Shown here: positions 1 through 64,000 of the stretch, one piece after another
Position numbering within the stretch: the first letter of the stretch is position 1
How the letters are laid out: every line of letters begins with the position of its first letter
DNA from: an uncultured Gammaproteobacteria bacterium
GTDB lineage: Bacteria > Patescibacteriota > Patescibacteriia > UBA9570 > XYC2-FULL-38-9
Direction of reading: 5' to 3'
NCBI GenBank assembly: GCA_964344485.1
Contig: CAYFNF010000003.1
Span: 148,467-212,466, forward strand
DNA: 64,000 nucleotides
Program-made: the position numbers and the translations under genes
Notes under the pieces: model-generated
Told to the model about the DNA's origin: nothing
Seen by the model: only the letters and a program-made list of their open reading frames with translations
The model's database searches: none

Positions 1-161
1 GCCCAGGAATGTATTCTCGGCAAGCGAAAAATTAACATCCTCTAATACTGGGTGCCCAGTGCTATAGGAGAACTGCACGTCTTGTATGGATACAATTTCT
101 TTAGATGTCATGGTAAATAGTATAGCACGTCTGGAAGAGTTGTGGCTCAGCGTGCAGGAGG

Positions 162-791
162 TTACTTCTTTTTTGCGGGTATGTTGTAGGTATAAACTTT
201 GTTGCGTAGTTTCTCTAGCTTCATCATCTGTTTTGGCGTGAGTTTCTCAAAGTATCGTCGGAATGGACGAATGGCATTACTGTGAGTGACCACCAACACA
301 TTCACTTGCTCTCGCCGCATATATTTTTCAAGATCCTTAATAAATGAATATACCCGCTTTTCAACTTGTTTCATGCTCTCTCCGCCTGGAGGTGGCACAT
401 CATAGGAACGGTGATAGATCGGAAATATCTCTGGATGCTCTCGCGCATACTTATCCTTATTCTTCTTAGTGAGCTTCCCATAATCTCGCTCGATAATCCG
501 TGGATCAACCAATACAGGTGTGTCTGGATGATGCTTAAGGATGAGCTTGCACGTATGCTTGGTTCTGACGAGTGGGGAGTGAAACGCCACATCGATTTTT
601 TTTGCTTGCAATTTCTTAGCCAATGCTTTTGCTTGTTTCACACCATTGGGTGTCAGGCGTAAATTAGACCAACCAGAAAAAAAGCGACGCTTATTATGAA
701 ACGACTCTGTATGCGTTACTACATATAGTTTGTGGTTCTTGTTGTTTGCGCGCATAGTTGTTCTTTTTTTACTCATACTAATATAAGGCAA
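162..791 (-). CDS. histidine phosphatase superfamily protein (phosphoglycerate mutase-like)
   Basis: N-terminal VVTHTES..RRF.GW.N..LT..G...A motif resembles RHG catalytic-His motif of branch-1 histidine phosphatases/GpmA; C-terminal VVTHSNAIR matches second conserved His region. Start uncertain (internal MRANN possible). Confidence 0.55.
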   Translation of the reverse strand: MPYISMSKKRTTMRANNKNHKLYVVTHTESFHNKRRFFSGWSNLRLTPNGVKQAKALAKKLQAKKIDVAFHSPLVRTKHTCKLILKHHPDTPVLVDPRIIERDYGKLTKKNKDKYAREHPEIFPIYHRSYDVPPPGGESMKQVEKRVYSFIKDLEKYMRREQVNVLVVTHSNAIRPFRRYFEKLTPKQMMKLEKLRNKVYTYNIPAKKK

Positions 792-1248
792 ACGGGCCTG
801 CTAATCGGATGTCGCCCGAGCTAATTCCATCAACAATGTAGTATTGGTCATTGCAGATAACTGCATAGCGGAACACCCATACCCCGTCTTCAACAGATCC
901 TTGGTAGAATCGAAAGAACTCCCGTTGCTCTGCTTCAATTTCTGGTTCCTGGCACTCGAATGAAGGGTTCATACCAATGAGGTTCTGCGTCAATACAATA
1001 CCATCTTCATAGTAACCGGTCATATCAACACCAACAAATCGATCTTCAGGTATCTGTTCACGCTGCGACGTATAGGAAAAAAAGCTATGCACAGAACTCT
1101 TCCACCAAAGGACACTGCTAGTTAGTACCACCGCGAGAAAAAACACAAGAATCAACACCGCCCACAGTTTTGGGTGGCTACTCTGATCTGGGTCAGTAGG
1201 TATTTCGCTGTTAACGTGAGGCTGGTGGTTCATAATTAATCGATCCAA
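778..1248 (-). CDS. hypothetical membrane-anchored protein (single N-terminal TM helix)
   Basis: ORF with hydrophobic segment LWAVLILVFFLAVVLTSSVLWW; no recognisable catalytic motif. Confidence 0.35.
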   Translation of the reverse strand: MDRLIMNHQPHVNSEIPTDPDQSSHPKLWAVLILVFFLAVVLTSSVLWWKSSVHSFFSYTSQREQIPEDRFVGVDMTGYYEDGIVLTQNLIGMNPSFECQEPEIEAEQREFFRFYQGSVEDGVWVFRYAVICNDQYYIVDGISSGDIRLAGPFALY

Positions 1249-1484
1249 TATTTAAGGTCTCCGAGCTCATCGTCTTCTTCATCGTCATCGTCAGTGAGAA
1301 TCTCTTGCACTCGACCGACCTGCCCGCTTTCTAGACGAACTTTGATACCGCGCGGATGCACTGCTTTACTAGTGAGAATATCCTTCACAATCCCGTGCGT
1401 TCTCTTGCCTGTTCGCTGGTCTTTTTTTAGTACGATCTCCACTTCATCACCAGCAGAGATATCTTGTCGTTGTGTGCCGTCCAT
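1236..1484 (-). CDS. YwbE/DUF2196-family small protein
   Basis: 82 aa; GDEVEIVLKKDQRTGKRTHGIVKDILT...HPRGIKVRLESGQVGRVQ closely matches Bacillus YwbE-type sequences; acidic C-terminal tail. Confidence 0.6.
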   Translation of the reverse strand: MDGTQRQDISAGDEVEIVLKKDQRTGKRTHGIVKDILTSKAVHPRGIKVRLESGQVGRVQEILTDDDDEEDDELGDLKYWID

Positions 1485-1575
1485 ATCCTGATCATACTGG
1501 ATTTAAGTGAAAATGCAAACGGTTTTGCTGTTATTATCGCTCGCTCACAGTCGCGGTTTGTGATACAATTCTTTC

Positions 1576-2040
1576 ATGAACCAATATATGAACATTGCGG
1601 TTAAAGAGGCGTTTCAAGGTATTCGTGCTGGACACGGAGGGCCGTTTGGAGCAGTAATTGTCTGTAATGGAGAAGTGATAGCACAGGACCATAACCGCGT
1701 GTTAGAAAGCAACGATCCATCAGCGCACGCAGAGATGTTAGTCATTCGACAAGCTGCGCAGAAACTAAATCGCTATGACCTCTCAGACTGTGAGCTCTAC
1801 GCTTCGTGCGAACCGTGCCCGATGTGTTTTGCAGTTATACACTGGGCGAAAATCACACAATGTTACTACGGCTGCACACGAGAAGACGCTGCACGCTCAC
1901 AGTTTGATGACAAGTACTTATACGATGTGATAAAAGGCACTACTACAGAACTGCGCGTGACCATGGAGCAGATGGACCATGACGCCTGCATCAAGCCGTT
2001 CCAAGAGTGGGACCAGATGGAAGATCGGGAGCAGTATTAA
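1576..2040 (+). CDS. guaD: guanine deaminase (CMP/dCMP deaminase zinc-binding fold)
   Basis: HAEM..(x)..CEPCPMC zinc motifs; overall very similar in length and sequence to B. subtilis GuaD (GGPFGAVIV.., NDP.AHAE.., LY.SCEPCPMC, FQ.W). Confidence 0.75.
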   Translation: MNQYMNIAVKEAFQGIRAGHGGPFGAVIVCNGEVIAQDHNRVLESNDPSAHAEMLVIRQAAQKLNRYDLSDCELYASCEPCPMCFAVIHWAKITQCYYGCTREDAARSQFDDKYLYDVIKGTTTELRVTMEQMDHDACIKPFQEWDQMEDREQY

Positions 2041-2132
2041 GTGAAGAACACTTTTAGAAAATGGTCGTAGCGAGACTTGAAAGGGAACGTATAGCGCAAA
2101 GGCACTTTTTATATATTATTACGAATGACCGC

Positions 2133-2651
2133 TTAACACTCCACGAGCTTGCTGTAAGTGGATCCAGTATGCGTAATATGTGATTCGTATAAGGCAATTT
2201 TTTGTGCAGTCATCTCCCATTCCACGTCCTGATGAAATGCAGAGTAATCGTATCCAGGTTGCAGCGGTTTTGTACAGCGCCCTAATGTGATGTGCGGTTT
2301 TAAGCTGCGGTGACTAGGTTTATCGAGTGCTTCTTCTACTAGCTCTTTCATTGCATAGATCTCTGGTGTTGCTGTGCCCGTTGCCCAGAGCAACCGAGGG
2401 TTACGGGGTGTTGGACCGAATTCAACAGCAGTAAAACGCAACGCGCAGGGCTGTACGGCTCCACGAATCTGCTCCATCATACTCACTACTTCTAACTCTT
2501 CGCGCTCCTCCCACGGTGGAATCAGCGTAATATGAAGATCACTGCTTCGTAACCAGCGCACTGGTAGGCTGGAAACATTTTTTTCCCACTCAACAATTTG
2601 TTGTTCTAAGTCTGATGATATCGGAATCCCGACAAATAATCGTTTTTGCAT
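2133..2651 (-). CDS. thpR: RNA 2',3'-cyclic phosphodiesterase / 2'-5' RNA ligase family (2H phosphoesterase, ThpR/LigT)
   Basis: Two H-x-T-L motifs (LHITL, PHITL) about 85 aa apart, typical 2H fold; about 170 aa. Confidence 0.7.
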   Translation of the reverse strand: MQKRLFVGIPISSDLEQQIVEWEKNVSSLPVRWLRSSDLHITLIPPWEEREELEVVSMMEQIRGAVQPCALRFTAVEFGPTPRNPRLLWATGTATPEIYAMKELVEEALDKPSHRSLKPHITLGRCTKPLQPGYDYSAFHQDVEWEMTAQKIALYESHITHTGSTYSKLVEC

Positions 2652-2663
2652 GACTGTATATTA

Positions 2664-3467
2664 TTACACAGCGATGTCTCGTTTCTGGAATACCCACGCT
2701 CCTATTATCGTACACACGACGGCTGCGATAGAAAAAACTACGAGAGAAGTGAAGTTAAATTCATTCTGTGTCATCGCAGCAGCATGATCGTAATAGTAGA
2801 AGAACGAGATGTACTGTAAGTTTTCTGCTTTTTCAATAAGCGCCGCAGCGATATTGGCAACGTACATGAGAAACAGAATCGCCCCACAAAACATATACGC
2901 TCGACTGCGTTCTGAAGAGATCGCAGAGAACATACTTGCCATACTAAACACCGCCCAACCGAGTAACATGGAAAGCGCTGCGATCTTTACATGGGGCCCA
3001 ATATGATACTCCACACCATGAAACTGAACAAAGAGAATCACTGAAAACACCGATGCATTGACGAACACTGCTATGGCTACTAGCCCCGCGATGTAGCGTC
3101 CGAAATATAATCGTAGTCGCGATATAGGTTTTGCTAGGATATGCTCAATGGTCCCTTTCTCTACTTCACGCGCAAGTGTTGCTCCAGCAAATGAAACCAC
3201 GAAGAAGATCACCATCAGCGGCATAATGATGCTGTAATTCTCAACATCCAGGAAATTCTCCAGCGTTTCAAAACTGATGTCCTCAATGTCAAACATCTTC
3301 ATCATCGCTTCTGGGTAGTTCTCGACCATCTTTTGAAACTCCTCAGCTTGATCTAGAAACGAAGGATAGATCGCAACAAACATCCAGGTAAACAACATGC
3401 CAGCAAAACAGTAGGCCAGGATGGATGTCTTTTTATCTATGAGGGTTCTGATGATTATTTGAAACAT
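2664..3467 (-). CDS. ABC-2 type transporter permease
   Basis: About 6 predicted TM helices, immediately downstream (1-nt gap) of ABC ATPase gene; typical ABC-2 exporter pairing. Confidence 0.6.
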   Translation of the reverse strand: MFQIIIRTLIDKKTSILAYCFAGMLFTWMFVAIYPSFLDQAEEFQKMVENYPEAMMKMFDIEDISFETLENFLDVENYSIIMPLMVIFFVVSFAGATLAREVEKGTIEHILAKPISRLRLYFGRYIAGLVAIAVFVNASVFSVILFVQFHGVEYHIGPHVKIAALSMLLGWAVFSMASMFSAISSERSRAYMFCGAILFLMYVANIAAALIEKAENLQYISFFYYYDHAAAMTQNEFNFTSLVVFSIAAVVCTIIGAWVFQKRDIAV

Positions 3468-3468
3468 A

Positions 3469-4338
3469 CTAGGAATAGAATTCTAAGAATATATCTTCAA
3501 GATTTGCGTGAGTAATTTCCACATCATCGAATTGATAGTTGCATAGTTTGTCTAGGAGCGGATTGATGTCGCCTTTTACTGTCATCTCTAAACCATTAGT
3601 GATCTGTTGAACAGATGAAATGCCGTCACCCTGAAAGTCGCTTTGTGGTAGCTCTTGTTTTGAAAACAAACGCACCGTGTACATGAGCTTCTCTTTAATG
3701 GACGAAACACTTTCCACCGCCACCATCTTGCCTTGCTTTATTATTCCAATGCGGTCGCAGACACGTTCGACCTCCCGTAAGTTATGCGACGACATAAAGA
3801 TGGTCGCGCCGCGTGCACGTGCTTCTTCCAATAAGTCGTATACTTCGTTTTGCAGTATTGGATCCAGGGCGTTTGTGGGTTCGTCAAATATCAAGACATC
3901 GGGTTCGTTCATCATGGCTAAAATAATGCCGAGCTTCTGCCTGTTACCAGACGAGAGTTTCTTTGCTTTCAGGGACGTATCGAAGTCTAAACGTTTCACT
4001 AGCTGATCTGCGACATTGGTTTTGCCGTTCAGTTTACTGAAGAAATCTATATGTGTTTTACCCGTCCATTTATCGTAGAGCCGTACTGTACCCGAGAGGT
4101 AACCGACCTGATGCTTTAATGCAACAGATTCTTTTTGAGCGTTTTTATCAAGGATAGATATCTCTCCTTTAGTTGGACGGATATAATCCATCATACAGCG
4201 AATGGTAGTGGTCTTCCCTGCTCCGTTCGGACCAAGGAATCCGAAGATCTCTCCTTTTTCTACTTGAAAAGAGATACCGTCGACAGCTTTAATTTTGCCG
4301 AAGTGCTTATGAAGATCTGATAGTGATATAACGCTCAT
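3469..4338 (-). CDS. ABC transporter ATP-binding protein
   Basis: Walker A GPNGAGKTT, ABC signature LSSGNRQKL, Walker B LIFDEPTNALD, H-loop. Confidence 0.85.
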   Translation of the reverse strand: MSVISLSDLHKHFGKIKAVDGISFQVEKGEIFGFLGPNGAGKTTTIRCMMDYIRPTKGEISILDKNAQKESVALKHQVGYLSGTVRLYDKWTGKTHIDFFSKLNGKTNVADQLVKRLDFDTSLKAKKLSSGNRQKLGIILAMMNEPDVLIFDEPTNALDPILQNEVYDLLEEARARGATIFMSSHNLREVERVCDRIGIIKQGKMVAVESVSSIKEKLMYTVRLFSKQELPQSDFQGDGISSVQQITNGLEMTVKGDINPLLDKLCNYQFDDVEITHANLEDIFLEFYS

Positions 4339-4389
4339 ACTGTGGGTACTATAACAAAAAAATGAATTAAAAAAAAGGGCGATCTGGAA

Positions 4390-4914
4390 CTACACGGTGT
4401 CGCGGAAGGTCTCTTGCGGCTGATCGATCCACGGGCACTCACCGCTGGCGTCTGTTGCCACGAACTGCGCGTGGACGTCCGGTTCGACCGTTGAGGTCTG
4501 CTTGTGCCACAGGACAGCGAGCGTGATCTCGTCGCGTGGGATACTCTCCCAGTCAGCAAGCCACTGCAGGGTGCGTTCCGTGGTCAGACCCGAGTCCGTC
4601 AGGTCATCGACCAGAATCACTCCAGCGCGCCGAAGCGGTTTGGCTGAAGTGAGGTCGCGGCTGAGCATGACCTCGCGCTGCTTCTGGTCCCCGTCCGGGT
4701 AGCTGGAGACCGAGAGCACGGCCAGCGGAAGACCGAGCGTACGAGCGATCAGCTCACCGGGCAGCATGCCGCCCTTGGCGATGCAGATCACCTGCTGGAA
4801 CTCGATTCCGCTCTCGCGAAGCTTCCGGATCAGGGTCCGGACCAGCTCGAAGTATGCGTCCCAGGTCACGTGTATTCGCGGGTGTTCGTCTGACATGATG
4901 GTTCCGTCCTCCAA
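4390..4914 (-). CDS. gpt: xanthine-guanine phosphoribosyltransferase-like (type I PRTase)
   Basis: Collinear similarity to E. coli Gpt: VTWD, I..GG(M/L)LPG.L.AR.LG, SSY....Q.E, PRPP-binding VILVDDLTDSGLT, C-terminal WIDQP. CDS is about 60% GC, far above flanks. Confidence 0.7.
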   Translation of the reverse strand: MEDGTIMSDEHPRIHVTWDAYFELVRTLIRKLRESGIEFQQVICIAKGGMLPGELIARTLGLPLAVLSVSSYPDGDQKQREVMLSRDLTSAKPLRRAGVILVDDLTDSGLTTERTLQWLADWESIPRDEITLAVLWHKQTSTVEPDVHAQFVATDASGECPWIDQPQETFRDTV

Positions 4915-4975
4915 TTAGTTTTGCCCGTTTCTATTGTACAACAAAAACAGTTTTTTTAGTATGTAGGGCTATAAA

Positions 4976-5893
4976 TTAATTTACCGTATAATCTGCGAAC
5001 TCGGGCTCTCGGATGAATTCAACATGAGCCAGGTTGCCGACTCCTGTTTCCTGGTCCTGACGAATCATGCGCTCTAGATGTGGAATAATGCTCTCTGGAT
5101 AAAAACGAATCGCGCTTAAACTATTTCTCAGCACATCGGATAAACGCACAGTTGCGTTTCCGGTCTCTTGAAAAGAAGGATCAATATGCTGGATTAATTG
5201 TTCGAGTAAACCGCGGAGGTGAGCCTCTGCTCGTCGCATGTTTTCCACTTCATCGTCTCGTAATTGTATTTTTCCACTATGTATCAATTCCATAATATGA
5301 CTGGAAAGAACACCGAATAGATGTGGATTCTCCATTTCAAGTTTATAGTAGCGATGAGATCCACCTTGTTCATCAGTAACCAAGAACTGTATTTCATCCA
5401 TAGGGTACTCTCTGACTCCTGCTTTGCTCATCAAGTTTGGCATTGCGAGAACACGATCCTGGTCCCCAATGCTTGCAGTGAGCTCTTTGACTAGTCGATC
5501 AATCTCAGGAGCAGAACGATCCAATACAGTTGTGCGGTCCCCAGAATACTCCGTGCCAGGTTGTTCTCGTTGAATGACAAGCTTTCGATCAAGCACCGCG
5601 TTGTTCACCGTACGCCCAACAAAGTAATCTACTTGTGTTCTATCCAACGTACGTAGTAAGCTCGTGCGGTTATAACGCTTTCCTAGTGTTGGTGTTCGTA
5701 GCTGATCATACGTACCTTGCGAGAACTCCCGTTGCGGTTCACGTGTGAGTAAATGCTGTAGGTATCGCTCGGAACGTTCGACTGTTTGTCCTTCTTTTAG
5801 TTTCTCTTCTCTCAACCGCGCAACAAAACCTGGATCATCGCGTAAGCGCGGATCTTGCCATCCTCCCCTTTGATATAACGGCCTACCTGGCAT
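4976..5893 (-). CDS. hypothetical protein (305 aa, no recognised domain)
   Basis: Long intact ORF with native-like composition; no motif identified by eye. Confidence 0.4.
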   Translation of the reverse strand: MPGRPLYQRGGWQDPRLRDDPGFVARLREEKLKEGQTVERSERYLQHLLTREPQREFSQGTYDQLRTPTLGKRYNRTSLLRTLDRTQVDYFVGRTVNNAVLDRKLVIQREQPGTEYSGDRTTVLDRSAPEIDRLVKELTASIGDQDRVLAMPNLMSKAGVREYPMDEIQFLVTDEQGGSHRYYKLEMENPHLFGVLSSHIMELIHSGKIQLRDDEVENMRRAEAHLRGLLEQLIQHIDPSFQETGNATVRLSDVLRNSLSAIRFYPESIIPHLERMIRQDQETGVGNLAHVEFIREPEFADYTVN

Positions 5894-5951
5894 TGTTGTA
5901 TTATACTACTATCTGTCTCTATTCTGGGTCTGAATTACTGCTTTGTCAATA

Positions 5952-5980
5952 TTGACAGCTTTTACTACGTGATATATAGT
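5952..5980 (+). promoter_or_regulatory. sigma-70-like promoter (TTGACA, 17-bp spacer, TATAGT)
   Basis: Perfect -35 hexamer and 5/6 -10 hexamer with 17-bp spacing in an AT-rich intergenic region; followed about 100 nt later by an intrinsic terminator. Confidence 0.45.
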
Positions 5981-6068
5981 ACTCGCAACATGAAGAACCA
6001 CGTATACAACGCTACAGTAACAACTACCCACCTTATGTGAGGCGTTGTTTAGTTTGTATCAATACCCT

Positions 6069-6093
6069 AGCGCCTCACTCGAGGCGCTTTTTG
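6069..6093 (+). terminator. rho-independent terminator (8-bp GC-rich stem AGCGCCTC/GAGGCGCT + TTTTT)
   Basis: Perfect inverted repeat with 4-nt loop followed by T-run; no upstream + strand CDS, so terminates a short transcript from the 5952 promoter. Confidence 0.5.
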
Positions 6094-6263
6094 ATTATTT
6101 ATTCATTATGAACTTTCTCTTTTTTCAATCAACTACTACACCGTTATTGCTCTTCTTCCTCACTGGAACAGTGCCGTAATTAGTGTTGTGTAGTTGAAAG
6201 GAAGAAGAGCGCGGTCCGAATGGGCCGTGTTTTTGTTCTTTTGAATGTAAAGGAGGAATTCCA

Positions 6264-7232
6264 ATGTATGGAATTGAAGCAGAGTATCTGATGACGAGTC
6301 ATCGCATCCAAGATGTGCTCAAGCTGCAGCTCCCGGGCGTGACCGCCGAGTTCTTCGACTTCATGGTCGAGATCATCACGGATCCGCACGCGCGTGCACG
6401 TCAGGCTGTGGACCAGCTGGAGCGTCGGGTGCAAAGAATGCGTCGACGAGGTGTGGAGCTCGAGCAGTGGGCGTCCTTCCCGGACCGAGTTCAGCCGATT
6501 ACGTTCACGGACGTGGTCGCAGACAGCCCGTACTACCGCTGGGTCTATGACCAAGCGTGTAGATTCACGGGTCATGAGCCGCTGGACCTGCACCATGTGG
6601 GCATGCACCTGAACTACTCGTGCTCGGACATGAGCGAAAACGAGCTGGTGCACGCGGTGAACTGGTGTCGGTGCATGAACTTCTTGTTCATCCTGTTCTC
6701 AGCAAACTCACCGTTCCAGAATGGGCAGTCCTGCGGGCTACTGTCACGACGGTCATATCAGTACCCCAACCGATACGACGTCCCGCTGTGGGAAAGCGCC
6801 GTCGCGTTCAAGCGCTGGATCCAGGAGCAAGAAGCGTTGTATCGCATCTACCCTGGAAAAGGTCGCTGCTGGATGACGGTCTGCCCGCGCTTAGAGGATA
6901 ATGATTTCCGCAAACCGATTCAACGGATCGAACTGCGATCGTTAGACTCAGGCACCAATGTCCGCTTCGGTGTTGTGCACGGGTGCTGCAAGCTACTCGA
7001 GCGCATTGTCTTGCGCGCACGCCAAGGAGCGCCCCTGCCAGCGCAACTGAACGAACTGCAGCACAACGATCGAGAGGTCTCGCGGCTCGGAGCAAGCGCA
7101 TGGGTACGCTTGAATGGGCAAGAGTTCTGCGTGCAGCAGCTCGCTGAACAATGGGCAGCGGGTATCGACACGCTGGAGCAGATATTAACGCACGGATGCG
7201 CAGCACAATCGTCCTTGCGCTACTGCGTTTAA
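6264..7232 (+). CDS. GCS2-family carboxylate-amine ligase (glutamate-cysteine ligase family 2 / YbdK-like amidoligase), tentative
   Basis: N-terminal GIEAEY (GxExE[FY] hallmark of GCS2/YbdK), about 320 aa, internal His-rich HHVGMH; strong AAGGAGG RBS 8 nt upstream; CDS about 60% GC. Confidence 0.45.
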   Translation: MYGIEAEYLMTSHRIQDVLKLQLPGVTAEFFDFMVEIITDPHARARQAVDQLERRVQRMRRRGVELEQWASFPDRVQPITFTDVVADSPYYRWVYDQACRFTGHEPLDLHHVGMHLNYSCSDMSENELVHAVNWCRCMNFLFILFSANSPFQNGQSCGLLSRRSYQYPNRYDVPLWESAVAFKRWIQEQEALYRIYPGKGRCWMTVCPRLEDNDFRKPIQRIELRSLDSGTNVRFGVVHGCCKLLERIVLRARQGAPLPAQLNELQHNDREVSRLGASAWVRLNGQEFCVQQLAEQWAAGIDTLEQILTHGCAAQSSLRYCV

Positions 7233-7327
7233 CTCTCTGCAACACAAAGAGAACATGGTCTAGTATGAGCCACACATCATACTTTTTTTCTTTCTTCTAA
7301 ACTGCGCCTACGAATAATAAAACGGTA

Positions 7328-8551
7328 TTATTTCATTCTGAACTTCTTCCATGGGCTCCACTTGCTCCACCCAGCATCATTGCCGCATCGCACTCTGAAA
7401 CGATAGTACTGTTTACTCTTCACGAATTTCTTTGACTTTTTCAGAAATTTTGAATTAGTAGTAAGTCCTTTAAACTTTTTCACAGATGTAAATTTCCCGT
7501 TTGCTTTCTTTTTTTGTAACACTGCTTGATAGGTATCGGCATTTGCTTTCGCTTTCCACCACAACTTTGCTGACTTCTTCTTTTTCTTTTTCACTTTCAG
7601 ATGCTTCTTTTTCTTGATCTTGCTTGGTGCAGTGAGTTCATTAATTGTAAAATTTGCTAATGCATAATCTTCTGCTGAATCTGCTGCGCCATCAGTGGTC
7701 ATAGCAACACTATGCGCTCCGGCAATCCCAGCAACAGCATCACTGATCAATAAATCATACGCATCTTCATTACTTTTAGCTACGTCGGTAAGGACCTCAC
7801 AACTGAGTACAGAATTCTGACTGAGGTCATACGTTAAAATCTCATCTAAAGTGCCTTTAGAATTGTCTATAGTTGCATCAGTTAGATCCCACCCTGATTC
7901 ACTAGGCGATTTATTCTCTGCAACAAACACAATGCTTAGCTCTTCTCCGCTAGATAATCCACGGCTAAGCGTAAAATAGAGTTCTAGATCCAGTGTAGAG
8001 CCGGCGGTTGCCTCAGTTGGAGAAACTGATAACGAACCTACGGCATTTCCAAGGCCTTGGATGGACACAGTATCATCAGTCATGGTTGCATTCGCACTTT
8101 CACTCAGAGGCTGCGTTGTAACTCCAAAGCGAATTGACGTTGCCTCATCAGGATTCACCGCATCTGCTAGGGTGACGGTATACTTGTCTGCGGGGAGTTT
8201 TGCGGATAACGTTAATACAGTGCCCCTGCCATCAAGCACTGGTGAAAAAATAAAATTGGAGTTGCCAATAGATCCCTCTGATGAAGGAACCACATTTTGT
8301 AAATTTACATACTCCGGACCGTCGTCTTCTGTAGAGAAAATTGAGATAGTTGAACCGCTGGGTAGATCTACGTTAGTAGTGACGGCGATAGTATACGTCT
8401 CGGTTTCCCCAGCAATAGAAGCTGTTGGTGCAGCGGATACTTCTGATATATTTGCATCTTCCGTTCCTTGCATGCTAAATGCTTGCGCAGATGATGGCGC
8501 GTACACCAGGACTGCTGCGATAGCGAGTGTAAGCAAGATTGTTTTTTTCAT
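7328..8551 (-). CDS. secreted protein with Sec signal peptide, Ser/Thr-rich beta-rich body and Lys-rich C-terminal tail with FN3-like end
   Basis: MKKTILLTLAIAAVLVYAPSSAQA signal; C-terminal KKKKHLKVKKKKKK...YYRFRVRCGNDAGWSKWSP. Confidence 0.5.
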   Translation of the reverse strand: MKKTILLTLAIAAVLVYAPSSAQAFSMQGTEDANISEVSAAPTASIAGETETYTIAVTTNVDLPSGSTISIFSTEDDGPEYVNLQNVVPSSEGSIGNSNFIFSPVLDGRGTVLTLSAKLPADKYTVTLADAVNPDEATSIRFGVTTQPLSESANATMTDDTVSIQGLGNAVGSLSVSPTEATAGSTLDLELYFTLSRGLSSGEELSIVFVAENKSPSESGWDLTDATIDNSKGTLDEILTYDLSQNSVLSCEVLTDVAKSNEDAYDLLISDAVAGIAGAHSVAMTTDGAADSAEDYALANFTINELTAPSKIKKKKHLKVKKKKKKSAKLWWKAKANADTYQAVLQKKKANGKFTSVKKFKGLTTNSKFLKKSKKFVKSKQYYRFRVRCGNDAGWSKWSPWKKFRMK

Positions 8552-8612
8552 ATGTATTCTTTATTGATTAAGTGTATAGTATAACAGAAAGCAATGCTTA
8601 AAAAAAGCTGCG

Positions 8613-9020
8613 CTATTTCATATTATACGATGCCTGGAGCCAGGATAATAATTCTTTATTAATGTCTTTCTTGCTTTTCAAATCAAGACAGATTTTATAG
8701 CTCTTTGCGGACAAAGGAACTACAGCTTTTATTCTTTGCTTGGCGATCTTCTGACTATAAATAAACCGGATCTCTAATCGGTCTTTTTTTGGTAGCGCTG
8801 CGAGAAAATCGAATGTGCCGAATAGGTGTACGCAACAAGGAATGGAAATAATCTTGCACTTTCCAATTTTACTGTTTATCTCCTTTACCAAATAATTAAA
8901 AAGCTCTTGGGCCACTGTTTTGTTCTTGAAATGCTCTTTGACATCTAGTCTTTGGCAGGTGTGTGGTTGTTTCGCTCTACGAAAAATACGTTCGCATTTA
9001 GGGCAGGTCCACATAAACAA
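8613..9020 (-). CDS. hypothetical protein with N-terminal zinc-ribbon-like motif (CPKC...HTC)
   Basis: 135 aa, WTCPKCERIF..QPHTC; basic. Confidence 0.35.
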   Translation of the reverse strand: MFMWTCPKCERIFRRAKQPHTCQRLDVKEHFKNKTVAQELFNYLVKEINSKIGKCKIISIPCCVHLFGTFDFLAALPKKDRLEIRFIYSQKIAKQRIKAVVPLSAKSYKICLDLKSKKDINKELLSWLQASYNMK

Positions 9021-9070
9021 TTGCTCGTTTTACGGATTATTATTCTCAGTATATCATTTTTGTGCCATAT

Positions 9071-9096
9071 AAAAAACAGGGCGAGTCCCTGCTTTT
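9071..9096 (-). terminator. intrinsic terminator downstream of tRNA-Asn (CAGGG-CGAGU-CCCUG + U6 on minus strand)
   Basis: Perfect 5-bp GC stem, 5-nt loop, A6/T6 runs on either side (bidirectional-looking). Confidence 0.5.
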
Positions 9097-9101
9097 ATCT
9101 G

Positions 9102-9173
9102 CTCCGGGGGTGAGATTCGAACTCACGACCAATCGGTTAACAGCCGACTGCTCTACCACTGAGCTACCCCGGA
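9102..9173 (-). tRNA. tRNA-Asn (anticodon GTT)
   Basis: Reverse complement folds as canonical cloverleaf: acceptor TCCGGGG/CCCCGGA, D-arm GCTCAGTGGTAGAGC, anticodon loop CTGTTAA, T-loop TTCGAAT; CCA not encoded. Confidence 0.85.
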
Positions 9174-9240
9174 ATAATTCCTTTCTAAAAGAACACGGAC
9201 ATGAGTATATCGTACTCTTTTTTAAACGTCAATAGACTCT

Positions 9241-9915
9241 CTATTCGTCTTCGGATGCTGCTACTTCTTCTTTATACTCATCCAAAGTAATGCATGTTTG
9301 GTTTGCCCGGTCCCAACACTTACCTTCTCCACATGCGCAGTCATCAGTAGACCCTTGCCCACAGGTTAACCCTTCACCGCTGGCAATAGCTTCTTCTCGC
9401 GCTACCTGTGTTGCACAAGTGCCGGTGCATGTGGTGGGGTACTCAATCCAATCCCCGCCTTCAGCATTACATGCAGCAGCTTCTTCCTTGTCATGCTCTT
9501 TTGGGATTACGGTAAAATCCACAGGCGCTTCCTCTTCAACTGGTTCATCCGGCGTCTCAATTGCCATCTTGTACTCTTCCATTGTCATACAAGCTTCATG
9601 AATATCGTTCCAGCATAGGTTGTTACCGCAATCACAAGATACCCTCTCGGAAAACCCACATATAGGGTCATTTGTTTCGTTGAACACCGCTTCTCTGCAC
9701 GTATCAGTACAGCCAGAAAACAGTTCCCACGAACCTCCTGAATCTACACATCCTTCTATTTGGTCCCTGGTGGCGGTACCGCCTTTTTCTGCTTGCTTTA
9801 TCGCGTACGAAGTTGAGTTGTAATAGATGAAAAGACCGATAAAAACCAATGCTGATATTGCAAAAACAGTTATGACAGTAGCTATCAATATCACATCCAA
9901 TGGAGGGCGCTTCAT
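9241..9915 (-). CDS. membrane-anchored cysteine-rich protein with internally duplicated about 60-aa Cys module
   Basis: N-terminal TM helix; two copies of GG.W..(x)C..TC......C......C.CG...CWD.....C.T..EYK. Confidence 0.5.
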   Translation of the reverse strand: MKRPPLDVILIATVITVFAISALVFIGLFIYYNSTSYAIKQAEKGGTATRDQIEGCVDSGGSWELFSGCTDTCREAVFNETNDPICGFSERVSCDCGNNLCWNDIHEACMTMEEYKMAIETPDEPVEEEAPVDFTVIPKEHDKEEAAACNAEGGDWIEYPTTCTGTCATQVAREEAIASGEGLTCGQGSTDDCACGEGKCWDRANQTCITLDEYKEEVAASEDE

Positions 9916-9925
9916 ACCGTTCTTT

Positions 9926-11320
<1,395 letters not shown>

Positions 11321-11323
11321 ACG

Positions 11324-13114
11324 TTATCCTAACTTTCGTAAAGATTCCGTGAGTACACGAAATTCTTCTGAAAGCTGCTCGATCGTAGCATTATCATTAC
11401 TTTGTTCAGCTGTTGCAAGATCCTGTTCGATCTTCTTCAGCTGTCGTTGTATGCGAAATCGCTCTAAGCTTTCTAATAGAGTGAGCAGTTCTTGTTGTAT
11501 TTCTCTTGTTTCACGCTCACTATAGAGCTCTTCTCCGATGAGTTGAAGTTGCTGCCATTTGGATGACAATTGTGATGATTCAAACTCAACTGCATCTGGA
11601 GAAAAAGTACCTGCTTGATTATAATGGGATTCTATTTTTTTGTAAAGGTCTTGGAGTTCAGGGTCATGAATCGTATCTGACCGGACTTTCTCAGCAATCG
11701 CTGTAAATTCATCAGGTTTTACAGTAATTAGGGCAAGTAATCGCTCGACAGTCATATATTCCCGGTTGGGTTTTACTGTTTTTTGTGGTGTTTCTGTTGC
11801 ATCGCCCTTTGAGCCTCGCGCTTGGCTTTTTTGTTGTTTCTTGTTCATACTGCCTATCTTCTCTTGTAGTACGTCTGGGGTTACATCCAGAACCTCAGCG
11901 AGTTTTTTTACATAATGTGTTTGCTCAATTCTATCAGGGAACAGCGCAAGCATGGGCAGAAGCTCTTGTGCTGCCTTTTTCTTGTGATGCACATTGGTGA
12001 GATCAAGTGGCTCTAGAACAGAATCAAATGCATACTCCATGAACGGTTTTGCGTTTACAGCTCGATCGCGGAACTCTTGCGGGTCTTTCTTGATTAGATC
12101 GTCTGGATCTTGGCCTGGCGGAAGAATAAGGACTTTGATATTCATTCCTTGCTGGATCGCGAGCTGCATTCCTCGCCATGCAGCAGAGAGTCCTGCGGTG
12201 TCAGCGTCGAACGCTAAAATCACATTCGCAGAGTAGCGCTTGAGTAAACGGACCTGCTCTTCAGTGAGCGCGGTCCCGGATGCAGAGACCACGTTGCGGA
12301 ATTTCGCTTGATACGCAGTGATCACATCGGTGTAGCCTTCTACAATAACGGTCGCGTCCATCTTCTGAATATACTTCTTTGCCAAATGCAATCCATACAG
12401 TACTGCGCTCTTGTTATAAACCGGGGTCTGCGGAGAATTAATATACTTTGCTTCTTTCTCTTCTGGATTTAACGTGCGTCCGCCGAATCCAATGATGTTT
12501 CCATGTGCATTGTGAATAGGAAATAGTAACCGGCCACGAAATCGGTCGTAATACCCGCCGGTTTTCTCTGACGGCACAATCAGTCCGCTGCGTTCAATCT
12601 CCTTCTCTTTATAACCGTTCTTTTTTAAGTGATTCATCAACGCGTCCCATGAGTCCAAGCTGTAGCCGATCTGAAACAACTCAACCGTCTCTTTTTGAAT
12701 TCCCCGGTCAGTAATATACCTTCGAGCGTTCTCTGCTTCTTGTGCGTTTTGTAGCTGTGCTTGAAAGAAAGAATTTGCTTCTTTGAGGCAGTCCAGGAGA
12801 CGTGTCTTTTCATTATGTTCTCTTGGATTTGTTGGTCGTAACTCCACATTTGCTTTCTGTGCAAGAATACGCAATGCTTCTGCGAATTCTATAGATTCAA
12901 TCTCTTGGACGAACGTAAAGAGGTCGCCACCCTTGCCACATCCAAAACAGTGGAACATCTGCTTGGGTTCAGAGACCATAAAACTCGGTGTTTTCTCATT
13001 ATGGAATGGGCACCGTGCTTTGTGATTTGCGCCTGCTTTTTTTAGTGAAACGTACTCTTGGACTACGTCCACTATGTTCAAGCGTTCTTTGATCTCCTCG
13101 ACTGGTGTAGGCAT
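11324..13114 (-). CDS. dnaG: DNA primase DnaG
   Basis: CHC2 zinc finger CPFHNEKTPSFMV..FHCFGCG, RNA polymerase domain, TOPRIM VIVEGYTDV; dnaG-rpoD synteny. Confidence 0.9.
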   Translation of the reverse strand: MPTPVEEIKERLNIVDVVQEYVSLKKAGANHKARCPFHNEKTPSFMVSEPKQMFHCFGCGKGGDLFTFVQEIESIEFAEALRILAQKANVELRPTNPREHNEKTRLLDCLKEANSFFQAQLQNAQEAENARRYITDRGIQKETVELFQIGYSLDSWDALMNHLKKNGYKEKEIERSGLIVPSEKTGGYYDRFRGRLLFPIHNAHGNIIGFGGRTLNPEEKEAKYINSPQTPVYNKSAVLYGLHLAKKYIQKMDATVIVEGYTDVITAYQAKFRNVVSASGTALTEEQVRLLKRYSANVILAFDADTAGLSAAWRGMQLAIQQGMNIKVLILPPGQDPDDLIKKDPQEFRDRAVNAKPFMEYAFDSVLEPLDLTNVHHKKKAAQELLPMLALFPDRIEQTHYVKKLAEVLDVTPDVLQEKIGSMNKKQQKSQARGSKGDATETPQKTVKPNREYMTVERLLALITVKPDEFTAIAEKVRSDTIHDPELQDLYKKIESHYNQAGTFSPDAVEFESSQLSSKWQQLQLIGEELYSERETREIQQELLTLLESLERFRIQRQLKKIEQDLATAEQSNDNATIEQLSEEFRVLTESLRKLG

Positions 13115-13196
13115 ATCAGTACATAGACACTACCAGAAAAACCGCTGTATTGACAAGCGGCTTTATGAGGACAGATTGGGGATTTCCGGAAATATA

Positions 13197-13892
13197 TTAT
13201 GCAATTTTTGTGCCAAGTACCTTCTTTATTAGCACCGCACCATACATGATTGCGGTCATGATGGCCAATAGAATTGCGGCGATACTCAGAGCAAAAGCAA
13301 CAAATGAATTAATACCAGCGAGCTGAGGGATAAACACTGATGCAAGAATATATAGCACAAGAATTACTGCAACATTCTTAATGTCTTGTTTGGACGGAGC
13401 GAACGTTGCTAGGACGTTAATGAGACAAAACAGATAGACCCAGAACTTCCATGTGGCTAGCGCTGCCCACTGAAAGAACAGTGCTGGATGAATCATGCTT
13501 TTTACCAGTGTATACGTTGCGCTCCAGTCGCTATTCATTGCCACACGCATGAGCTCTTTGAAATCCATCCATGTTAGAGAGAAATACCAAAATGAAAGCA
13601 CTATCAAAAGTACGGTACCGACAAACAGCGGTGCTAAAGAGATGATGAATGCTCCAAGCAACGGAATGGGTGACTTTCCATGACGCACATGACCTTCTTG
13701 CCACCCGACTTTAAACTCAGATACAGGTGCGCGCATGAGCTTACATCCAATATAATGTGATGCTTCATGCACAAATACGCCCGGCCATAGCAGCCAACGA
13801 AAGATCTTGAGCCGCAACAACTGCAAATTGAAGAAGTAGCTCACTACCTCTATTCCGATGAACAAACTGACGACGATAATAAGAGGAATCAT
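13197..13892 (-). CDS. polytopic membrane protein with HExxH motif (M50-like/putative zincin membrane metalloprotease)
   Basis: HEASH adjacent to TM helix, multiple TM segments; family assignment tentative. Confidence 0.4.
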   Translation of the reverse strand: MIPLIIVVSLFIGIEVVSYFFNLQLLRLKIFRWLLWPGVFVHEASHYIGCKLMRAPVSEFKVGWQEGHVRHGKSPIPLLGAFIISLAPLFVGTVLLIVLSFWYFSLTWMDFKELMRVAMNSDWSATYTLVKSMIHPALFFQWAALATWKFWVYLFCLINVLATFAPSKQDIKNVAVILVLYILASVFIPQLAGINSFVAFALSIAAILLAIMTAIMYGAVLIKKVLGTKIA

Positions 13893-13896
13893 ATGT

Positions 13897-14469
13897 TTAG
13901 AATCCTAATTCATCAGCGATTTCTTGCATGGCAGCAATCGCGAGTGTGAAGAACTCGCTGCGCTCTAGTCCTGTTTTCTCTATATCGTTTATTAAATCTC
14001 GATTCACCTTAGCTGCAAAAGACTTATCTTTGAATTTCTTCGTAATGGACTTCGCTTTTACTCCTTCCAACTTCTTATCTGGACGCATTAAGGTGTACGC
14101 AACGATAAGACCAGTCAAGTTCTCAGCTGCTGATAGGCAATAATCAAGCTTGGATTCGCGCGCTACTTTAGTGTATTCCTCATTATGAGAGAGAATCGCT
14201 TGCTTCATCTCATCCGGAATCGCAAGTCCAGCGTCAGTCAATATTTGAATAGTCGTCGGCCCGTGCGCATCAGCATTGTTCTCGCCAGTTTGTTCAAAAT
14301 CTAGATCATGCAGCAAGCCAGTCACACCCCAGAACTCTTCATCCTCTTCAAAGTGCTTTGCGAGCGCGCGCATAATGACCTCGGTCTCACGTGAATGCTT
14401 GAGCATGAAATCTTCTTTCAAGTGCTCTGTAAGAAGGTCCTGTGCTTGTTCGATCGTTGGATAATTCAT
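13897..14469 (-). CDS. HD-domain phosphohydrolase
   Basis: H...HD motif (KHSRETE...LLHDLDF); start moved to MNYPT (14469) because the longer ORF overlaps the adjacent tRNA-Ser gene. Confidence 0.6.
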   Translation of the reverse strand: MNYPTIEQAQDLLTEHLKEDFMLKHSRETEVIMRALAKHFEEDEEFWGVTGLLHDLDFEQTGENNADAHGPTTIQILTDAGLAIPDEMKQAILSHNEEYTKVARESKLDYCLSAAENLTGLIVAYTLMRPDKKLEGVKAKSITKKFKDKSFAAKVNRDLINDIEKTGLERSEFFTLAIAAMQEIADELGF

Positions 14470-14488
14470 AGTTATTTTGCTAATGATG

Positions 14489-14573
14489 CGGTGGGAATGG
14501 GATTTGAACCCATGGTACATTTCTGCACACACGCACTCCAAGCGTGCGCCTTAAACCACTCGGCCATCCCACC
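14489..14573 (-). tRNA. tRNA-Ser (anticodon GGA), type II with long variable arm
   Basis: Reverse complement: acceptor GGTGGGA/TCCCACC, D-arm GCCGAGTGGTTTAAGGC, anticodon stem CACGC/GCGTG loop TTGGAGT, long variable arm, T-loop TTCAAAT. Confidence 0.8.
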
Positions 14574-14670
14574 ATATATTGTTTCAGTCCGCGTGCCAGG
14601 TCAGCCGACCAGAGCAAAGGACGCCTCTGTACAATAAAAGGCTTTGATTGTCCAGTCAAGCGCTGAGAAG

Positions 14671-17600
14671 CTATTCACTAGCCTGTTCCGCGCTTGGAAG
14701 CACAAATTCCATAATCGCGGCTCTCCTATATGTGTTGTAATCACTCAGCTTTCCACCGAATGAATCACTATATTGATATTCGTTCTGTGTACGTGCAATA
14801 TACATATCTCGCTCCTCTCCTTTGTTCTCTTCAGTATCTCCGCGAACAGTTGCACCGCGACGCGCCGCTTCTTCATAGAATGCTTGTAACGCCTGTTCGC
14901 ACCATACATGTGGAGTGATGGACACACTCGCTCCACAACTCTCTGCTTTATTAAATGCGAGCTGAGCAAATGCTTGATAGACACGCGGATGATCGATGGT
15001 TTTGTATGCAGGTTCAAGGAATAGTGTCGGATGCTCACCTTCTGTATTAGTTTCTCGAATCTGAGTAATACGCTCTACACATCGCAGTAGTATCTCGCCT
15101 TCTTCACCGCGTACATTAATTCCTTTTTTATTTGCATCCACAACATACGACAATAAGCATTCGTTGTATGCACCGCGCTTCCAGCTCTGGCACGTTTCAG
15201 ATGGTTCGGTTCCTAGTCTAATCATGCGTAATTCATCATCAAACTCCTCAGCTGTGACCGTTCCAACTTCGCTGACCGTGAATGGACGGTATAGCTGGTT
15301 CACGTCCGACGCGACTTGATGAAGACTCGCTGCTTCGCACTGCTGTTGCAAGCGCATGGCCATTCGCAGGACTGCACCACGTTCCAGAGGAGTGGCAGTA
15401 AGCTGCTCTCTGACTGCAGCGAGTTGGCGGGCGATCGCTGTAACTGCATCATCATCCGTGCGATCTGCGGTGAACTCTGCAAAATGTGCATCTGCATCAT
15501 CGAGCAGCCCGAGTGCAGCGGAACGTTGCTGCTCTAATAAGTCCTGCTCTTCATCTGAACGCTCTACTTGCACAGCGTCTTCGGTCTCAATCCAATGTTC
15601 ACGCTGATCACCTAGGAAACCAATCTGATCTTCTGCGCACTCATGCGTATATTTCCAAGAGGCAAAATCTCCCACTACATGATGTTCAATCACGCTACGC
15701 AACGCCTCGACTGGATCATCAACTTTCTTTGCTTCAAATGAGAGCAATAGGGTAGTACTCATATCTAGGAAGCCTGAACGATCATGCGCATCAATATTAT
15801 CTGCAATCGCATGACCGATCTCTGCGCTCACTCCGAGACGATCAGTAAGTACCGTAGCAACTCGGTCTCTGTAGTGTTCAGTTGGGCCAACCAATCCAGT
15901 TAATTCTTGCTCTTCTTTTATCAGTGCTCGTCGTCTGGTGCGAATTGCTTTACGTGTAGGTGGATCCAATCTCGGTAGAATCAATTCGATATTAGCAAGC
16001 GCTGCGCGAATTGCCTCTAAACGTTCAGTTGGATCATAGTCATACTCCATGCATCCAAACCGTTCTAGCATTTCAAACGAACGAAACATCTCTCGAACAC
16101 GTCGTGGATCATCACGTGTATCACGGTAACGCTGCATCATATCCTGAAGAACAGCAGCTCCTTGTTCACCTTGTGCTCGCATACGCAGGAATCCTTGCAA
16201 CAGAATACCCCTACTTTGATGAGATCTCCGTACTTTCTTGTGCGCCAAGAGCCGGCGAAAATTATCCATTGCATCCCCTTCTTCCTGTCCAATTGCTTCT
16301 TGCCCTATTTGTTCCATAAACTCAGGGTTAGCAGCGAGCGCAGCAGTTAAACCATGTATAGTCCACCACGGCGTCATGTCTCTGGCTTCTAGTACTCTAC
16401 GCTCTACTTCTTCGCGCTGTCGAAGTAGTATTCCGACAGAAGTACCATCCGGTAACAGCCCGGCCACAAATGCACTGCGCTCAGGCATGTCCATAAAGCT
16501 AAACATCTCTGGTACTTCAGTGTCAGAGAACAGATCTGCGAGTTGAGCGCGCGCTACAAAGAACTCGCCTTTTGACAGCAAACGAGTCCGTCCATATACA
16601 TCACTTGTTTCTTGATAGAGTACAGAATCTTCATCTACCATCTGTGCGATTAATGCACGTTCAATGCCAGGCATCGCTTCTAAATGCGCGCGTCCTTCCT
16701 CTGACTGAGCCAATCGTCTAATAATAGAAAATATCAGCACCGTGGTATGACCGGATCCAGCATAGAAGATATGCTCTAATAGCGGCTCGATAGCTTTAGG
16801 ATTTCCTAGTTTTCCTAGGTCCATCGCTGCATCTGTACCGTGGCCAGATTCGCGTCCACCTGGACGAATCATATCCCGCATCAGAGTTTCAATGAGAAAC
16901 TCTTCGAACTCTTCGAACTCTTCATCAGTCGCAATAGCTGCGACTTCAGGGTCGTCACGTAATAGACGTATGCGCTGTGTTCCACGTAGAATTTTTATCA
17001 GCTCATCATTGTTCCCGACATGTTGAATTGCGTCATCACGCAACGATCTACGTTGATGTTTAATAGCTGCGGTAGGGCGATCGTACGGTACAACTTCACG
17101 GTTAAAGTCACGATGCGCTCGCCAGTCAGCAAACAAACGCAAGAGATTCCTGGTTTGTTGGTTTGGATTCTCCCAGTTCGATCGGTCGATATCGCTGGGT
17201 GCCCACTCTACAGCCCTTCTCAGCTCTCTGTCTCTATCGTGCAGCATCATAAATCGATCACCAGGGCGGCGCGGAAATTCATCAGTAAGTGCACGGCCAG
17301 CTCTATCCTCCCATCCATTAAAGGTCTGCACTCGCTCACCACCGATGCGCAGATCATCTGGGTGCCTGCTATTACCATCATTCGTCAGTAGCGCGACGAC
17401 CGCTTGTTCCCACTGTCTGATCTGCGGTTCAAGGCCAGGATGCCTCTCTAATAGCTCATCCACAATTGGTTGAATATGCATTTCTCGTAACCGAGCATTA
17501 ATACGATCATGCAGCTCTGTACTCCCCGCAAGGGCATAGAGCTGCTCCTGTTGCTCGACGATCTCGGCTGTACGCTGCTGTGCTTCAGCATACAACCGAT

Positions 17601-18210
17601 CATCAATCACTTCTCTTGCACTCTCTCGTGCTGAACCCAAACTACGACGTCCTTGTCGCGATGAAACACCCTGGTCTGTTTGCAGATCTGCAACTGCTTC
17701 ACGAATGAGCTCCACAATGCGTTCATGTGCTTGCAATTGCGCTACTGCACGTTTGTGTGCTCTACTACATGTTCTGACCAACCAATGTGCTCCTGATAAC
17801 TGACGGGTACGAGCCTGCATCGCTCCGCTTATAACTGCAAGATTGCTTTCAAACGTACGTTCAAACGGCAATTCCACCACAGTAACGTCATACATGCTTA
17901 AGGTGTCAAGTGCTATCTCCTCCCATTCTGTTAAGAATTGAGCGTACTCCTGCTCTATTGCCTGCAATTCCTGTTCGAGCGCTTCTAGGCTTGCTTCAAG
18001 GTGCGCGTTCATTTCATCGTAACTCTCGCCTTGGAATACTTCACGTGCAGCAAGTAGTTCTTCTACACGCTGAGCCACTCCTTCTATGCGTTGCTGCACC
18101 CCTTGAAATCGTTCAAGCATAGCTCTGCCACGTTCAACAAACTGCTCATGATGTTCATGGTACTGAGCCTCTATTGGTGTTTGGTGATTTTCGCGAATAG
18201 GTGCATTCAT
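14671..18210 (-). CDS. giant hypothetical protein (1179 aa): N-terminal coiled-coil, central HEAT/PBS-lyase-like repeat, acidic DEEFEEFEEF patch
   Basis: Uninterrupted ORF 4 nt downstream of the 1849-aa gene; LGKLGNPKAIEPLLE HEAT-like repeat; no catalytic motif recognised. Confidence 0.65.
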   Translation of the reverse strand: MNAPIRENHQTPIEAQYHEHHEQFVERGRAMLERFQGVQQRIEGVAQRVEELLAAREVFQGESYDEMNAHLEASLEALEQELQAIEQEYAQFLTEWEEIALDTLSMYDVTVVELPFERTFESNLAVISGAMQARTRQLSGAHWLVRTCSRAHKRAVAQLQAHERIVELIREAVADLQTDQGVSSRQGRRSLGSARESAREVIDDRLYAEAQQRTAEIVEQQEQLYALAGSTELHDRINARLREMHIQPIVDELLERHPGLEPQIRQWEQAVVALLTNDGNSRHPDDLRIGGERVQTFNGWEDRAGRALTDEFPRRPGDRFMMLHDRDRELRRAVEWAPSDIDRSNWENPNQQTRNLLRLFADWRAHRDFNREVVPYDRPTAAIKHQRRSLRDDAIQHVGNNDELIKILRGTQRIRLLRDDPEVAAIATDEEFEEFEEFLIETLMRDMIRPGGRESGHGTDAAMDLGKLGNPKAIEPLLEHIFYAGSGHTTVLIFSIIRRLAQSEEGRAHLEAMPGIERALIAQMVDEDSVLYQETSDVYGRTRLLSKGEFFVARAQLADLFSDTEVPEMFSFMDMPERSAFVAGLLPDGTSVGILLRQREEVERRVLEARDMTPWWTIHGLTAALAANPEFMEQIGQEAIGQEEGDAMDNFRRLLAHKKVRRSHQSRGILLQGFLRMRAQGEQGAAVLQDMMQRYRDTRDDPRRVREMFRSFEMLERFGCMEYDYDPTERLEAIRAALANIELILPRLDPPTRKAIRTRRRALIKEEQELTGLVGPTEHYRDRVATVLTDRLGVSAEIGHAIADNIDAHDRSGFLDMSTTLLLSFEAKKVDDPVEALRSVIEHHVVGDFASWKYTHECAEDQIGFLGDQREHWIETEDAVQVERSDEEQDLLEQQRSAALGLLDDADAHFAEFTADRTDDDAVTAIARQLAAVREQLTATPLERGAVLRMAMRLQQQCEAASLHQVASDVNQLYRPFTVSEVGTVTAEEFDDELRMIRLGTEPSETCQSWKRGAYNECLLSYVVDANKKGINVRGEEGEILLRCVERITQIRETNTEGEHPTLFLEPAYKTIDHPRVYQAFAQLAFNKAESCGASVSITPHVWCEQALQAFYEEAARRGATVRGDTEENKGEERDMYIARTQNEYQYSDSFGGKLSDYNTYRRAAIMEFVLPSAEQASE

Positions 18211-18214
18211 ATAT

Positions 18215-21200
18215 TTATGTTGTTATCCTACCATATCCCATTACTGTTGGAAGTAGTCTCATTGGGCTAATATCTCGATATCGTGTCTTGCCTGGTTCCC
18301 CGGTTGGCTCTTCCATGCGAGCAAGATACGCCCCGGTTGCTAGAGACTTCATAAATTTCTCGAACCCTTCATGGATTGCGCGTCCTCCTTCAGAGATAAT
18401 CATCAATACCTCTTTATACTTCTCACCGGTTTCCAAGGTGCCTGACACCACCGCAGCAACACGTTCTAACTGTTCTGCTTCAACATCAGGCACAAACGTG
18501 CGAATTCCCTCTTGCACTAACGCCGGGTTCTGGAATTGTGCGAGCATGCCTAAGAATATCTTCTTAATGCTATCAATCTCTGTTTGCGCGATCTCGCCCG
18601 CGCTTCCAAGGTCCAGCTCTCCGAGTTCACCATCTGGCGTGACCACCCAATTTCCTGGGTGCGGATCTGCTTGAAATCGTCCTTTCACGAATATTTGATA
18701 CATGAGCGCGTCAAACGCTTGTACGTGGATATCTTCTAATCGACCGACGAGACCTTCATACGCAGTCATTTCATCTGGCTGCAAGTCGTATTTCGCTTGA
18801 AAATCTGCCAAGGTGCGTCGCCCCATTGCTACGTCAGTTAATTCTCGTAACGACAACCCTCGAATCTCCTCTTCTAATATATGTTCTTCACTGTGATCTA
18901 GGATCTCTGCAATGCGCACCGGGAACAGACGCGCCATAGCTGCTTGTGGGTAGTCTTCCATAGCCGCAGCCACTGCTTCATGATTCCGTACTTCTTCTTG
19001 GAAGTTTGCCTCATCACGTAACCAACGACCGATACGATCTTCCAAACCATCAGGTACAGTAAAATCTGCTTCGCGAAGATTTCCCATAATCCTATTCAGT
19101 ACCCGAAGGTCTTCCCCGAGATGCTTTGCAATAGATGGTCTTCGCACTTTTGCAATCACACGCTGTCCGTCTTCTCTAGTCGCACGATAGACTTGTTTAA
19201 TTGACGCAGCAGAGATTCGTCTGTCCATAGAAACCAGCCGATGTGGATGGCCTTCTTCAAACTGTCCCACTGCTCCCATCATGTGCATGCTGGCAGTACG
19301 GTGGAACGTTTTTGCGTTCTGTTGGAGCTTGCGCAATTCCTCGGCGATGTCATCAGGGAGCAACGGGGTACCGTCCGCGTTCTTTTCTTCAGCTAAGACT
19401 TGGCCTGCTTTAATACCGACTGGCCCGACCGCTTCTAGTAATCCACGCAGGCGTTCTCCAATTGTAGAGTCTCCTTGTCCGCGTAGTACTTCCATCATCT
19501 CGATGTAGACTTTTGCACGTCGGAATGGACCGTACTCTTGTAATGCAGTTGTAAAGATCACTCGTACTGCTTCTCTTCCTCTCTCTCCCAGTGCTTCTGC
19601 TGCTTCAGGTGGAAAGACTCGCTCAAACGATCGATCAATAAATTCTTGGAATATCGCTTCGTCTTCTTCTTCGCGCGGGTCCATGACACCGTTCTCTCCA
19701 AAGAGCAAACGGATATAGGTCTCTTCGCGTTCCTGTGGAGTGGCTGCAAAGAGTAGGTCTGGCATGTCTTCCACTGAGCACTCATTATGTCCACCGAATG
19801 CACGTAATATGCGCGGAGGTTGATCAGTCTCTCCGATAGTCCATAATACAAATTCTTTTCTGTCTTCACGGTTTAAATATGCTAAAACCGAATTGATTTT
19901 CTCTACTGTAGATTGTTGTGATAGTTCTGCGTCCTCGGTGGTGCGTCGTTGTACATCAAAAAGACGGCGTGTGATTTCCCGTGCTTGTGGAGGAGTGCGG
20001 ACTACGCCAGTATCTCCAAGTTGCAATAGCGCTTCACCCCGTACATGTGATGCGTGTGGGTAGAGCTCACTGATACGATCCAATTCGCTCGCAAAGGTCT
20101 CTTCCCCTGTTGCAAGGTGTTCTCGGAATAATGAATTCGCTCTTCGTGACCAAAGCTGCTGATGCGCTTGATCTGCAAACAGTGGAATGGTTCGTTGATA
20201 AAACGTATATAGTTCATGTGCAACATCTGGCTGAATCTCGTTCCCTTCTGGTGCAACAACTTCGTGTCCGTTCGTAGTAAGGCCACGCTCTTGTAGTAAT
20301 GCTGTTTCTATGGCGCCTAATAATTCATCACGATAATTCGTCACCTCTGGAATGAGTTCTTGAACGCGGTCCACTCTTCCAACTGCGGGGATCGAGGGAT
20401 CCGCTGGTAATTGAGTGTAGTCTATATAGAACTCTAGTGCATTGTACCGCTCTGAGTATTTGCGGTCCCCTCGGAATATCGTAGTAAAGCTCGGCGCAGA
20501 AGGATCATACGCTGCAGCATCAGATTCGATATTACGGGGGATCAACTCACTAGTGCTTTTTGAATAATGCGACTCTCGATCTATCGGGTGATAACGTTGA
20601 ACGAATCCACTCTCCACCACCTCATCTGGAAGCGCTCCTGGATGATACACTCGAAAGATGTCGCGAAGCTGCGTATCACGTGTGGAAACTGGAACAAACT
20701 GCGTTATAGCTGCAACACTCTCATCTTCTGATCGCTCATCTGGTTCCACATGCCATCTGCCCCATTGCCATATAATGCCGTGCGCTTCTAGTGCTCGTTG
20801 CATAATTGAATATGTAACCCCGCGATCAATACGATCCACGCCCCATTCTCCACTTCTATCTTCGGCTTGTTTGCATTTCCCTTCTATCTCTACGCAATAC
20901 CGTGCGAGCTCTTCTAGCTCTGGCTGAGTGAGTGCATCAAATGCTGCTTGTAAATCTGCAGCGTGTGGTGAAACGCTGGTATCAAAATTAATCGCGCCGT
21001 CTCGCAGCACTCTCTTCAGCGGCGCAACGATGGAATCGCCTGGATTAAGCACCATATACAACCGAACATACTCAATAGACAGCGAAATGCTATAGATAGC
21101 AGCTGCTTTATCGCGCTCTGTATAATCCTCAACTTCACGTCTGTCGATACAGTCGCTATCCCACTTCGGTACCACATCAAGTGCTGCCTCTAAAAAGTCT

Positions 21201-23764
21201 AACTGCTCTTGCTCTGACATACGTGCTCGTCGCTCTGCATCATTCCATGCTCCTCGAATGTGCGTCCATATTACTGAGGGATCTTCTCCTTCTAGAAAGC
21301 GGAGCATCTCTGCAGGTGGAACAGAATCAGAACATGATGATATAATCGCATCCAGAAACTCTTGTCGAGCTCGTTTAGATTCATACGTCACTGCAGGGTA
21401 TAGATGAAGTATCGGTGCGGCTCGCTCAACTAAGTCATCGTATGATGCTATCCCGACTTCATGCAACAATCCAACTAACTCAGCTTGATGCAGAGAAGCA
21501 ACTTCAGCATGGGAAACCTGTAAAATACTATGCATCTGTTCTAGGCGTTCTTGAGGGGTGAGTGTTTGAAACCCTTCTCTCTCAGCTCGTGCTTGGATCG
21601 CACGAGTTACCACGTGCTCCCATAATACATAGATAGCATCAGCACCGCGGAGAGGTGCGTCAAATCCTGTTTCTTCTAAAAATAATTCGTTCGCTGAGGG
21701 TCTCGCTTCTATAGCTGGTTGTGGAAAGTGGCGTAACCACTGTTCACACTCCTGTTGTGAAAGTGTTGCAACAAAACCTTCAAGTTCCGCGGGTTGATAT
21801 CCTCTTGCAGATAACTTCATGGCGAGTTCAGCAACCAACTGTCCAAGTGTAGCGGCGTGCTCTGCTGAAAGTAATGCGCGACCCTCTGCGCTAGTAGTAT
21901 ACCGCTGTGCAAACCGCTGAGCGAGTTCCGGAAGTATACGATCAACAGTAGGAGAAGGAATGGTCCGTGGTTCTAAGGCTGGCATGGATTCTCCTGTGGC
22001 AATTGCTTGTCCTAACGCGGCAAGCGCTTCATTGTCATCACTATCAAACGCGTTTCGCGCTTCCATCATGAGAACTTGCCTGATGACTGCTACTCTTCCC
22101 TCTGGAGTTGAGACATCATCTGCTCTACGTAACTCTTCAGGTAGATAATGCTCTCTTGTGAGGTCGACTGTTAAGACACCTTGAGTGAGTTTGTCCAGCT
22201 GCATCTTCCAATTGCGTGCTTGGTCATGAAAAAATGGGGTACTGCTTTCACTGCAGAGAGTCATAAGCTCTTCAGGCTCTGCTGCACGCACTTGCTCTTT
22301 TACTGCATCATTATATTCATATCCGTCTTCTTTCGGCCCGTCGATATCTGCGTTAGAAATAAGCGTGTCTAGCGTGTCAGCGGACACACCATCAACTACT
22401 GCTTCTAGCTGTGCACGAAGATGCTGTACTTTACGTTGTAGTTCAATACGTGCTGCAAGCTTTGCTGCTTTTTCATGATCGTCCGGGTCTTCATCAGCAG
22501 CTGCTTGCGCTTGTGGAATTTGCTCACTGAGAAACCGTAGTGTTTCATCATATGCTTTGATTACTTCCGCGCGTTGCCGCTGCAGTCGCGTGTGCAGCGA
22601 TCGTTCAAATTTCTCTTCGTCATACGGCCCTTCCTCTACTTGTGCCCCAAAATCAAATTCTCTATCCATATATCGAGAGAGTTTATCCGGTGCTACCGAA
22701 GCCCTTGCCAAATACTCTGCTCTTCCTTCAGAGTAATGGTAACCGTAATATGCGGCATGTAGTGCATTGAGCACTTCTGCAAAATTGTGAAGCACAATCC
22801 TCTGTGCATAGTGTTTTCGCATTCGCTCCTGCTCTGCTGCGTGATGAAATAACGCGTGACGATCTAATACAAAAGCAGCAACACCAACTTCAACCGCATC
22901 ATGAAAACTCTCAGCTTGAGCGATCATGTCTTCAATATGGTCTAAACCCTCAGCACGGTACAATCGCGTGCCAGGTCGGCCGGGTGGTTCATCGATAAAT
23001 GCACGTTGCACTTCTGCTGGAACAACGGTCGGCTCTTTTTCAATATTCGGTAGCCAGGTGTCTGGGCTCTCCACTAACTCCACGAGCTCTCTATATCTAT
23101 CAGCGGATCGAGGGTGGGATGTTCCAATAGGCAGATCATTCGATAGGCTTAATAGAAACTGGATAGCTGCTAATCCCTCACGTGGATTATATCCAGCTTG
23201 TGCAAGTGCGATCAGTCCACCACGGTCAGCGTCGTATTCCGCATTCAAGCGGCGCTGCTTCTCATCGTGATCTGGATAGTCTTCATGAACGACGCCTTCT
23301 TCAGTATGCTGATCAATATGTGTACTTTCATGCGCTGCCACCATAGCGATCATGTCTTCGGTCATTGGTCGACCGTGTCGTTCGCACCAGCGCCCAAGTT
23401 CTCGCAGCAATCCCATGTATGTGTAGACGTGCGCGTGCCCGCTTACGACAAACGCATTAATTCCGGGTGAATCAATTGCAACCACATCAGTGGCGGGAAT
23501 CGATAACTGCCGCTCAATTCTTGCTTGAATGCGTGCCAGCATCTCTTTTCGCGGATCATCATCATCTAGAATTCCAAAACGCTGCTCCAATTGATAGAGC
23601 ATTCGTCGTAAATACGCTTCTGTTTGGTCTTGCCTACTTTGTGCTTCTGCAAGCCCAATTATTTCTACTCTTGGCGGTTCATCATGATCAACTTCAGGAA
23701 CTTCAGCAATTGAACGTGCTGGTCGTGGTAGTCTGGATTCTGATGCTGCAGCGTGTGAGTTCAT
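18215..23764 (-). CDS. giant multidomain protein (1849 aa): N-terminal M48-family zinc metalloprotease domain + C-terminal ABC1/UbiB-type atypical kinase-like domain
   Basis: M48 signatures INAFVVSGHAHVY, HESTH(x)..., EYDADRGGLIALAQAGYNP. ABC1 signatures VGPVGIKAGQVLAEEKNADGTPLLPDDIAEELRKLQQNAKTF, ISAASIKQVYRATREDGQRVIAKVRRPSI, FQADPHPGNWVV. Confidence 0.75.
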   Translation of the reverse strand: MNSHAAASESRLPRPARSIAEVPEVDHDEPPRVEIIGLAEAQSRQDQTEAYLRRMLYQLEQRFGILDDDDPRKEMLARIQARIERQLSIPATDVVAIDSPGINAFVVSGHAHVYTYMGLLRELGRWCERHGRPMTEDMIAMVAAHESTHIDQHTEEGVVHEDYPDHDEKQRRLNAEYDADRGGLIALAQAGYNPREGLAAIQFLLSLSNDLPIGTSHPRSADRYRELVELVESPDTWLPNIEKEPTVVPAEVQRAFIDEPPGRPGTRLYRAEGLDHIEDMIAQAESFHDAVEVGVAAFVLDRHALFHHAAEQERMRKHYAQRIVLHNFAEVLNALHAAYYGYHYSEGRAEYLARASVAPDKLSRYMDREFDFGAQVEEGPYDEEKFERSLHTRLQRQRAEVIKAYDETLRFLSEQIPQAQAAADEDPDDHEKAAKLAARIELQRKVQHLRAQLEAVVDGVSADTLDTLISNADIDGPKEDGYEYNDAVKEQVRAAEPEELMTLCSESSTPFFHDQARNWKMQLDKLTQGVLTVDLTREHYLPEELRRADDVSTPEGRVAVIRQVLMMEARNAFDSDDNEALAALGQAIATGESMPALEPRTIPSPTVDRILPELAQRFAQRYTTSAEGRALLSAEHAATLGQLVAELAMKLSARGYQPAELEGFVATLSQQECEQWLRHFPQPAIEARPSANELFLEETGFDAPLRGADAIYVLWEHVVTRAIQARAEREGFQTLTPQERLEQMHSILQVSHAEVASLHQAELVGLLHEVGIASYDDLVERAAPILHLYPAVTYESKRARQEFLDAIISSCSDSVPPAEMLRFLEGEDPSVIWTHIRGAWNDAERRARMSEQEQLDFLEAALDVVPKWDSDCIDRREVEDYTERDKAAAIYSISLSIEYVRLYMVLNPGDSIVAPLKRVLRDGAINFDTSVSPHAADLQAAFDALTQPELEELARYCVEIEGKCKQAEDRSGEWGVDRIDRGVTYSIMQRALEAHGIIWQWGRWHVEPDERSEDESVAAITQFVPVSTRDTQLRDIFRVYHPGALPDEVVESGFVQRYHPIDRESHYSKSTSELIPRNIESDAAAYDPSAPSFTTIFRGDRKYSERYNALEFYIDYTQLPADPSIPAVGRVDRVQELIPEVTNYRDELLGAIETALLQERGLTTNGHEVVAPEGNEIQPDVAHELYTFYQRTIPLFADQAHQQLWSRRANSLFREHLATGEETFASELDRISELYPHASHVRGEALLQLGDTGVVRTPPQAREITRRLFDVQRRTTEDAELSQQSTVEKINSVLAYLNREDRKEFVLWTIGETDQPPRILRAFGGHNECSVEDMPDLLFAATPQEREETYIRLLFGENGVMDPREEEDEAIFQEFIDRSFERVFPPEAAEALGERGREAVRVIFTTALQEYGPFRRAKVYIEMMEVLRGQGDSTIGERLRGLLEAVGPVGIKAGQVLAEEKNADGTPLLPDDIAEELRKLQQNAKTFHRTASMHMMGAVGQFEEGHPHRLVSMDRRISAASIKQVYRATREDGQRVIAKVRRPSIAKHLGEDLRVLNRIMGNLREADFTVPDGLEDRIGRWLRDEANFQEEVRNHEAVAAAMEDYPQAAMARLFPVRIAEILDHSEEHILEEEIRGLSLRELTDVAMGRRTLADFQAKYDLQPDEMTAYEGLVGRLEDIHVQAFDALMYQIFVKGRFQADPHPGNWVVTPDGELGELDLGSAGEIAQTEIDSIKKIFLGMLAQFQNPALVQEGIRTFVPDVEAEQLERVAAVVSGTLETGEKYKEVLMIISEGGRAIHEGFEKFMKSLATGAYLARMEEPTGEPGKTRYRDISPMRLLPTVMGYGRITT

Positions 23765-23832
23765 GTATGATTATAACAAATAAAAATATCACAAAATAGT
23801 GAAAAAGTCAATGGAATCCTCCAATACAATCA

Positions 23833-26800
23833 TTATGCAGCAGCAGCTGGCGGCTCGGGTTGCTGACGATGTCGATGATGGCTGAACCATGCTATACCAA
23901 CTAAGAATATAATGACGATTCCAATGTTAATCATCACCAGCATGGTGGTGCTTGAGAGGCGATTCTTCTCTTCAATCACAAACCGCGTGATCTCGACCTG
24001 GTCAGATTTCACACCGTTTACTTCGGTTTGAGCAAAAACGACGTGATCTCCTTCACCGAGCAACTCTGCTGGAACCGTAATACTCCATTTACCGTTGGTG
24101 TCTACTTGCGCGACTTTTACTAATGGGTCTGAATAGATCGTCAGAATTGCCACAGCAGACATCTCTCTATACTGCTCAGCAATCTCTCCGGAGATAGTAA
24201 TCTCGTTCTTCTGTTCTTCGACTGTGCCGCCGAATAATCGTCTTGTTGCATCAATAATATCCCACTGCTGAACTTGCGTATAGGTGACGGTCCCATCATC
24301 TGATACCGTCGGTTCGATTGTAGTGCTATCTTGCTGGAACTCTATATCCGCAGTGTCTTGCAGCTGTCCAGTCTCGGTGGTCTGCAATTCTTCTCTTTGC
24401 TGCTTGGTCAGCGGCACGACTTCATCTGTATATGTATACGGATTCTCTGGCGGTTGTTTGACTCCATCCTCAGCATATTGTGTTTTTATTAGCTCTTCAA
24501 ATTTCTTTACGTTCACTACAACCACATCTGGAAGGCCGGTGTCGGTTGAACCCCCTTGGATTGGGTTGGTGCCGTACTTCACTTCATCACTATCTGATAC
24601 GCCGTCGTCATCAGAATCCGTGTCTGTTGGGTCAGAACCCAAATCCACTTCGTCGGAATCGCTTACCCCATCTTGATCTGAGTCCGCGTCTTCTGGATCA
24701 GTACCTAGCTCTTTCTCTTGTTCATCAGTCAGGCCGTCTCCGTCACTATCGGTCTCAGCTGGCTCGGTGTCAGTTCCTTGGTCAGGGCCTGGGTCTGTGC
24801 CCTGGCTCGGATCGCCGGTGTCAGTGTCTGGAGTATCAGTAGAAGGAGTTTCTTGAGGGGTGGCAGGGGCTACGGGTACGCTCACAGGAGCACTTACTGG
24901 TGCTGACACAGTAAAGGTGATTTCATTCGAAGTAGTCTCTGGATAGCCAGCTTGTTCAGAAGTGACAGCGTATGCAGTATGCGTGCCTGTAGATAGTGCA
25001 GATGGACGACATGCAACAGAGCTGGTCTCTCCACCACCAGTTGCAGTAGTATCGCAAATTCTCTGCCCATCAACATAGATTTGGGTATAAGCACCAGTAC
25101 GTGCTAATAGAGTAATCCATGGTCGGTTATATGATGTCTGCGCGTCCACCACAACTTGTTGCATCACTGCTGCAGGGTATGGGGTTGCGCGTACAATAGT
25201 CTGTGGAGTAAATACCTTTATCACAGTATCTTTTTTCGTATTCACGACCTTTACCTTGATCGCATTCGCTCCAATTGATAGTGCGGTGGTTGGTGTGCCC
25301 TGATATGAAATCACTGGACCAGTGTCGCTGGTAATAGCAGCAGTTCCGCTCAACGTACCGTTTACGAACAGTTGTACTGCAACATCATCCACTGAGATAT
25401 TTCCGATATAGACGTTACCGAAAAAGACCGGGTTCTTACTAAACGTCACATTCGAAGTCAATTTACTTCGCTCCTCTTTTGGATAGATATGAAATCGATC
25501 TGACACTACAGAAGATCCGACCGTATACCGGACACTGGATGTCTTTCCCACATTCCCTTTCTTATCTTCGATATTTGCCTCAGACGTATGTTTGTCGTAA
25601 TTCTTCTGGATCTGCGAATCTACCTCCCATTCTCCTTGCGCGTCTGTGGTGTCAGAACCGTCTAACTCACCTTCGGTATATACAGAAACTTCAGACTCTG
25701 TTTCAGCAGTTCCACTAAATGAAACGTATTGGTTGTAAACAATGTCATTTTGTTCTGGCTCTTCGATTACTGCTGCAGGCGGGCCGATTGAGAAACTCGC
25801 GGTCTTCTCCCACTCTGTGGAGCTGGATCTACTAGCGGTCTTCACTTTTGTGTACAGCTCCCAGAGTCCGCGCTTCAGTGTAAACTCTGTTTCTGCTGTG
25901 CCGTTACTGCCGACCTGTTCTTCATTGATCTTCTCTGCGCCGTTCTTTACGCGCACAAATTTAAACACCACCCACTGGCCAGTGGTTCCGGTTGCTGATA
26001 GCTCTACCTTCAGACGACCGGTATCCTCCTGTGCACTCAGTCGATGTACGCTCGAAGGATCACTTCGCAACTGCTCTCCATTTACTGTTAGTGCGGTGGG
26101 TAACAGTGATGACGCTGATCCTTCCTGTGTAGTGAATGAGTCTACTGAAGAGTTCGATGTATTACTACTCGCATCCGCGCTCACTACCTGATAGTAATAT
26201 GTAGTGCTGCTTAAAAGCCCTGATACAGTCACTGAATGGCTCTTTGTTAATCCACTAGTTGTTTGTGACTGCGGAATTTGCTCAGTCTTTCCATATCGTA
26301 CTTGTGATGTTGCTTTTTCATTCGTGGTCCAAGTAATAACCGCGGATGTAGAACGGCGAGTGACTTGAATATCTGAAATAGTGGGCGCCGAAAGGTCTCC
26401 AGTATCTGTGGTTGGGATTACTGACCCTGAAGTAAACTGAGATGTATTGTTTGATGAGTCTGTTAGCGTTGCAGTGACTTTATAGTTAGAAGCATATGAT
26501 TCTAGAGTGCTCTTGGGAACATCAACGCTCCATGTTAAACTCGTGACCGCTGCTTCTGTTATATAGACCTCGCCTTCATTATTCCGGTCTACAAAGACCT
26601 CCACTGTTCCGTCACTAGATGCAGTACCCGAGACAGTGTATGTATCTCCTTGCAAAGAAATTGCACTGATCACTGGGGTAGCAAGCCCCTCATTTGCTCC
26701 ATCAATTAGATTAATTCCACTTGAGGAGTTGTTATAGATAGAATTCTGTGTTACTAAATTGTATTTAGTTCCACTTTGAGAGATGTTCAATCCATCTGCA

Positions 26801-29202
26801 TAGGCGTTAGTAACTATGTTGCCCGGTCCAATGGTGTTGCTCTGACTAGTATTGGAGAGTGTTACTGCGTTCCACTGACACGGAAGCGGATCACCGTTTG
26901 TATCGATGCCGATCCTGTTTGATGAGAGAGTATTGTTTGAAGAGTCAGCAAATACCACACAGCGGTCTATATTGCCGATCACATTATCACTAATGGTGTT
27001 CCCAGTGCTGTTCGCTCGAATGATAATTCCATATACGTCATCCTGAGTAACAGGTTTCGTGATACCAATCCTATTACTGGAAATCACATTATTAATTCCA
27101 CCTTGCATTAGAATGTTCATGACATTGCCCGCAATAGTGTTGCTACCATTGATAGTGTTAGAACTGCCAGTGAGTTCAAGGCCGACAGCATTCTGCATCA
27201 CCGTTTGTTTACTCACTGCGAGGCCAATAGTATTCCCAGTGGCGGTGTTACTGTCTCCTTCAATCCATAACCCCACGCCGCTATGGTTAGAGATGAAATT
27301 CGTAGATATAGAATTACTATCGCTTTCAGTATCAATCACAAGACCGTTTGTGGTGTTTCCGATATTCGTATCACTTGCAGATACACCGATGTAGTTATCT
27401 GAGAGTGTGTTTGAATCAGAGGAATAGATAGCAATGCCCGATTCATTAAAACCAATGACATTAGATTGCGATGTTCCAATTCTACTATTTGATACTCCAG
27501 TAAATAGAATTCCGGTTCCAGTGTTCCCTCGATCGACTAGTGAAGCGTTGGTTCCAATATAATTACCCTCTATCGCTAGCTGAGAGATGTTTCCTGCGCT
27601 GCTATTTGCCTCAATACCATTTGATAGATTTCCAGAGATAGTATTCTTCGAAATCGATACCGCATTCGCGCTAATGGCAATAGAGATGCCATCCTCACCA
27701 TTCGAAACCGCTGCTCCACTTGAATCCAATCCAATAGTATTCTCAGTTATTGTGACATCGCTATCGTTTTCCAAGTAAATCCCATTTGCATCATTTCCTG
27801 AAATCACGTTATTCGGACCAATCGTTGTGTCTGCCCCACCAAAGATTCCGTCAGTATTTGGAATGGCTGTTCCAGAACTGTTTAATCCAATATAGTTCCC
27901 GGTGATTGTTCCAGTGCTCTGGTTCACTACTACCCCTGACTGGGTATTACCTGCAATAGTGTTGTTCGAAAGTGTATTCGCTCCTTGAAATGTTACACCG
28001 TTATTATTTTCAACTGCGCTCGTGCCGTTACTATCTACTCCGATATTATTCTTATTCACCGTGTTCCCAGATGTAGTTGCTTCTAAGAAGATACCTGACT
28101 TTGTATTGCCTGAAATTGTATTGCCAACGATCGTGTTATTGTTTCCGGTTACTCGAATACCTGAATCCCCATTAGTGGATTTTGTGGAACCGTCTGCAGT
28201 TATACCTATATAGTTCAAACCGATAGTACTGCTACTGCCTCGCAATTCAATTCCGTTGCTCGTATTTCCAGAGATGATATTGCGGAACGCTTGGTTGCTG
28301 CTATCTCCAATAGTGATGCCAGATACCGTCGCTGCTATATTAACTCCGTTTATCCCATTAGCGGTGATAGTGTTAGAACGCAATACATTAGTATTTGAAT
28401 TCTCGATAAAATTCACTCCCTGCTCAGAATTATTCGATATCGAGTTACCGGTTACCGTGGTGCTGGTTGCAGTGCCCCCAAAATAGATTCCGTTACGATT
28501 GCCTTTGATTGTGTTGCCTGAAATGGCATTATTACTCGATGCGACCTGAATGCCTTCACCCCCTGCAAAGCCTTCTATCGTGAAATTTGATATCTGACAA
28601 TTATCCGCTCGGATAGCTAGCCCATCATTATCTTGAGCTGCTGACAGCGCGCTCCCTTCAATGCCAACTCTGTTATCCCCATCGATTATAAGTTCATCAG
28701 TAATCGCGGGTAGCACACTTGAGGTTACTGCTATCTTTCCGTTTAATGAACTATTGAAACTGATCACGTCAGCACCAAGACTCGCGTTTGCATCGAGTAT
28801 AGCTTGCCGCAAAGATCCCGCACCGCTGTCATTCAAGTTTGACACAGTGAAATTAGCAGCATACGCGACTTTGATCTGATTCACCGGTAGCACTACAGAT
28901 GAAATTGCATACAAGAGAATAACCACTGCAACAAAGAACGCGGTGACTAACCCGCTGCGTAGTCGTATCTTTTTTCTGCGACTGTGATGCTCATGATACG
29001 AAAAACCCCAGATCCCTTTATGGTCTTGGTCATATAATGTACAGAATGTGTGCTGAGGTGGATAGAAAATGATATAGAAATATTCGTACAGCACGTATGC
29101 TATATATAGTGGAACGAGCGCAATGCCTAAAAGGACACGAATAATGAACGGTCGGGGTTTGGCTTGTACGTAGCACTCAATATGATTGATGGTTTTTTTC
29201 AT
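23833..29202 (-). CDS. giant cell-surface protein (1789 aa): N-terminal TM/signal, GSLRQAI (CSLREA-like) motif, many parallel beta-helix repeats, FN3-like domain, TSP3-like Ca-binding D-x-D-x-D-G repeats, C-terminal TM anchor
   Basis: Repetitive N.I.GN...GI units typical of right-handed beta-helix; DSDGDGLTDEQE/DSDQDGVSDSDE/DSDDDGVSDSDE repeats; C-terminal hydrophobic LVMINIGIVIIFLVGIAWF + HHRHRQQ. Confidence 0.8.
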   Translation of the reverse strand: MKKTINHIECYVQAKPRPFIIRVLLGIALVPLYIAYVLYEYFYIIFYPPQHTFCTLYDQDHKGIWGFSYHEHHSRRKKIRLRSGLVTAFFVAVVILLYAISSVVLPVNQIKVAYAANFTVSNLNDSGAGSLRQAILDANASLGADVISFNSSLNGKIAVTSSVLPAITDELIIDGDNRVGIEGSALSAAQDNDGLAIRADNCQISNFTIEGFAGGEGIQVASSNNAISGNTIKGNRNGIYFGGTATSTTVTGNSISNNSEQGVNFIENSNTNVLRSNTITANGINGVNIAATVSGITIGDSSNQAFRNIISGNTSNGIELRGSSSTIGLNYIGITADGSTKSTNGDSGIRVTGNNNTIVGNTISGNTKSGIFLEATTSGNTVNKNNIGVDSNGTSAVENNNGVTFQGANTLSNNTIAGNTQSGVVVNQSTGTITGNYIGLNSSGTAIPNTDGIFGGADTTIGPNNVISGNDANGIYLENDSDVTITENTIGLDSSGAAVSNGEDGISIAISANAVSISKNTISGNLSNGIEANSSAGNISQLAIEGNYIGTNASLVDRGNTGTGILFTGVSNSRIGTSQSNVIGFNESGIAIYSSDSNTLSDNYIGVSASDTNIGNTTNGLVIDTESDSNSISTNFISNHSGVGLWIEGDSNTATGNTIGLAVSKQTVMQNAVGLELTGSSNTINGSNTIAGNVMNILMQGGINNVISSNRIGITKPVTQDDVYGIIIRANSTGNTISDNVIGNIDRCVVFADSSNNTLSSNRIGIDTNGDPLPCQWNAVTLSNTSQSNTIGPGNIVTNAYADGLNISQSGTKYNLVTQNSIYNNSSSGINLIDGANEGLATPVISAISLQGDTYTVSGTASSDGTVEVFVDRNNEGEVYITEAAVTSLTWSVDVPKSTLESYASNYKVTATLTDSSNNTSQFTSGSVIPTTDTGDLSAPTISDIQVTRRSTSAVITWTTNEKATSQVRYGKTEQIPQSQTTSGLTKSHSVTVSGLLSSTTYYYQVVSADASSNTSNSSVDSFTTQEGSASSLLPTALTVNGEQLRSDPSSVHRLSAQEDTGRLKVELSATGTTGQWVVFKFVRVKNGAEKINEEQVGSNGTAETEFTLKRGLWELYTKVKTASRSSSTEWEKTASFSIGPPAAVIEEPEQNDIVYNQYVSFSGTAETESEVSVYTEGELDGSDTTDAQGEWEVDSQIQKNYDKHTSEANIEDKKGNVGKTSSVRYTVGSSVVSDRFHIYPKEERSKLTSNVTFSKNPVFFGNVYIGNISVDDVAVQLFVNGTLSGTAAITSDTGPVISYQGTPTTALSIGANAIKVKVVNTKKDTVIKVFTPQTIVRATPYPAAVMQQVVVDAQTSYNRPWITLLARTGAYTQIYVDGQRICDTTATGGGETSSVACRPSALSTGTHTAYAVTSEQAGYPETTSNEITFTVSAPVSAPVSVPVAPATPQETPSTDTPDTDTGDPSQGTDPGPDQGTDTEPAETDSDGDGLTDEQEKELGTDPEDADSDQDGVSDSDEVDLGSDPTDTDSDDDGVSDSDEVKYGTNPIQGGSTDTGLPDVVVVNVKKFEELIKTQYAEDGVKQPPENPYTYTDEVVPLTKQQREELQTTETGQLQDTADIEFQQDSTTIEPTVSDDGTVTYTQVQQWDIIDATRRLFGGTVEEQKNEITISGEIAEQYREMSAVAILTIYSDPLVKVAQVDTNGKWSITVPAELLGEGDHVVFAQTEVNGVKSDQVEITRFVIEEKNRLSSTTMLVMINIGIVIIFLVGIAWFSHHRHRQQPEPPAAAA

Positions 29203-29465
29203 ATCTCAGGATAACAAAAAGGCCTTCTCCTCAATAAAAAGCCTTTATTTTTCTATTCAATGAATGCATATACTATTGTCTGGTTTTGTTTTTGTTTTTG
29301 AACTGACTACATATAGAATTTTAACATTTTTAAGATTGTTTGTCAAACAATAAAATCCGGGAAAAAGCGGGTTTTGCTGTCCGCAGGATACAAAAAAAGC
29401 CAGGGACCCACGATCGGGTGTGGCGTTAGCTCAGGAACGGGTGACGCGGTGCTGCGTCGGTCCGG

Positions 29466-29759
29466 CTACGCGCTGGGCGCGTCGCTGGCCAGGGCCAGCA
29501 GGCCGTCCGGCATGACCGCGGCGAGCGTACCGAGGTGGCCGACGCCGTTGGCGCCGCTCGAGCCGTTCCCGGGCTCGTTGGACTGCGCGTCCTGGTCGGC
29601 GGTACCGCCGTCGCTGCTGCCGTCGTCGTCCGGGCTCTTCCTCTGGCTGCTGCCGGGCAGGCCGTCCGCCTCGCCACGTCGGGCGAGCTGGGCCGTGAGG
29701 TTCTGTGAGCCACCGACTCCGCGGTGCAGGGGGCAGGCGTTCCGTCGTCTCTGCGTCAT
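29466..29759 (-). CDS. small Gly/Ser/Asp-rich protein (97 aa) in about 70% GC island
   Basis: GAGGAG RBS 6 nt upstream of ATG; third-codon-position GC about 95% in this frame over a 60-nt sample, versus Arg/Pro/Ala-rich nonsense in overlapping frames. Confidence 0.45.
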   Translation of the reverse strand: MTQRRRNACPLHRGVGGSQNLTAQLARRGEADGLPGSSQRKSPDDDGSSDGGTADQDAQSNEPGNGSSGANGVGHLGTLAAVMPDGLLALASDAPSA

Positions 29760-29880
29760 CTCTTCTCCTCGTCAGTTCGACGTTCGCGCAGGCGTTGGGC
29801 AGGAGCCCAACTAAAAGCATCGAGTTGCCTCGAGCTTAACGCAAGAACTCTACACGAAAGTCTAATATTTGTCAAGAGTA

Positions 29881-29909
29881 GACTAGAAAACAGGGTTATT
29901 CGCCCTGTT
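29881..29909 (-). terminator. intrinsic terminator of ppsA (AACAGGG-N7-CCCUGUU + U-run on minus strand)
   Basis: 7-bp perfect stem just downstream of ppsA stop, followed by TTTTCT on the coding strand. Confidence 0.55.
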
Positions 29910-29929
29910 GCTAGTTTTTCTCCTTGTTT

Positions 29930-32374
29930 TTAGCTCTTATTCTTCAACTCTTTTTCATGCTGCGCAATCATCACCGAAGTCTTTACAACTGTGTCAGGAT
30001 TCAATGAAATAGAATCAATTCCTTTGTCGACTAAGAACTCTGCGATCTCTGGAAAGTCTGATGGTGCTTGTCCACAGATCCCGATCTTCTTCCCTTCTTC
30101 ATGAGCATAGCGAATCACTCGTTCAAGGATAATCGTAACCGCAAGATTCCGTTCGTCATACAGATGAGCAACTAATCCAGAGTCACGGTCCAACCCAAGC
30201 AGCAGTTGTGTCAGATCATTGGTCCCGATAGAGTATCCATCAAATATCTTTAAGAACTCTTTTGCGAGAATCACATTCGCTGGTATCTCACACATCATGT
30301 AGATCTCTAATCCATTCTCTCCTTGTTTCAGTCCGTTCTCTGCCATGATCTGTACTACCTTCTTCCCTTCCTCTGGTGTACGACAGAACGGGATCATAGC
30401 CTTCATATTCGTGAGCCCCATCTCATTGCGTACTCGTTTAAACGCCTCGCACTCTAACGCAAACGCTTCTTTATACTTCTCGGAGTAGTACCGTGACGCA
30501 CCACGCCATCCGATCATGGGGTTTTCCTCATGTGGCTCAAATTGCTTTCCTCCAATTAAGTTCGCGTACTCATTGGACTTGAAATCAGACATGCGCACGA
30601 TCACATCATGCGGATAAAACGCTGCACAGATCTTTCCCACTCCTTCTGCGAGCTTCTCAACAAAGTATTCGGTCTTGTCTTTATACCCAGCGGTTAATTC
30701 CTCTATCTGTTCCTTTACTTCACTGTCTTCAAGCTCATTAAAACGCAGCAATGCTAATGGATGTATCTTGATATAGTCCAAAATGATCAGTTCTTCACGT
30801 GCGAGTCCTACTCCCTGATTCGGAATTTGCGCAAAGTCGAATACGCGCGACGGGTCCGCTACAATCATCATCATCTGTGTTTCGGGCAGTTCCATACCAG
30901 AGATGTCAGTTTCATCTATACGAAACGGTAATTCGCCTTCATAGATAAACCCTCTCTCACCTTCTGCACACGAGACCGTCACGGTATCACCAGAATGCAA
31001 CGTGGTCGTAGCTTCTCCGGTGCCGACAATAGCCGGAATGCCGAGCTCACGAGAGACAATAGCAGCATGGGATGTTCTGCCTCCGGAGTTAGTTACAATC
31101 CCAGAGGCGATCTTCATAATCGGCTCCCAATCAGGGTCTGTTATTTCAGTCACAAGTATCTGTCCTTTTTGAAATCGGTGGATCTCAGACGCGTTTTTAA
31201 TGACATTTACTTCACCAGTACCGATCTTTGCGCCAACTGCGACTCCTTCCAACAACACCTTGCCCTTCTCTTCTAATACATACTCTCTGATCACATTCTT
31301 GTCTGTTTGTGACTGCACGGTCTCTGGACGCGCTTGCACAATGTATAACTCTCCGGTCCCACCATCTTTGGCCCATTCAATATCCATGGCTTTTTCATAG
31401 TGCTCCTCAATCTGCATGGCCCAGTGTGCGAGTGTAAGAATCTCCTCATTTGTCAGAACGAACTGTTGTTGCTCTTCTTCTGGAACCTGCACTTCTTTGA
31501 CCGCGCCTCCTAATGAGACCTCTGCTTCAGCTGCATAGACCATCTTATACTGCTTGGACCCAAGTTTTTTCTCAATAATCGGAGAGTTGGTAAATGCGAT
31601 CTTGCCCTGCTTCTCTACAGCGCCCTGCTTGAGCGCGGGCTTGAATACAATGAACTCATCTGGGTCAACCTTTCCTTGAACCACCATCTCGCCTAGCCCC
31701 CACGTAGCGTTGATCACCACCGCGTTCTCAAATCCAGACTCGGGGTCAATAGAGAACATCACTCCAGAGCATGCAGTGTCTGATCGCACCATCTTCTGGA
31801 TACCAACCGAAAGTGCAATCGTAAAGTGATCAAAGTTCTTGTCTTCACGGTATGAGATCGCGCGGTTAGTAAACAGTGACGCAATACAGCGCCTAGTGGC
31901 TTCTAGTACTTCGTGTGCTCCTTGTACATGTAAAAAAGTCTCTTGCTGTCCAGCGAATGACGCGTCCGGCAAGTCCTCAGCAGTTGCAGAGGACCGAACC
32001 GCGACATCCACATACTCTTCTCCATCTTTTTTGCTCAGTTCAGCATACGCTTGCTCCACTGCCTGCTCTAACTCATTCGGAAAATCTGCCTTCAAAATCG
32101 TCTCGCGTACTTTATGCCCTCGTTCCGTCAGGTTCTTCATGTCTGTAGTGTCTAAATCCGAAAGAATCTCCTTAATAGTATCTCGAATACCGGCTTGATC
32201 AATAAAGAAATTATACGCGTGCGCGGTCAGAGCAAATCCATTTGGAACTCGAATCCCTTTTTCAGCCAAGTTTTGATACATTTCGCCGAGCGAAGCGTTC
32301 TTACCGCCGACATACGGCACGTCCTCGATGCTTAAGTCGTTGAACCAAAGTATATATTCTTGGTCTTTGCTCAT
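29930..32374 (-). CDS. ppsA: phosphoenolpyruvate synthase (pyruvate, water dikinase)
   Basis: Collinear with E. coli PpsA: VGGKNASLGEM, RSSATAEDLPDASFAGQ, catalytic His region TNSGGRTSHAAIVSRELGIPA, PEP-utilising C-terminal domain; start chosen at MSKDQEY by homology. Confidence 0.85.
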   Translation of the reverse strand: MSKDQEYILWFNDLSIEDVPYVGGKNASLGEMYQNLAEKGIRVPNGFALTAHAYNFFIDQAGIRDTIKEILSDLDTTDMKNLTERGHKVRETILKADFPNELEQAVEQAYAELSKKDGEEYVDVAVRSSATAEDLPDASFAGQQETFLHVQGAHEVLEATRRCIASLFTNRAISYREDKNFDHFTIALSVGIQKMVRSDTACSGVMFSIDPESGFENAVVINATWGLGEMVVQGKVDPDEFIVFKPALKQGAVEKQGKIAFTNSPIIEKKLGSKQYKMVYAAEAEVSLGGAVKEVQVPEEEQQQFVLTNEEILTLAHWAMQIEEHYEKAMDIEWAKDGGTGELYIVQARPETVQSQTDKNVIREYVLEEKGKVLLEGVAVGAKIGTGEVNVIKNASEIHRFQKGQILVTEITDPDWEPIMKIASGIVTNSGGRTSHAAIVSRELGIPAIVGTGEATTTLHSGDTVTVSCAEGERGFIYEGELPFRIDETDISGMELPETQMMMIVADPSRVFDFAQIPNQGVGLAREELIILDYIKIHPLALLRFNELEDSEVKEQIEELTAGYKDKTEYFVEKLAEGVGKICAAFYPHDVIVRMSDFKSNEYANLIGGKQFEPHEENPMIGWRGASRYYSEKYKEAFALECEAFKRVRNEMGLTNMKAMIPFCRTPEEGKKVVQIMAENGLKQGENGLEIYMMCEIPANVILAKEFLKIFDGYSIGTNDLTQLLLGLDRDSGLVAHLYDERNLAVTIILERVIRYAHEEGKKIGICGQAPSDFPEIAEFLVDKGIDSISLNPDTVVKTSVMIAQHEKELKNKS

Positions 32375-32447
32375 AGGGGTGTGTTTATATGAAAAATGTG
32401 GCGGTTGCCACATACTAGAGTATCATATTTCGAACGATCTATAAACT

Positions 32448-33866
32448 TTAAATTTCGACTGCTTCTGCCAGTGCCAGGTCCCGTTTAATGAATCCGCTGA
32501 CAGTAACAATATAATCGCCTTTTTTTGCCATCTTTGCTTTCACGATCTCTCGGCGGGCTTTTTGGATAAAGTCTTTTCGGTCTTTAGGTCTGTTGATTTT
32601 GATTCCTTTACACCCCCAGATAAGTGCGAGCTGTCGAAGCACTTGATCGTCATCCGTGAACACCACAATCTCTGCTTTTTGCGGCCGCAGTTGTGAAATC
32701 ATGGTAGCGGTATGTCCGGTTCTACTGAGAATAGCGATTGCTTTTGCGCCGATAGCTTCAGCTAGATGCACAGTAGAGTGCGCGACTCCAATGGCTTTCG
32801 TTTTCTTGCGTCTGTCAAAGATATCATCAGAAAGATCATCAAATGCAGACTGTTCGATCTTGCGTGCAATACTGGACATGGTGCGTACTGCTTGTACCGG
32901 GAACTTCCCAGTCGCGGATTCTGCGGAGAGCATGATGGCATCGGTATGGTCGATAATTGCGTTTGCCACATCAGCTGCTTCAGCACGGGTCGGTCGAGGG
33001 TTTCTGGTCATAGACTCTAGCATCTGCGTTGCTACAATTACTGGCTTTCCTTCGGTAAGTGCTTTTGCCACCATCTTTTTCTGCAGTAGTGGAATCTCTG
33101 CTGGACCGAGCTCTACACCTAAGTCACCGCGCGCTACCATAATACCGTCCACTGCTTTTAATATCTTATCATAGTTCTTCACTGCTTCCGCGCGTTCGAT
33201 TTTTGCAATGATCTTAATTGGCCGTGACTTTGGAATGAGCTTTCGCAGCTGCTTAATGTCTTTGTCGTCTTTGACAAAAGAGAGTGCAACGTAGTCCACT
33301 CCTTGCTTAATGCCAAACTTGAGATCTTTCTTGTCTTTTGCAGTAATCACATCTGCCTCAATAGTAACACCTGGAGCGTTCACTCCCTTATGGGAGTACA
33401 CAGTCTCGCCTTGTACCACGCGGCAGAAGATCTTTTTATCCGTAATCTTCTGAATCTTCAAATCAATAATACCGTCTTGGATATAGATGTGTCCGCCTGG
33501 CTTTACAAACTGATAGAGCTCTTCGTATTGGATTGGTATTGGAATACGACCTAGCTCCTCGTGCTGCTCAAACTCTTGTTGAGAGAGAAGGATAACGTAG
33601 TCTCCATTGCGGATTTCAATACCTTCGGGCGGTACATCTCCAGTGCGAATACGTGGCCCTTGCAGGTCTTGAAGTAGTGCAATCGGTTCTTTCTCTTCTT
33701 TTGCTGCAGTACGTATGGTTTTTATTAGTTTGGCGTGGTCTTCATAGCTCCCATGAGAGAAATTCAAGCGCGCGACGTTCATTCCAGCCGAGATCATTTT
33801 GCGCAACTGTGTTTTCGAATCAGAGGATGGACCGATGGTACAGACAATTTTTGTATTCTTCTTCAT
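32448..33866 (-). CDS. pyk: pyruvate kinase
   Basis: KIVCTIGP, MVARGDLG, typical barrel + C-terminal regulatory domain; 472 aa. Confidence 0.9.
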   Translation of the reverse strand: MKKNTKIVCTIGPSSDSKTQLRKMISAGMNVARLNFSHGSYEDHAKLIKTIRTAAKEEKEPIALLQDLQGPRIRTGDVPPEGIEIRNGDYVILLSQQEFEQHEELGRIPIPIQYEELYQFVKPGGHIYIQDGIIDLKIQKITDKKIFCRVVQGETVYSHKGVNAPGVTIEADVITAKDKKDLKFGIKQGVDYVALSFVKDDKDIKQLRKLIPKSRPIKIIAKIERAEAVKNYDKILKAVDGIMVARGDLGVELGPAEIPLLQKKMVAKALTEGKPVIVATQMLESMTRNPRPTRAEAADVANAIIDHTDAIMLSAESATGKFPVQAVRTMSSIARKIEQSAFDDLSDDIFDRRKKTKAIGVAHSTVHLAEAIGAKAIAILSRTGHTATMISQLRPQKAEIVVFTDDDQVLRQLALIWGCKGIKINRPKDRKDFIQKARREIVKAKMAKKGDYIVTVSGFIKRDLALAEAVEI

Positions 33867-33878
33867 GTACGTATTATA

Positions 33879-34313
33879 TCATATTGAACAATAAAAAAAA
33901 GCTGCTGTTGCAGGTACTGACCAGGCTGCGGCTACGCGGGTGAGTGCGAGTCTGTCACGTCGCAGAACTCGTTCCGGTACCTCCAGGGCAGTGAGCTGCC
34001 CCGCGGTGTAGCGCTGCCAGATGATGAGCTGATCCAGGTGCGTTCCCGGGATGCTGCTGAGCGCAGCGTTGGTGCGGCGCACAGCCGTGAGCACGGTCAT
34101 GGGAGGTGCACCGTTGGCAGATGCCTCGGTTCCGCTGGCCACGTAGATGCGGCCCTCTCCACGTACCTCGTCCAGCTCCTCGCTGGTGAAGCCCCCGCCC
34201 AGTGAATCGGGCTTGAAGACCTGGAGGCTCCCGATCTCCACCACCAGCCTGAGCGCGGTCTCGCTGGCGTACAGCACGTGCGTCGGCGTTCCAGAAGTTG
34301 TGTTGCAGTTCAT
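33879..34313 (-). CDS. hypothetical protein (about 144 aa) in GC-rich island
   Basis: High-GC CDS with GGAG RBS upstream of MNCNTTSG start; no motif recognised; boundaries tentative. Confidence 0.35.
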   Translation of the reverse strand: MNCNTTSGTPTHVLYASETALRLVVEIGSLQVFKPDSLGGGFTSEELDEVRGEGRIYVASGTEASANGAPPMTVLTAVRRTNAALSSIPGTHLDQLIIWQRYTAGQLTALEVPERVLRRDRLALTRVAAAWSVPATAAFFYCSI

Positions 34314-34523
34314 ACGTTCGCTCCAGCACTGTCCTTTCAATGCAGCTATGGGTGTTCCCACCAACAGGGTATACCATAGCAGGAATAAATATGCAAACCA
34401 CTCTCATACGTCACACTATATAAGACATGATATGAAAACTGCTTGACTGTAACACCAAAACTACCTATTATCAGGGACGGAATAGTCTTTGTCGCCGTAT
34501 GAACCTGTTGGAATGGAGGTGTT

Positions 34524-34856
34524 TTGAGCGCCGCAGCCCACGACCGAGACTTCCCGCGTACGCGAGGTGAACCCGTCGAGACCGATGACGATGTCCGTGT
34601 CGCACTGCAACGACTCGAAGCCATCCCCGCACTGGAAGGTGCAGTGGCAACGATCGTGGCCTGGTGCTTCGTGGCCTTCGCGGTCAAGGAAGGATGGTGG
34701 CACGCCATCCTGATCTTCACCCTCGTGGGATGCGTGATCGCGTCTCTGGCGTGTATCGTCCACCGGGCCGACCTGAACCGGAAGTACATCCGGTCGTTCC
34801 TGTTCTTCTTCCTGGTCTGGCCACTGGTGATGACGGTCAAGGTCAAGAGCTTCTGA
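34524..34856 (+). CDS. small two-TM membrane protein (110 aa), GC-rich, TTG start
   Basis: GGAGG 4 nt upstream of TTG; upstream TTGACT-17-TATTAT promoter at about 34443-34471; two hydrophobic helices. Confidence 0.4.
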   Translation: MSAAAHDRDFPRTRGEPVETDDDVRVALQRLEAIPALEGAVATIVAWCFVAFAVKEGWWHAILIFTLVGCVIASLACIVHRADLNRKYIRSFLFFFLVWPLVMTVKVKSF

Positions 34857-34989
34857 TCACGGTACGCGGTTTTTTTATACTATTGCATTTTTTCGCGTTA
34901 ATCGCGTTTATTTCTATAAACAGCACTTGATTTTTTCATTTCTCTCTGTATACTAGGGGCGCACCTTTTTACTGCGAGGGGAGATAGGA

Positions 34990-35340
34990 GTGCACCCAGA
35001 GGAGCGGGAAGCCGCTCAGGCCCAATTCAGCATCGAATCATCGCGACAGCATGCCATCATGGCGATCGCGGTGCTGGGAAGCATCGCCTTTCACGGCGTC
35101 TTCCTGCCGGTTGTCTGGATCTTCTTCGGAATGTTCATTGCAGTTGGAGCAGACATCGCCCTGTGCATTCTGGCCGCCCTGGTGTGCCAGAACTGCGTCA
35201 AGGTCGTCCGCATACCTCGTCATGCGGGCATACTGCTCACGCTGTCGTACTTCCCGGAGTTCCTGGTCTGGGCTGCAATGTGGCCGATGATGGTCACTGC
35301 TGCGAAGATCCACTTCAGTCGAATGTCACCTCCCCCTTGA
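34990..35340 (+). CDS. small polytopic membrane protein (116 aa), GC-rich, GTG start
   Basis: Purine-rich RBS, upstream TTGATT-16-TATACT promoter at about 34927-34954; 3 hydrophobic segments. Confidence 0.4.
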   Translation: MHPEEREAAQAQFSIESSRQHAIMAIAVLGSIAFHGVFLPVVWIFFGMFIAVGADIALCILAALVCQNCVKVVRIPRHAGILLTLSYFPEFLVWAAMWPMMVTAAKIHFSRMSPPP

Positions 35341-35421
35341 GGCGACACGCAGCAACTTTTTCTACAACAACGCCCGGTATAACACCGGGCTTTTATAGTT
35401 GTGTTTTACTGCTATTCAGCG

Positions 35422-35985
35422 TTACGCTGTCGCACGTTCTACATACTCTCCAGTCTCTGTATTTATACGTACTTTATCGCCTTTATTAATGAAGAGCGGA
35501 ACGGAGAGTTCGTAGTCTGTCTCTACTTTTACCTTTTTTGTGACGTTTGATGCTGAGTCTCCTTTAATGCCTGGAGGTGATTGCACCACTTCCAGAACTA
35601 CTTTTGGAGGAAGAGAGATGCTCACTGGCTTCTCTTCATAGTACATCACGTCTACATCTTCGCCTTCTTTCACGAAGTTCACGTTGTCGCCTACTGCATC
35701 GTTATCAAGAGTGAACTGTTCATACGTTTCATTATCCATGAACGTTAAGCCGTCCTCGTCCTTGTATTGATAGTTAGCTTTCTTGTTCTGTAGATGCGCT
35801 GGTTCAATAGAGTCACTCTGCTGGAATGTATTGTCCAATACTTGTCCGGAGATCAGATTCTTCATCTTTACACGCAACACTGCAGCGCTTCGTGCTTGCT
35901 TTGAGTGCTCAGCTTTGACTACTTGGTACGGTGCTCCCTCATACGAAATAACCTTCCCTACTTTAATGTCGGATATTGATAGCAT
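35422..35985 (-). CDS. efp: elongation factor P
   Basis: 187 aa, KVG.VI...G.PY.VV...H.K..(R/K)..A....K.KNL..G; conserved length. Confidence 0.9.
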   Translation of the reverse strand: MLSISDIKVGKVISYEGAPYQVVKAEHSKQARSAAVLRVKMKNLISGQVLDNTFQQSDSIEPAHLQNKKANYQYKDEDGLTFMDNETYEQFTLDNDAVGDNVNFVKEGEDVDVMYYEEKPVSISLPPKVVLEVVQSPPGIKGDSASNVTKKVKVETDYELSVPLFINKGDKVRINTETGEYVERATA

Positions 35986-35995
35986 ATCTCTTGAA

Positions 35996-36235
35996 TTACT
36001 TCTGTTCGTTTGTATACGGAATCAGTGCCATGTATCGTGCTCGCTTTACTGATTTTGCGAGTTGACGTTGGTGCTTAGCACATGCTCCCATTCTCTTTCT
36101 TGGAAGGATCTTCTGATAGTTCGATGTGAACTTCTGAAGAACATTGATATTCTTGTAGTCGATCTCTGGAATGTTATTTACGCAGAAAAAGCAGAAGCGT
36201 TCTTGTTTTTGGTCTCGTTTTTTATGTGGTCTCAT
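35996..36235 (-). CDS. rpsR: 30S ribosomal protein S18
   Basis: CFFC...IDYKN...L.KF.S...KILPRKR.G.CAKHQR.LA..VKRAR..ALIPY. Confidence 0.9.
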   Translation of the reverse strand: MRPHKKRDQKQERFCFFCVNNIPEIDYKNINVLQKFTSNYQKILPRKRMGACAKHQRQLAKSVKRARYMALIPYTNEQK

Positions 36236-36247
36236 AGTCTGTCTTGA

Positions 36248-36700
36248 TTAAAAAGGAATATCTTCTACTGAGATGGTCTCTTCATCGCTTGCTGGTTCTG
36301 GTGGTGGGGGTGTCTGTCCGTCATCCTGCTCTTTTGCTGGTGCATCTGAAGCAGCTGCTGGAGCAGCATCTCCCTTGCTTCCTAGCATGATCATATTATC
36401 AGCCACAATCTCAGTACGGTATCGCTTAGTGCCAGATTGGTCGTCCCATGATCTGGTCTGCAGATGTCCTTCAAGATAAATTTGACGCCCCTTCTTTAGG
36501 TACTGCGCGCAGATCTCAGCAAGTCGTCTCCAGGCAACGATATTATGAAACTCAGTTTTTGATTGCATCTCTCCGCTCTTGTCTTTCCATTGTCGGTTGG
36601 TGGCAAGTGAGAATGTGGTGACTGTTTGACCAGAAGGAATGGTTCGTGATTCTGGATCTCGGGTGAGTCTCCCGATGATCATTACTTTGTTTAAATCCAT
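36248..36700 (-). CDS. ssb: single-stranded DNA-binding protein
   Basis: OB-fold N-terminus ([15 protein letters not shown]...G..V..FSLA), C-terminal acidic tail ending DIPF; start at MDLNK avoids overlap with rpsF. Confidence 0.85.
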
Positions 36701-36710
36701 ACGTGTGTAA

Positions 36711-37376
36711 TTAAATGTCAAAGTCGTTACTTAGTAGTTTGTCGATCTCATCATCCAGATCCTCAATAGATCGAGTCTCTTTTGGTTTCTCCTCTGTTGC
36801 TGTGTCTTTCACTGGCACAGCTTTCTTTACCTTCTTCTCTGGTGCGCTCTTGGTGGTAGTGGTTGCAGTTGCAACGGTCTTTGCGGCCGGCTTCTTTGTT
36901 GCTGCTTTCTTCTCCTCTTCTTCCGCACGTTGTTCTTCTTGCGCTTTCATATATCGCTCTTGTTTACGTGCATCGATCTTCTTTTGAATGCGCTCTTCCT
37001 CTGCGAGTTCTTCAGCTGTCTTCTCCCGCTTCTTGATAATGAGAAAGCGAGTCACCTTCTTATGAATACGAAGCTTCTCTTGCAATAGAGCAAGTTGTGA
37101 CTTCAAGAGATTAAACTCTGCCACGAAGTAGACACCACTACGTGAACCTTCTACCGTGTATGCGAGTGTACGGCTTCCAAGTGATTCGTCGAGTGTGATC
37201 TCTCCGTTAAAAGAAGTAATTGCGGATTTCACTTCTTCAAATACTGGCTCAGCTTGATCAGCGGTGAGCCCGCCCCCAACTAGCACCAATATTTCGTAGT
37301 GCTCCTTGAGCTCTTCTTTTTTCGGGAAGTCAAAAACCTCCCCCTGTTGCTCTTGCGCAACGTCTTGGTCTTGCAT
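36711..37376 (-). CDS. rpsF: 30S ribosomal protein S6 with Lys/Glu-rich C-terminal extension
   Basis: YEILVLV......A....E.V...I...G.I......G.R.LAY.V......G.Y; rpsF-ssb-rpsR synteny. Confidence 0.85.
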
Positions 37377-37560
37377 ATGTTGTTGAATTTACGATACTGT
37401 TTCGCTCACCATCATCCATGGTTGATACCAGTGGGCGATGAGCATGGGCCGCTTATACCAAATCTTCTATTCGGCACGACAAGCGGGAAACAATATGCTA
37501 TTGATTAAGCCTCAGGAGATTACCATGTGAGGGGCGATGTGTCAAGAAATGACAGGCAGT

Positions 37561-37583
37561 GAAAAAAACGCTAATATTAGCGC
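37561..37583 (-). terminator. intrinsic terminator (palindrome CGCTAATATTAGCG + U7) after large surface-protein gene
   Basis: Perfect 14-nt palindrome followed by seven T on the minus strand, about 20 nt below the stop codon. Confidence 0.5.
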
Positions 37584-37601
37584 TTTAATTAAGTTTTTTC
37601 G

Positions 37602-40544
37602 TTACCAATCACACGTGGACAACGTTGCGGTTGCCTGTAAATTACCCGACGAATCAATATAGATACAGTGTAATTGACTGTCTTGCCCGTATATATACAA
37701 CCCTCTGCTCACATGAGTAGCATCATGCCCGAATCCTGATCCAGTTGCTCGTCTCGTCAACTCTCCGCCAATATGCATGGTCCACATATACGTAGCATCA
37801 AATACTATGCCCCCTGGAATCTGGCCAGGAATCATACCAATGCCTTTAGCGGTTTCTTTCGAAATATCAAATATTGCCGTACCGTACCCTCCGGCTCCGC
37901 CACCACCTGCAAAAATAATCCAGATGTTAGCTCCATCAAACGCGACATCTACTGGCTTAGTTAGTCCTGTTGATGCGAGACTAAAGGTTCGGAAGTTGTT
38001 GGTCTTAGTATGCAGTTGAATTAATTCATTATTTGCTGCACTAGCAATCCAGAGATACTGTCCGTCATACGCCATCCGTTCTAACGACCCAGCTTCAAAC
38101 CCTGATATGACTGTATCCACTGCCATGGTGTCAATATTAATCTTAATCACCTGACCATTCGGTTTATCAATAGCCCAAATAAAACCATTAGCAAAGATCA
38201 TATCGATAATACGACCAAACCCACCTGCGACCACTTGAAAATTACTACCACCCCAATTCACATACCCAATCTGGCCCGCAACATTCCCTGCCCATATGCG
38301 AGCGTATTGATCATGTGTGGAACTCACTGGCTGCCCAAGTCCAGAAATAGTCGTCGTTGTTGCCGTATCATCTCGTAGTTGCACTTTTTTAATCTGATTG
38401 CTTGAACACAATATATAGATAGTTTCATCACGCAGCACCATGGTACGACAAGTGATCTCAGTAAAGTCATAATCCAATACTTTTCTCTTATCCACTGCGT
38501 TGTATCGATAGAGCCAGTCACCGGTAAGCACCCATACATCAGATCCATCAAACAACATGTCATCTACATTATTAGAAGTTCCTAGGCTCGTATTTCCTGC
38601 ATCCACATATGCATTCTGGTAGATACCGTCCCCGGAGTTTTCATTTGGATAGAACTGCCCGCCGATGAACTCTGCCTCACCTATAACCATGCCGGTATTT
38701 GCATGTAGTGCTAAGCCGAATTCATCCACTTTAATAATGACTCCTGATCCTTTATTCGACATATCCACCTGTATACCAGTTGCTGTCTCACCGCCTGCTT
38801 CGACACGTATACCGTATTTATCCGTTGTTGATGTTGTTGTATGAGTGTTTTGCGCGAGAAGTGCTGTAGAATTAGACCCATCAGACGTAAACCACCCACC
38901 GTATCCAGCAGTAGCAAACGTGGATGTGCCTACGACTCCGGCCCCTCCGCTTCCTGTCGAGGATCCAAATACCGCGTGTTCATTCACACTGATAGCATGA
39001 ACTGCTGTGTTATCAGTGGAATAGCCGAACACACCATGCTCGGTGTCACCGGTACCGATTACTGCTGATCCGTCAGCCACAATTGCCGTGACTGTTGCTG
39101 GGTCGATGTTATGAACGGTTGAAACTATACCGTAGCCTGGGCTTGAAGTGCTCACTGCTGTATTCTTCACTGTCAACACAATATCATTCTGCAACTGATC
39201 TTCCATATAGACCTTTGCAGTAAAATTTCCTGAGTAGGTTGGCCCACCAAGATACGCACAATTCGATGTCTGGTTACACATCACACCTCCATAATACGTC
39301 GTAGCATCCGCGGAGTTTGCGTATAACCCGTAATTTAACTCACTATGTGCAACAACTCCCATGTCTGAATTACCAGCACCATATACTCCTGCCCCACCTG
39401 CGGTGGATTCAGCATACCCAACCACACCGTAGGTTGAATCACTTAGTCCGAGCACTCCTTCACTTCCAGAGGTCGGGAACGACGCAGCTGGTACAGGTAC
39501 TGAACCCGAAACTGACCCTGAATCTGAACGTAATCCAATACCTCCAGCGGTATTACTGACCAGCACTGAAGCGTCTGGACTAGTTACGGCACTAGAAAAA
39601 GTTCCTGCAGGTCCTGTTCCTGTACTTGATGCTACTCCAGTTGCACCGGTTGTTCCTTTGACATTTACTCCTGTATGCGCTCCATCAACAAACACCTCTA
39701 ATGCATCAGCGACAGTAATAGGCGCAGCGCCGTCACCAATAGCCGCGGGGCCTTGAATAAATGCTGCATGGCTGGGATTTCCTAAGTCTGTATAATGGCC
39801 AGATGTCGTATTTTCTGCGTGCACTGCTACACCAGTATCAGAAGTAGTATACACTCCATCCGCGCCGCTCGTACCAACCGCGTATATACCTTTATAAGAG
39901 CCGTCGACATACACGGATAGACCGTCTGCAGTAGTAATCGGTGTGCTCCCTGAACCTATAGCTCCAGGGCCGCTTAAGTACGCAGCATGCGCAGGTGTAC
40001 TGAGATCGATAGAATATGATGATGTGGTGTTATTTGCAAAGATTGCTGGCGCTGAACCAGAAGCAGTAATTACCGACATGCCTGGACCGGCTCCGTCTTG
40101 TTGAATCTGAACTCCATTCACCCATGAATTCGTCACCACAGCAATGGCATTAGTTCCAGAGTCTTGGTGGTCGATATTTAACGACTCTCCTGAGGTGGTT
40201 ATAATTGCTATCTCCCCGTTGCCTGTACCAATAGATGGATCAATAAATAGATCTACTGCGGTTGCAGCTTGCTGTACAGCCAAGGTATTTTCCAACACCG
40301 TAGTTCCAACCACTGTTAATGAATCACCGAGTGTGAGTGGGCCTGCTTTGGTTTGCGCTGCAGTAGAGAGGTTAATTGGTGCTGAAACATTGCAAGATGC
40401 GTGTGTTGGCCCGTCTACATCAGGGTCACATGTAGGCTGATTCCAGGCTGCACGCGCATAAGGCGCAACAAGAAACATACAGAGAGAAATAACAAAAAAA
40501 CCAGTGAAATACTGCGAAAATCGTGTTATAAACTCTGTTTTCAT
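37602..40544 (-). CDS. large secreted/surface protein (about 980 aa): signal peptide, Gly/Thr/Ala-rich beta-rich N-terminal half, C-terminal probable beta-propeller
   Basis: Signal-like MKTEFITRFSQYFTGFFVISLCMFLVAPYARA; start chosen at 40544 because a TTGACG-18-TATAAT promoter for the divergent gene lies at 40547-40576. Confidence 0.55.
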   Translation of the reverse strand: MKTEFITRFSQYFTGFFVISLCMFLVAPYARAAWNQPTCDPDVDGPTHASCNVSAPINLSTAAQTKAGPLTLGDSLTVVGTTVLENTLAVQQAATAVDLFIDPSIGTGNGEIAIITTSGESLNIDHQDSGTNAIAVVTNSWVNGVQIQQDGAGPGMSVITASGSAPAIFANNTTSSYSIDLSTPAHAAYLSGPGAIGSGSTPITTADGLSVYVDGSYKGIYAVGTSGADGVYTTSDTGVAVHAENTTSGHYTDLGNPSHAAFIQGPAAIGDGAAPITVADALEVFVDGAHTGVNVKGTTGATGVASSTGTGPAGTFSSAVTSPDASVLVSNTAGGIGLRSDSGSVSGSVPVPAASFPTSGSEGVLGLSDSTYGVVGYAESTAGGAGVYGAGNSDMGVVAHSELNYGLYANSADATTYYGGVMCNQTSNCAYLGGPTYSGNFTAKVYMEDQLQNDIVLTVKNTAVSTSSPGYGIVSTVHNIDPATVTAIVADGSAVIGTGDTEHGVFGYSTDNTAVHAISVNEHAVFGSSTGSGGAGVVGTSTFATAGYGGWFTSDGSNSTALLAQNTHTTTSTTDKYGIRVEAGGETATGIQVDMSNKGSGVIIKVDEFGLALHANTGMVIGEAEFIGGQFYPNENSGDGIYQNAYVDAGNTSLGTSNNVDDMLFDGSDVWVLTGDWLYRYNAVDKRKVLDYDFTEITCRTMVLRDETIYILCSSNQIKKVQLRDDTATTTTISGLGQPVSSTHDQYARIWAGNVAGQIGYVNWGGSNFQVVAGGFGRIIDMIFANGFIWAIDKPNGQVIKINIDTMAVDTVISGFEAGSLERMAYDGQYLWIASAANNELIQLHTKTNNFRTFSLASTGLTKPVDVAFDGANIWIIFAGGGGAGGYGTAIFDISKETAKGIGMIPGQIPGGIVFDATYMWTMHIGGELTRRATGSGFGHDATHVSRGLYIYGQDSQLHCIYIDSSGNLQATATLSTCDW

Positions 40545-40546
40545 TT

Positions 40547-40576
40547 CGTTGACGGTTAGGCCATTTTTAGTATATA
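40547..40576 (+). promoter_or_regulatory. sigma-70-like promoter for 40605 gene (TTGACG, 18 bp, TATAAT)
   Basis: Consensus-like hexamers 28 nt upstream of ATG in divergent intergenic region. Confidence 0.4.
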
Positions 40577-40604
40577 ATATCAACACATTCATCGCAATAG
40601 CACT

Positions 40605-41096
40605 ATGGCATCATCTCGTTCATTCAGTCACTCATTTACCTCTGTTCTTCTATTTATCCTGGCAGCAGGCTGTGTTGTAATCATTGCTGCATTTACCTAT
40701 TTTTTACTAAGCAATACTAACAACCACACCGCATCTGAACAGAACACTGCTGCACCAAATAGCAATATAGCAGCTTCTGTAGAAGTTGAGTCCGTTCCGC
40801 AGCAGCAACAGGTCCGTGGGACGGTTTCAGAGGTCCAGGACAGTGAATTCTCTATTACTGTTGATGCGGAGTCTTCTAAAACTCGCACAGTGAATATTCT
40901 ATACTCTGATAATACGGTGGTCACTGAATACGACACCACTACACCGCCAGTACCAGGTTCTCAACCAGAAGAACCGTATACTGAAACAGACGTCACCTCA
41001 ATTACCGCAGGTTCCATTGTTGTGGTGCAAAGCGCAGAAGTCATAGCAGCAGACGCAACTACGGTTCAAGCCCAAGATATAATAATTTTAAAATAA
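40605..41096 (+). CDS. hypothetical membrane-anchored Thr/Ser-rich protein
   Basis: N-terminal TM helix LLFILAAGCVVIIAAFTYFLL; low complexity. Confidence 0.4.
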   Translation: MASSRSFSHSFTSVLLFILAAGCVVIIAAFTYFLLSNTNNHTASEQNTAAPNSNIAASVEVESVPQQQQVRGTVSEVQDSEFSITVDAESSKTRTVNILYSDNTVVTEYDTTTPPVPGSQPEEPYTETDVTSITAGSIVVVQSAEVIAADATTVQAQDIIILK

Positions 41097-41113
41097 TTAA
41101 TTAACACTATTGT

Positions 41114-41677
41114 ATGATTATTTTCGGAATTATCGCCGCTGTAGTGGTAGTCATCGGCCTCTGGCTGATTCTCACATACAACGGCTTAATCCGATCACGC
41201 AATCAAGTTGATGAAGCGTGGTCAGATATTGACGTTCAATTAAAACGTCGGTATGACCTTATCCCAAACTTAATCGAAACCTGTAAGGGATATGCAAAAC
41301 ATGAGAACGAAACGTTCCAACAGGTAACAGAAGCTCGAGCTAATGCAATTAAAGCTGAACAAGCTGGCGACACCAAGAAACTCGGGGAAGCAGAGAACAT
41401 GCTGACCGGCGCATTGAAGAGCCTGTTTGCTGTTGCTGAGAACTACCCAGAATTGAAAGCAAATGAAAACTTTCTTCAATTGCAGGATGAACTCTCAGAC
41501 ACCGAGAACAAGATCCAGGCATCACGTCGTTTCTACAACGGAAATGTTCGAGACTTCAACACCAAGGTTCAAGTGTTCCCAACCAACTTAATTGCCGGAA
41601 TGCTCGGATTCAAGGACTATGAATTCTTCGAGATTGGAGAAGAGGAAGAACGAGAAAATCCACAAGTAAAATTCTAG
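41114..41677 (+). CDS. lemA: LemA family protein
   Basis: N-terminal TM then YN.LIRSRNQVDEAWSDIDVQLKRRYDLIPNLIETCKGYAKHE, hallmark of LemA family. Confidence 0.8.
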   Translation: MIIFGIIAAVVVVIGLWLILTYNGLIRSRNQVDEAWSDIDVQLKRRYDLIPNLIETCKGYAKHENETFQQVTEARANAIKAEQAGDTKKLGEAENMLTGALKSLFAVAENYPELKANENFLQLQDELSDTENKIQASRRFYNGNVRDFNTKVQVFPTNLIAGMLGFKDYEFFEIGEEEERENPQVKF

Positions 41678-41726
41678 CAGCCTTTTGCGCGCAACAACGC
41701 GTGTTTGAGCTACCCTTCATACCTCT

Positions 41727-42662
41727 ATGACGGTCTATCAACAGATTTCTAAAAATAAGAGGCGCACTATTGTATTGATGATGATCTTTATTGCGTTCAT
41801 TCTTGGTTTAGGGTATGTGCTTGCTGAGTACTACGCCGGTGTTGGTTATATTGGTTTAGTGTACGCTGCAATCCTCTCGTTAGTCATGACAACGGTAAGT
41901 TACTTCGGTGGAGACAAAGCTGCGTTGCTAACATCAGGCGCAAAGGAGATCGCAAAAGATGATAACCCATACGTCTGGCGCATGGTAGAGAACCTCTGCA
42001 TCACTTCAGGCTTGCCTATGCCACGAGTTTATATCATCAATGATCCAGTGATGAATGCATTTGCTACAGGCCGAAAACCAGAGAAGTCTTCTATTGCACT
42101 AACAACCGGGCTAATTGAAAACCTCGAGAATGAAGAGCTAGAAGGAGTCATCGCACACGAACTCTCTCATATACAGAACTACGACACTCGATTAATGATG
42201 GTAGTGGTAGTGTTGGTTGGAGTGTTAGCGTTAATGGCAGACTGGATGTGGCGGTTCCATTTCTTCAGTGGTAACCGACGAGGTGGAGGACGTCGCGGTG
42301 GCGGTGGATTCCAGATTGAACTGATCTTTGCGATTGTCGGTGTGGCATTAATCATCCTCTCCCCAGTCATTGCCGAGCTGATTAAACTCGCGATATCGAG
42401 AAAGCGTGAGTACTTAGCAGATGCGTCTGCAGTGTTGATGACTCGATACTCTGAAGGATTAGCAGGGGCATTAGAAAAGATCGCTAAGCAAGACGGAAAA
42501 ATGCTGCGCGCGAACCATGCAACCGCACATCTGTATATCGCTAATCCATTTGGAGCAAAAGCAAAGAAATGGCTCACTCGTCTCTGGTCCACGCATCCGC
42601 CAATAGAAGATCGTATCGCAAAATTGCGAGATATGGGCGGATCTCCGCAAATTGAGGTATAA
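41727..42662 (+). CDS. htpX: zinc metalloprotease HtpX (M48 family)
   Basis: HELSHIQNYDT HExxH, 4 TM helices, C-terminal E...ADA.A; Gly/Arg-rich insertion NRRGGGRRGGGG; lemA-htpX pairing. Confidence 0.85.
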   Translation: MTVYQQISKNKRRTIVLMMIFIAFILGLGYVLAEYYAGVGYIGLVYAAILSLVMTTVSYFGGDKAALLTSGAKEIAKDDNPYVWRMVENLCITSGLPMPRVYIINDPVMNAFATGRKPEKSSIALTTGLIENLENEELEGVIAHELSHIQNYDTRLMMVVVVLVGVLALMADWMWRFHFFSGNRRGGGRRGGGGFQIELIFAIVGVALIILSPVIAELIKLAISRKREYLADASAVLMTRYSEGLAGALEKIAKQDGKMLRANHATAHLYIANPFGAKAKKWLTRLWSTHPPIEDRIAKLRDMGGSPQIEV

Positions 42663-42692
42663 TAGAAATACAAATATATAACCCATATATCT

Positions 42693-43487
42693 ATGGCAAA
42701 AACAAATGTTCATCAACAGGTCATTGCAATAAGCAAAAGCTATCACGATAGCATAGAAATCTACACAAAACACTTCTTAAAACTCATGGGAGTAGTGCTG
42801 ATTCCTAACCTATTAACGTATTTTCTGATTATTTCATTGAAGGCTTCTGTGGTCTCCTCTATTGCAAAACTTGGAGCGCTCGAGTTCTTTTCGTTCACAA
42901 ATATTAACTTTATTGTTTCGCTACTATTAATTCTCACCATTGTTATTGTGCAAGCACTGGGTGTAATTGCTTTAACGTATATGGTGGTACATCGAGAACG
43001 AGTCGCGGTGTTGACCGCGTTTGAACACTCCCTAGAGTTCTTCTGGAGATTTATCGGTCTGGCAATAGTCCTCATGGTTATCACTGGAATTGGTTTACTG
43101 CTGGGGTTCCTATTAGTAATCCTTATTGGCAGTCCGCTAGCAAGCTATTCACTCACTGCACTGGAATATACCTTTGACTGGCTGATGTTGATACCAGTAA
43201 TAATCAGCGCAATCATTACCACCTTCTTTGTCTTTGCTAGTTATAGCATTGTTGATAAGAATCAGAGCATTACTAAAGGTCTGCAACACAGCTTTACATT
43301 AGTGCGAGGACACTTTATCCCTGTTGCCATTCGCGTACTGCTGATCTATATCATCACCTCACTACTGTTCTTCGGAATTCAGTTTATTCCTCATATCGGA
43401 AACATTGTTTCTGTTATCCTGGTTGCTCCGTTCTCAGTGGTCTACCTCTACATTCTCTATAACGACTTAGTAAAATTTAAATCCTAA
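42693..43487 (+). CDS. polytopic membrane protein, unknown function
   Basis: About 6 hydrophobic helices; no motif recognised. Confidence 0.4.
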   Translation: MAKTNVHQQVIAISKSYHDSIEIYTKHFLKLMGVVLIPNLLTYFLIISLKASVVSSIAKLGALEFFSFTNINFIVSLLLILTIVIVQALGVIALTYMVVHRERVAVLTAFEHSLEFFWRFIGLAIVLMVITGIGLLLGFLLVILIGSPLASYSLTALEYTFDWLMLIPVIISAIITTFFVFASYSIVDKNQSITKGLQHSFTLVRGHFIPVAIRVLLIYIITSLLFFGIQFIPHIGNIVSVILVAPFSVVYLYILYNDLVKFKS

Positions 43488-43496
43488 CCTGTTTCT

Positions 43497-46076
43497 TTGT
43501 TCATGCAACTTGACCTACTCGACAAATTCACTTCTCATCTTCGCGGCGCACTTTCTCGGTCCATTGACCTTGCATGGCAATTACAACAAGAATCCATACC
43601 TCCGCTGTTTTTACTTATCTCAATAGCAGAACAACAAGGGAGTATTGGTTCTGACCTGCTCAAACGATATAACATATCCATGAAGACACTAGCAGAGTAT
43701 CTCTCTGAGCACGGTGAACAGTTCGCGCCGACTGTTTTACAGGAGCTCACAAAGTCAAAAAAACCATTTGTATTCCTGTGGCCAGAGTTTTCTTCTAAGA
43801 CAAAGGATTTAATTGAGCACGCAGCACTGACAGCGTACGATTATGAACATCAACATATTGGAACAGAGCATCTGCTGTTTGCGGTGTTGGACCAACAGGA
43901 TGAGGATGTTCAGCAGGTTCTTGCTCAGTCCAAAACCTCCTCGCAGAAGATCATTGGGGATTTAAAGAAAATACTGGAACAGAACACAGCAGCTGCACAA
44001 GTAGAAGCCGCGTTCACTAAAGCAGATAAAGCAGACCCAGACGACCAAATTGGTGTTGCTACTGCAGAGCTTTCCGCAGAAGAGGTGTCTGAGACTCCAG
44101 CGCTTGATTACTTTGGTATTGATCTTACTAGTACTGCGCAACAGGAGCAGCTTGATCCAGTGATTGGACGTGAAGATGAGATTGAGCGTGTTATACATAT
44201 CCTCTCTCGGCGCACTAAGAATAATCCAGTGTTAATCGGTGAACCAGGTGTTGGGAAAACAGCTATTGCAGAAGGCTTAGCCAAGCATATTGTAGACGGG
44301 AAAGTACCGGACATTCTACTTCACAAACGAATCATCTGCTTGGATTTAAGCTTGGTCCTCGCAGGCACTATGTATCGCGGTGAATTCGAATCGCGGTTAA
44401 AACAAGTAATTGAAGAGCTCAAAAGCCACCCTGATATTATTCTGTTTATTGATGAAATACACATGATTGTTGGAGCCGGAGGAGTGCAAGGTGGAAATAT
44501 GGATGCAGCAAATATCTTAAAGCCAGCGTTAGCAAAAGGGCTGATCCGTTGTATTGGAGCGACCACATCAGATGAATACCGCAAGCATATTGAAAACGAC
44601 CCTGCGCTTGAACGCAGGTTCCAACCTGTAGTGGTAGAAGAACCAACCATGGAGCAAACAGTAGATATCCTAAAAGGACTACGCAGCTACTATGAAACCT
44701 ATCACCACATTCGCATTCCAGATGCAGTGATTGAATCTGCAGTACAGTGGTCTACACGATATCAGCCGGATAAACACCAGCCGGATAAAACTATTGATTT
44801 AATTGATGAAGCTGGAGCAAAAGTGCACTCCAAACGCTCGGTTCCTGAATCTATGCGTGAACTGGACCGCTGCACACGCTTACTCTCCTCTCTGCGAAAA
44901 AAGAAAGAACTCGCTGCACAAGCAGAACGATTCTCTCTTGCGGTTGATATAAAGAAGCAAGAAGGAGTAATCGTGAAAAAGATGAAAGAGCTGCAAAAAC
45001 AGGTCCGTGCGTTAAAGATCCCTGCTACAGCGCTAACTGCAGATGATATTGCACAAGTACTCTCCTCAGCTACGAGCATCCCAGTTGACCACATTCGTGC
45101 GACCGGCAAGGAACGGTACGCAACGTTGGAGACAGAGATGAAGAAGTGCATCTTTGGGCAGGATGAAGCTATTGAGAAGGTCTGCTCGGTGATTAAGCGT
45201 TCGTACGCTGGACTTGCTTCTCCAAATCGTCCGTTAGGCAGCTTCATGCTGCTTGGGCCATCAGGCGTCGGAAAGACTGAATTAGCAAAAGTACTCGCAG
45301 AGAAGAATTTTGGACACCGAGATAACGTGATCCGCGTGGATATGTCTGAATTCTCTGAGAGTTTTACTGTGTCAAAGTTGATTGGTGCTCCAGCGGGATA
45401 TGTAGGGTATAACGACGGTGTGAAAATCTCCGACCATATTCGCCGCCGCCCGTACTCTGTAGTACTCTTTGATGAAATTGAGAAAGCACACCCGGATATA
45501 TTTAATATCTTGTTACAAGTTCTGGATGAAGGACGACTTACGGACTCTTCTGGACGTGAGCTTAACTTCCGCAATGCAATTGTGATCTTTACTTCGAATA
45601 TTGGAATCGATCTACTGAACCGACAAGCTGCAATTGGGTTTTCTACCGAAGAAGAGCAACCGGAAGAGTACCTCTCTCAAGAAGAGATTGAAGCGACGAT
45701 CACCCAAGAGCTGCAGCAACAGTATCCGCAGGAGTTCTTGAATCGCATCGATCATATTATGGTCTTCAGCTCCTTAACGCAAAAGAGCATGGAGAAAATT
45801 GTACAAGCACAATTCAAAGAGATTCAAGTGCGGTGCAAAGAAAAAGGTATATCGCTTCGACTTCTTCCGACTGCTAAACGCCACCTTGCAACTCAGAGCT
45901 ATGATCCGCAACAAGGAGCACGGTTGGTACGAAAAACACTCTCAGACTTGATCGAAGACCCATTAGCTGATAAGCTATTAACCAAGAAGTTCCGACCTGG
46001 AAATACTGTAGCAGTCAAGTTGAAAAAAGATGCGATTGTACTAGAACAGCAGAAGGACACCAAGAAAAAGAAGTAG
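43497..46076 (+). CDS. clpC: Clp/Hsp100 AAA+ chaperone ATPase, ClpC-like (two AAA modules, short middle domain)
   Basis: Clp_N repeats, Walker [16 protein letters not shown] and [18 protein letters not shown], Walker [10 protein letters not shown] / [11 protein letters not shown], sensor motifs. Confidence 0.85.
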
Positions 46077-46120
46077 TGCGGTCAGAACAGCAATAGAGCT
46101 CTTTCCTAAAGAATCATCAC

Positions 46121-46145
46121 CACCCATAACGGGTGGTTTTATTTA
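46121..46145 (+). terminator. intrinsic terminator after clpC (CCACCC-AUAA-CGGGUGG + UUUUAUUU)
   Basis: 6-7 bp GC stem followed by T-rich run; overlaps the start region of comF, so may act as attenuator. Confidence 0.45.
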
Positions 46146-46822
46146 TGAACATCTTCAAACAACTCTCAAGTAGTATTCTCGACGCACTCTTTCCTCGCCG
46201 CTGCGTTGGGTGTGGTTGTTATGATACGTGGGCATGTGCTTCTTGCGTTCAGGAGCACCGTAATGTGGAATGCTTAGATCTACTCACAGCAGACGCTCAG
46301 AGTGCTGCAACATCTATTATCACTATTGGTCTATATAGTAATCCGTTCTGGAGAGAGTTAGTGCAGTTGTTAAAGTTTCATAACGTTCGATCACTCAGTG
46401 AAGCGTTGACACAAGAGCTAGCAGCGACGCTATGGCACTATATGCAACAACAAACACACCCACAGCAACCGACTGTGCTCGTGCCGATTCCGTTACATAA
46501 GAGACGTCTGCGAGAACGTGGATTCAATCAAGCGACGGTGGTTGCGGAGCGACTCTCTGATCATACGGACTGGCCAGTTCTCGAGCAGTTGCTGTTGAGA
46601 ACTCACTACACTCCATCTCAGACCACTCTCTCTCACGAGGAGCGCGAACAAAACATTGCACACGCATTTTCGTACACCTCCGCTGAACTATCGCTGCACG
46701 GTGTTCATGTCATTTTGGTAGATGATGTTGTGACTACCGGCTCCACCGCGTTGGAAGCAGCACAAACACTGCAGGAGCTTGAACCTGCTTCTGTACATAT
46801 CGTTGCTATTGCTCGAGGGTAA
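46145..46822 (+). CDS. comF: ComF/GntX family phosphoribosyltransferase-domain protein
   Basis: N-terminal C-x2-C...C-x2-C zinc finger, C-terminal PRTase motif VILVDDVVTTGST; ATG start in frame preferred over upstream GTG. Confidence 0.75.
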   Translation: MNIFKQLSSSILDALFPRRCVGCGCYDTWACASCVQEHRNVECLDLLTADAQSAATSIITIGLYSNPFWRELVQLLKFHNVRSLSEALTQELAATLWHYMQQQTHPQQPTVLVPIPLHKRRLRERGFNQATVVAERLSDHTDWPVLEQLLLRTHYTPSQTTLSHEEREQNIAHAFSYTSAELSLHGVHVILVDDVVTTGSTALEAAQTLQELEPASVHIVAIARG

Positions 46823-46825
46823 GTG

Positions 46826-46899
46826 TGTCCCCGGCACGATTTGAACGTGCGACCTCCGGTACCGCAAACCGACGCTCTATCCAACTGAGCTACGGGGAC
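46826..46899 (-). tRNA. tRNA-Arg (anticodon read as GCG by hand fold)
   Basis: Reverse complement: acceptor GTCCCCG/CGGGGAC, D-arm GCTCAGTTGGATAGAGC, anticodon stem TCGGT/ACCGG loop TTGCGGT, T-loop TTCAAAT; anticodon assignment needs tRNAscan confirmation. Confidence 0.65.
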
Positions 46900-46980
46900 A
46901 GATTGTGTACAGCAATGAACATGCTGCAGTAACAAATGGTAAATAAAAAAAGCGTATTCGTCAATAGCTTTGTGCGTGGA

Positions 46981-47523
46981 TTATAACTTGAACATGCGGA
47001 TTGCAGTATCTCCGGCTGACTCCTCTTCTCTCTCAAGATCTTCATCGAGAAAATCCAGAAGCATCTTTCGTAAGGTGACTGGATTCTTGTCTCGCAGTGG
47101 AATCGAAAATTCTCCGCGTAGAATAGTATTTTTTGGTTTTATATAGAGCTGCTTAATTAACGGTGGTTCATAAATAACAGCAAATGACTCGATCTCACGA
47201 TAGATATAGAATCTATCACCAATCTGTACGCCGGTTTCATATATCACAAACGGTAGAATTGCAGGGTCGGAACGATGGTGTGTAAAAACAATCAACGCAA
47301 TGAGTAGAATGATTAGTGCAAACAAGAAATTACCATCTGCAATTGCATAGATCAGCAGACCACCTCCGATGAGGATGGCAAAGAAATACCAAATCGGTCC
47401 ACGTTCGTGTTTTTCATACTCTGGGAACTCCCATTGTTCTAGGACGCTTCCACGTTCAATGGGGTTTACCCCCATGCGAATGGACCGCTCTCGGTCTTCA
47501 TCTGTAAGGATTCTTTCTGGCAT
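46981..47523 (-). CDS. hypothetical membrane protein (2 TM)
   Basis: 180 aa with central hydrophobic hairpin; no motif. Confidence 0.4.
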   Translation of the reverse strand: MPERILTDEDRERSIRMGVNPIERGSVLEQWEFPEYEKHERGPIWYFFAILIGGGLLIYAIADGNFLFALIILLIALIVFTHHRSDPAILPFVIYETGVQIGDRFYIYREIESFAVIYEPPLIKQLYIKPKNTILRGEFSIPLRDKNPVTLRKMLLDFLDEDLEREEESAGDTAIRMFKL

Positions 47524-47594
47524 ACATACGTATTATAGCATTTTTTTTATCGAATGAAAAGGGGATATTTCAACTGTTTTTTACTAGATTTTTA

Positions 47595-47622
47595 TTGACT
47601 TTTTTAAAAAAATCGTTATAGT
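47595..47622 (+). promoter_or_regulatory. sigma-70-like promoter for tRNA cluster (TTGACT, 16 bp, TATAGT)
   Basis: Located about 30 nt upstream of first tRNA-like element. Confidence 0.4.
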
Positions 47623-47654
47623 TAGTAGCGCACGTTTCAGTTTGAGTGATATAT

Positions 47655-47784
47655 GGAGAGGTAGCTGAGTGGGTTCGAGCGGGCAATAAGTGAATGCATT
47701 TCTGCATTCACGGCCGCGAGAACGGGCGAACGATGCTGCAAAGCAGCCGTGAGTCCCGGATGAAAGCGATGAAATACCTCTCTT
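47655..47784 (+). ncRNA. unclassified about 130-nt tRNA-like element (type-II tRNA acceptor + D-arm, no canonical anticodon/T arms)
   Basis: Begins GGAGAGGTAGCTGAGTGGGTTCGAGC (near-identical to 5' end of adjacent tRNA-Ser genes) and ends CCTCTCT, but interior has a perfect 9-bp hairpin GTGAATGCA-TTTC-TGCATTCAC and a GCTGC-AAA-GCAGC hairpin instead of anticodon and T arms. Confidence 0.3.
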
Positions 47785-47811
47785 GGCTTCATTTCAATAT
47801 AGTTCTAACTT

Positions 47812-47903
47812 GGAGAGGTGGCTGAGTGGTTGAAAGCGACGGATTGCTAATCCGTTATATCGGTATTTAGCCGGTATCGAGGGTTCAAATCCCTCCCTCT
47901 CCG
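47812..47903 (+). tRNA. tRNA-Ser (anticodon GCT)
   Basis: Acceptor GGAGAGG/CCTCTCC, anticodon stem ACGGA/TCCGT loop TTGCTAA, long variable arm, T-loop TTCAAAT. Confidence 0.85.
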
Positions 47904-47927
47904 CAGGACCGATTTTTTTGTACGTCT

Positions 47928-48014
47928 GGAGAGATGACAGAGCGGTCGAATGTGACGGTCTTGAAAACCGTTGGGCCTTCACGGGTCCCGTGGGTTCGAA
48001 TCCCACTCTCTCCG
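47928..48014 (+). tRNA. tRNA-Ser (anticodon TGA)
   Basis: Acceptor GGAGAGA/TCTCTCC, anticodon stem ACGGT/ACCGT loop CTTGAAA, long variable arm, T-loop TTCGAAT. Confidence 0.85.
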
Positions 48015-48015
48015 C

Positions 48016-48399
48016 ATGACCATACCTTTTCTTATTTCTAACATAACAATTGTCCTCCTCTTTGTCGGACACTTGTACTATGGAGATAAAGAAATAAAAC
48101 GAATTGAACCAAGGGATTCATCTGTTAATCAAGGTCTTTGGACATTGGCACGAGTTGCATGGCACTGGGTATCTTGGGACTTATTGTTCATTGCGATACT
48201 CATGGCCTTAGTAAATTTTACAGGTGTTTTTTCAGGGAATGAAGCTATTGTACAAAAAATTATCGCGGTTTACATCATTGGAGTTTCCGTCTCTTGGACA
48301 ATCACCACTTGTATATCTCGGCCATGCGAGAAAAAATTCGTTATGTTTATTCCTGCTGCGCTGATTATTCTGAGTATAGGCATACTGGCTTTTTTCTAA
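48016..48399 (+). CDS. hypothetical membrane protein (127 aa, 4 TM)
   Basis: Start moved to MTIPF (48016) immediately after tRNA-Ser; hydrophobic throughout. Confidence 0.4.
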   Translation: MTIPFLISNITIVLLFVGHLYYGDKEIKRIEPRDSSVNQGLWTLARVAWHWVSWDLLFIAILMALVNFTGVFSGNEAIVQKIIAVYIIGVSVSWTITTCISRPCEKKFVMFIPAALIILSIGILAFF

Positions 48400-48417
48400 A
48401 AATTTGCGAGAGCTACT

Positions 48418-49128
48418 ATGGAACAACACCTCCACATTCCAACAGATGACGGGCATCAGATATATGGAGTATTGAACGGTGGCAGCGAGGAAAAGCTCAT
48501 CATCTTTGTGCATGGTCTTACAGGAAACATGAATGAGCATCAGTTCTATAATGCTGCTCGATTCTTTCCTGAGCACGGTTTTTCGACGTTTCGTTTTAAT
48601 CTCTACTCTGGAAAAGGAGATGCACGCACTCTTACTGACTGTTCACTCGATACTCATGTGCAGGACCTCAATGCAGTTATTGCTTACTTCACTGACAGTT
48701 ACCAATATCTTTATCTTGTGGGCCATAGTTTCGGTGGGCCAGCTATTCTTTATACGGATACGAAATCAGTCACATCAATTGTGCTATGGGATCCGTCATA
48801 TGATCCACTGGCATATCTCGGGGATGAAATCCAGTATAACGAACAGTTAGGACAATATATCCTCTCTTGGGAAAATGAATATATCATCTCCTCTGAGATG
48901 TATGACAGCTGGAAACAGTGCGGAGAAAAACTATTAGCACTCTTTTCTACACCCACTAAGATCATCTGTGCTGGACAGGATGTGTTATACAAAGACTGGA
49001 AAAACAATAGTGCTCATCTCCCTCCAGAAACAGAGCTCGCTCTGATTAAAGACGCAGGCCACTGTTTTGATGAGGAGGGAGCTGAAGAACAACTCTTTCA
49101 AGAAACCCTTAATTGGTTCACCTTATAA
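48418..49128 (+). CDS. alpha/beta-hydrolase fold esterase/lipase
   Basis: Nucleophile elbow GHSFGG, HGLTGN oxyanion region, C-terminal DAGHCF His. Confidence 0.65.
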   Translation: MEQHLHIPTDDGHQIYGVLNGGSEEKLIIFVHGLTGNMNEHQFYNAARFFPEHGFSTFRFNLYSGKGDARTLTDCSLDTHVQDLNAVIAYFTDSYQYLYLVGHSFGGPAILYTDTKSVTSIVLWDPSYDPLAYLGDEIQYNEQLGQYILSWENEYIISSEMYDSWKQCGEKLLALFSTPTKIICAGQDVLYKDWKNNSAHLPPETELALIKDAGHCFDEEGAEEQLFQETLNWFTL

Positions 49129-49523
49129 CACATATGAAACAAGCACTCGCAGTATTACTCGCAGGAGCATGGATAACACTCTCGGAATTCATTCGTAACG
49201 AATTCTTGCTAAAAAGCTACTGGACGGACCACTATAATACACTGAGCCTAACCTTTGAAACGCTTCCACTCAATGGTGTATTGTGGTTCATATGGAGCCT
49301 GATCTTTGCGTTTATAGTCATGAAGCTGTTGCAAAACAACTCTTTAAAAGAAACTCTCATTATTTCCTGGCTCGCTGCGTTTGTGATGATGTGGATCACG
49401 ATCTACAACCTTCAAGTGCTCCCTCTCCCGCTACTGTTATTTGCAGTTCCATGGAGTATACTGGAAGTACTGATCGCAATAATAATAGTTCAAACCATAT
49501 GCGAAAAACTCAAAAGGAATTAG
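49113..49523 (+). CDS. hypothetical membrane protein (136 aa)
   Basis: 4 hydrophobic helices; overlaps neighbours by a few codons. Confidence 0.4.
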   Translation: MVHLITHMKQALAVLLAGAWITLSEFIRNEFLLKSYWTDHYNTLSLTFETLPLNGVLWFIWSLIFAFIVMKLLQNNSLKETLIISWLAAFVMMWITIYNLQVLPLPLLLFAVPWSILEVLIAIIIVQTICEKLKRN

Positions 49524-49882
49524 TATCCATCTATAAACGCTTGAAAAAGATACTGAAGCAATACGAAGATCCACTCAAACCTAAAATGGATCTGGATAGC
49601 AAATACGACCTCTGGTCTTTTAAAGAAGTAGAGATTGCAGGTAGAACAAGAGATGAAGTCTACTTTGCAGGCATCATCATTCAAAGCTCTTACGTTGGGT
49701 TCTACTTCATGCCAGTGTATACTGACAAAACACTGAAAGAAGTGTTCAAACCGGAATTATTAGGGTTGTTAAAGGGGAAATCGTGTTTTCATATCAAATC
49801 CCTGGACGCGAAGTTAGAGAAGGAAATTGAGCAAGCAGTAAAAAAGGGCTATCAGCTCTATAAAAAAAGAGGCTGGGTATAA
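49499..49882 (+). CDS. DUF1801/YdhG-like small protein (tentative)
   Basis: Start chosen at MRKTQKEL; motif YFAGIIIQSSYVGFYFMPVY resembles DUF1801 core. Confidence 0.35.
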   Translation: MRKTQKELVSIYKRLKKILKQYEDPLKPKMDLDSKYDLWSFKEVEIAGRTRDEVYFAGIIIQSSYVGFYFMPVYTDKTLKEVFKPELLGLLKGKSCFHIKSLDAKLEKEIEQAVKKGYQLYKKRGWV

Positions 49883-49914
49883 CACCAGCTATATAATTCT
49901 ATAGACATACAACT

Positions 49915-50097
49915 ATGGGTAAAAAAATACATGACAGCGGACCGTCAGGAGCAATCTATGGCCTTGGTTTAATCGGAGCATTGGTCTACTACATTGCACA
50001 TGCTTCTGGTTTCTGGGTCGGAGTACTCGGAGTGCTGAAAGCGCTGGTCTGGCCAGCATTTGTGGTCTATGACCTGATGAAGTTTCTGAACATGTAA
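49915..50097 (+). CDS. small membrane protein (60 aa, 2 TM)
   Basis: Followed directly by a bidirectional terminator. Confidence 0.35.
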   Translation: MGKKIHDSGPSGAIYGLGLIGALVYYIAHASGFWVGVLGVLKALVWPAFVVYDLMKFLNM

Positions 50098-50104
50098 ACA
50101 AATA

Positions 50105-50140
50105 AAAAAACTTGCAGCGCTTTCGCTCAAGTTTTTTATT
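50105..50140. terminator. bidirectional intrinsic terminator (AACTTG-N13-CAAGTT flanked by A7 and T6)
   Basis: Lies between convergent genes 49915..50097 (+) and 50143..51105 (-). Confidence 0.45.
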
Positions 50141-50142
50141 CT

Positions 50143-51105
50143 CTATTCAGCTAACCATGCGAGCTGGTTATAGTACCCTGGATGCACTTGCTCCATGCAT
50201 GATCCTTCGGTCCGAAGAAAGTGCCGGAGCGCTTCTTTATCGTCTTCTGTTCTGGGAGTATATTCAAAGTGCTGAAAGTGATCTACTTGTCCATTAAAGA
50301 TAAAACTGCGAGCATGACGAAGTAGCTGAAGCGTTTCATCAGATGCTTTCCCATATACTGAAAGTTGTTGCATATACGCTTCAGCGAAATGCTTTGGGAT
50401 CTCTCTTTTTGCTGGGCCTTCACTCCATCGGGGGTTTACTGAACCGATATTCCGCTGCGGTATGGTTTCTGTGCCAAATGAATCATATGGACCAAGATCT
50501 CTATGAGTAATCGGCACAGTGACCCTTGCGTCTCCAACGTGAGAATACGCTAAAGCATGCCCGCGCATTGGCCACATGACGCCAGAATCAACTCCCATTT
50601 GTTGTGTTACGTACGCATAAAACGCTGCTCCAGTATCACACTCTAGAATTGAATACATACCATCTTGGCCGGTAGCGCCTGTTACTGCATCAAATCCATC
50701 TGGGTGTAAGTACTCTATTGTTGCATTTGGTGTTGGACCTCGATCAATATGCTGGTAACCAAAACGCAAGAATCCAGAGCTACGAAATGCTTCGTAGTTC
50801 ATCTTTGCAACCATGTAGGAACGAAAATTCTCTTCAGTCGGTTCTACCTCGTGGTCCTTGCAGAAATTCATAAACTGCTCTTGTTGAATCGGTAACTTCA
50901 TTAACTTCAGCACCTCTTCACGAGCGGCTGCAGTAAAATCACGAATTTCAATGGTCTCGACTGCGTGTTGCTCAGCTGTGCGCATTAATTCTCCAGCAGT
51001 TGCTTTGGGCGCAATTGCAGCAGCGCCAAGAAGCGACCCTGCAAGCTGTAAAAACTTTCTTCTATCCGGACCACTACGGCCGGGTCCTGAATCTCGTCTT
51101 TTCAT
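50143..51105 (-). CDS. Tat-signal secreted protein of unknown function
   Basis: N-terminal RRKFLQLAGSLLGAAAIAP twin-arginine motif; 320 aa. Confidence 0.5.
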   Translation of the reverse strand: MKRRDSGPGRSGPDRRKFLQLAGSLLGAAAIAPKATAGELMRTAEQHAVETIEIRDFTAAAREEVLKLMKLPIQQEQFMNFCKDHEVEPTEENFRSYMVAKMNYEAFRSSGFLRFGYQHIDRGPTPNATIEYLHPDGFDAVTGATGQDGMYSILECDTGAAFYAYVTQQMGVDSGVMWPMRGHALAYSHVGDARVTVPITHRDLGPYDSFGTETIPQRNIGSVNPRWSEGPAKREIPKHFAEAYMQQLSVYGKASDETLQLLRHARSFIFNGQVDHFQHFEYTPRTEDDKEALRHFLRTEGSCMEQVHPGYYNQLAWLAE

Positions 51106-51209
51106 ATAGTGATTTTAACATATTTGGCAAAAAAAATCAAGTCCTACACATAAATCCCCTTTTTTTTGATATAATAGAATCAGTATAAAAAACAATTAAA
51201 TAAAACACT

Positions 51210-52427
51210 ATGGTTGATCGAATCACCAAGGTCACGCGCACTGGGTACGGATCGCGTGTGGGCCAGTCTATTGGCGGCGTTCTTATTGGACTGCTGCTAT
51301 TTGTCGCGTCGTTCGTTGTGCTCTACTGGAACGAAGGCCGGCAAGACATGTCTCTGATTGCAGCAACTGCAACTGAGATTGAAGCAGAGACAGCAAACCA
51401 AGACGCTTCATTGGATGGAACGCTCGTTTCTCTCACCGGAACACTTTCCACCGATGAAACACTTGGCGATGACTTTCTTGTTGCTGGCGACTATATCGCT
51501 GTCAAACGAACTGTCGAGATGTATGCATGGGAAGAGTCCACGTCCAGCGAAACGCACACAGAGACTGGTGGTTCTGAGACAACCGAAACTACATACGAGT
51601 ACGACACAGTATGGACAGAGACACCTGCTGACTCAGATGACTTTGAGTACTCAGGGAGTTACTATAATCCAACTAAGGAGATTGAAAGCGTCACAAAAAC
51701 TGTTACTGACGCAAAAGTAGGTGTATATGCTGTAGATGCAGACGATGCAGAACTGCCAGGTTTTGATGAGGTATCACTTTCAGAAGACAACACGTATATC
51801 CTAGATACAGCTGCTGACCTCTATTGGGAAGATCCGCTATACGACACCTATTATGAATACGGGGATCAAGCACTATCTAGTTCATACATCTACATTGGAT
51901 ACGGCACATTAGATAACCCAACGGTCGGAGACTATCGTATCAGCTACTCCGTGCTACCAGCTGGTGAAGATGTGACGGCATTCGGAGAACTAGATGGAAC
52001 AAAAGTAGCAAGCTACACAGATGAAGACGGTAACACCTTATATCGCTTGTTTGACGGCTCTCGTGAAGAAGCAATTGCAACACTACACACCGAACATGTG
52101 ACTTCTACATGGATCTTACGTGTAGTTGGATTCTTCATGATGTGGATTGGACTCGCAGCTGTGTTTGGGCCAGTAAGCACGGTACTCTCCTTTATTCCAT
52201 TCCTTGGCAAGCTCAGCAAGAGTTTAATCGGGGTAGTAGCATTTGTCGTAGCGCTTGTACTGTCAGTGCTTACCATTGTTATCTCCATGATCCTACACAG
52301 CGTTGTCGCACTGATTATTATCGGTATTCTCGTACTTGCTGGAGTCGTGCTCATTGTTATGGGATATAAGAAAAAGAAAGGTGAAACTCCACCTGCATCC
52401 CCTCCATCTCCGGAGCCTACTCAATAA
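51210..52427 (+). CDS. membrane protein, TMEM43/DUF1625-like (tentative)
   Basis: N-terminal TM with WNEGR motif, large acidic ectodomain, three C-terminal TM helices, Pro-rich tail. Confidence 0.45.
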   Translation: MVDRITKVTRTGYGSRVGQSIGGVLIGLLLFVASFVVLYWNEGRQDMSLIAATATEIEAETANQDASLDGTLVSLTGTLSTDETLGDDFLVAGDYIAVKRTVEMYAWEESTSSETHTETGGSETTETTYEYDTVWTETPADSDDFEYSGSYYNPTKEIESVTKTVTDAKVGVYAVDADDAELPGFDEVSLSEDNTYILDTAADLYWEDPLYDTYYEYGDQALSSSYIYIGYGTLDNPTVGDYRISYSVLPAGEDVTAFGELDGTKVASYTDEDGNTLYRLFDGSREEAIATLHTEHVTSTWILRVVGFFMMWIGLAAVFGPVSTVLSFIPFLGKLSKSLIGVVAFVVALVLSVLTIVISMILHSVVALIIIGILVLAGVVLIVMGYKKKKGETPPASPPSPEPTQ

Positions 52428-52436
52428 ATAGATTCA

Positions 52437-53138
52437 ATGAATTGTACAATTGATCAACAACTGTTTACGCAGTTCCCGTCTTTGAATATCGGCATTCTGG
52501 TTGTGCGTGGAATTGATAATGCTGGTACATCCGAGGAAGTGGCGCAGCTGTTGCGTGAACAAGAAACACGAATTAAAGCACAACATAACCTGGAAACACT
52601 ATCCGAACAGCCCCAGATTCATGCGTGGAGAGAGGCGTATCGATGGTTTGGTGCAAAGCCTAAGAAATATCGATGCTCTGTTGAAAATCTCTATCGCATG
52701 GTGCTAGAAGATGTAGAGCTGCGACACATCAACAAGCTGGTTGATATCTATAATGTCATGTCGCTCAAGCACATGGTACCGGTTGGGGGAGATGACTTGG
52801 ATAAGATTGACGGTGGCTTGACGTTAACCGTGGCAACAGGAGATGAACCGTTTACGCAATTAAACGCCGAAAAAACTACACACCCCAAAGAGGGCGAAGT
52901 GGTCTACAGGGACGACAAAGAAGTGCTCTGCCGCCGATGGAACTGGAGAGAGTGTGATAAATCCAAAATGACAGAACAGACCACGAACGCACTATTAGTT
53001 GTTGAAGCGCTCCCGCCAACAACCGAACAAGACCTTCAAACAGCAATACAAGACCTTCAATCTCTTGCCCAGCAGTACTGCGGTGGTACAAGTGAAATAC
53101 ATATATTAAATAGCGCAACTCCGAGCTGCGCTATTTAA
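52437..53138 (+). CDS. B3/B4 tRNA-binding domain protein (PheT-beta-like stand-alone)
   Basis: 233 aa; pattern IGILVVRGIDN....L.......H..W...Y..FG.KPKKYRCSVE.L resembles B3_4 domain proteins. Confidence 0.5.
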   Translation: MNCTIDQQLFTQFPSLNIGILVVRGIDNAGTSEEVAQLLREQETRIKAQHNLETLSEQPQIHAWREAYRWFGAKPKKYRCSVENLYRMVLEDVELRHINKLVDIYNVMSLKHMVPVGGDDLDKIDGGLTLTVATGDEPFTQLNAEKTTHPKEGEVVYRDDKEVLCRRWNWRECDKSKMTEQTTNALLVVEALPPTTEQDLQTAIQDLQSLAQQYCGGTSEIHILNSATPSCAI

Positions 53139-53161
53139 AGAGAACTTGATATCAGAACTAA

Positions 53162-54031
53162 CTACCGCATCTTCTTGTTCTTTTGCGCACGTAATGCGAG
53201 TATTTCGTCGTACACTTGTTTGCTATACCCTTCTAGATCGTCCTCAGTTCGATACTCAGTAATATGCGGGCTAATAAACGCCTTGTCTTTCTTTAAGTAG
53301 AATCGCTTCGCACCAATAGCGTCCAGTATCACCTGTGTTGGTTCAAGAGTAATCAGCTCCCTCCCCCATTTCATTTTATCTAAGTCATAGATTATTGAGA
53401 GTGCTATCACGATAATTGGCGGGAATGTTAATACAATTGTTTTATACAAGAAGTGCGAGGTGTCCAAGAAAAGCGTTGAAAGAAAAATCACAATTGAGAG
53501 CGCGATCAGGATGAGCCACTCAGTAAAGAATAAACGCTCGCGGTAGAGTGTGTTCATTTTAATAGTAGATTGCGTATAGGTATTATGGCTGATCATCATG
53601 TACTCAAAATACAGCTCGTCTTTCTTTTGATTAATATCTACTAACTCAAACGTTTTAGCTACATCGTTATAGTACGGCTCTTCGAACTGACCTTCATCCC
53701 AAAGAATAGACTCATCAGCAATTGCACTCATCTCCATACGCTTTTTAAACTCTTTCTCAAACTTCGGGTTCTTTAGATAGAAGTATTCTGCACGACGGAC
53801 TAAATTCATACCAGAAGCTGATCGGTCTCCTTGCAGTGAACGGATCTCTGTATAGCGAGTCCAGAGCTCTGAGATAAAAAATCCAACCAGTAATCCAAAT
53901 AGGATACTGGAGATGCTCAGGATTACCCCGATGATTTCAATATCTGCGCTTGGGAACCCAAAACCGAACTTAATAATCGCAATAACAATCATTGTTACAG
54001 CGATAAGTATAATGGTTCTCCAGTTCTTCAT
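53162..54031 (-). CDS. hypothetical polytopic membrane protein
   Basis: 289 aa, 4-5 TM helices. Confidence 0.4.
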   Translation of the reverse strand: MKNWRTIILIAVTMIVIAIIKFGFGFPSADIEIIGVILSISSILFGLLVGFFISELWTRYTEIRSLQGDRSASGMNLVRRAEYFYLKNPKFEKEFKKRMEMSAIADESILWDEGQFEEPYYNDVAKTFELVDINQKKDELYFEYMMISHNTYTQSTIKMNTLYRERLFFTEWLILIALSIVIFLSTLFLDTSHFLYKTIVLTFPPIIVIALSIIYDLDKMKWGRELITLEPTQVILDAIGAKRFYLKKDKAFISPHITEYRTEDDLEGYSKQVYDEILALRAQKNKKMR

Positions 54032-54035
54032 AGTG

Positions 54036-54725
54036 TTATTTGTAATGCTTATTGAGTAGTTTTAGAACTTTCTTTCCAACACGCTTACCAGAGTTCGACT
54101 TCGGATGCCCGTCATACGGATCAGAGACATATTTCCGCTTCATATACCAGTGTTTTGGTCCTGTAAGCTGATAGAATAACCGGAATGAGTCTAAATTATC
54201 ACCGTTGTAATCTGAGATGTAGCGTTTTTTCAACCACTTATCAAACTTCTTTGCGCGCTTGGCGTTTGCTTTGCTGGTCATCTGTCTTGGTAGTGGAGGT
54301 GTAGACCACGGGATAAATAGCACATCTGGATGCGCTTGAAATATATCGTACAGTTTTCGATACTCCTTTTTATACTCGTTCAACTGTGCCTTGGATGAAA
54401 TATCACTATTTGGATAACATGATTTAAACATCAAGACGTCTGGAGTACCAATAATATCCCAAGAATCTGGATCAGAGAGCTGATCATGCCAGTCATTATA
54501 ATCTGTCGCTCCATCCCACCACGGTGCGCGCAGGTCGTATCCGTTGTTTTCTAGCTTGGTTTTCATGCCTCCGTCACGATAGATCTCTCCAGTAGAGTGA
54601 TGGATAAAAAAGACCTCTACATCAGCGGCTTCGCCCGCAAACGGGAAACAAAAAAACGCGCAGGAGATGAGCGTTGTTGTTAATCCAATGCCAATAATTC
54701 TCATATTGTTTGCGTTACTTATCAC
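54036..54725 (-). CDS. secreted hypothetical protein (signal peptide), Lys-rich C-terminus
   Basis: 229 aa, hydrophobic N-terminus LISCAFFCFPFAGEA. Confidence 0.4.
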   Translation of the reverse strand: MISNANNMRIIGIGLTTTLISCAFFCFPFAGEAADVEVFFIHHSTGEIYRDGGMKTKLENNGYDLRAPWWDGATDYNDWHDQLSDPDSWDIIGTPDVLMFKSCYPNSDISSKAQLNEYKKEYRKLYDIFQAHPDVLFIPWSTPPLPRQMTSKANAKRAKKFDKWLKKRYISDYNGDNLDSFRLFYQLTGPKHWYMKRKYVSDPYDGHPKSNSGKRVGKKVLKLLNKHYK

Positions 54726-54937
54726 TTAGTATTATATACTTTTTCCATGCGCAGAACAATGTTTTACTTTTTTAGTACAGCATGTTACAGTGCTCGTATG
54801 ATATTCATCAATGCACAATATACCGCCTGTTCATGTTCTCTTGAGTACGCCTCGAGGGATTTGTGTTTGTGTTAACTAGAACTATCAAACTTCTCCTTGG
54901 GGCTCGGCCCCGTTTTTTAATTAATAAAACAACTACT

Positions 54938-55825
54938 ATGAATACTACACTACTACACACCGTTGGAAATACCCCGCTCATTCAGTTGCACCATATTGTA
55001 CCGAACCCGCGGGTGCGATTACTTGCGAAGCTTGAAGGGCAAAATCCCGGCGGATCAATAAAGGACCGCGTCGCACTGTTTATGGTCGAGCAAGCAGAGT
55101 CGCGGAGGGAGCTACTTACTGGAAAAACCATTATTGAAGCCACGAGTGGAAATATGGGCATTGCGCTAGCACTCGTTGGTGCTCAGAAGAGATATCCTGT
55201 CCACATCGTCATGTCTGAGGGTATGAGCCAAGAACGCAGGAAGATGTTACGTGCTCTGGATGCTAAATTAACATTAACACCCGCTCTTCAAGGGACACAA
55301 GGTGCGATCGAACATGTCCATCAGTTACTTGCTGATGCACCAGATCAATACTGGTTCGCCGACCAATTTAATAATCCGGATAATGCTCGCGCTCACCATG
55401 ATTGGACTGCTGGAGAATTACTCGAGCAGGAGCCTGATATCGATGTACTCATTGCAGGTCTGGGAACTACCGGAACCATGATGGGCATGGCTGAGCGGTT
55501 TAGAACTGACTCGCCACATACGCAGCTCATTGGTGTCGTACCTCCGCCTGGATACGCTGTTCAAGGCCTACAACATCCGGAGCAGGACTTCTCTGGTCGA
55601 CTGTTTGACCGAGAATTACTTGATCAGCAGCTTCAAATCTCCGCGAAAGATGCGTATGAAACCGCACGACTGATTGCCAGAAAAGAAGGGTTATTTGTAG
55701 GCATGAGCTCCGGTGCTGCAATTGCTGCAGCGCTAGAATACAGCAAAACATTGGATTCTGGCACGATTGTGGTTATAATACCTGATAGAGGGGAGAAATA
55801 CTTAAGTACTTCATTATATCAATAA
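54938..55825 (+). CDS. cysK: cysteine synthase (O-acetylserine sulfhydrylase), PLP-dependent
   Basis: NPGGSIKDRVA PLP-lysine motif, SGNMGIALA, about 295 aa from MNTTLLH start. Confidence 0.85.
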   Translation: MNTTLLHTVGNTPLIQLHHIVPNPRVRLLAKLEGQNPGGSIKDRVALFMVEQAESRRELLTGKTIIEATSGNMGIALALVGAQKRYPVHIVMSEGMSQERRKMLRALDAKLTLTPALQGTQGAIEHVHQLLADAPDQYWFADQFNNPDNARAHHDWTAGELLEQEPDIDVLIAGLGTTGTMMGMAERFRTDSPHTQLIGVVPPPGYAVQGLQHPEQDFSGRLFDRELLDQQLQISAKDAYETARLIARKEGLFVGMSSGAAIAAALEYSKTLDSGTIVVIIPDRGEKYLSTSLYQ

Positions 55826-56431
55826 ATGAGCTCTCAATACCAAGATTTATTGAGCGAACTGACGGACTCGCTGTCACCGGAAGAGGCGTTTGTTCGTGTC
55901 TGTACATATGTAAGAGATATTCCATATCAATTCATTGGCAGCCGAGATATCGATAGCATGTTACAAGCAGGTGCTGGAACGTGCAATGCAAAACACATGT
56001 TGCTGCACGAGCTACTGAAAGGGCTGGGATATGAAACAGAGTATGTGATAGATGAGTTCCAGCTGACAGATTTGCTCGCAGGCATAAGCTCTTCTGATCC
56101 TCAGGTAGCACAGCTACGGCAAATGGCTACAGAGATTGAACCGTATTACCATACGTACCTGAAAGTGAAAAAGAATGAGGCCTGGATCTCTTTAGACGTC
56201 TCATTTGATACACCATTAGCTGTATACGGATTTCCTGTCGACCTAGATTGGGATGGAACCAGAGACATGCAATTATTTCACACGCCGCTCAAAACGACTG
56301 CTGTAGAAGGATCGCCGGATGCATTCAAAAAACAATTAGTTCAAAGAGAATCTCCTGAGAACAAAAAAAAGAGAAAAGAGTTCTTTCGTGTATTGAACTC
56401 ATTATTAGAATCATTCAGATCGTCATTATGA
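55826..56431 (+). CDS. transglutaminase-like cysteine-protease-fold protein (tentative)
   Basis: GAGTCNAKHMLLHELLKGLG resembles Cys-containing core of transglutaminase-like superfamily. Confidence 0.4.
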   Translation: MSSQYQDLLSELTDSLSPEEAFVRVCTYVRDIPYQFIGSRDIDSMLQAGAGTCNAKHMLLHELLKGLGYETEYVIDEFQLTDLLAGISSSDPQVAQLRQMATEIEPYYHTYLKVKKNEAWISLDVSFDTPLAVYGFPVDLDWDGTRDMQLFHTPLKTTAVEGSPDAFKKQLVQRESPENKKKRKEFFRVLNSLLESFRSSL

Positions 56432-56970
56432 ACAAAAAAGAAAAAATCGCATTTATTAAGGTCAGTGCATTTCTGATTGCAGTGTTAGTTATAGTATTGG
56501 TTGCCAGCTATGGACTGTTTACTGGGGTGACATTAAAGATCTCAAAACCCGTTTTTTCAGAAGCCCAGAGAGTGCTTAACCCCTCAATAGAGGTTGTAGA
56601 CTCTGCTGACCCAGTCATTAAAGTTGATTCAACAACTGAAACTGATGCAGTAAGTGCGGATATCATTACGGACTTTACTGCGCCTGACAGAAGTACTACA
56701 GAACGGACGTTGCGGACATTTTGGTGGGCAGCTCAGCAAGGTGACACTAAAACAGCGCTCACGTGCGTCGATCAAGACAAAGTATCACAAGGGAGAGATG
56801 GTCGAGATATTCATGAACATATCGACATCATTAAAGATATACCATTTGAAGAGTTCACGGTTGTTACCAGAGAACAAGGGGCATCAGTGCGCCTTCTAAC
56901 GTACTTTATGGACTATGACATGGAACAACAAGAAGATGGTAGTTGGGTCATCGTCTCTATTCATCCGTAA
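56428..56970 (+). CDS. hypothetical membrane-anchored protein
   Basis: N-terminal TM FIKVSAFLIAVLVIVLVASYGLF; 4-nt overlap with upstream gene. Confidence 0.4.
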   Translation: MNKKEKIAFIKVSAFLIAVLVIVLVASYGLFTGVTLKISKPVFSEAQRVLNPSIEVVDSADPVIKVDSTTETDAVSADIITDFTAPDRSTTERTLRTFWWAAQQGDTKTALTCVDQDKVSQGRDGRDIHEHIDIIKDIPFEEFTVVTREQGASVRLLTYFMDYDMEQQEDGSWVIVSIHP

Positions 56971-57028
56971 ATCGTACTAATACGGTTCTCGCCTTTCCAG
57001 AACACGTGTAAACTTTTATAATACGTGT

Positions 57029-59071
57029 ATGTCTGCATCCACACCACTATCACAGTTACACGGAGTCGGGCCTTCAATAATGAAGCGTTTGAAAGTTCTT
57101 GGCATTACCACCACACATGATTTAATGTGGCACTTTCCACGTCAGTATGAGGACCGTTCACTCATGACTGATATTATTGACGTAGAACCGGATAGCAAAG
57201 TGACTATCCACGGCACGATTGAAAAAATACAGTCACGTCAGTCGTGGAAACGTCGTATCAACCTCACTGAAGCAACTGTTACTGATACTACAGGATCTAT
57301 AAAAGCGATCTGGTTTAACCAGCCGTACGTAGCAAACACACTAAAAAAGGGGGATACAGTACAGCTCTCTGGTCAAGTAAAGAAAACCAAGTACGGAACG
57401 TCTCTGCAGAGCCCGGTCTATGAGAAAGTATTTGAAGAAAAAGATACGACGCATACTGGGCGCATTGTTCCAAAGTACTCCCTGACAAAGGGTGTAACGC
57501 AAAAGCAACTTCGGTATTTTATGAAGCAGGCGCTGGAAATAGAACTCCCGGTTGAGGATTACGTCCCTGAAGAGATACTACAGGAGTACGAATTATTTCC
57601 TTTAGCTGATGCACTGCAACATATTCACTTCCCCACTTCTGAGCAGGACTTTCTTCAAGCAAAACAACGATGTGACTTCGACTCACTCTATATCATTCAG
57701 CTCTATGCGCAGCTCCTGCGTCAAGAGTTGCAATCTCAGCAAGCCTCCAGTATCGAGTTCCAGGAACGTGCGATAAAACACTTTGTTGACGAGCTCCCGT
57801 TTACGTTAACCAATGCACAAAAGAAAGCATCATGGGCCATTCTACAGGATGTAGAGAAACAGACCCCGATGAACCGGCTGCTTATTGGAGATGTTGGATC
57901 AGGAAAAACCATAGTGGCAGCGATCGCGATGTTGAATGCAGTTTTAAATGGCGCGCAAGCTGCGCTCATGGCGCCAACAGAGATTCTAGCAAAACAGCAC
58001 TATCAGACACTACAAGAAGTATTTGACACAAAGAACATCACGATTGAATTGCTCACTGGTTCTACAAAAAACGGACCAAAGCAACAACAGCTTGAAGGGT
58101 GTGCGTCTGATATCGTTGTCGGTACACACGCGTTAATTCAAGAGAGCGTCACGTTTAACAATTTAGGTCTAGCTATAGTGGATGAGCAACATCGGTTTGG
58201 GGTAGAACAACGAAAAGCGCTGAAATACCAGTCTGGGGATGAAAAAACTGCGCCGCATCTGCTGTCCATGACCGCCACCCCGATTCCACGAACATTAGCG
58301 CTAGCATTATACGGAGACTTAGACCTCTCTATTATTGATGAACTACCGACAGGTAGAAAGCCAGTCACTACGAATCTTGTTCCCCCAAACAAGCGAGAGG
58401 ATGCATATGGATTTATCCGGGAACACCTCGACCGCGGAGAGCAGTGTTTTGTGGTCTGCCCTCTGATTGATCCTTCGGATACGCTGGAAGTCAAAGCTGT
58501 CACCACAGAGTATGAACACTTGTGCAACGAAGTGTTTCCTGAGTACCAGTTAGAGATTCTACACGGAAAGATTCAGCCACAGGAGAAAGATGATATCATG
58601 CAACGCATGCGTAATAAGGAGATCGACATCTTGGTCTCCACATCTGTTATTGAAGTTGGAGTAGATATTCCGAATGCGACAATTATCGTAATTGAAGGTG
58701 CGGACAGATTTGGATTAGCACAACTACATCAATTCCGTGGTCGAGTCGGTCGTTCTGATACACAGTCATACTGCTTGCTCTTCTCCGAATCAGATAATGA
58801 ACAGACTATTAAACGGCTACAGGTACTGACGAACACCTATGATGGATTCAAGCTTGCAGAACAAGACTTACAGCTGCGTGGAGCTGGAGAGTTCTTTGGT
58901 AAAAATCAGACCGGGTTCTCCCCATTAGCAATGCTTGCGTACCAGCAGCCACAATTACTAAACAGTGCTCGCTCAGCAGCAAAACAAACACTAGCGAAGG
59001 ATTATATCTCTTCCACGCCATTGCTAAAAAAGAAAATCACTGAATTTACAAAAAGCATCCACTTAGAGTGA
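57029..59071 (+). CDS. recG: ATP-dependent DNA helicase RecG
   Basis: Wedge/OB N-terminus, helicase motif I GDVGSGKT, DEQHRFGV motif II, motif VI FRGRVGR. Confidence 0.9.
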   Translation: MSASTPLSQLHGVGPSIMKRLKVLGITTTHDLMWHFPRQYEDRSLMTDIIDVEPDSKVTIHGTIEKIQSRQSWKRRINLTEATVTDTTGSIKAIWFNQPYVANTLKKGDTVQLSGQVKKTKYGTSLQSPVYEKVFEEKDTTHTGRIVPKYSLTKGVTQKQLRYFMKQALEIELPVEDYVPEEILQEYELFPLADALQHIHFPTSEQDFLQAKQRCDFDSLYIIQLYAQLLRQELQSQQASSIEFQERAIKHFVDELPFTLTNAQKKASWAILQDVEKQTPMNRLLIGDVGSGKTIVAAIAMLNAVLNGAQAALMAPTEILAKQHYQTLQEVFDTKNITIELLTGSTKNGPKQQQLEGCASDIVVGTHALIQESVTFNNLGLAIVDEQHRFGVEQRKALKYQSGDEKTAPHLLSMTATPIPRTLALALYGDLDLSIIDELPTGRKPVTTNLVPPNKREDAYGFIREHLDRGEQCFVVCPLIDPSDTLEVKAVTTEYEHLCNEVFPEYQLEILHGKIQPQEKDDIMQRMRNKEIDILVSTSVIEVGVDIPNATIIVIEGADRFGLAQLHQFRGRVGRSDTQSYCLLFSESDNEQTIKRLQVLTNTYDGFKLAEQDLQLRGAGEFFGKNQTGFSPLAMLAYQQPQLLNSARSAAKQTLAKDYISSTPLLKKKITEFTKSIHLE

Positions 59072-59094
59072 ATGCTTTGAATAATACTATACCT

Positions 59095-60081
59095 TTAATA
59101 TGAACAGCCGTGCCCGGTCCATTCGTAGTGCATGTAGTCTTTTACACTGCTCCAATCTCCGCCCCACATAAACCCTTCATTCTTAAACGCATTGATTAAC
59201 CAATCTGGATAGTCACAAGCGTCTGTTCCAGTAGTAGCGTTGTAGTTTGCACACATATCTGAGGAGAATTTCTCAGTGGTGTAACACGACATGGTTTTTT
59301 TACAGTTTGGATTGTTGCTCCAATTCACATCAATAGCAAAGCCGAATGAGTGATTACTGTAACACGAGGGATTGTTTACGTTTTGACGCCAGGCCCATGT
59401 TCCCGTATGACCAAATTCAATATCATATTGAGATGACGGGTGACCGTAATTATATGCAGCTATGGTTGCAAATGCATTTTCAAACGCGAGCTGTGCATCT
59501 TTATGGACTGCAAGTGTTTTTGCATGGTCGTCCACTCCATCATCAACCGTAATGCGCACTAAGTAATTTGTGTCCACGTAATCCTTATCAAATAAATTCT
59601 CATACTTTCCTGCTAGGCAGGTCTGCATACCACTTGTACAGTTGCTAGGATCACCATCTGCCATAAATGACAGTTCTGGTACGTCAATATCTCCATAGAT
59701 AGTAAATGTTGGACTGATCATATTAATGATAGTCCACGAAAGAAGTGCGATAACCAAACCGATCAGTGCATTCGTAATACGATCCTTCCCTTCGGATACT
59801 TTCTCTTTATTTCCAGCTGCTAGCGCCCATTGCGCACCACCAAAGATTATCATCCCTACTGCAACAATCGCGATACCGCTCACCAAGAACTGGTACATTG
59901 CAGCAAGATAGTTTGGCAGATACGGTTCAGTAATATTCTGCAGTACTCCAAGGCCAACTTCTAGTTTGATCACCGCCGCTGAGACTACCATAGGAAACGC
60001 TCCACAAAAAGCCATCACAGTCGTCAGTATTCTCCGCGGAGTGAAGCGAATTGATGATGTGTGTATTGTTTTTCGAGACAT
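59095..60081 (-). CDS. membrane protein: VirB2/TrbC-like signal + two-helix hairpin module fused to C-terminal M15-family peptidoglycan peptidase domain
   Basis: Shared N-module motif IKLEV.LG...Y..FL...IAIVAVGMIIFGGAQWALAAGN.EKV.E.K.RITNAL.GLVIALLSWTI; C-terminal HSFGFAID (HxxGxAxD), FMWGGDWSS, DYMHYEW zinc-peptidase M15 signatures. Confidence 0.6.
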   Translation of the reverse strand: MSRKTIHTSSIRFTPRRILTTVMAFCGAFPMVVSAAVIKLEVGLGVLQNITEPYLPNYLAAMYQFLVSGIAIVAVGMIIFGGAQWALAAGNKEKVSEGKDRITNALIGLVIALLSWTIINMISPTFTIYGDIDVPELSFMADGDPSNCTSGMQTCLAGKYENLFDKDYVDTNYLVRITVDDGVDDHAKTLAVHKDAQLAFENAFATIAAYNYGHPSSQYDIEFGHTGTWAWRQNVNNPSCYSNHSFGFAIDVNWSNNPNCKKTMSCYTTEKFSSDMCANYNATTGTDACDYPDWLINAFKNEGFMWGGDWSSVKDYMHYEWTGHGCSY

Positions 60082-60162
60082 GTAAAATCTCTAATCAAAT
60101 AGTGTCAATACTATTGTACAAGAAAATAGCAAAAAGTCAATCTACAATCCTCCTACACTCCC

Positions 60163-60909
60163 TTATCCCTCTTGCTGAATTTTTTCGATCTCCTGCTCTA
60201 CTAACACGCGCATCTCTTCAATCGTCTTCTCTCCAGTAACAAAAGTATCATTAATGAAGTACGATGGGGCTGAGTCAATCTGCAATGTCTTTGCAATATA
60301 GTATCCTTGTACAACGAGTTGCTTTTTTGATGTACCTGAGACGCACTCAGAAAACGTTTCAGTGTCTAAACCAATATCTTCAGCAATGGAGACCCAAGGA
60401 TTCAGAATAAACTGGTCTTGATCAAAGAATAGGAGATCATGGTACGCCCAAAAAGAATCCTGGTCTTGTGCGCAGCGTGCTGCCATAGCAGCGGTCTCAG
60501 AATTTTCATGTAATCGTGGAATTGGAAAGTCCTTCCACACATGCAAAACATCATTCGGATACTCTTGAACAATCTGCTCTATAATCGGGGACATGCGTTT
60601 ACACGCTTCACATTCAAAATCACCAAATTCAACGATAGTTACTGTTGGGCTCGCTGCGCCGCGCTGCGGATCAGTTGTTAATGGTCTGGGTGTGCTATCA
60701 CTCCCGTCAATTCCAGAGGGTACTTGAGTAATCAGCGGGTCGTACGGCATGGCACTGCCGGAGACCACCTCTCCATTGGTCGCGGTCTCAGTCCCTTGAT
60801 CAATATCTGACGCAGCATGATTTGTTACTGTAGCGCTTGCAACAAATAAAATGGCGATACAAACAGCACCGAGAACAAATATAAGAACTGCGCGGTTTTT
60901 CTTTTCCAT
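60163..60909 (-). CDS. DsbA-like thiol:disulfide oxidoreductase (membrane-anchored thioredoxin fold)
   Basis: N-terminal TM, thioredoxin CEAC active site in FGDFECEACKRMSPI context. Confidence 0.65.
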   Translation of the reverse strand: MEKKNRAVLIFVLGAVCIAILFVASATVTNHAASDIDQGTETATNGEVVSGSAMPYDPLITQVPSGIDGSDSTPRPLTTDPQRGAASPTVTIVEFGDFECEACKRMSPIIEQIVQEYPNDVLHVWKDFPIPRLHENSETAAMAARCAQDQDSFWAYHDLLFFDQDQFILNPWVSIAEDIGLDTETFSECVSGTSKKQLVVQGYYIAKTLQIDSAPSYFINDTFVTGEKTIEEMRVLVEQEIEKIQQEG

Positions 60910-60912
60910 ATG

Positions 60913-62151
60913 TTACTCTAATTCAATCTTAATTAAGCTGCCAGTGGTGGAGTCTTTAAAATAGAGCGTCTCTTCATCGTCGGACACGACCATATAATCG
61001 ACCGAATATGACGCTGTTCCATTTTCATCCACTGGAGTTGCTAGCTTAGTTTTAATTCCGGTGCTCAAATTAATCTTATAGATATCGTCCGCAACATCAT
61101 TCAGTAGTCGCGGTTCTAAACCGTATGCATCTACATCTTCTGCTGGGATGCCACAGTACGCGGTACCGCCATCACTACTGATCGTACATTTATCAGCAAA
61201 CGTATTAACGTTCAACTCTTTTCTATTTTTACCGATATCATCGCCATCCGAGTCCACAATCCATAGCGACGGTTTATAACCTGTACTACTGGAGTAGACG
61301 CTATAGAGTGCTTGCTTTCCGTCGGGTGTGTATTGATATTGCAGGCCCTTACCTTCAACAATGGTTCCTTTAAAGTTCTCTCCTTTTAATCCGATAAAAC
61401 CAAGTTCTTGCCTATTAAAATCAATAAACTCTGCCCAAGTAGCAGCGACTTTCCCAGTCGGAGACCACTCGACATTCACGCGATGTGCATTATTTCCAAG
61501 TGACTCTAACGTCCGTGCTGATGAGCCGTCAGGGCTGGACACTGCAAGTACTCGACGTTCTGGATCGATATGCATGTACTTGAATGCAATCTGATTTGAT
61601 GTCGGAGAGAAATCAAACTCTTCGTACTCCTTCGGTAGAGTGACTTGTGTATTTGAGTCCAGATCATAGTAGACATTAGTACCATCGGGAAATTCTAAGA
61701 TAGTTTCATTTGTTGTGTCTGCCCATGTGACTGTATCTACTGAGCTAAATCGGGCATCACTCAATGCGGTAACCTCACCGTCTGCATTTACTTTATAGAA
61801 CTTTCCGTCTTCTGCGTCATAGTAGCGCAGCGTACCATCTTTTGCTACTGACGGATCCTGTGCGTCTGTATCCGGAGTAAGAATGTCGGTTGCGGTATTT
61901 CCGCCTAACGCAACAGCGTCCACACCTGGAACAGTGGTGGTGGTATTGATGTTTGGCTCTGCGTTGTTTACATTCTCAAGTAACTCATTCACATTCGGGA
62001 GGCCGATATTAGCGTTGTTCACATTTTCATTGGTAACATCAGGCGGCGGTTGTCTAAAAAACACAATATACAGTAAATATGCAAGAGCGATCACTGTGAC
62101 CACAAAAAGTATGATCAACAGCGTTCTTTTTAATTTAGGGTTTAGTGCCAT
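60913..62151 (-). CDS. membrane-anchored PD40/TolB-like beta-propeller protein
   Basis: N-terminal TM; repeated [SYW](S/T)PDG/T..(I/A)... blades (FSPTSNQIAF, WSPTGKVAAT, YTPDGKQALY, SSDGGTAY). Confidence 0.5.
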   Translation of the reverse strand: MALNPKLKRTLLIILFVVTVIALAYLLYIVFFRQPPPDVTNENVNNANIGLPNVNELLENVNNAEPNINTTTTVPGVDAVALGGNTATDILTPDTDAQDPSVAKDGTLRYYDAEDGKFYKVNADGEVTALSDARFSSVDTVTWADTTNETILEFPDGTNVYYDLDSNTQVTLPKEYEEFDFSPTSNQIAFKYMHIDPERRVLAVSSPDGSSARTLESLGNNAHRVNVEWSPTGKVAATWAEFIDFNRQELGFIGLKGENFKGTIVEGKGLQYQYTPDGKQALYSVYSSSTGYKPSLWIVDSDGDDIGKNRKELNVNTFADKCTISSDGGTAYCGIPAEDVDAYGLEPRLLNDVADDIYKINLSTGIKTKLATPVDENGTASYSVDYMVVSDDEETLYFKDSTTGSLIKIELE

Positions 62152-62171
62152 ATAAATACTATCTTAATAAT

Positions 62172-63317
62172 TTATACACATTTATGTTGCGAGCCGTCCC
62201 AGGTAGTACCAGGCGTACAGTCGTCACATTTATCGTCCGTACATCCTCTTCCAGGTCCTTGACACTGATAATCTGCAGTACATTCATCTCCTGGACTGCC
62301 GTCGAAACACTCATTCGCCCACTCAAATGAACAGTACATGAGCGGACTATCTCCTCCGTAACAATCTGTGTCCCCGTCGCACGAATCTCCTTCTGCTTTT
62401 GGAGTACAGGAACTGCTCACACACTTAAATCCAGAAATACAATCACTTGAGTTTACGCACGGAAGACTATCTGACCCATCACCAGTAATACAGAAATTCT
62501 CTACTGTATTACATATTCCTGACTTACAGACACTATCTGATGTACAATACGCACCTTCAGAACGATTATTCTGAGTCAAGCACTTCTTTGACGGGTCTCC
62601 TTCACAGACAAACCCGGTTTCACAGTCTGCTTCGCTCGCACAGAGCGTTCCAGAGGTAGCAGTCGTACAAACCCCAGGTGCAGACGGACTCCCGCCAGCA
62701 CACGTCATGGGTTCTATACAATTTTCATCGCGTTGACATGCTGCGCCTTCACCGTTCGTATTTGTTCCGGTTGGACGACAGACCGTTAACCCCTCACCTA
62801 CATTCACACACTCACAGCCTCCCACACAGTAACTCACGCTCGTACACGCTGATTCTGCTCCACCTGGACATTCGGTCCAGTCAGAGGTAGTACCGTCACC
62901 CGAAGCCGTAAATTCAATCCCTGTTGGACAGATATTACCGAAAATCACCATTCCATCACTAATAATGCTCATTATGGTATAAGACAGCAAAGCGAGCACC
63001 AGCCCGAGCAGTGCATTAGTAATACGTGACTTAGCTTCGTTTACTTTCTCTGAATTACCTGCAGCAAGTGCCCACTGTGCTCCACCGAACATAATCATAC
63101 CCACTGCAACAACAGCAATTGCTTGAATTAAAAACGTATACACTGCGGTAATGTACTCACCTAAGCTAATTACTTGTTCGAGAGTGCCAACTTGCACTTC
63201 TAACTTAATTGGACTGGTAATACAATCCTCTGCAAACGCAGGGAAAGCAGCGATAAACAGCCCAGTCATGACTGCGGCGAGTAATGGTATTCTTTTGTAG
63301 AGATAATGTTGTTTCAT
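62172..63317 (-). CDS. membrane protein: paralogous VirB2/TrbC-like N-module fused to large Cys-rich extracellular domain (about 40 Cys)
   Basis: N-module about 55% identical to that of 59095..60081 (VVAVGMIMFGGAQWALAAGNSEKVNEAKSRITNALLGLVLALLSYTI); C-terminal G.C/C..C repeats. Confidence 0.55.
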   Translation of the reverse strand: MKQHYLYKRIPLLAAVMTGLFIAAFPAFAEDCITSPIKLEVQVGTLEQVISLGEYITAVYTFLIQAIAVVAVGMIMFGGAQWALAAGNSEKVNEAKSRITNALLGLVLALLSYTIMSIISDGMVIFGNICPTGIEFTASGDGTTSDWTECPGGAESACTSVSYCVGGCECVNVGEGLTVCRPTGTNTNGEGAACQRDENCIEPMTCAGGSPSAPGVCTTATSGTLCASEADCETGFVCEGDPSKKCLTQNNRSEGAYCTSDSVCKSGICNTVENFCITGDGSDSLPCVNSSDCISGFKCVSSSCTPKAEGDSCDGDTDCYGGDSPLMYCSFEWANECFDGSPGDECTADYQCQGPGRGCTDDKCDDCTPGTTWDGSQHKCV

Positions 63318-63322
63318 ATGTT

Positions 63323-64000
63323 TTAAAAAATTGCACTAGCTATTTCATCAACTAAGGAGGTGACCCCTAGTTCTTGTAACGCAGACATGGCTTCTTGTAG
63401 ACGTCCCCAATTCCATGGGGTCATCAGAGCAACAGCTGCGCTAACAATGACTAGAGCGAAAATATATTGAGCAGCCATGGAGATGAATATCAGGAACTCT
63501 GTAAATAATAGTAGAACGAACAGAGCTTTTTGCGCCATGTCCGGCTCTTCAAACATCTTTGTAGATTTTAGGAACTGAGAGATAAAGCCCAGTACTGGGA
63601 TCTCTGGTAGTAGATAGTATCCGAAAAAATGTAGATGAATGTAAATTAGTGTTGATGGATCACAGCAACAGAGATCTTCGGGTAGAGCAATAAACATCTC
63701 CCATAACCACATGCGACTTCCTGGCTTTGCCATACTCGATGCATCTGCAGCAGCTCCAGCTGCATCTGCAGCGCCTCCAGCTGCATCTGCTGCACCGCCA
63801 GCGCCTTTTGCTCCTTGCTTGTCTTTTCCGAGTTGAGATGCTGCTCCAGCGCCTGCTGCAAGTCCAGCTCCAGCAACAGCGCCTGCTCCGGCTCCTACTG
63901 GTCCAGCAGCGGCTCCAGCGCCTGCTCCGGCTGCGGCAGCTCCACCAGCTCCAGCAGCGGCTCCTGCTCCAGCGCCTGCTCCGGCTGCGCCTGCACCCGC
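63323..64000 (-). CDS. membrane protein with Gly/Ala-rich low-complexity N-terminal region (partial, continues past window end)
   Basis: Reading frame stays open upstream of annotated MAKPG through GCNGCNGGN repeats to the window edge; C-terminal part has 3 TM helices. Confidence 0.4.
   Translation of the reverse strand, partial: AGAGAAGAGAGAGAAAGAGGAAAAGAGAGAAAGPVGAGAGAVAGAGLAAGAGAASQLGKDKQGAKGAGGAADAAGGAADAAGAAADASSMAKPGSRMWLWEMFIALPEDLCCCDPSTLIYIHLHFFGYYLLPEIPVLGFISQFLKSTKMFEEPDMAQKALFVLLLFTEFLIFISMAAQYIFALVIVSAAVALMTPWNWGRLQEAMSALQELGVTSLVDEIASAIF

What the first reader, a model, noticed from the sequence alone, without database searches (positions are those of the whole stretch)
23833..29202. 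1789-aa surface protein combining CSLREA-like motif, long parallel beta-helix array, FN3 and TSP3 calcium-binding repeats with both N- and C-terminal membrane anchors
The GSLRQAILDANA motif is followed by dozens of N.I.GN..NGI-type turns typical of right-handed beta-helix adhesins or glycan-binding proteins. Acidic DxDxDG repeats at 24480-24900 (visible as periodic gatc/gtcag DNA repeats) resemble thrombospondin type-3 repeats. A C-terminal hydrophobic helix plus HHRHRQQ suggests tail-anchoring. The protein is a likely episymbiont adhesin.
Basis: partly seen in the sequence, partly recalled or inferred. Interest (0 to 1): 0.6.

Follow-up and report, generated by a model that had tools for sequence, protein, structure and literature searches.

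The report
Giant beta-helix surface protein of CPR bacterium
This is a real 1789-residue cell-surface protein of a Kerfeldbacteria-like ultrasmall (CPR) bacterium, built from a long beta-helix rod, a stalk of small beta-sandwich domains and a membrane tail anchor; it belongs to a conserved but uncharacterised lineage-specific family and is a plausible attachment or surface-coat protein, not a new kind of system.

Summary
The ORF (23833-29202, minus strand, 1789 aa) is real and is not an assembly artefact. HMM and structure tests confirm a ~720-residue right-handed parallel beta-helix, an Ig-like domain, an FN3-like domain, three bacterial TSP3 calcium-binding repeats and a C-terminal transmembrane helix followed by a basic tail. 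The CSLREA model (TIGR04214) is not matched. The genome is Patescibacteria/CPR, with Ca. Kerfeldbacteria as the nearest named relatives. New here: the protein belongs to a family of at least 56 representative proteins (50%-identity clusters). They share a ~115-residue N-terminal module and a C-terminal module. The N-terminal module is an amphipathic helix, a basic patch, one TM helix and a conserved AxA|A signal-peptidase-like site. The C-terminal module is an Ig-like domain, an 'SNTTW' motif, a TM helix and a basic cluster. So the N-terminal 'anchor' is probably an extended, cleaved signal peptide, and the mature protein would be tail-anchored only. In other family members the gene sits in conserved housekeeping synteny. 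Each examined locus has its own near-consensus promoter. Between orthologues the helix surface is variable and the stalk is conserved. Adhesin, surface-coat and enzyme roles cannot be separated with these tools. This is a new member of a known kind, of moderate interest.

The parts
29318..29346 (-). Own sigma-70-type promoter: TTGACA, 17 nt, TG-extended TAAAAT (11 of 12 matches)
   Evidence: Only four sites with >=11/12 matches occur in the whole 64-kb window, and this is the only one with the extended -10 TG. Equivalent promoters lie upstream of family members in L001, L002 and L004.
29218..29246 (-). Terminator-like hairpin (11 pairs plus a T-run) in the ~108-nt 5' leader, with a GAGGAG sequence in its loop/3' arm
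   Evidence: An analogous hairpin in L001 at 1210-1234 shows an A-T to G-C compensatory change, and another lies in L004 at 9946-9964. Its role (attenuator or mRNA stabiliser) is inferred.
23833..29202 (-). Complete ORF, 1789 aa plus stop codon
   Evidence: The identical protein P0001 is present in an NCBI assembly on a 301,665-bp contig.
28855..29202 (-). N-terminal module, aa 1-116. It has a short helix, a hydrophobic/amphipathic helix (19-46), the conserved 'P.KSF..D..G.W..SY.EH' stretch, the basic patch RRKKIRLR, a TM helix (84-106), then P106-x8-A113-Y-A115|A116.
   Evidence: KD scan. AF2 helices at 2-14, 19-46, 49-56 and 65-104. Conserved from M1 in the orthologue. An HMM of this module hits 56 family proteins at their N-termini. 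Segment 2 is TM-like in 55 of 56 and segment 1 in only 35 of 56. Segment 1 carries net charge +1.85 and has a higher hydrophobic moment.
26683..28854 (-). Right-handed parallel beta-helix, aa 117-840. By my estimate this is about 30 coils and ~14 nm. It includes the cap motif GSLRQAILDANA (aa 129-140, window 28783-28818).
26413..26682 (-). Ig-like beta-sandwich capping the helix C-terminus, aa 841-930
   Evidence: AF2 strands at 844-915. The domain co-aligns with the helix in most homologues, whose alignments end near aa 925.
26128..26391 (-). FN3-like domain, aa 938-1025
   Evidence: Pur_ac_phosph_N scores 35.1 bits against a cutoff of 30. PF00041 is sub-threshold. AF2 shows a sandwich. Foldseek hits tandem FN3/BIg structures.
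24907..26127 (-). About four further beta-rich domains, aa 1026-1432, with no family assignment. Conserved Cys pair C1383/C1398.
   Evidence: The AF2 model is low confidence (pLDDT 49 overall, ~80 for aa 1036-1140) but is all-beta. The only weak sequence relative is a Big_13/Big_6 protein. Orthologue identity is 40-64%. The cysteines are invariant in the orthologue.
24751..24906 (-). Pro/Thr/Asp-rich low-complexity linker, aa 1433-1484
   Evidence: It is only 23% identical to the orthologue, and other family members have different low-complexity linkers.
24553..24750 (-). Three bacterial TSP3 calcium-binding repeats, aa 1485-1550, 22-residue period
   Evidence: PF18884 scores 43.3 bits against a cutoff of 25. 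Regex matches. 66-nt DNA repeat spacing. 61% identical to the orthologue.
24223..24552 (-). Alpha/beta region, aa 1551-1660, unassigned
   Evidence: Two helices and short strands in a low-confidence model.
23836..24222 (-). C-terminal family module. It has a juxtamembrane Ig-like domain (aa 1661-1748), the motif SSTTM (family consensus SNTTW, aa 1750-1754), a TM helix (~1754-1775) and the basic tail HHRHRQQ.
   Evidence: KD scan. AF2 helix at 1751-1779. A profile search finds 1084 proteins at E<=1e-3. In about half of the best 150, including every protein the motif scan flagged, the match is one stretch over the whole module at the protein's C-terminal end. The rest match only the Ig-like part, many times over. 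That scan flagged 56 tails, 55 after excluding one chance match in a 7,021-aa multi-Ig protein. The Ig part weakly resembles Ca_tandemer (E 5e-4, below cutoff).

Best explanation
The gene encodes a Sec-exported giant cell-surface protein that is anchored in the membrane by its C-terminus. The host is a Kerfeldbacteria-like CPR bacterium, a group reported to have no outer membrane (PMC7906910). The first ~115 residues act as an extended signal peptide. They form a cytoplasmic amphipathic helix and a basic patch, then one TM helix, then a conserved AxA|A site where signal peptidase I probably cuts. The mature ~171-kDa acidic ectodomain starts directly with the beta-helix cap (GSLRQAILDAN). It projects a rigid beta-helix rod of about 30 coils at its distal end. 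Behind the rod come an Ig-like domain, an FN3-like domain and about four more beta-sandwich domains. Then follow a flexible P/T/D linker, three Ca2+-binding TSP3 repeats and a juxtamembrane Ig-like domain. A conserved TM helix with a basic stop-transfer tail holds the protein in the cytoplasmic membrane. The variable lateral surface of the beta-helix is the likely business end and would bind glycans or envelope polymers of a partner cell. The conserved stalk sets the reach and is stiffened by calcium. Shown here: the domain anatomy, the family, the conserved termini, the genome lineage, the promoter and the conservation pattern. Inferred: signal-peptide cleavage, high expression and the binding function.
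For: Domain anatomy. An ectodomain location is supported by two points. The hydrophobic ends flank an acidic (pI 4.2), T/S/G/N-rich (42%), Cys/Met-poor region. Two Cys pairs are invariant in the orthologue. Cleavable N-module: TM2 is present in 55 of 56 family members. The 'FP-x8-A-x-A-A' motif is conserved, and the helix cap begins at +1/+2. The same junction follows an ordinary short signal peptide in P0096. Family: the N- and C-modules co-occur in ~56 representatives, which carry Beta_helix, Pur_ac_phosph_N or CHB_HEX_C, and in some cases TSP3. Named members are from Ca. Kerfeldbacteria (PIW37044.1, MBI2415970.1). Core-gene behaviour: four other members sit in the same block of trmD, KH-domain, S16, SMC, RNase III, nusB and L32 genes, three of them directly after TIM. 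The window copy and its orthologue both follow PPDK. Promoter: a near-consensus extended -10 promoter is found in all four loci scanned. Conservation pattern: helix scaffold residues are 53% identical to the orthologue and other helix residues 26%. Stalk domain D4, the TSP3 repeats and the C-terminal Ig are 61-64% identical, and the neighbouring PPDK is 82%. No polar or catalytic-type residue is invariant in the helix body across 20 homologues. Biology: Kerfeldbacteria are reported as unusually strongly host-attached (PMC7906910). Adhesins are required for epibiotic growth of Saccharibacteria (PMC10633639).
Against: There is no direct evidence for any ligand, for expression level or for cleavage, and no signal-peptide or topology predictor could be run. 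The h-region of TM2 (~22 residues) is long for a cleaved signal peptide, and the N-extension is conserved, so it may stay as an anchor. The C-terminal half could not be modelled reliably (pLDDT 49). Conserved housekeeping synteny and one copy per locus are more typical of a structural coat protein than of a variable adhesin. The closest structural neighbours are mostly enzymes.
Confidence: 0.6

Rival explanations
1. Structural surface coat or S-layer-like protein. The family would be the main envelope protein of this lineage and would self-assemble on the cell through helix-helix or Ig contacts, with the TM tail as its anchor. Host binding would be secondary or absent.
For: The gene behaves like a core gene: one copy per locus examined, conserved housekeeping synteny across members as divergent as 27% identity. 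It has the best consensus promoter in the window and a long structured leader. Its composition is acidic, Ser/Thr-rich and Cys/Met-poor. CPR cells show a periodic surface layer (PMC7906910). S-layer proteins with beta-helix or Ig folds, and candidates in Patescibacteria, are reported (bioRxiv 10.1101/2024.05.28.596244).
Against: No lattice prediction or abundance data exist. There is no similarity to any known S-layer protein family in Pfam, NCBIfam or PDB sequences. A 45-50 nm rod-and-stalk protein is longer than typical S-layer subunits (my estimate). The helix surface, which would form lattice contacts, is poorly conserved.
Confidence: 0.25
2. Doubly anchored arch. The N-terminal module is not cleaved, so both ends stay in the membrane, and the ectodomain forms a hairpin loop with the Ig/FN3 region at its apex.
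For: There are two conserved hydrophobic helices at the N-terminus, and the whole module is conserved (49% to the orthologue; an HMM of it hits 56 members). The TM2 core is long.
Against: AxA|A is conserved ~9 residues after a helix-breaking Pro. Segment 1 is amphipathic and positively charged in many members and TM-like in only 35 of 56. Homologous helices start right after normal signal peptides. Only ~10 residues separate TM2 from the rigid helix cap.
Confidence: 0.25
3. Surface-tethered polysaccharide-active enzyme (lyase, epimerase or glycosidase) that degrades or remodels host capsule or cell-wall polymers.
Confidence: 0.1
4. Artefact: a collapsed or chimeric assembly of repeats, or a pseudo-ORF.
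For: The sequence is repetitive at the protein level.
Against: DNA repeats are short and at most 88% identical, and there are no tandem arrays. A collinear full-length orthologue comes from an independent sample and has the same upstream neighbour. The structure model is high confidence.
Confidence: 0.01

Closest known systems
PfbA of Streptococcus pneumoniae and the binding regions of serine-rich repeat adhesins (beta-helix/beta-solenoid surface adhesins of monoderm bacteria)
   Different: PfbA is ~700 aa, has a short helix and is covalently attached to the cell wall by LPXTG/sortase. Here the helix is ~720 aa, a ~900-aa stalk follows it, and anchoring is by a TM helix with a family-specific SNTTW-type motif. 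No LPXTG family was hit.
Giant Ca2+-stabilised Ig-repeat adhesins (SiiE, the 'Ca_tandemer' class)
   Same: Chains of Ig-like domains plus calcium-binding elements form an extended stalk. Foldseek's top hits for the Ig/FN3 pair are SiiE BIg domains. The C-terminal Ig weakly matches NF033510 (E 5e-4).
   Different: Those proteins are type 1 secretion substrates of diderm bacteria with dozens of near-identical repeats. Here there are few, divergent sandwiches, a Sec-type N-terminus and a TM anchor, and the NF033510 score is far below cutoff (20 bits against 50).
'CSLREA domain' / parallel beta-helix repeat proteins (TIGR04214, TIGR03804, PF13229)
   Same: The same helix repeat family and the same N-terminal cap consensus (G/C)SLR.AI..AN. 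Some homologues are labelled CSLREA by JGI.
   Different: The TIGR04214 model itself is not matched, and Gly replaces the eponymous Cys.
NosD (PF05048), the periplasmic beta-helix of the NosDFY system
   Different: No nosZ or nosFY genes are adjacent, and the context is PPDK and housekeeping genes. The helix is twice as long and part of a 1789-aa anchored protein. The match reflects the shared fold only.
Alginate C5-epimerases/lyases and phage tailspike depolymerases (pectin-lyase-like superfamily)
   Different: Sequence identity is 10-20%. No catalytic residues are conserved, and the helix surface is hypervariable.
Tail-anchored archaeal S-layer stalk proteins such as SlaB (comparison from memory, not tested here)
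   Same: An N-terminal Sec signal, beta-sandwich domains and a single C-terminal TM anchor in an envelope without an outer membrane.
   Different: No sequence or fold comparison was made, and no partner lattice protein is evident here.

Membership tests
Right-handed parallel beta-helix repeat proteins (PF13229 / TIGR03804; pectin-lyase-like fold) | HMM match above the curated cutoff | tested here: met
   PF13229 scores 110.5 bits (cutoff 25.9) and TIGR03804 scores 41 bits (cutoff 19.45).
Right-handed parallel beta-helix repeat proteins (PF13229 / TIGR03804; pectin-lyase-like fold) | Three-dimensional beta-helix fold | tested here: met
CSLREA N-terminal domain (TIGR04214) | Match to the TIGR04214 model | tested here: not met
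   No hit at E<=1 on the whole protein and none at E<=10 on aa 107-184. The motif is GSLRQA, not CSLREA.
Bacterial TSP3 repeat (PF18884) | Repeated DxDxDGxxDxxE calcium-binding motif matching the HMM above cutoff | tested here: met
   43.3 bits (cutoff 25), with three stretches at aa 1485-1550.
Bacterial TSP3 repeat (PF18884) | Actual Ca2+ binding | not testable with these tools
   Requires biochemistry.
Fibronectin type III (PF00041) | HMM match above cutoff | tested here: not met
   13 bits against a cutoff of 25. The related FN3-like model PF16656 passes (35.1 against 30), and the model is a beta-sandwich that hits FN3 pairs. Best described as 'FN3-like'.
NosD (functional family of the N2O-reductase maturation system) | Genomic association with nosZ and nosFY | tested here: not met
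   No such genes were found among the ORFs of at least 150 aa scanned against Pfam.
Sortase / exosortase-type C-terminal sorting signals (LPXTG, PEP-CTERM, PGF-CTERM and similar) | Match to a known sorting-signal model, or the signature motif before the TM helix | tested here: not met
   No NCBIfam sorting-signal hit at E<=10 on the last 122 aa. The motif is SSTTM/SNTTW. Tails after the TM range from a few to more than 60 residues in the family, which is unlike processed sorting signals.
Kerfeldbacteria-type 'N-module ... SNTTW-TM' surface protein family (defined here) | N-terminal ~115-aa module, plus C-terminal Ig-like domain, S(N/S)T(T/S)(W/I/M) motif, TM helix and basic cluster | tested here: met
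   The N-module HMM gives 4.7e-49 and the C-module profile 7e-56 for this protein. Fifty-six representatives carry the N-module at their N-terminus, and the C-terminal motif scan also flagged 56 tails (55 after excluding one chance match).
S-layer proteins | Self-assembly into a 2D lattice, and very high abundance | not testable with these tools
   Only indirect hints are available: the promoter, the composition and the core synteny.
Adhesins | Demonstrated binding to a host or partner ligand | not testable with these tools
   Inferred from architecture and lineage biology only.

The most novel reading that the evidence does not exclude
The family defined by the extended N-terminal export module and the Ig-SNTTW-TM anchor would be the lineage-specific attachment or coat organelle of Kerfeldbacteria-like CPR bacteria. 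It would be the molecular basis of their unusually strong host attachment. Its two conserved terminal modules would define a previously undescribed export and anchoring route for giant proteins in monoderm CPR cells. For example, the N-module could pace Sec export, and the Asn-containing TM helix could mediate oligomerisation or recognition by a dedicated factor.
Probability: 0.2. Interest if true: 0.6.

Novelty: new member of a known kind. Interest (0 to 1): 0.35.

Why it matters
CPR bacteria are mostly uncultured epibionts, and their host-contact molecules are almost unknown outside Saccharibacteria. This gene gives a concrete candidate for the surface protein of a Kerfeldbacteria-like lineage. 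That group is reported to stick to hosts more tightly than other CPR. The candidate is conserved and probably strongly transcribed. Its clear domain boundaries (distal helix, stalk, TSP3, anchor) can be used for antibody or cryo-ET labelling, heterologous expression and glycan-binding tests. The conserved terminal modules could also serve as search handles for surface proteomes in related genomes. It does not reveal a new molecular principle.

Tried and rejected
1. Source genome: two genome-contig scans (alignment-derived peptide patterns, then an exact 41-mer) found nothing. An exact lookup of P0001 found no recorded gene position. Taxonomy was instead inferred from ClpC homologues.
2. A homologue search with the middle and C-terminal parts, with the TSP3 region removed, returned one weak Big_13/Big_6 protein. 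Oddly it did not return P0001 or P0002 themselves, so it says little.
3. A metagenome scan for close relatives gave one distant beta-helix locus only.
4. The AF2 model of aa 1026-1789 was too poor (pLDDT 49) for fold search. The afdb50 library was unavailable.
5. The PDB sequence search found nothing.
6. Diversity-generating retroelement targeting was considered. No template/variable repeat pair, and no long repeat touching the gene, occurs in the window.
7. Sortase-type sorting was considered and rejected.
8. A NosD function was rejected on context.
9. The GC-rich block upstream was tested as a structured RNA. There are no Rfam hits and the folding z-scores are -1.0 and -0.15. It has no plasmid similarity and its ORF has no Pfam hit.
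Full report
OBSERVATION. The window has one uninterrupted ORF at 23833-29202 on the minus strand: 1789 aa with an ATG start. The identical protein is already in an NCBI assembly on a 301,665-bp contig, without a name. The motif GSLRQAILDANA lies at aa 129-140.

Pfam gives Beta_helix (8e-32, seven stretches), NosD (2e-29), TSP3_bac (3e-11, three stretches) and Pur_ac_phosph_N (2e-8, aa 945-1025). The classical fn3 model is sub-threshold at 13 bits against a cutoff of 25. NCBIfam gives only TIGR03804 para_beta_helix. TIGR04214 (CSLREA) is not hit on the whole protein, nor at E<=10 on the isolated segment.

The 66-nt DNA periodicity is visible. Hydropathy peaks lie at aa 16-46, 78-112 and 1748-1776, and the last is followed by HHRHRQQ.

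At the DNA level there are no tandem arrays in the ORF. The longest direct repeats are 20-41 nt at 60-88% identity. A collinear full-length orthologue (P0002, 1944 aa, 42-46% identity) comes from an independent sample, SRR27458548. Its upstream neighbour is the same: the pyruvate phosphate dikinase (PPDK) gene, 82% identical at the protein level.

STRUCTURE. An AlphaFold2 model of aa 1-1030, built with a 20-sequence alignment, has mean pLDDT 89.
- Helices at 2-14, 19-46, 49-56 and 65-104.
- A beta-helix from 117 to about 835, with pLDDT mostly above 90.
- An Ig-like sandwich at 844-925.
- An FN3-like sandwich at 941-1024.

The model of aa 1026-1789 is poor (pLDDT 49). It is all-beta up to aa ~1432 and unstructured across the acidic linker and TSP3 region. 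It then shows two helices, a final beta-sandwich and a TM helix at 1751-1779.

ORGANISM AND CONTEXT. The neighbours are housekeeping genes:
- dnaG, rpoD, PPDK, pyruvate kinase, efp and rpsF;
- clpC and recG;
- five tRNA genes.

The window's conserved proteins have no relatives above 90% identity. The best named ClpC homologues are Ca. Kerfeldbacteria (59%, 53%), followed by 'Patescibacteria group'. The CPR attribution is therefore supported.

A FAMILY WITH CONSERVED ENDS. About 110 of the 119 other listed homologues share only the beta-helix and its Ig cap. A few proteins (P0016, P0037, P0049, P0010) also align at both extreme termini.

A profile of the last ~135 residues was searched against 1.84 billion representative proteins. 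It found 1084 proteins at E<=1e-3 and 339 at E<=1e-10. The hits fall into two classes:
- giant proteins in which only the Ig-like part of the profile matches, many times over;
- a set of mostly 1200-2000-aa proteins in which the whole module matches once, at the C-terminal end (a few hits in this set are much shorter).

A motif scan of C-terminal tails flagged 56 proteins, 55 of them after excluding one chance match in a 7,021-aa multi-Ig protein. These carry an Ig-like domain, the motif S(N/S)T(T/S)(W/I/M) (consensus SNTTW, degenerate SSTTM here), a TM helix with a conserved internal Asn, and a Q-L-R-K-type basic cluster.

An HMM of the first ~116 residues hits 56 of the retrieved proteins at their N-termini. 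The two modules therefore frame one family. Six members scanned with Pfam show the same order of parts: Beta_helix/NosD, then Pur_ac_phosph_N or CHB_HEX_C/Fn3_assoc, and TSP3 in two of them. Named members are PIW37044.1 and MBI2415970.1, both Ca. Kerfeldbacteria and annotated only as hypothetical or 'right-handed parallel beta-helix repeat-containing'. Neither terminal module matches anything in Pfam or NCBIfam.

THE N-TERMINUS IS PROBABLY AN EXTENDED SIGNAL PEPTIDE. Across the 56 members the second hydrophobic segment is TM-like in 55. The first is TM-like in only 35. The first segment also carries net positive charge (+1.85) and a higher hydrophobic moment (0.29 against 0.15), as expected for an in-plane amphipathic helix. 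The stretch between the two segments is basic (+3).

After TM2 the family conserves P-x8-A-x-A-A, and the beta-helix cap starts at the next residues. In this protein that is P106...A113-Y-A115|A116. A homologue with an ordinary 40-residue signal peptide (P0096) has the same '...QA|AT-YTITNTND.G.GSLR' junction.

I infer cleavage by signal peptidase I. The mature protein would then be anchored only by its C-terminal helix, with the helix rod at the far end. This is inference, because no predictor or experiment was available. The uncleaved, doubly anchored alternative keeps about 0.25 probability.

EXPRESSION AND EVOLUTION. The gene has its own promoter: TTGACA, 17 nt, TG-extended TAAAAT at 29346-29318, matching 11 of 12 positions. 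Only four sites in the 64-kb window reach 11/12, and this is the only one with the extended -10 TG. Comparable promoters precede the family gene in L001, L002 and L004. The leaders are about 110-250 nt long. In three of these four loci (the window, L001 and L004) the leader holds a terminator-like hairpin shortly before the start codon. The window and L001 hairpins differ by a compensatory A-T to G-C change.

In four other members the gene sits in the same block of trmD, KH-domain, S16, SMC, RNase III, nusB and L32 genes. In three of them (L002/L003, L004 and L006) it directly follows the triosephosphate isomerase (TIM) gene; L005 has no TIM gene next to it. That is core-gene behaviour rather than island behaviour.

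Between P0001 and P0002, helix scaffold residues (N, G, I, V, L, F) are 53% identical and the remaining helix residues only 26%. Stalk domain D4, the TSP3 repeats and the C-terminal Ig are 61-64% identical, and the neighbouring PPDK is 82%. In a 20-sequence alignment the invariant helix columns are only N, G and aliphatic residues.

The ectodomain is 1634 aa, about 171 kDa, with pI 4.2 and 42% T+S+G+N. It has two Cys pairs that are invariant in the orthologue.

MECHANISM. The best-supported picture has four steps.
1. Sec export is driven by an unusually long N-terminal module.
2. The protein is retained in the cytoplasmic membrane by the C-terminal helix.
3. A rigid beta-helix of about 14 nm is held tens of nanometres from the cell by Ig/FN3-like sandwiches and a Ca2+-binding TSP3 segment. 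These dimensions are my estimates from residue counts.
4. The variable helix face contacts glycans or envelope polymers of a partner cell.

Literature gives context. Kerfeldbacteria were singled out as unusually strongly host-attached, and CPR cells lack an outer membrane and show a periodic surface layer (PMC7906910). Adhesins are required for epibiotic growth in Saccharibacteria (PMC10633639). S-layer candidates, including beta-helix types, have been reported across bacteria, and S-layer candidates have been reported in Patescibacteria (bioRxiv 10.1101/2024.05.28.596244).

The data do not separate 'adhesin' from 'structural coat'. Core synteny, the promoter and the composition lean towards a coat. 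The distal hypervariable helix and the lineage's biology lean towards an adhesin. An enzymatic role is least likely because nothing catalytic is conserved. It is not excluded, because most structural neighbours are enzymes.

COMPARISON AND NOVELTY. All the parts are known kinds: a pectin-lyase-like helix, Ig/FN3-like sandwiches, TSP3 repeats, a Sec signal and a TM anchor. The overall logic matches monoderm surface adhesins such as PfbA and Ca2+-stabilised giant adhesins. Membership holds for PF13229/TIGR03804 and PF18884. It fails for TIGR04214 and PF00041. It also fails for NosD as a functional family and for the known C-terminal sorting signals.

What is not in the domain libraries is the pair of lineage-specific terminal modules that frame the family. 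I file the protein as a new member of a known kind, belonging to an uncharacterised CPR family. Interest is moderate: it offers a concrete experimental handle on Kerfeldbacteria-host contact, but no new principle is demonstrated.

Noticed in passing
window 29391-29875 (minus strand); analogue in L001 682-1100: A ~380-bp island of 75% GC at 29420-29790 lies in 24-45% GC surroundings, between the PPDK terminator and the promoter of the big gene. It has its own TTGACA-17-TAGAGT promoter (29875-29847), a leader hairpin with a U-run (29833-29811), and a GAGGAG Shine-Dalgarno sequence followed by an ATG ORF of 97 aa (29466-29759) with GC3 0.91. The orthologous locus has a positional analogue of 70% GC with a 77-aa ORF and GC3 0.77. 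The two share only a 15-nt leader, TGCTTTTAGTTGGGC. There are no Rfam, Pfam or plasmid hits, and the region folds no more stably than shuffled sequence. It remains unexplained: a small disordered protein, an RNA, or a maintained GC-rich DNA element.
   Followed up: partly
window 29218-29246 (minus strand); L001 1210-1234; L004 9946-9964: A terminator-like hairpin sits in the 5' leader just upstream of the start codon of the surface-protein gene in three of four family loci. An SD-like GAGGAG lies in its loop/3' arm, and the window and L001 hairpins differ by a compensatory change. It may be an attenuator, a translational control element or an mRNA-stabilising element.
   Followed up: partly
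window 18215-23764 (minus strand): An 1849-aa ORF lies immediately downstream, 68 nt after the stop of the big gene. It combines an N-terminal Peptidase_M48-like HExxH region (aa 74-152) with a C-terminal ABC1/UbiB atypical kinase domain (aa 1516-1741), and has ~1300 unassigned residues in between. This is an unusually large architecture for an ABC1 protein. It is not conserved downstream of the orthologue in L001.
   Followed up: partly
window 14671-18210 and 37602-40592 (minus strand): Two further large ORFs (1179 aa and 996 aa) have no significant Pfam match. Both are singletons at 90% identity.
   Followed up: partly
window 59095-60081 and 62172-63317 (minus strand): Two proteins carry the T4SS_pilin domain (PF18895). 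One is fused to a Peptidase_M15_4 cell-wall hydrolase domain. This may be part of a type IV secretion-like cell-contact apparatus.
   Followed up: no
window 11088-11318 and 36868-36918: Lys/Ala-rich low-complexity coding repeats (15-18-nt periods) form an N-terminal histone-H1/HC2-like extension of RpoD. A similar repeat lies within the S6 gene, whose 221-aa product extends about 100 residues beyond the Pfam S6 domain.
   Followed up: no
window 4381-4890, 6311-7160 and 33901-34800: Several other 300-500-bp stretches or genes have 62-67% GC and GC3 of 0.7-0.8, against a genome background of ~45%. One example is a PRTase-like ORF at 4390-4914. This suggests recent acquisitions from higher-GC donors.
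   Followed up: no
window 63745-63992: An Ala/Gly-codon-rich repetitive stretch (9-30-nt periods, ~67% GC) runs off the end of the window.
   Followed up: no
window 41114-42662: An adjacent LemA plus Peptidase_M48 gene pair, followed by clpC. A TMEM43-family protein lies at 51210-52427.
   Followed up: no

Follow-up and report, generated by a model that had tools for sequence, protein, structure and literature searches.

The region downstream of ppsA

In the 64-kb stretch of DNA analysed here (hereafter the window), an open reading frame of 97 codons (ORF97) is found at 29466..29759 of the minus strand, with exactly the coordinates, length and amino acid sequence of the original prediction, and it lies, as had also been described, between the terminator-like hairpin that follows ppsA (29889..29909) and the gene for a 1789-aa protein (23833..29202). 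The features of this region are given below in the order in which they are read on the minus strand:

29930..32413, minus strand: ppsA (phosphoenolpyruvate synthase), with the likely true start at 32374; 71% identical to the ppsA of Candidatus Kerfeldbacteria
29889..29909, minus strand: terminator-like hairpin after ppsA, AACAGGG-CGAAUAA-CCCUGUU then UUCUAG (terminator scan and sequence)
29847..29875, minus strand: P1, a sigma-70-type promoter-like element, TTGACA, 17 nt, TAGAGT (10 of 12 matches)
29820..29833, minus strand: short hairpin UCGAG-GCAA-CUCGA then UGCUUUUAG, between P1 and the islet (-13.8 kcal/mol, z = -1.4)
29794..29811, minus strand: hairpin GUUGGGC-UCCU-GCCCAAC with a perfect 7-bp stem, at the islet's 5' edge (sequence and fold)
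29399..29808, minus strand: high-GC islet of 72.4% GC, presumed foreign DNA (two-state segmentation and composition profile)
29765..29770, minus strand: Shine-Dalgarno sequence GAGGAG, 5 nt before the ORF97 ATG (read from the sequence)
29466..29759, minus strand: ORF97, an orphan CDS of 97 aa; N-terminus basic, middle acidic and rich in Gly, Ser and Asp, C-terminus weakly hydrophobic
29392..29424, minus strand: terminator-like element, hairpin GCCACACCCGAUCGUGGGUCCCUGGC then U7, at the islet's 3' edge (fold and sequence)
29318..29346, minus strand: P2, a near-consensus promoter-like element upstream of the giant gene, TTGACA, 17 nt, TAAAAT, with a TG extension (11 of 12 matches)
29218..29246, minus strand: 11-bp hairpin with U-run in the giant gene's leader, 16 nt upstream of the ATG
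23833..29202, minus strand: giant gene for a 1789-aa protein with Beta_helix/NosD, TSP3 repeats and an FN3-like domain
14488..14573, minus strand: tRNA-Ser(GGA), 15.3 kb from ppsA in the window

The islet is the highest-GC 410-nt stretch of the whole window (z = 6.3; window mean 45.7%, sd 0.042), and ORF97 within it reaches 74.1% GC, where about 70% was first claimed. It consists of a 52-nt leader carrying GAGGAG, the 97-codon ORF, and a hairpin followed by a T-run; from the ORF97 stop there are 41 nt to the hairpin (29399..29424), which is directly followed by T7 (29392..29398). The GAGGAG proposed as the ribosome-binding site is present. As read from its sequence, the islet looks like a complete small gene, having a ribosome-binding site and a terminator and no promoter of its own composition. 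P1 stands outside it, about 88 nt upstream of the ORF97 ATG and within AT-rich host-type DNA, and an RpoD-type sigma factor is encoded in the window. The short hairpin at 29820..29833 is a weak element of terminator-like or leader type. The simple terminator scan that we used missed the element at 29392..29424 because its stem is interrupted, and it flagged the hairpin after ppsA on the plus strand because the stem of the latter is palindromic.

No flanking direct repeats, terminal inverted repeats or target-site duplications of note were seen at the islet, and neither mobility genes nor an integrase were found there. Likewise, we found no tRNA remnant, duplicated tRNA 3' end or att-like site at the islet and no second copy of it within the 64-kb window. 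A transposon or MITE was considered and rejected for want of terminal repeats, duplications or a second copy. The boundaries of the insertion were drawn from composition alone, because no closely related strain with an empty site was found in the collections searched and the nearest ppsA relative is only 76% identical.

The islet is also present in a second deposited record, an ENA metagenome contig (ERZ930068 / ERR2281803, k127_69466, 2423 bp; L001) that encodes the same 97-aa product. Over the end of ppsA, the entire islet, the spacer and the first part of the giant gene, this contig matches the window at 100% identity, and both junctions are therefore included. The ppsA of the window (in its 827-aa form) is recorded from a 301,665-bp NCBI contig, whereas ORF97 is on record only from the ENA contig and not from the NCBI contig that carries ppsA. 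The ENA and NCBI records may derive from the same reads.

The window carries housekeeping genes (pyruvate kinase, ppsA, EF-P, S6, SSB, DnaG, RpoD, ClpB and RecG) and also encodes a number of very large proteins in which Pfam domains are few or absent; the gene at 23833..29202 is the first of three large genes that reach down to 14671. Since the best matches of ppsA among named species genomes are from Candidatus Kerfeldbacteria (71% and 68%) and the nearest non-self ppsA in a large protein collection is 76% identical, the host is, on sequence similarity, a CPR/Patescibacteria bacterium without close sequenced relatives. The Pfam families PPDK_N, PEP-utilizers and PEP-utilizers_C are found in the ppsA of the relatives. 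The block S6-SSB-S18-EF-P-PK-ppsA is conserved in four relatives (L082, L083, L086 and L087), with ppsA as the last gene.

The DNA that follows this block differs among the genomes compared. In three relatives (L083, L087 and L088), tRNA-Ser(GGA) lies 60 to 85 nt after ppsA, each time behind a promoter of the form TTGxxx-17-TACAGT, whereas in the window 15.3 kb of DNA, made up of the ORF97 islet and the three giant genes (29202..14671), separates ppsA from this tRNA gene. ORF97 is absent from the syntenic position in the relatives, which is taken up by tRNA-Ser(GGA), other genes or a different islet. P1 stands at the position of the relatives' tRNA-Ser(GGA) promoter; speculatively, and judging only by its position and a similar -10 box, P1 could be a tRNA promoter left orphaned and now facing the islet.

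Coding signal and predicted product of ORF97

A long ORF is by itself no evidence of a gene in DNA so rich in GC, in which four frames besides that of ORF97 stay open over 57 to 146 codons, and the coding status of ORF97 is therefore based on its codon-position signal. The GC content at the three codon positions is 0.72, 0.59 and 0.91 (GC1, GC2 and GC3), while the GC3 of the neighbouring genes is 0.41-0.49. The coding-type high GC3 of the original prediction is thereby upheld, although its value of about 95% is too high, as the measured GC3 is 0.908. The period-3 GC signal is strong (chi-square p = 4.5e-6), and the observed range was reached in none of 20000 shuffles. By sliding window, the signal is limited to ORF97 and missing from both flanks; in 60-nt windows, third-position GC is 0.9 to 1.0 from about 29700 to 29470 and fades at both ends of ORF97. 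An overall GC of 72-74% with a GC3 of 0.91 is probably far above the composition typical of Patescibacteria.

The original prediction would have been refuted by homology pointing to a different true frame, and here the codon-position GC supports the frame that it chose on the minus strand. GC1 exceeds GC2 on this strand only, whereas in the antisense frame that shares the same third positions the order is reversed (GC1 0.61, GC2 0.68); both strand and frame were therefore chosen correctly. The antisense product is rich in Cys, Trp, Pro and Arg, a richness typical of antisense frames. An in-frame TGA is found 4 codons 5' of the ORF97 ATG.

The product of ORF97 is a protein of 9.6 kDa (G16 A13 S11 L9 D9 R7) with a pI of 5.06, a net charge of -3 and a GRAVY of -0.72. 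Residues 1-30 are basic (+5), residues 31-72 are acidic (-6) and rich in Gly, Ser and Asp, and residues 73-97 are weakly hydrophobic and broken up by Pro, Asp and Gly. The description of a Gly/Ser/Asp-rich acidic protein thus holds for the middle of the chain, whereas the acidity of the whole is only mild (pI 5.06, charge -3, with the first 30 residues basic). Predicted tryptic peptides of ORF97 include GEADGLPGSSQR and NACPLHR.

The protein was also thought to be disordered, and the low confidence of a single-sequence AlphaFold2 model, which is weak evidence, fits this idea (mean pLDDT 57, pTM 0.15, one helix at residues 19-31), whereas ORF97 is only borderline on the charge-hydropathy criterion for disorder (GRAVY -0.72, net charge -3). 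From this model, the product looks largely disordered or at least unpredictable. The suggestion that it is secreted found no support. Its N-terminus, MTQRRR, resembles an n-region, but no hydrophobic core follows RRR; the next residues, NACPLHRGVGGSQNLTAQLARRGE, are polar or charged with negative hydropathy, and hydropathy in 11-residue windows stays below 0 over the first 65 or so residues. The shape is thus neither that of a Sec nor that of a Tat signal by hydropathy inspection, and no lipobox was found in ORF97. We infer that the product is a small, non-secreted, mostly disordered cytoplasmic protein without known relatives.

Homology searches and high-GC islets of the clade

Sequence searches yielded no homologue of ORF97 in protein, phage, plasmid, viral or metagenome collections. 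A word-indexed search of 5.8 billion clusters and a full HMMER search of 1.84 billion representative proteins returned only ORF97 itself, and its 90% cluster has one member on one contig. No family of Pfam, NCBIfam, PHROGs or PADLOC matched at E up to 0.1, and no chain among the PDB sequences matched at E up to 10. There was no match in plasmids (tblastn) or in IMG/VR, nor in two degenerate-codon motif scans of JGI metagenome contigs. At the DNA level, the islet gave only chance matches of 30-80 nt in GC-rich genomes when compared with phages and plasmids.

As no homologue of ORF97 turned up in any collection searched, no donor can be named, and the actinobacterial type first ascribed to the protein cannot be shown; for DNA with a GC content near 74%, Actinobacteria are one of several possible sources. 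Judging by its GC3 of 0.91, the islet is little ameliorated, and yet no donor copy of ORF97 was found, not even in the ENA assembly that contains it. There is therefore no support for a transfer made very recently from an abundant neighbour, and the source may be rare or unsampled.

ORF97 is not the only gene of this kind, and at least five high-GC genes are inserted elsewhere in the window:

4395..4882: phosphoribosyltransferase (PRTase) islet, GC3 0.80
6323..7179: GCS2/YbdK-like ligase islet (islet B), GC3 0.70
33879..34313, minus strand: islet ORF D, high-GC, in the gap between EF-P and PK
34524..34856, plus strand: islet ORF E, high-GC, in the same gap
34990..35340, plus strand: islet ORF F, high-GC, in the same gap

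The gap between EF-P and PK measures 60 bp in L083 against 1556 bp in the window, where it is filled by the three high-GC ORFs D, E and F. Sigma-70-like hexamers could be picked out by eye in the AT-rich DNA that precedes islet genes A, D, E and F, four of the five besides ORF97. E and F show a clear match and A and D a weak one, and none was picked out for B. A run of T7 to T8 follows islet genes A, C, D and E, while B and F have only short T-runs further downstream. The GC-rich DNA of islet A begins about at its ribosome-binding site. The ORF of islet D lacks its own stop codon and continues past the T-run into host DNA, and the GCS2-like islet B matches its family profile only in part. Islets B and D gave no match to plasmids. 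The PRTase, the one islet gene of the window whose homologues were searched for, has its best relatives at only 50-55% identity, with 58% and 37% GC in the two contigs inspected, and its only named match is a candidate division WS2 MAG.

Similar islets were found in the relatives. In Kerfeldbacteria CG15 (L002), an islet of 64% GC lies directly after ppsA, behind TTGACA-17-TAGTCT; it carries a 42-codon ORF of GC3 0.84, and the islet ends in T8. L088 has a gene of 60% GC for a 374-aa product just downstream of ppsA, after tRNA-Ser(GGA); L087 has a gene of 70% GC (GC3 0.92) with a lipoprotein-like N-terminus; and L083 has the end of a gene of 65% GC followed by a textbook terminator. No homology was found between these four islets and ORF97, or among the four. 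Matches by tblastx between the L087 islet and the ORF97 islet (best E = 3e-5) were set aside as compositional artefacts because they are spread over many frames and registers. Comparison of the sequences suggests that the junction just downstream of ppsA is variable and has received two or three independent high-GC insertions in this clade. As similar, non-homologous islets recur in independent assemblies of relatives, high-GC single-gene islets are a property of the clade and not an oddity of one assembly.

Origin and expression of the islet

We favour, with moderate confidence, the explanation that the ORF97 segment is an islet gained by horizontal transfer, which carries an orphan gene as a transcription unit of its own. 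About 410 bp of high-GC foreign DNA would have been acquired horizontally, presumably by DNA uptake, and inserted by illegitimate recombination at the variable junction directly downstream of ppsA. ORF97 would then form a monocistronic unit by itself, with transcription starting at P1 (29875..29847), a sigma-70 promoter of host type, and most of this transcription would end at the hairpin and T7 (29424..29392), before P2, while the downstream giant gene would be driven by its own, stronger promoter P2. This explanation builds on direct observations, namely the compositional island, the periodicity limited to the ORF, the two deposited records, the failure to find a homologue and the recurrence of islets in the window and in relatives. 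Against it count the low complexity of ORF97 and the weak terminator-like hairpin between P1 and ORF97, and also that neither a donor, an empty site, mobility genes nor repeats were found and that both records may go back to the same reads. Furthermore, the intactness of an ORF tells nothing of selection when the DNA was acquired recently. Whether the protein is useful to its cell is doubtful, although quite possible.

The last point bears on what we regard as a tangible though rather unlikely alternative, in which the islet is inert passenger DNA, a real gene of its donor that is here untranslated or useless debris of uptake and has been neither deleted nor ameliorated. It differs from the favoured explanation only in whether the protein functions in the cell. 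A strict orphan with a low-complexity product and no confident fold would suit such debris, conservation is not demonstrable with only two copies that are identical, and neighbouring islets appear to be decaying (D is without its own stop, and B matches its family profile only partly). However, ORF97, its ribosome-binding site and its terminator are all intact, a good host-type promoter lies directly upstream, and streamlined CPR genomes are expected to shed useless DNA fast. Improbable is the original idea of a leader gene co-transcribed with, and functionally coupled to, the operon of the giant surface protein. ORF97 and the giant gene share a strand, with ORF97 lying upstream at a distance of only 263 nt, and the interrupted stem of the terminator may leak; nevertheless, the predicted hairpin and U7 after ORF97 and the 11/12 promoter with its TG extension in between separate the two, their composition is wholly different (74% GC in ORF97 against 45% in the giant genes), and the pairing is seen in no relative. 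As the giant gene has a candidate promoter of its own, from which it is probably transcribed, the leader-gene idea is not supported and co-transcription of ORF97 with the giant gene is unlikely. The giant neighbour, as a probable surface protein, could also suggest that ORF97 encodes a secreted or surface small protein acting with it, and Gly/Ser/Asp-rich linkers are common in exported proteins; yet, with no hydrophobic segment after RRR, negative hydropathy over the first 65 or so residues and no lipobox, we give this very little credence.

The two remaining alternatives question whether the islet is a gene of this chromosome at all. An assembly chimera or a contaminating fragment from outside the chromosome might be suspected from a sharp compositional break in a metagenome-derived genome, the more so as both records could stem from one read set. 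Both junctions, however, are identical in the two deposited records (the 301,665-bp NCBI contig and ENA k127_69466), and since host DNA resumes after 410 bp, two chimeric joins would be needed that by chance enclose a complete gene in the space between two others. The islets sit in intergenic gaps and leave host genes unbroken, with a ribosome-binding site near the start of each and a T-run near the end of most, and like islets are found in at least four unrelated assemblies of relatives, all of which makes an artefact very improbable. A structured non-coding RNA is scarcely credible. GC-rich intergenic elements in AT-richer genomes are often RNAs, and this GC-rich intergenic island lies between a promoter and a terminator; but it has a strong codon-position periodicity limited to one ORF, and shuffled sequences reach a comparable folding energy (z = -0.67). 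Moreover, Rfam gave nothing at E up to 10 (the best score, 20 bits against a threshold of 60 bits, falls outside the islet), ARAGORN finds no tmRNA, and the segment shares no homology with the islet that L002 has in this position.

As an orphan gene in a small transferred islet, ORF97 is another case of a known kind, and the islet is probably a fairly ordinary product of gene transfer. Bacterial ORFans are usually attributed to phage or other mobile DNA, and ORF97 resembles them in being short, free of homologues, atypical in composition and located at a variable chromosomal junction. In well-studied bacteria, ORFans typically exceed their genome in AT content, whereas ORF97 is much more GC-rich, and no similarity to phages or plasmids was found for it. 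In comparison with tRNA-adjacent genomic islands, the islet sits at the junction that holds tRNA-Ser(GGA) after ppsA in relatives, and the high-GC gene of L088 is right beside this tRNA gene; unlike such islands, however, the islet is without an integrase, a duplicated tRNA 3' end or an att-like repeat, is on the 5' side of the tRNA, and measures only 410 bp. Host-to-symbiont gene transfer is also known in Saccharibacteria.

The epibiotic Saccharibacteria live on Actinobacteria and are naturally competent, natural competence having been shown experimentally in Patescibacteria (PMC10633639). The present genome is likewise a CPR genome with genes composed like those of a high-GC organism, for which uptake by competence is a plausible route; the difference is that our organism is related to Kerfeldbacteria and that no actinobacterial or other donor was found. 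In groundwater Patescibacteria, transferred genes and genomic islands, often of single genes, are common, and most transfers come from other Patescibacteria (mSystems 2025, PMC12455944). The ORF97 islet is comparable to these in being atypical, lineage-specific DNA in an ultra-small CPR genome, with a donor that is often unrecoverable; it differs in a GC content that is probably well beyond the Patescibacteria norm and in that ORF97 has no detectable homologue, and for this last reason a phylogeny-based caller of horizontal transfer could not score it.

In this context, the value of the locus lies in a CPR lineage with many sharply bounded, un-ameliorated high-GC single-gene insertions, apparently behind host-type promoters, and the more interesting lead is the clade-wide occurrence of promoter-adjacent high-GC cassettes together with the hotspot after ppsA. 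Such islets could show how streamlined genomes acquire and express foreign genes and, if a donor is identified, could point to the host of an uncultivated symbiont. Conceivably, though we consider it unlikely, ORF97 belongs to a class of promoter-less cassettes, reaching from ribosome-binding site to terminator, that are repeatedly captured from a high-GC partner, possibly the host of the organism, and placed behind resident promoters. The promoter after ppsA, which is that of tRNA-Ser(GGA) in relatives, may then be one site of capture. Because the boundaries of the islets are transcript-like, a radical variant may even be entertained in which the cassettes are copied from RNA. If the cassette idea is true, the islets would be a molecular fingerprint of the host and a route for the symbiont to make host-type proteins.

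Further high-GC islets in the window

Beyond the islet that carries ORF97 (the 97-aa orphan CDS), the window contains high-GC genes and ORFs at three other places:

4395-4882, high-GC islet with ORF 4390..4896 (- strand), 64% GC and GC3 0.80
6323-7179, 59% GC islet with ORF 6264..7232 (+ strand), encoding a GCS2/YbdK-like carboxylate-amine ligase
33879..34313 (- strand), 34524..34856 (+ strand) and 34990..35340 (+ strand), three high-GC ORFs between the EF-P and pyruvate kinase genes

The product of ORF 4390..4896 is a 168-aa protein resembling xanthine/hypoxanthine phosphoribosyltransferases, with 50-55% identity to its best non-self homologues, and the GC-rich span begins at the ribosome-binding site and extends no further than about 10 nt past the stop, with a T8 run at its end. 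The match of ORF 6264..7232 to the GCS2/YbdK profile is partial (Pfam E = 1.5e-10). Its first ~20 codons share the AT-rich composition of the host, which gives the gene the look of a compositional chimera or of one in decay. The gap between EF-P and pyruvate kinase (33867-35421) measures 1556 bp, compared with 60 bp in the related CPR genome L083, and none of its three high-GC ORFs gave a family match. Two of these encode small membrane proteins with weak mutual similarity, and the third, which lacks its own stop, continues across a T8 run and on into host DNA. A further GC-rich stretch (63747-64000; 68% GC), at the end of the window, is composed of repetitive GCAGC/CCAGC-type units (GCAGCAGCTCCAGCTGCATCTGCAGCGCCTCC...); it has the appearance of a low-complexity coding repeat extending past the window end and not of another such islet.

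Relatives and the ppsA junction

Related CPR genomes, represented by independent assemblies, carry high-GC genes of their own (60-70% GC, GC3 0.80-0.92):

L002, 10431-10762
L088, 8333-9457
L087, 2778-3555, product with a lipoprotein-like N-terminus, MRTFALITLLAAALAGC
L083, 1-398

These genes are homologous neither to ORF97 nor to one another and have no Pfam matches; in two cases the gene is located shortly after ppsA. In relatives, tRNA-Ser(GGA) is found directly 3' of ppsA, preceded by a promoter of the form TTGxxx-17-TACAGT:

L083, 12501-12586
L087, 12515-12602
L088, 8148-8233

In the window, ppsA and this tRNA gene (14488-14573) are separated by 15.3 kb, comprising the ORF97 islet and three giant genes, and the sigma-70-type promoter-like site P1 (29847-29875, - strand) occupies the expected place of the tRNA promoter. 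The ORF97 product (29466-29759) is recorded from the ENA contig k127_69466 only, with no record from the 301,665-bp NCBI contig that carries ppsA, where the gene may have been missed in gene calling.

Giant genes and the leader hairpin

The second giant gene (18215-23764, - strand) encodes 1849 aa, with an ABC1 atypical-kinase-like domain near the C-terminus and a partial M48 peptidase match near the N-terminus; nothing in Pfam matched the third (14671..18210, 1179 aa). The first giant gene has, between its promoter and its ATG at 29202, a hairpin of 11 bp with a U-run after it (29218-29246, - strand). The hairpin loop contains GAGGAG, and the element may serve that gene as an attenuator or a leader structure. 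Two minus-strand sequences, each just 3' of a hairpin, are identical at 15 of 18 positions: GGCCTTTTTGTTATCCTG (29207-29224), beyond this leader hairpin, and GGCTTTTTTTGTATCCTG (29384-29401), beyond the terminator of the ORF97 islet. Their likeness may be due to chance or may reflect a common terminator tail.

Follow-up and report, generated by a model that had tools for sequence, protein, structure and literature searches.

Rickettsia palindromic elements (RPEs) are short, hairpin-forming sequences that are tolerated in frame within essential genes (PMC10969869), and the introns reported from tRNA genes of Patescibacteria are self-splicing group I ribozymes inserted at position 35/36 of otherwise complete tRNAs (PMC13011429). 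In the 64-kb window analyzed here (the whole 64,000-nt stretch of DNA, numbered from its first letter), a 130-nt element at positions 47,655-47,784 precedes two tRNA-Ser genes and contains an 88-nt insert with homologs in other genomes; the element and the tRNA genes lie on the plus strand. The best explanation overall, which we consider probable, is that the element represents a pseudogene of tRNA-Ser(GCU) into which a small, mobile-looking insertion element that forms hairpins has entered. In kind, it is an ordinary tRNA pseudogene plus a small insertion element and not a new type of tRNA.

The insert and its homologs share several properties with RPEs and MITEs, namely a length of about 70-150 bp, hairpin formation, a lack of coding capacity when alone, occurrence also in intergenic DNA, and presence/absence polymorphism among relatives. 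Insertion in frame with the reading frame kept, as seen in RPEs, was found here in a single copy, located in an ArgRS gene (L025). In contrast to RPEs and MITEs, the family lacks terminal inverted repeats and a target duplication that are clear, its copy number is very low where it could be counted (one in 64 kb), and it is spread over Patescibacteria, a Rickettsiales-like alphaproteobacterium, a bacterium of ~60% GC and phages. The likeness to RPEs concerns their described properties and not the consensus sequences of RPE-1 to RPE-10.

With the group I introns of Patescibacteria, the locus has in common the phylum and an inserted structured RNA that makes annotation tools miss the tRNA gene (PMC13011429). 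However, the insert is 88 nt long, shows no group I signature, has an incomplete host tRNA and is located in the D-loop, whereas the reported introns are found at 35/36 in the anticodon loop (PMC13011429). As in tRNA pseudogenes and decayed tandem duplicates, there are collinear remnants of a neighbouring gene, tRNA-Ser(GCU), and no anticodon, but the break is in this case a discrete foreign insert in the D-loop, and both the insert and the stem closing the element have diverged less between lineages than the neutral flanks. The element also resembles tRNA-like processed RNAs (mascRNA from MALAT1 and bacterial YrlA) in that an acceptor-like stem surrounds a non-tRNA body at a location where tRNA-processing enzymes act. 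Unlike these RNAs, it has no T arm beside the acceptor stem and no Rfam match, and the likeness appears to be inherited from a dead tRNA gene rather than to be mimicry.

The 130-nt element and its relation to tRNA-Ser(GCU)

The first 18 nt of the element (GGAGAGGTAGCTGAGTGG, 47,655-47,672) correspond to tRNA positions 1-18, i.e. the 5' acceptor strand, the 5' strand of the D-stem and the D-loop up to G18G19. They match the beginning of the intact tRNA-Ser(GCU) gene (47,812-47,829) at 17/18 nucleotides and that of tRNA-Ser(UGA) at 47,928 at just 13/18 (manual count), which agrees with the initial annotation in that a 5' acceptor is common to the element and the downstream tRNA-Ser genes. At the opposite end, the relic of the 3' acceptor strand (ACCTCTCT, 47,776-47,783) is complementary to the 5' end and is predicted to form with 47,655-47,663 a closing stem of 9 bp, including one G-U pair. 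The interior contains a perfect 9-bp hairpin (GTGAATGCA/TGCATTCAC, 47,690-47,711), a perfect 5-bp hairpin (GCTGC-AAA-GCAGC, 47,735-47,747) and the segment GATGAAAGCGATGAAAT (47,759-47,775); these features and the complementary 3' end had all been noted initially. The predicted fold of the 130-nt RNA has a minimum free energy of -54.7 kcal/mol, compared with -38.2 ± 3.5 kcal/mol for shuffled sequences (z = -4.69), and none of the 200 dinucleotide shuffles folded as well.

The tRNA sequence stops at 47,672 and resumes at 47,761 at the next tRNA position, with TGAAAGCGA (47,761-47,769) matching tRNA-Ser(GCU) at 9/9 nucleotides; the boundaries of the insert are therefore 47,673 and 47,760 (GTTCGAGC...GTCCCGGA), and its assignment to the insert family is based on the covariance models R1 and R2. 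TGAAAGCGA opens a pseudo-tRNA remainder (47,761-47,775; about 12/15 matches as a whole, by eye) that comprises the 3' half of the D-arm and the start of the anticodon stem. This decayed sequence is followed by a large deletion and then by the 3' acceptor strand. Altogether, the relic spans tRNA positions 1-18, about 20-33 and the 3' acceptor strand; it has no anticodon, and the anticodon, variable and T arms are absent in a collinear comparison with tRNA-Ser(GCU). Because these arms are deleted, no functional tRNA is left after removal of the insert.

ARAGORN identified five tRNAs in the window, none of them inside 47,655-47,784, and no tRNA was found in the element when an intron was allowed; a cloverleaf with anticodon and T arms was recovered there neither by ARAGORN nor with RF00005. 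With the insert removed, this element and its homologs from a related Patescibacterium (L008) and an unrelated bacterium (L017) were likewise not called tRNAs by ARAGORN. We therefore interpret them as tRNA pseudogenes with a discrete insertion after G18G19. The presence of remnants collinear with one specific neighbouring tRNA, together with the loss of essential arms, is what defines a tRNA pseudogene. Of the possibilities raised initially, a decayed duplicate fits these data, with both ends and the internal 9-nt piece collinear with the adjacent tRNA-Ser(GCU), while a tRNA with an unusual insertion is correct as far as the discrete 88-nt insertion is concerned, but not as regards the tRNA, given that the site is in the D-loop, the other arms are deleted and no workable tRNA remains after removal. 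A tRNA-derived regulatory RNA, also raised initially, is conceivable. The suggestion that the hairpins had taken the place of the anticodon and T arms was not borne out: the insert is in the D-loop after G19, and those arms are deleted. The apparent type-II D-arm turned out to be a hybrid, in which the 5' part is tRNA-derived, but the 3' half is GGGTTCGAGCG, with which members of the insert family invariably begin. This sequence starts the insert, imitates the D-loop and the 3' D-stem, and is also present in insert copies far from any tRNA.

The insert folds into two adjacent hairpins. H1 (47,673-47,723) has the foot GUUC-GA-GC(GG)/(CC)GC-GA-GAAC with tandem G.A pairs, above which an A-rich 5' bulge (AAUAA) is followed by the 9-bp apical hairpin at 47,690-47,711; both the foot and the apical part show covariation. 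H2 (47,724-47,757) consists of a GGGC/GUCC foot, an ACG/CGU stem and the 5-bp hairpin GCUGC-AAA-GCAGC at 47,735-47,747, with covarying stems and a conserved GGG/CCC foot. The relic is separated by a 27-nt spacer (47,785-47,811) from the intact tRNA-Ser(GCU) gene, its functional paralog (47,812-47,904; ARAGORN, Rfam score of 65.9 bits), and tRNA-Ser(UGA) (47,928-48,015; ARAGORN and Rfam) forms the third unit of the putative operon. The spacer contains TATAGTT (47,798-47,804), a second copy of the -10 block of the promoter (47,617-47,623), which suggests that the duplicated unit may have begun inside the -10 region of the promoter.

No known noncoding RNA family could be assigned to the element in the Rfam check proposed in the initial annotation: Rfam found tRNAs alone at gathering thresholds and nothing in the 130-nt element, and a separate search of 47,560-47,830 at E ≤ 10 gave no match in the element. 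SRP RNA, tmRNA, tRNA-Sec, 6S RNA and Y-RNA-like RNAs, as well as hammerhead, twister and HDV-like ribozymes, T-box, k-turn and box C/D motifs, were rejected on a poor fit by eye and the lack of any Rfam model at E ≤ 10. A small protein was discarded too: the 43-aa ORF at 47,694-47,825 overlaps the live tRNA, and its counterpart frame in L008 meets a stop (manual reading). A long target-site duplication or Campbell-type integration was superseded by the tandem tRNA duplicate with the insert in its first copy, and a guide-RNA reading (omega-RNA of IscB/TnpB, or a bridge RNA, with the neighbouring tRNA as 5' guide) was abandoned, as the tRNA resumes after the insert.

Orthologous loci, promoter and conservation

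The divergent gene upstream of the element (46,981-47,523) encodes a 180-aa membrane protein with no Pfam match. It has 43 homologs, of which the named ones carry the label Patescibacteria or, on a short MAG contig, Omnitrophica. The products of other genes in the window (a ClpC-like ATPase, a ComF-like PRTase, T4SS-pilin-like proteins and a Peptidase_M15_4 protein) are in keeping with Patescibacteria. Comparison of the DNA around eleven homologs of the 180-aa protein revealed no element in the examined sequence of L001, L002, L003, L004/L005, L010-L013, L014, L030 and L031. In most of the element-free loci, a tRNA-Ser gene follows the upstream gene directly, and a tRNA-Ser without insert was found beside it at nine loci (L001, L002, L003, L004, L005, L010, L014, L030 and L031). 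In this comparison with orthologous loci, called for at the outset, the layout of the element recurs in L008.

In this last locus, which is identical in sequence to L009 and L026 and comes from a related Patescibacterium, the same promoter is followed by a leader of 27 nt, an element of clear homology and tRNA-Ser(GCU). Its insert also measures 88 nt, the tRNA resumes after it with TTGAAAGC (8/8), and an apparent remnant of the anticodon arm follows (by eye). In the closest relative, L007, a possible carrier, the contig stops just past GGAGAGGTGCCTGAGTGGGTTGATTGCGA. A neighbour-joining tree of the upstream protein groups the window sequence with L007 and L008 in a single clade, which argues that the feature arose once, in the ancestor of this clade.

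The promoter-like sequence TTGACT-16 nt-TATAGT named in the initial annotation was found at 47,595-47,622. A promoter scan by itself was non-significant (2 sites versus 1.9 expected), but the block is conserved before tRNA-Ser in L008, L007, L001, L030 and L031, with 88% identity between the window and L008. No terminator-like site was detected in 47,300-48,300. The relic is likely to be transcribed because it lies between a conserved promoter and live tRNA genes with no terminator, and its co-transcription from TTGACT/TATAGT, as proposed initially, is plausible on these grounds.

The insert shows 78% identity between the window and L008, including uninterrupted matches of 13, 12, 10 and 16 nt, compared with 96% for the tRNA and with 54% for the leader and 45% for the spacer, values that are about noise level. 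A dead passenger would be expected to decay like the spacers, and the difference between 78% and 54%/45% goes against the best explanation. Three double-compensatory changes were seen by eye (G2-C to A-U in the closing stem, G-C to C-G in H1 and A-U to G-C in H2); the closing stem of L008 is kept through one double-compensatory change and G-C to G-U changes. In an alignment of three copies, 8 pairs are changed on both sides. The conservation of the insert and the compensated closing stem hint at selection on the RNA, and conservation within the clade may reflect either such selection or homogenization of the insert by unseen sister copies.

These observations are what recommends a domesticated small RNA, in which the acceptor stem would serve as a scaffold for processing and stability and the two-hairpin module would be selected for a host function, such as protein binding or action as a decoy in tRNA-Ser maturation; an origin by insertion is compatible with it. 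Besides the excess of identity over leader and spacer and the three compensated pairs, it draws on the position of the element directly after a conserved promoter with no terminator and on its having been retained from the common ancestor of a clade in which the neighbouring protein shows an identity of just 66%. On the other hand, sister lineages with the same promoter and tRNA manage without the element, the apical hairpin of H1 has decayed in its 3' half in L008, homologs lie in either orientation to the adjacent genes and also within an ORF (see below), and the blocks conserved specifically between the window and L008 have no antisense target above chance in the window. We regard such an RNA as unlikely, although worth keeping in mind. 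Similarly doubtful is a broader version, according to which the two-hairpin module is an undescribed structured element recognized by a conserved cellular or phage factor, which would have spread across phyla, landed preferentially after the GG of tRNA D-loops and been domesticated in the clade of the window, L007 and L008 as a stable small RNA that is closed by the acceptor stem and cut from the tRNA-Ser precursor.

The location between promoter and tRNAs is also what would be expected of a cis-regulatory leader of the tRNA-Ser operon, resembling an attenuator or riboswitch, in which the duplicated acceptor strand competes for pairing; indeed, the 3' strand ACCUCUCU has two potential partners, the 5' end of the element itself and that of the downstream tRNA. 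However, a terminator/antiterminator arrangement is absent, sister lineages having the same promoter lack the element, its core is also found in non-leader contexts and in antisense orientation, and the L017 relic has no closing stem. A regulatory leader is accordingly very improbable.

The insert family and its genomic contexts

Exact-pattern scans of collections of metagenomes, genomes and viruses, together with one peptide search, yielded further copies of the insert. They comprise an intergenic copy (L020), a copy inside the ArgRS gene of a MAG that is Rickettsiales-like by the names of its ArgRS relatives (L025), a second intergenic copy found by the peptide search via a spurious ORF (L027), two copies on one phage contig (L028a and L028b), a copy on another phage contig (L034), and the tRNA-linked copy L017. 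The family is sparse but widely distributed; its elements are 66-105 nt long and are built of the two adjacent hairpins H1 and H2. H1 follows one plan: a 4-bp foot, tandem G.A/A.G pairs, GC/GC, a 5' bulge of 3-6 nt that is A-rich in most copies, and an apical hairpin of 9-13 bp, the sequence of which varies among lineages. H2 comes directly after H1 and is closed by GGG/CCC. Every copy is immediately preceded by GG, and 6/9 copies end with CCCNGGA.

In an alignment of eight copies, 83% of the cells are paired, as opposed to 71% in shuffles and 33-47% when the partners are slid, and 12 pairs are changed on both sides; none of 500 shuffles attained this. A leave-out model built from the three tRNA-linked copies recognized L020, L025, L027 and L028a at 29-32 bits (E of ~5e-5 to 2e-4). 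Eight pattern-scan loci (L015, L016, L018, L019 and L021-L024) and those of the third viral scan other than L034 were rejected as false positives, as they are GC-rich, coding-looking sequences in which the structure is absent. A kinship of the tail of the window element to that of L020 and L027, in which GAAAGCGATGAAAT is alike and CGTGAGTC shared, was dismissed as coincidental, since the tRNA D-arm explains GAAAGCGATGAAAT better and at the exact expected position. None of the tested members (the window element, L020, L027 and L017) matched Rfam 15 apart from chance hits outside the element and real tRNAs, BLAST searches of phage and plasmid collections with the elements of the window, L027 and L020 were negative, and a literature search with core sequence strings returned irrelevant primer matches only.

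The insertion itself is best seen in ArgRS. The L025 ORF reads through the element in frame: 23 close relatives of this protein are free of it and read ...KGVGALPEGYDDQDQTLF..., and L025 reads ...KGSSVKKSALTADFSENGNEQSESQDIYGKNQTLF.... The DNA of a 92%-identical relative (L032) has AAGGGT-GTGGGGGCGC-TCCCAG where L025 has AAGGGT-TCGAGCG...GCGAA-TCCCAG, and this empty site indicates a discrete insertion in L025. The element is in sense orientation in the window, L008, L017 and L025. In the three phage copies, and apparently also in L027, it runs antisense to the genes on either side. Such variable orientation is easier to reconcile with insertion at the DNA level than with a single cis-acting RNA function common to the copies. 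Signs of multiple copies are the two copies on the L028 contig and the nearly identical H1 of L025 and L027 at different loci; the window holds a single copy in 64 kb, and a search with filters off revealed no second one.

As to the mechanism, genes for a transposase, a recombinase or a reverse transcriptase were not detected in the vicinity of any copy (ORFs were scanned around the window element, L017 and L028). Clear terminal inverted repeats are missing from the window element, L017 and the phage copies; ends resembling GGGTTYGAG/CTCRAACCC were noticed by eye in L020, L025 and L027. With GG before every copy and GG(A) at most 3' ends, a 2-bp duplication is possible but inseparable from the ends of the element. 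No unambiguous target-site duplication was detected, and the long direct repeats in the window and in L017 are duplicated tRNA. Members of the family most likely represent non-autonomous insertion elements similar to MITEs and RPEs. Palindrome-associated elements derived from IS200/IS605 and REP sequences may be similar in having strand-specific imperfect hairpins, in which tandem G.A would become C.U on the other strand, no evident target duplication (here with GG 5' of every copy), and, as in the three phage copies, a uniform orientation to the flanking operon. In contrast to them, no TnpA(Y1), RAYT or TnpB gene was detected near any copy, and the 5' GG is too short for a target motif.

A second tRNA gene was split in the same way, and independently, in L017, a metagenomic contig of ~60% GC from an unrelated bacterium. 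Positions 1-19 of tRNA-Pro(CGG) (19/19) are followed by a homologous insert of 103 nt, after which the tRNA continues with AGCGCGC (7/7; 13/18 over the next 18 nt) and a decayed remainder that precedes an intact tRNA-Pro. The fold of this relic has no closing stem, and its decayed tRNA body contains a second, inside-out duplex (GC-GA-GAA...UUC-GA-GC). The tandem pairing of an invaded with an intact tRNA copy was thus met with in two independent lineages, and the proposed model accounts for it only as survivorship. One explanation is indeed survivorship, a hit in a single-copy essential tRNA being lethal; the other is a mechanistic link between the tandem copy and insertion.

The inside-out duplex of L017 resembles a local event, and most retrieval patterns fixed 18-25 bases including the foot, so that the invariance of these blocks is partly built in. 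Both points speak for there being no mobile family at all, with hairpins generated in place through template switching or the formation of palindromes, and the foot that they share due to convergence or to an artefact of the search patterns. Against this, L027, L028b and L034 are less biased witnesses of the family: L027 was found via a peptide and shares 32/33 nt of the H1 apex with L025 at another locus, and the foot of L028b and L034 differs by compensatory pairs only, the outermost pair being G-C in most copies, C-G in L028b and A-U in L034. In addition, coding-looking sequences that match the same fixed pattern do not have the structure and score ≤9.4 bits (five tested with model R2) compared with 29-32 bits for members, and the L032 empty site shows a discrete insertion. 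Independent local origins are therefore highly unlikely. A functional tRNA-Ser whose intron, of group I or the archaeal bulge-helix-bulge type, is removed at the RNA level can practically be dismissed: although the fold of the insert brings its two ends together, the 3' exon is incomplete and the anticodon, variable and T arms are missing after removal (ARAGORN finds nothing), no Intron_gpI or other Rfam model matched at E ≤ 10, the insert is in the D-loop and, at 88 nt, too short for a group I intron, an intact tRNA-Ser(GCU) adjoins 27 nt downstream, and the ArgRS element is read through in frame and not removed.

Proposed history and significance

Under the preferred reading, a pseudogene hit by an insertion element, a spare copy of tRNA-Ser(GCU) would have arisen in tandem, 27 nt upstream of the live gene, and the 88-nt element would have entered the D-loop of this copy directly after G18G19. 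The insertion would have happened once in this lineage, in the common ancestor of the window sequence, L007 and L008, and the element could have been moved in trans by some enzyme, as a non-autonomous insertion of the MITE or RPE kind. The disabled copy would later have lost its anticodon, variable and T arms. The relic probably forms the first unit of the precursor transcript and is freed when the downstream tRNA is processed, and the released product would be a very stable RNA closed by the acceptor stem.

For annotation, these findings mean that the element should be counted neither as a tRNA nor as an intron-bearing tRNA. They reveal a very small hairpin element without an Rfam family, common to Patescibacteria, a Rickettsiales-like bacterium and phages, that split the D-loop of a tRNA twice, independently and at the same position, and that an essential aminoacyl-tRNA synthetase can accommodate in frame. 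Should the family be mobile, highly reduced genomes would have a new small passenger in it. If the conservation of the insert reflects function, a dead tRNA would have been reused as a scaffold for a structured RNA.

Copies on phage contigs and in an ArgRS loop

Three copies of the two-hairpin element lie on phage contigs, two of them on the plus strand of L028 (6841-6907 and 11755-11821) and one on the minus strand of L034 (6511-6576). All three were found within short intergenic gaps, antisense to co-oriented flanking genes, and one gene flanking an L028 copy encodes a Phage_Gp15 tail protein. Comparison of the two L028 copies revealed that the apex of the first hairpin (H1) is nearly identical (1 difference), while its foot differs by two compensatory pairs.

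The copy in L025 lies in frame in an ArgRS gene (125-1855) and occupies a surface loop of the encoded enzyme. In related ArgRS proteins, the sequence inserted at this loop is about 50 aa long and has NNDVTP repeats (P0049) or comprises 4 aa (P0047). This loop is an insertion hot spot.

Repeats and additional hairpins at the insertion loci

An imperfect 34-nt direct repeat, ATTTRGTGTCGG.GTRTCGGGATTTGACAYCTTT, is present on both sides of the intergenic copy in L020 (2108-2140 and 1895-1928, minus strand). The repeats are identical at 31 of 34 positions, with a score of 46 vs a null of 15.7 ± 2.1, and could reflect the duplication of either a promoter or a target. In L017, the insert-bearing tRNA-Pro pseudogene has, within its decayed 3' portion, a second hairpin, GCGAGAAAUGAA-CAGC-UUCAUUUCGAGC (5695-5722, minus strand). 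Its duplex, GC/GA/GAA...UUC/GA/GC, is as in the H1 foot, and its loop is at the opposite end, so that the hairpin appears 'inside-out'. It could have arisen by a partial second insertion or by a local palindrome-forming event.

In the window, TATAGTT occurs both in the -10 block of the promoter (47617-47623) and 7 nt 5' of the intact tRNA-Ser(GCU) (47798-47804), a repetition that may be left over from the tandem duplication by which the spare tRNA copy arose. At the corresponding locus of the window organism's closest relative, L007 (1-160, minus strand), the conserved promoter is followed by about 100 additional bases, which include an ACCCC...GGGGT hairpin, and then by a GGAGAGGTGCCTGAGTGGGTTGATTGCGA start, at which the contig stops. 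This start does not match a clean tRNA-Ser, and it does not match the canonical start of the insert either.

tRNA-Ser(ACU) in relatives

Besides tRNA-Ser(GCU), relatives of the window organism have a tRNA-Ser with the anticodon ACU, encoded on the minus strand of L010 (2255-2344; loop UUACUAA), L002 (2265-2356), L012 (1717-1806), and L013 (74-163). Bacterial A34 is normally restricted to tRNA-Arg(ACG), and a serine tRNA with A34 is unusual in bacteria.

Pilin-domain genes and a possible toxin-module fragment

Beside the intergenic copy in L027, the minus strand of 1-295 resembles by eye a fragment of a filamentous-haemagglutinin/CdiA-type repeat protein. No gene was called in 1-295 despite this reading, and the region may be an orphan toxin-module fragment.

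The window itself contains two genes with a T4SS_pilin domain on its minus strand (59095-60078 and 62172-63314), one of which also encodes a fused Peptidase_M15_4 domain. This pilin/M15 pair recurs near the homologous locus in L004/L005, and it looks like a conserved surface module of Patescibacteria.

What the first reader, a model, noticed from the sequence alone, without database searches (positions are those of the whole stretch)
59095..64000. Five-gene same-strand cluster built around two paralogs sharing a VirB2/TrbC-like membrane module
Two proteins (59095..60081 and 62172..63317) share an about 130-aa N-terminal module: a long signal followed by a two-helix hairpin with invariant VAVGMI.FGGAQWALAAGN.EKV..K.RITNAL.GLV.ALLS.TI, a conjugative-pilin-like topology. 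They diverge into an M15 peptidoglycan peptidase and an about 40-Cys ectodomain. Between them sit a DsbA-like oxidoreductase (to fold the Cys-rich partner) and a PD40 beta-propeller. A downstream membrane protein with a Gly/Ala-rich tail is included. Gaps are 3-81 bp. The cluster could be a pilus-like or cell-wall-remodelling secretion module. No VirB4/VirD4 ATPase is present in the window.
Basis: partly seen in the sequence, partly recalled or inferred. Interest (0 to 1): 0.8.

Follow-up and report, generated by a model that had tools for sequence, protein, structure and literature searches.

The report
Pilin-anchored wall enzymes, T4SS locus tail
The window ends in the last five genes of a type IV secretion locus of an ultra-small (Patescibacteria) bacterium. 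In two of them a conjugative-pilin-like membrane hairpin carries large outside domains, one a cell-wall-cutting zinc peptidase and one a disulfide-rich repeat. This is an undescribed twist on a known but functionally unexplained system.

Summary
Two minus-strand genes (63317..62172 and 60081..59095) share a signal peptide plus a two-helix hairpin (52% identity over 136 aa, E=5e-31). Both pass Pfam PF18895 T4SS_pilin. One carries an M15 (LAS) zinc peptidase, the other six tandem 4-Cys repeats. A membrane-anchored DsbA-like protein (CEAC) and a conserved 412-aa beta-rich protein lie between them. "PD40" was not verified.

The window has no VirB4. In four relatives the same five genes directly follow PrgI/VirB3-like, TraC-like and VirB4 genes. 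A VirB4 (P0024) sits on an NCBI contig of the same length as the source contig.

The cluster is therefore the tail of a Patescibacterial Gram-positive-type T4SS locus, a kind described in 2023-2025. I found no report of the following:
- The hairpin as a carrier for swappable peptidoglycan hydrolases of many classes.
- A widespread cassette of 412-family protein, DsbA and pilin fusions. Only about 20% of 38 testable loci have VirB4 within 10 kb.
- Hairpins that stay more alike within a genome than between orthologues.

My best reading is that the hairpin docks oxidised ectodomains to the T4SS or pilus so they can cut cell wall. A T4SS-independent wall-remodelling cassette remains a serious rival.

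The parts
63323..64000 (-). 3' part of the first gene of the cluster (cut by the window end). It has a Gly/Ala-rich low-complexity region, then one long hydrophobic segment (residues 155-198 of the visible 225) and a short C-terminal tail.
   Evidence: Open frame to the window edge. Hydropathy. Same position and architecture as the 391-610-aa acidic + G/A-rich + C-terminal-TM proteins of L003, L007 and L009. No Pfam, NCBIfam or PHROG match.
62172..63317 (-). Cys-rich pilin-module protein (381 aa = P0007). Signal peptide 63317..63231 (AFA/EDC). Hairpin module 63230..62931. Ectodomain 62930..62175 with 33 Cys.
   Evidence: PF18895 at 34.0 bits against 26.6. Orthologues at 37-44% identity with nearly all Cys conserved. 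Cys positions.
62214..62750 (-). Six tandem ~26-33-aa units within the ectodomain, each C-x5-C-x4-6-C-x4-10-C (consensus G..C..D.DC..G..C....C). Matches no family.
   Evidence: Cys spacing and unit listing. No Pfam hit at E<=1.
60913..62151 (-). 412-aa protein: N-terminal TM anchor (5-35), Asn/Thr-rich linker, beta-rich domain with repeated S/T-P-D/T-G motifs. It is the most conserved gene of the cassette.
   Evidence: Orthologues at 55-67% identity. 117 metagenomic relatives. No significant Pfam or PDB match. The single-sequence AF2 model is unusable (pLDDT 44) and shows only the TM helix followed by strands.
60163..60909 (-). Membrane-anchored DsbA/BdbD-like thiol-disulfide oxidoreductase (248 aa). 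TM segment 3-31, thioredoxin fold 79-238, CEAC at 100-103.
   Evidence: PF13462 at 5.5e-22 and PF01323 at 3.3e-11. CxxC also present in orthologues. Directly follows the 412-family gene in 36 of 45 metagenomic loci.
59095..60081 (-). Pilin-module + M15 (LAS) zinc peptidase (328 aa). Signal peptide 60081..59980. Hairpin module 59979..59692. M15_4 domain 59370..59119 with H244, D251 and H318.
   Evidence: PF18895 at 37.4 bits and PF13539 at 62.5 bits. Closest solved relatives are 2vo9 Ply500 L-Ala-D-Glu peptidase (8e-7) and 6akv LysB4. AF2 model shows two long helices followed by an alpha/beta domain. 8 invariant ectodomain Cys in 6 orthologues.
60113..60140 (-). Promoter-like site (TTGACT-16-TACAAT) in the 81-bp gap before the peptidase gene. 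Weak evidence only.
   Evidence: The number of such sites in the region is not above the shuffled controls.

Best explanation
The five genes are the distal end of a chromosomal, Gram-positive-type (MPF-FATA-like) type IV secretion locus of a Kerfeldbacteria-like (ABY1) Patescibacterium.

Its core is a widely conserved cassette: a membrane-anchored beta-rich protein (412 aa), then a membrane-anchored DsbA, then one or more proteins in which a VirB2-family hairpin (PF18895) carries a large extracytoplasmic domain.

Proposed mechanism:
1. Both hairpin proteins are exported by Sec and lose their signal peptide. This is inferred from the sequence.
2. The hairpin sits in the membrane with the short charged loop (AAGN-EKV-E-K-R) in the cytoplasm and the C-terminal domain outside. 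This follows from VirB2 topology and hydropathy.
3. The cassette's DsbA forms the disulfides of the 33-Cys repeat domain and of the 8-Cys peptidase domain. This is inferred.
4. The matched hairpins then dock to, or co-assemble at, the T4SS or its pilus-like stalk. This is inferred from VirB4 linkage and from the within-genome matching of the hairpins.
5. The LAS zinc peptidase is thereby positioned to cut peptidoglycan stem peptides. It acts as the VirB1-type wall-opening enzyme for the machine, on the wall of the host bacterium, or both. The disulfide-rich repeat domain would serve as an exposed spacer or adhesin.
For: Family:
- Both N-modules pass PF18895.
- 107 of the 108 closest library representatives carry PF18895 and 5 also hit TrbC PF04956, best E=4e-6.

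T4SS linkage:
- In L003, L007, L008 and L009 the same gene order follows PrgI-like / TraC-like / VirB4 (633-639 aa).
- In metagenomes, all 7 loci with a hairpin gene directly upstream of the 412-family gene (the window arrangement) have VirB4 upstream.

Wall enzyme:
- M15_4 at E=5.8e-17 with an intact H-x6-D...H motif.
- Nearest solved relatives are endolysin L-Ala-D-Glu peptidases.
- In the cultured Saccharibacterium S. epibionticum, a LAS-fold peptidase (SEML1_0007) and a lysozyme-like protein (SEML1_0006) sit next to virB4. Both are essential, as are six PF18895 pilins (PMC10633639 text and supplement).

Carrier role of the hairpin:
- 78 hairpin proteins beside 412-family genes carry M23, M15_4, VanY, M15, C39-like, NlpC/P60, SLT, C70, amidase_2, glucosaminidase, CHAP or 3D domains.
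- At the same locus position the peptidase subtype differs between lineages: M15_4 in the window, VanY-type in L003/L009, another M15 type in L006/L007.

Matched hairpins:
- Core identity between paralogues within a genome is 67% (window), 79-85% (L007 genome) and 82% (L006).
- Identity between genomes for the same ectodomain class is 38-60%.
- 27 of 51 metagenomic modules have their nearest relative in the same locus.

DsbA: CxxC is conserved. A DsbA-like gene directly follows the 412-family gene in 36 of 45 loci. Ectodomain Cys are conserved.
Against: - VirB4 could not be seen next to this window. The source contig was not retrievable, so adjacency rests on synteny and on contig length.
- Of 38 metagenomic loci with at least 7 kb upstream, only 7-8 have VirB4 within 10 kb. 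The usual neighbours are LemA, an M48 peptidase, ClpB, RadA and RecG. The cassette is therefore not obligatorily part of a T4SS operon.
- The canonical VirB2 relationship is not statistically supported here: PF04956 E=0.45, hhalign Prob 2.2%, and no PDB pilin found by sequence or by Foldseek.
- Proteins of 328 and 381 aa are unlikely to pack as the sole subunits of a VirB2-type pilus. No short plain pilin is in the window or in the 22-kb loci of relatives.
- The structure models are weak (pLDDT 61 and 44).
- No experiment bears on this lineage.
Confidence: 0.55

Rival explanations
1. This is a T4SS-independent envelope cassette. The hairpin is only a two-pass membrane anchor, and the cassette (412-aa protein, DsbA, hairpin-anchored hydrolases) remodels the cell's own wall during growth and division. 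Its position after virB4 in Kerfeldbacteria would then be a secondary rearrangement.
For: About 80% of testable metagenomic loci lack VirB4 within 10 kb and sit among housekeeping genes (LemA, M48, ClpB, RadA, RecG). The fused domains cover the normal autolysin repertoire: amidase, glucosaminidase, lytic transglycosylase and endopeptidases. There is no short pilin in the locus. The module does not match solved pilins.
Against: The module belongs to PF18895. Members of that family lie near virB4 in 1135 of 1948 assemblies (PMC12102498) and are essential within the T4SS locus of S. epibionticum. In four or more lineages the cassette is fused to the T4SS operon. Housekeeping autolysins are normally orthologous at a locus, whereas here the catalytic domain is swapped between lineages while the hairpin is kept matched within a genome.
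Confidence: 0.3
2. This is a polymorphic effector system. The hairpin is a trafficking or presentation domain that the T4SS or pilus uses to expose interchangeable peptidoglycan hydrolases to the host bacterium's wall, opening it for nutrient uptake by the epibiont.
For: A constant N-module carries highly varied C-terminal hydrolase classes, and the class changes at one locus position. There are 1-4 such genes per cassette. One relative shows recent recombination of the N-module: 40 of 56 identical codons in the L007 genome. The T4SS is essential for epibiotic growth (PMC10633639).
Against: No immunity-like gene is evident. No host is known for this lineage. The peptidase class could equally suit the cell's own wall. 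Nothing shows release or delivery.
Confidence: 0.12
3. This is a prophage-derived lysis cassette. The hairpin would be a holin or signal-anchor, and the M15 domain an endolysin.
For: The M15 domain's nearest solved and PHROG relatives are phage endolysins.
Against: The N-module matches no PHROG holin. The 64-kb window has no phage genes. Chromosomal synteny is conserved across many lineages. A cleavable signal peptide precedes the hairpin.
Confidence: 0.03

Closest known systems
T4SS locus of Ca. Southlakia epibionticum ML1 (SEML1_0006-0019; Wang et al. 2023, PMC10633639)
   Same: It is a chromosomal, Gram-positive-type T4SS of a Patescibacterium. It has PrgI, VirB4, PF18895 pilins, and a LAS-fold peptidase plus lysozyme-like proteins next to virB4. 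All are essential in Tn-seq.
   Different: There the pilins are six short (~127-139 aa) separate genes, and the peptidase is a separate 1113-aa protein. Here both PF18895 proteins are long fusions (328 and 381 aa). No short pilin is seen. A DsbA and the 412-aa family are embedded in the locus.
VirB2-like pilin arrays of Patescibacteria (Quinonero-Coronel et al. 2025, PMC12102498)
   Same: PF18895 genes lie near virB4. [quoted passage not shown] ABY1 loci commonly include recG and radA.
   Different: The main text of that paper treats them as small pilins. In the passages I searched it does not describe enzyme or Cys-rich fusions, the DsbA/412-family cassette, or the within-genome matching of the hairpins.
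VirB2/TrbC/TraA conjugative pilins (PF04956) of Gram-negative T4SS
   Same: A long signal peptide is followed by two hydrophobic helices joined by a short charged loop. Termini are predicted outside. A few close relatives of the module also hit PF04956.
   Different: The window proteins do not reach PF04956 (11.2 bits against 27.9). hhalign against true VirB2 gives Prob 2.2%. They carry 200-250-aa C-terminal ectodomains. The organism is a monoderm.
T4SS cell-wall hydrolases VirB1 / PrgK / TcpG / TraG(pIP501)
   Same: A peptidoglycan hydrolase is encoded in a T4SS locus and tethered to the membrane. This is established knowledge, cited in PMC12102498.
   Different: Those enzymes are lytic transglycosylase, CHAP or muramidase types with a plain TM anchor. 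Here the enzyme is a LAS zinc peptidase on a pilin-family hairpin. Relatives do carry SLT, NlpC/P60, M23, amidase and other domains on the same hairpin.
Phage endolysin L-Ala-D-Glu peptidases Ply500 (2vo9) and LysB4 (6akv), MEROPS M15C
   Same: The catalytic motifs SxHxxGxAxD and DYxH align.
   Different: Those are soluble phage enzymes with a cell-wall-binding domain. They have no hairpin, no signal peptide and no conserved disulfide Cys.
Mycoplasma ICE 'Mbov_0395 family pilin-like conjugal transfer protein' (NCBIfam NF045849)
   Same: The same hairpin region aligns (E=2e-7 and 1.2e-5). It belongs to an MPF-FATA-type system of a wall-less monoderm.
   Different: The scores (30.6 and 24.9 bits) are below the family cut-off of 40. 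It is a small protein without an ectodomain.

Membership tests
Pfam PF18895 T4SS_pilin (Patescibacterial VirB2-like pilins) | HMM score at or above the gathering cut-off (26.6 bits) | tested here: met
   37.4 bits (328-aa protein) and 34.0 bits (381-aa protein).
Pfam PF18895 T4SS_pilin (Patescibacterial VirB2-like pilins) | Signal peptide followed by two hydrophobic helices joined by a short charged loop | tested here: met
   Hydropathy segments. AF2 helices at 33-65 and 70-100 of P0001. Loop AAGN(S/K)EKV.E.K.R.
Pfam PF18895 T4SS_pilin (Patescibacterial VirB2-like pilins) | Small stand-alone pilin (about 100-140 aa) | tested here: not met
   The proteins are 328 and 381 aa. The closest 150 library representatives are all at least 204 aa. 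The window proteins belong to a fusion subfamily.
Patescibacterial MPF-FATA-like T4SS locus | VirB4 ATPase and PrgI/VirB3-like genes adjacent | tested here: inconclusive
   Absent from the window. Present directly upstream of the same five genes in L003, L007, L008 and L009. VirB4 P0024 is on an NCBI contig of the same length (301,665 bp) as the source contig. The DNA beyond position 64000 could not be fetched.
TrbC/VirB2 pilin (Pfam PF04956) | HMM score at or above the gathering cut-off (27.9 bits), or significant profile-profile similarity to true VirB2 | tested here: not met
   11.2 bits, E=0.45. hhalign against 5 annotated VirB2/TrbC proteins gives Prob 2.2%. Bridging only: 5 of 108 and 4 of 78 relatives hit PF04956 at E<=1e-5.
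TrbC/VirB2 pilin (Pfam PF04956) | Polymerises into an extracellular pilus | not testable with these tools
   Needs microscopy or biochemistry.
Peptidase M15 / LAS zinc peptidases (PF13539 Peptidase_M15_4) | HMM at or above the cut-off, and zinc ligands H-x6-D ... H | tested here: met
   62.5 bits against 25. H244, D251 and H318. These align with Ply500 and LysB4.
DsbA/BdbD-like thiol-disulfide oxidoreductase (PF13462, PF01323) | Thioredoxin fold with a CxxC motif, located outside the cytoplasm | tested here: met
   79.2 and 43.8 bits. CEAC at 100-103 and TM segment 3-31. Location is inferred from the anchor. A redox partner (DsbB/VKOR) was not found in the window.
PD40 / TolB-type beta-propeller (PF07676) | Significant match to PD40 repeats, or a propeller fold | tested here: not met
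   No hit for the window protein. E=0.34 in 1 of 6 orthologues. The PDB profile search found nothing. The AF2 single-sequence model has pLDDT 44. S/T-P-D/T-G motifs recur, so a propeller remains possible.
Phage holin | Match of the hairpin to a holin family | tested here: not met
   PHROGs gave no hit to the N-module at E<=0.01.

The most novel reading that the evidence does not exclude
The PF18895 hairpin is not a structural pilin here. It is a trafficking or presentation module of a polymorphic effector system. The essential Patescibacterial T4SS would take up hairpin-anchored, DsbA-oxidised, interchangeable peptidoglycan hydrolases and disulfide-rich adhesins. It would expose them on a short pilus-like stalk to breach the host bacterium's wall. 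This would explain what the T4SS of epibiotic ultra-small bacteria is for.
Probability: 0.2. Interest if true: 0.8.

Novelty: new variant of a known kind. Interest (0 to 1): 0.55.

Why it matters
The T4SS and its VirB2-like pilins are essential in the one genetically tractable Patescibacterium, and reviews call their role completely unknown (PMC11665869, PMC12857230).

This locus offers a concrete lead. The pilin-family hairpin is joined covalently to wall-cutting enzymes, in a cassette with its own disulfide oxidoreductase. At least 117 metagenomic relatives of the cassette's 412-aa gene were found.

That gives testable predictions: hydrolase activity and bond specificity, surface exposure, dependence on VirB4 and DsbA, and co-assembly of matched hairpins. 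It also suggests where the 'missing VirB1' of these systems may be.

It further cautions annotators. 'T4SS_pilin' hits of 300-900 aa are not pilins in the usual sense.

Tried and rejected
- **Fetching DNA beyond the window end.** Exact look-ups of the window's own proteins and of P0024 found nothing on record. The single genome-contig scan returned only two relatives, not the source.
- **Naming the organism from cluster members.** No accession or name was returned.
- **Sequence profile of the hairpin against the PDB.** No pilin was found.
- **Foldseek of the AF2 model (pLDDT 61) against the PDB.** Only generic helical hairpins came back, none at E<=0.001.
- **hhalign against a real VirB2/TrbC alignment built from plasmids.** Prob 2.2%.
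- **Structure of the 412-aa protein.** The single-sequence model was unusable, so no fold search was run on it.
- **Recent gene conversion in the window.** I considered this as the cause of the matched hairpins and rejected it. Codon identity at identical residues is 16 of 46 against 15.6 expected. It does apply in the L007 genome (40 of 56).
- **Holin/endolysin reading.** Rejected.
- **Promoter and terminator scan.** Nothing above shuffled controls.

Full report
**What is in the sequence**

All five ORFs are on the minus strand. In the direction of transcription the order is:
- >64000..63323: a protein with a Gly/Ala-rich region and then a TM segment, cut by the window edge.
- 63317..62172: 381 aa.
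- 62151..60913: 412 aa.
- 60909..60163: 248 aa.
- 60081..59095: 328 aa.

The gaps are 5, 20, 3 and 81 bp. The last gene ends 23 bp from convergent recG (57029..59071 +).

Each has a signal-peptide-like start (AFA/EDC and VSA/AV) and two strongly hydrophobic segments. A short charged loop, AAGN(S/K)EKV.E.K.R, separates the segments.

Small corrections:
- The Cys-rich protein has 34 Cys, not about 40.
- The fifth gene is upstream, not downstream.
- The Gly/Ala-rich stretch is not a tail.

**Identities of the parts**

[quoted passage not shown] TrbC/VirB2 PF04956 is only E=0.45. PHROGs gives no holin match.
- **The 328-aa protein.** It ends in a Peptidase_M15_4 domain (E=5.8e-17) with the LAS zinc motif H244-x6-D251 ... 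H318. Its nearest solved relatives are the endolysin L-Ala-D-Glu peptidases Ply500 and LysB4.
- **The 381-aa protein.** Its ectodomain is six tandem ~30-aa units with four Cys each. It matches no family.
- **The 248-aa protein.** It is a TM-anchored DsbA/BdbD-like oxidoreductase with CEAC.
- **The 412-aa protein.** It has a TM anchor and a beta-rich domain with recurring S/T-P-D/T-G motifs. PD40 is not supported by any HMM or PDB sequence search, and the single-sequence model is unusable.

The AF2 model of the peptidase fusion (6 sequences, pLDDT 61) shows two long antiparallel helices followed by an alpha/beta domain. Foldseek on it returned only generic hairpins.

**Context**

The rest of the 64-kb window is chromosomal housekeeping: RpoD, DnaG, ClpB, PPDK, pyruvate kinase, EF-P, S6, a PLP-dependent (PALP-family, cysteine-synthase-like) enzyme and RecG. 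It has no T4SS, phage or other PF18895 gene.

The window's proteins are on record only from one NCBI contig of 301,665 bp, and that DNA could not be fetched. Relatives could be fetched:
- In L003 (GCA_054014515.1), L007 (Logan SRR14610186), and L008/L009 (Ca. Kerfeldbacteria CG15) the same genes occur in the same order. That order is G/A-rich TM protein, Cys-rich hairpin protein, 413-aa protein, DsbA, hairpin-peptidase.
- In those loci the genes directly follow two large membrane proteins, a PrgI-like protein, a TraC-like protein, VirB4 (633-639 aa), a ~200-aa TM protein and a small coiled-coil protein.
- RadA and convergent RecG follow the cluster.
- L005 and L006 show the downstream half.

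A VirB4 84% identical to that of L003 (P0024) is recorded from a single NCBI contig of 301,665 bp. This is very probably the source contig. P0024 is not encoded in the window.

The cluster is thus the tail of a Patescibacterial T4SS locus of the kind described by Wang et al. 2023 and Quinonero-Coronel et al. 2025. The latter paper also notes recG and radA in ABY1-class T4SS loci.

**What goes beyond the literature I could search**

1. **The hairpin is a carrier.**
   - A full-library phmmer search with the window's module finds 14,716 cluster representatives (E<=1e-3). The best 150 are all at least 204 aa.
   - Of 108 single-module representatives, 107 are PF18895. Recognisable partners are SLT, SLT_3, VanY, M15, NlpC/P60, M23, M15_4 and GDSL.
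2. **The cassette is widespread.**
   - The 412-family gene has at least 117 metagenomic relatives.
   - Of 45 loci with enough downstream sequence, 36 have a DsbA-like gene directly after it. 40 have a hairpin gene within 2.2 kb, and 31 have both.
   - There are 1-4 hairpin genes per locus, all long (239-897 aa).
   - 78 of these hairpin proteins carry M23, M15_4, VanY, C39-like, M15, NlpC/P60, SLT, C70, amidase_2, glucosaminidase, CHAP, 3D or GDSL domains.
3. **The catalytic domain is swapped at one locus position.** It is M15_4 in the window, VanY-type in L003/L009 and another M15 type in L006/L007.
4. **The hairpins are matched within a genome.**
   - Core identity between paralogues is 67% (window), 79-85% (L007 genome) and 82% (L006).
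   - Identity between genomes for the same ectodomain class is 38-60%.
   - 27 of 51 metagenomic modules have their nearest relative in the same locus.
   - In the window, synonymous sites are saturated (16 of 46 identical codons against 15.6 expected). Selection or old conversion therefore keeps the match, not recent conversion. In the L007 genome a recent conversion is visible (40 of 56).

**A complication**

Of 38 loci with at least 7 kb upstream, only 7-8 have VirB4 within 10 kb. These are exactly the loci with a hairpin gene directly upstream of the 412-family gene, as in the window. Elsewhere the cassette follows LemA, an M48 peptidase and ClpB. The cassette is a unit in its own right. 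The Kerfeldbacteria-type arrangement joins it to the T4SS operon.

**Mechanism**

Established from the sequence:
- Family membership (PF18895, M15, DsbA-like).
- Topology signals.
- Conserved Cys.
- Synteny.

Inferred:
- Sec export and signal-peptide cleavage.
- A hairpin with its loop in the cytoplasm and the ectodomain outside.
- Oxidation by the cassette's DsbA.
- Docking or co-assembly of the matched hairpins at the T4SS or its stalk.
- Cleavage of peptidoglycan stem peptides by the LAS peptidase, which would act as a functional VirB1 or on the host wall.
- Exposure of the Cys-rich repeats as a spacer or adhesin.

Independent support comes from S. epibionticum. There a LAS-fold peptidase and a lysozyme-like protein next to virB4, and six PF18895 pilins, are all essential. 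Separate genes there correspond to a fusion here.

The main rival is a T4SS-independent wall-remodelling cassette in which the hairpin is just an anchor (0.3). A polymorphic-effector reading is the most novel option. A prophage lysis cassette is disfavoured.

**Verdict**

The system as a kind is known, and membership of canonical VirB2 (PF04956) is not met.

The pilin-hairpin/hydrolase fusions, the 412-family/DsbA cassette and the matched hairpins form a new variant that I did not find described in the literature I could search. Interest is moderate to good because it turns an open question, what the essential T4SS and pilins of ultra-small epibionts do, into specific experiments.

Noticed in passing
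Not in the window; library proteins P0135, P0136, P0138, P0142, P0145, P0152, P0155, P0159, P0172, P0210, P0229, P0269: Single polypeptides carry 3-13 tandem copies of the same pilin hairpin module, confirmed with my own HMM. P0142, for example, is 820 aa with 8 hairpins, each with a GGN(D/E)E..KK.K loop. The library search also counted 17 stretches in the 7417-aa P0269, but that protein returned no domains in the HMM re-check. These could be 'poly-pilin' precursors or multi-hairpin membrane proteins. I found no mention of them in the papers searched.
   Followed up: partly
window 59692-59979 and 62931-63230 (-): Both hairpins also align, below threshold, with NCBIfam NF045849 'Mbov_0395 family pilin-like conjugal transfer protein' of Mycoplasma ICEs (E=2e-7 and 1.2e-5; 30.6 and 24.9 bits against cut-off 40). 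This hints that the hairpin may be native to MPF-FATA-type systems rather than borrowed from Gram-negative T4SS.
   Followed up: no
window 41114-46076 (+): LemA (41114..41677), an M48 peptidase (41727..42662), an unknown 264-aa ORF and ClpB (43497..46076) form a block. In most other Patescibacterial loci this block lies directly upstream of the 412-family/DsbA/hairpin cassette. Here it is 15 kb away on the other strand, which implies a rearrangement in this lineage.
   Followed up: partly
L007 14776-16044 and L001 1510-2442 (same Logan contig SRR14610186_2014): The hairpin of the Cys-rich protein and that of an unlinked M15_4 fusion 8 kb away share 40 of 56 identical codons at identical residues. 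This indicates recent gene conversion or duplication of the N-module alone. That genome has three hairpin fusions.
   Followed up: yes
window 60015-60081 (-): The database version of the peptidase fusion (P0001, 306 aa) starts at Met23. That start removes the positively charged n-region of the signal peptide. Orthologues support the longer 328-aa start.
   Followed up: partly
window 14671-29202 (-): Three very large ORFs lie in a row. The first is 1179 aa with only a weak HEAT-repeat hint. The second is 1849 aa and combines an N-terminal M48 peptidase motif with a C-terminal ABC1 atypical kinase domain. The third is 1789 aa with right-handed beta-helix/NosD repeats, bacterial TSP3 repeats and a purple-acid-phosphatase N domain, so it is likely a surface protein.
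   Followed up: no
window 63500-63740 (-): Between the Gly/Ala-rich region and the TM segment, the truncated upstream protein has a ~70-aa stretch (…LPEDLCCCDPSTLIYIHLHFFGYYLL…). This stretch is absent from the L003 and L009 counterparts. It could be an insertion or a local frame problem.
   Followed up: no
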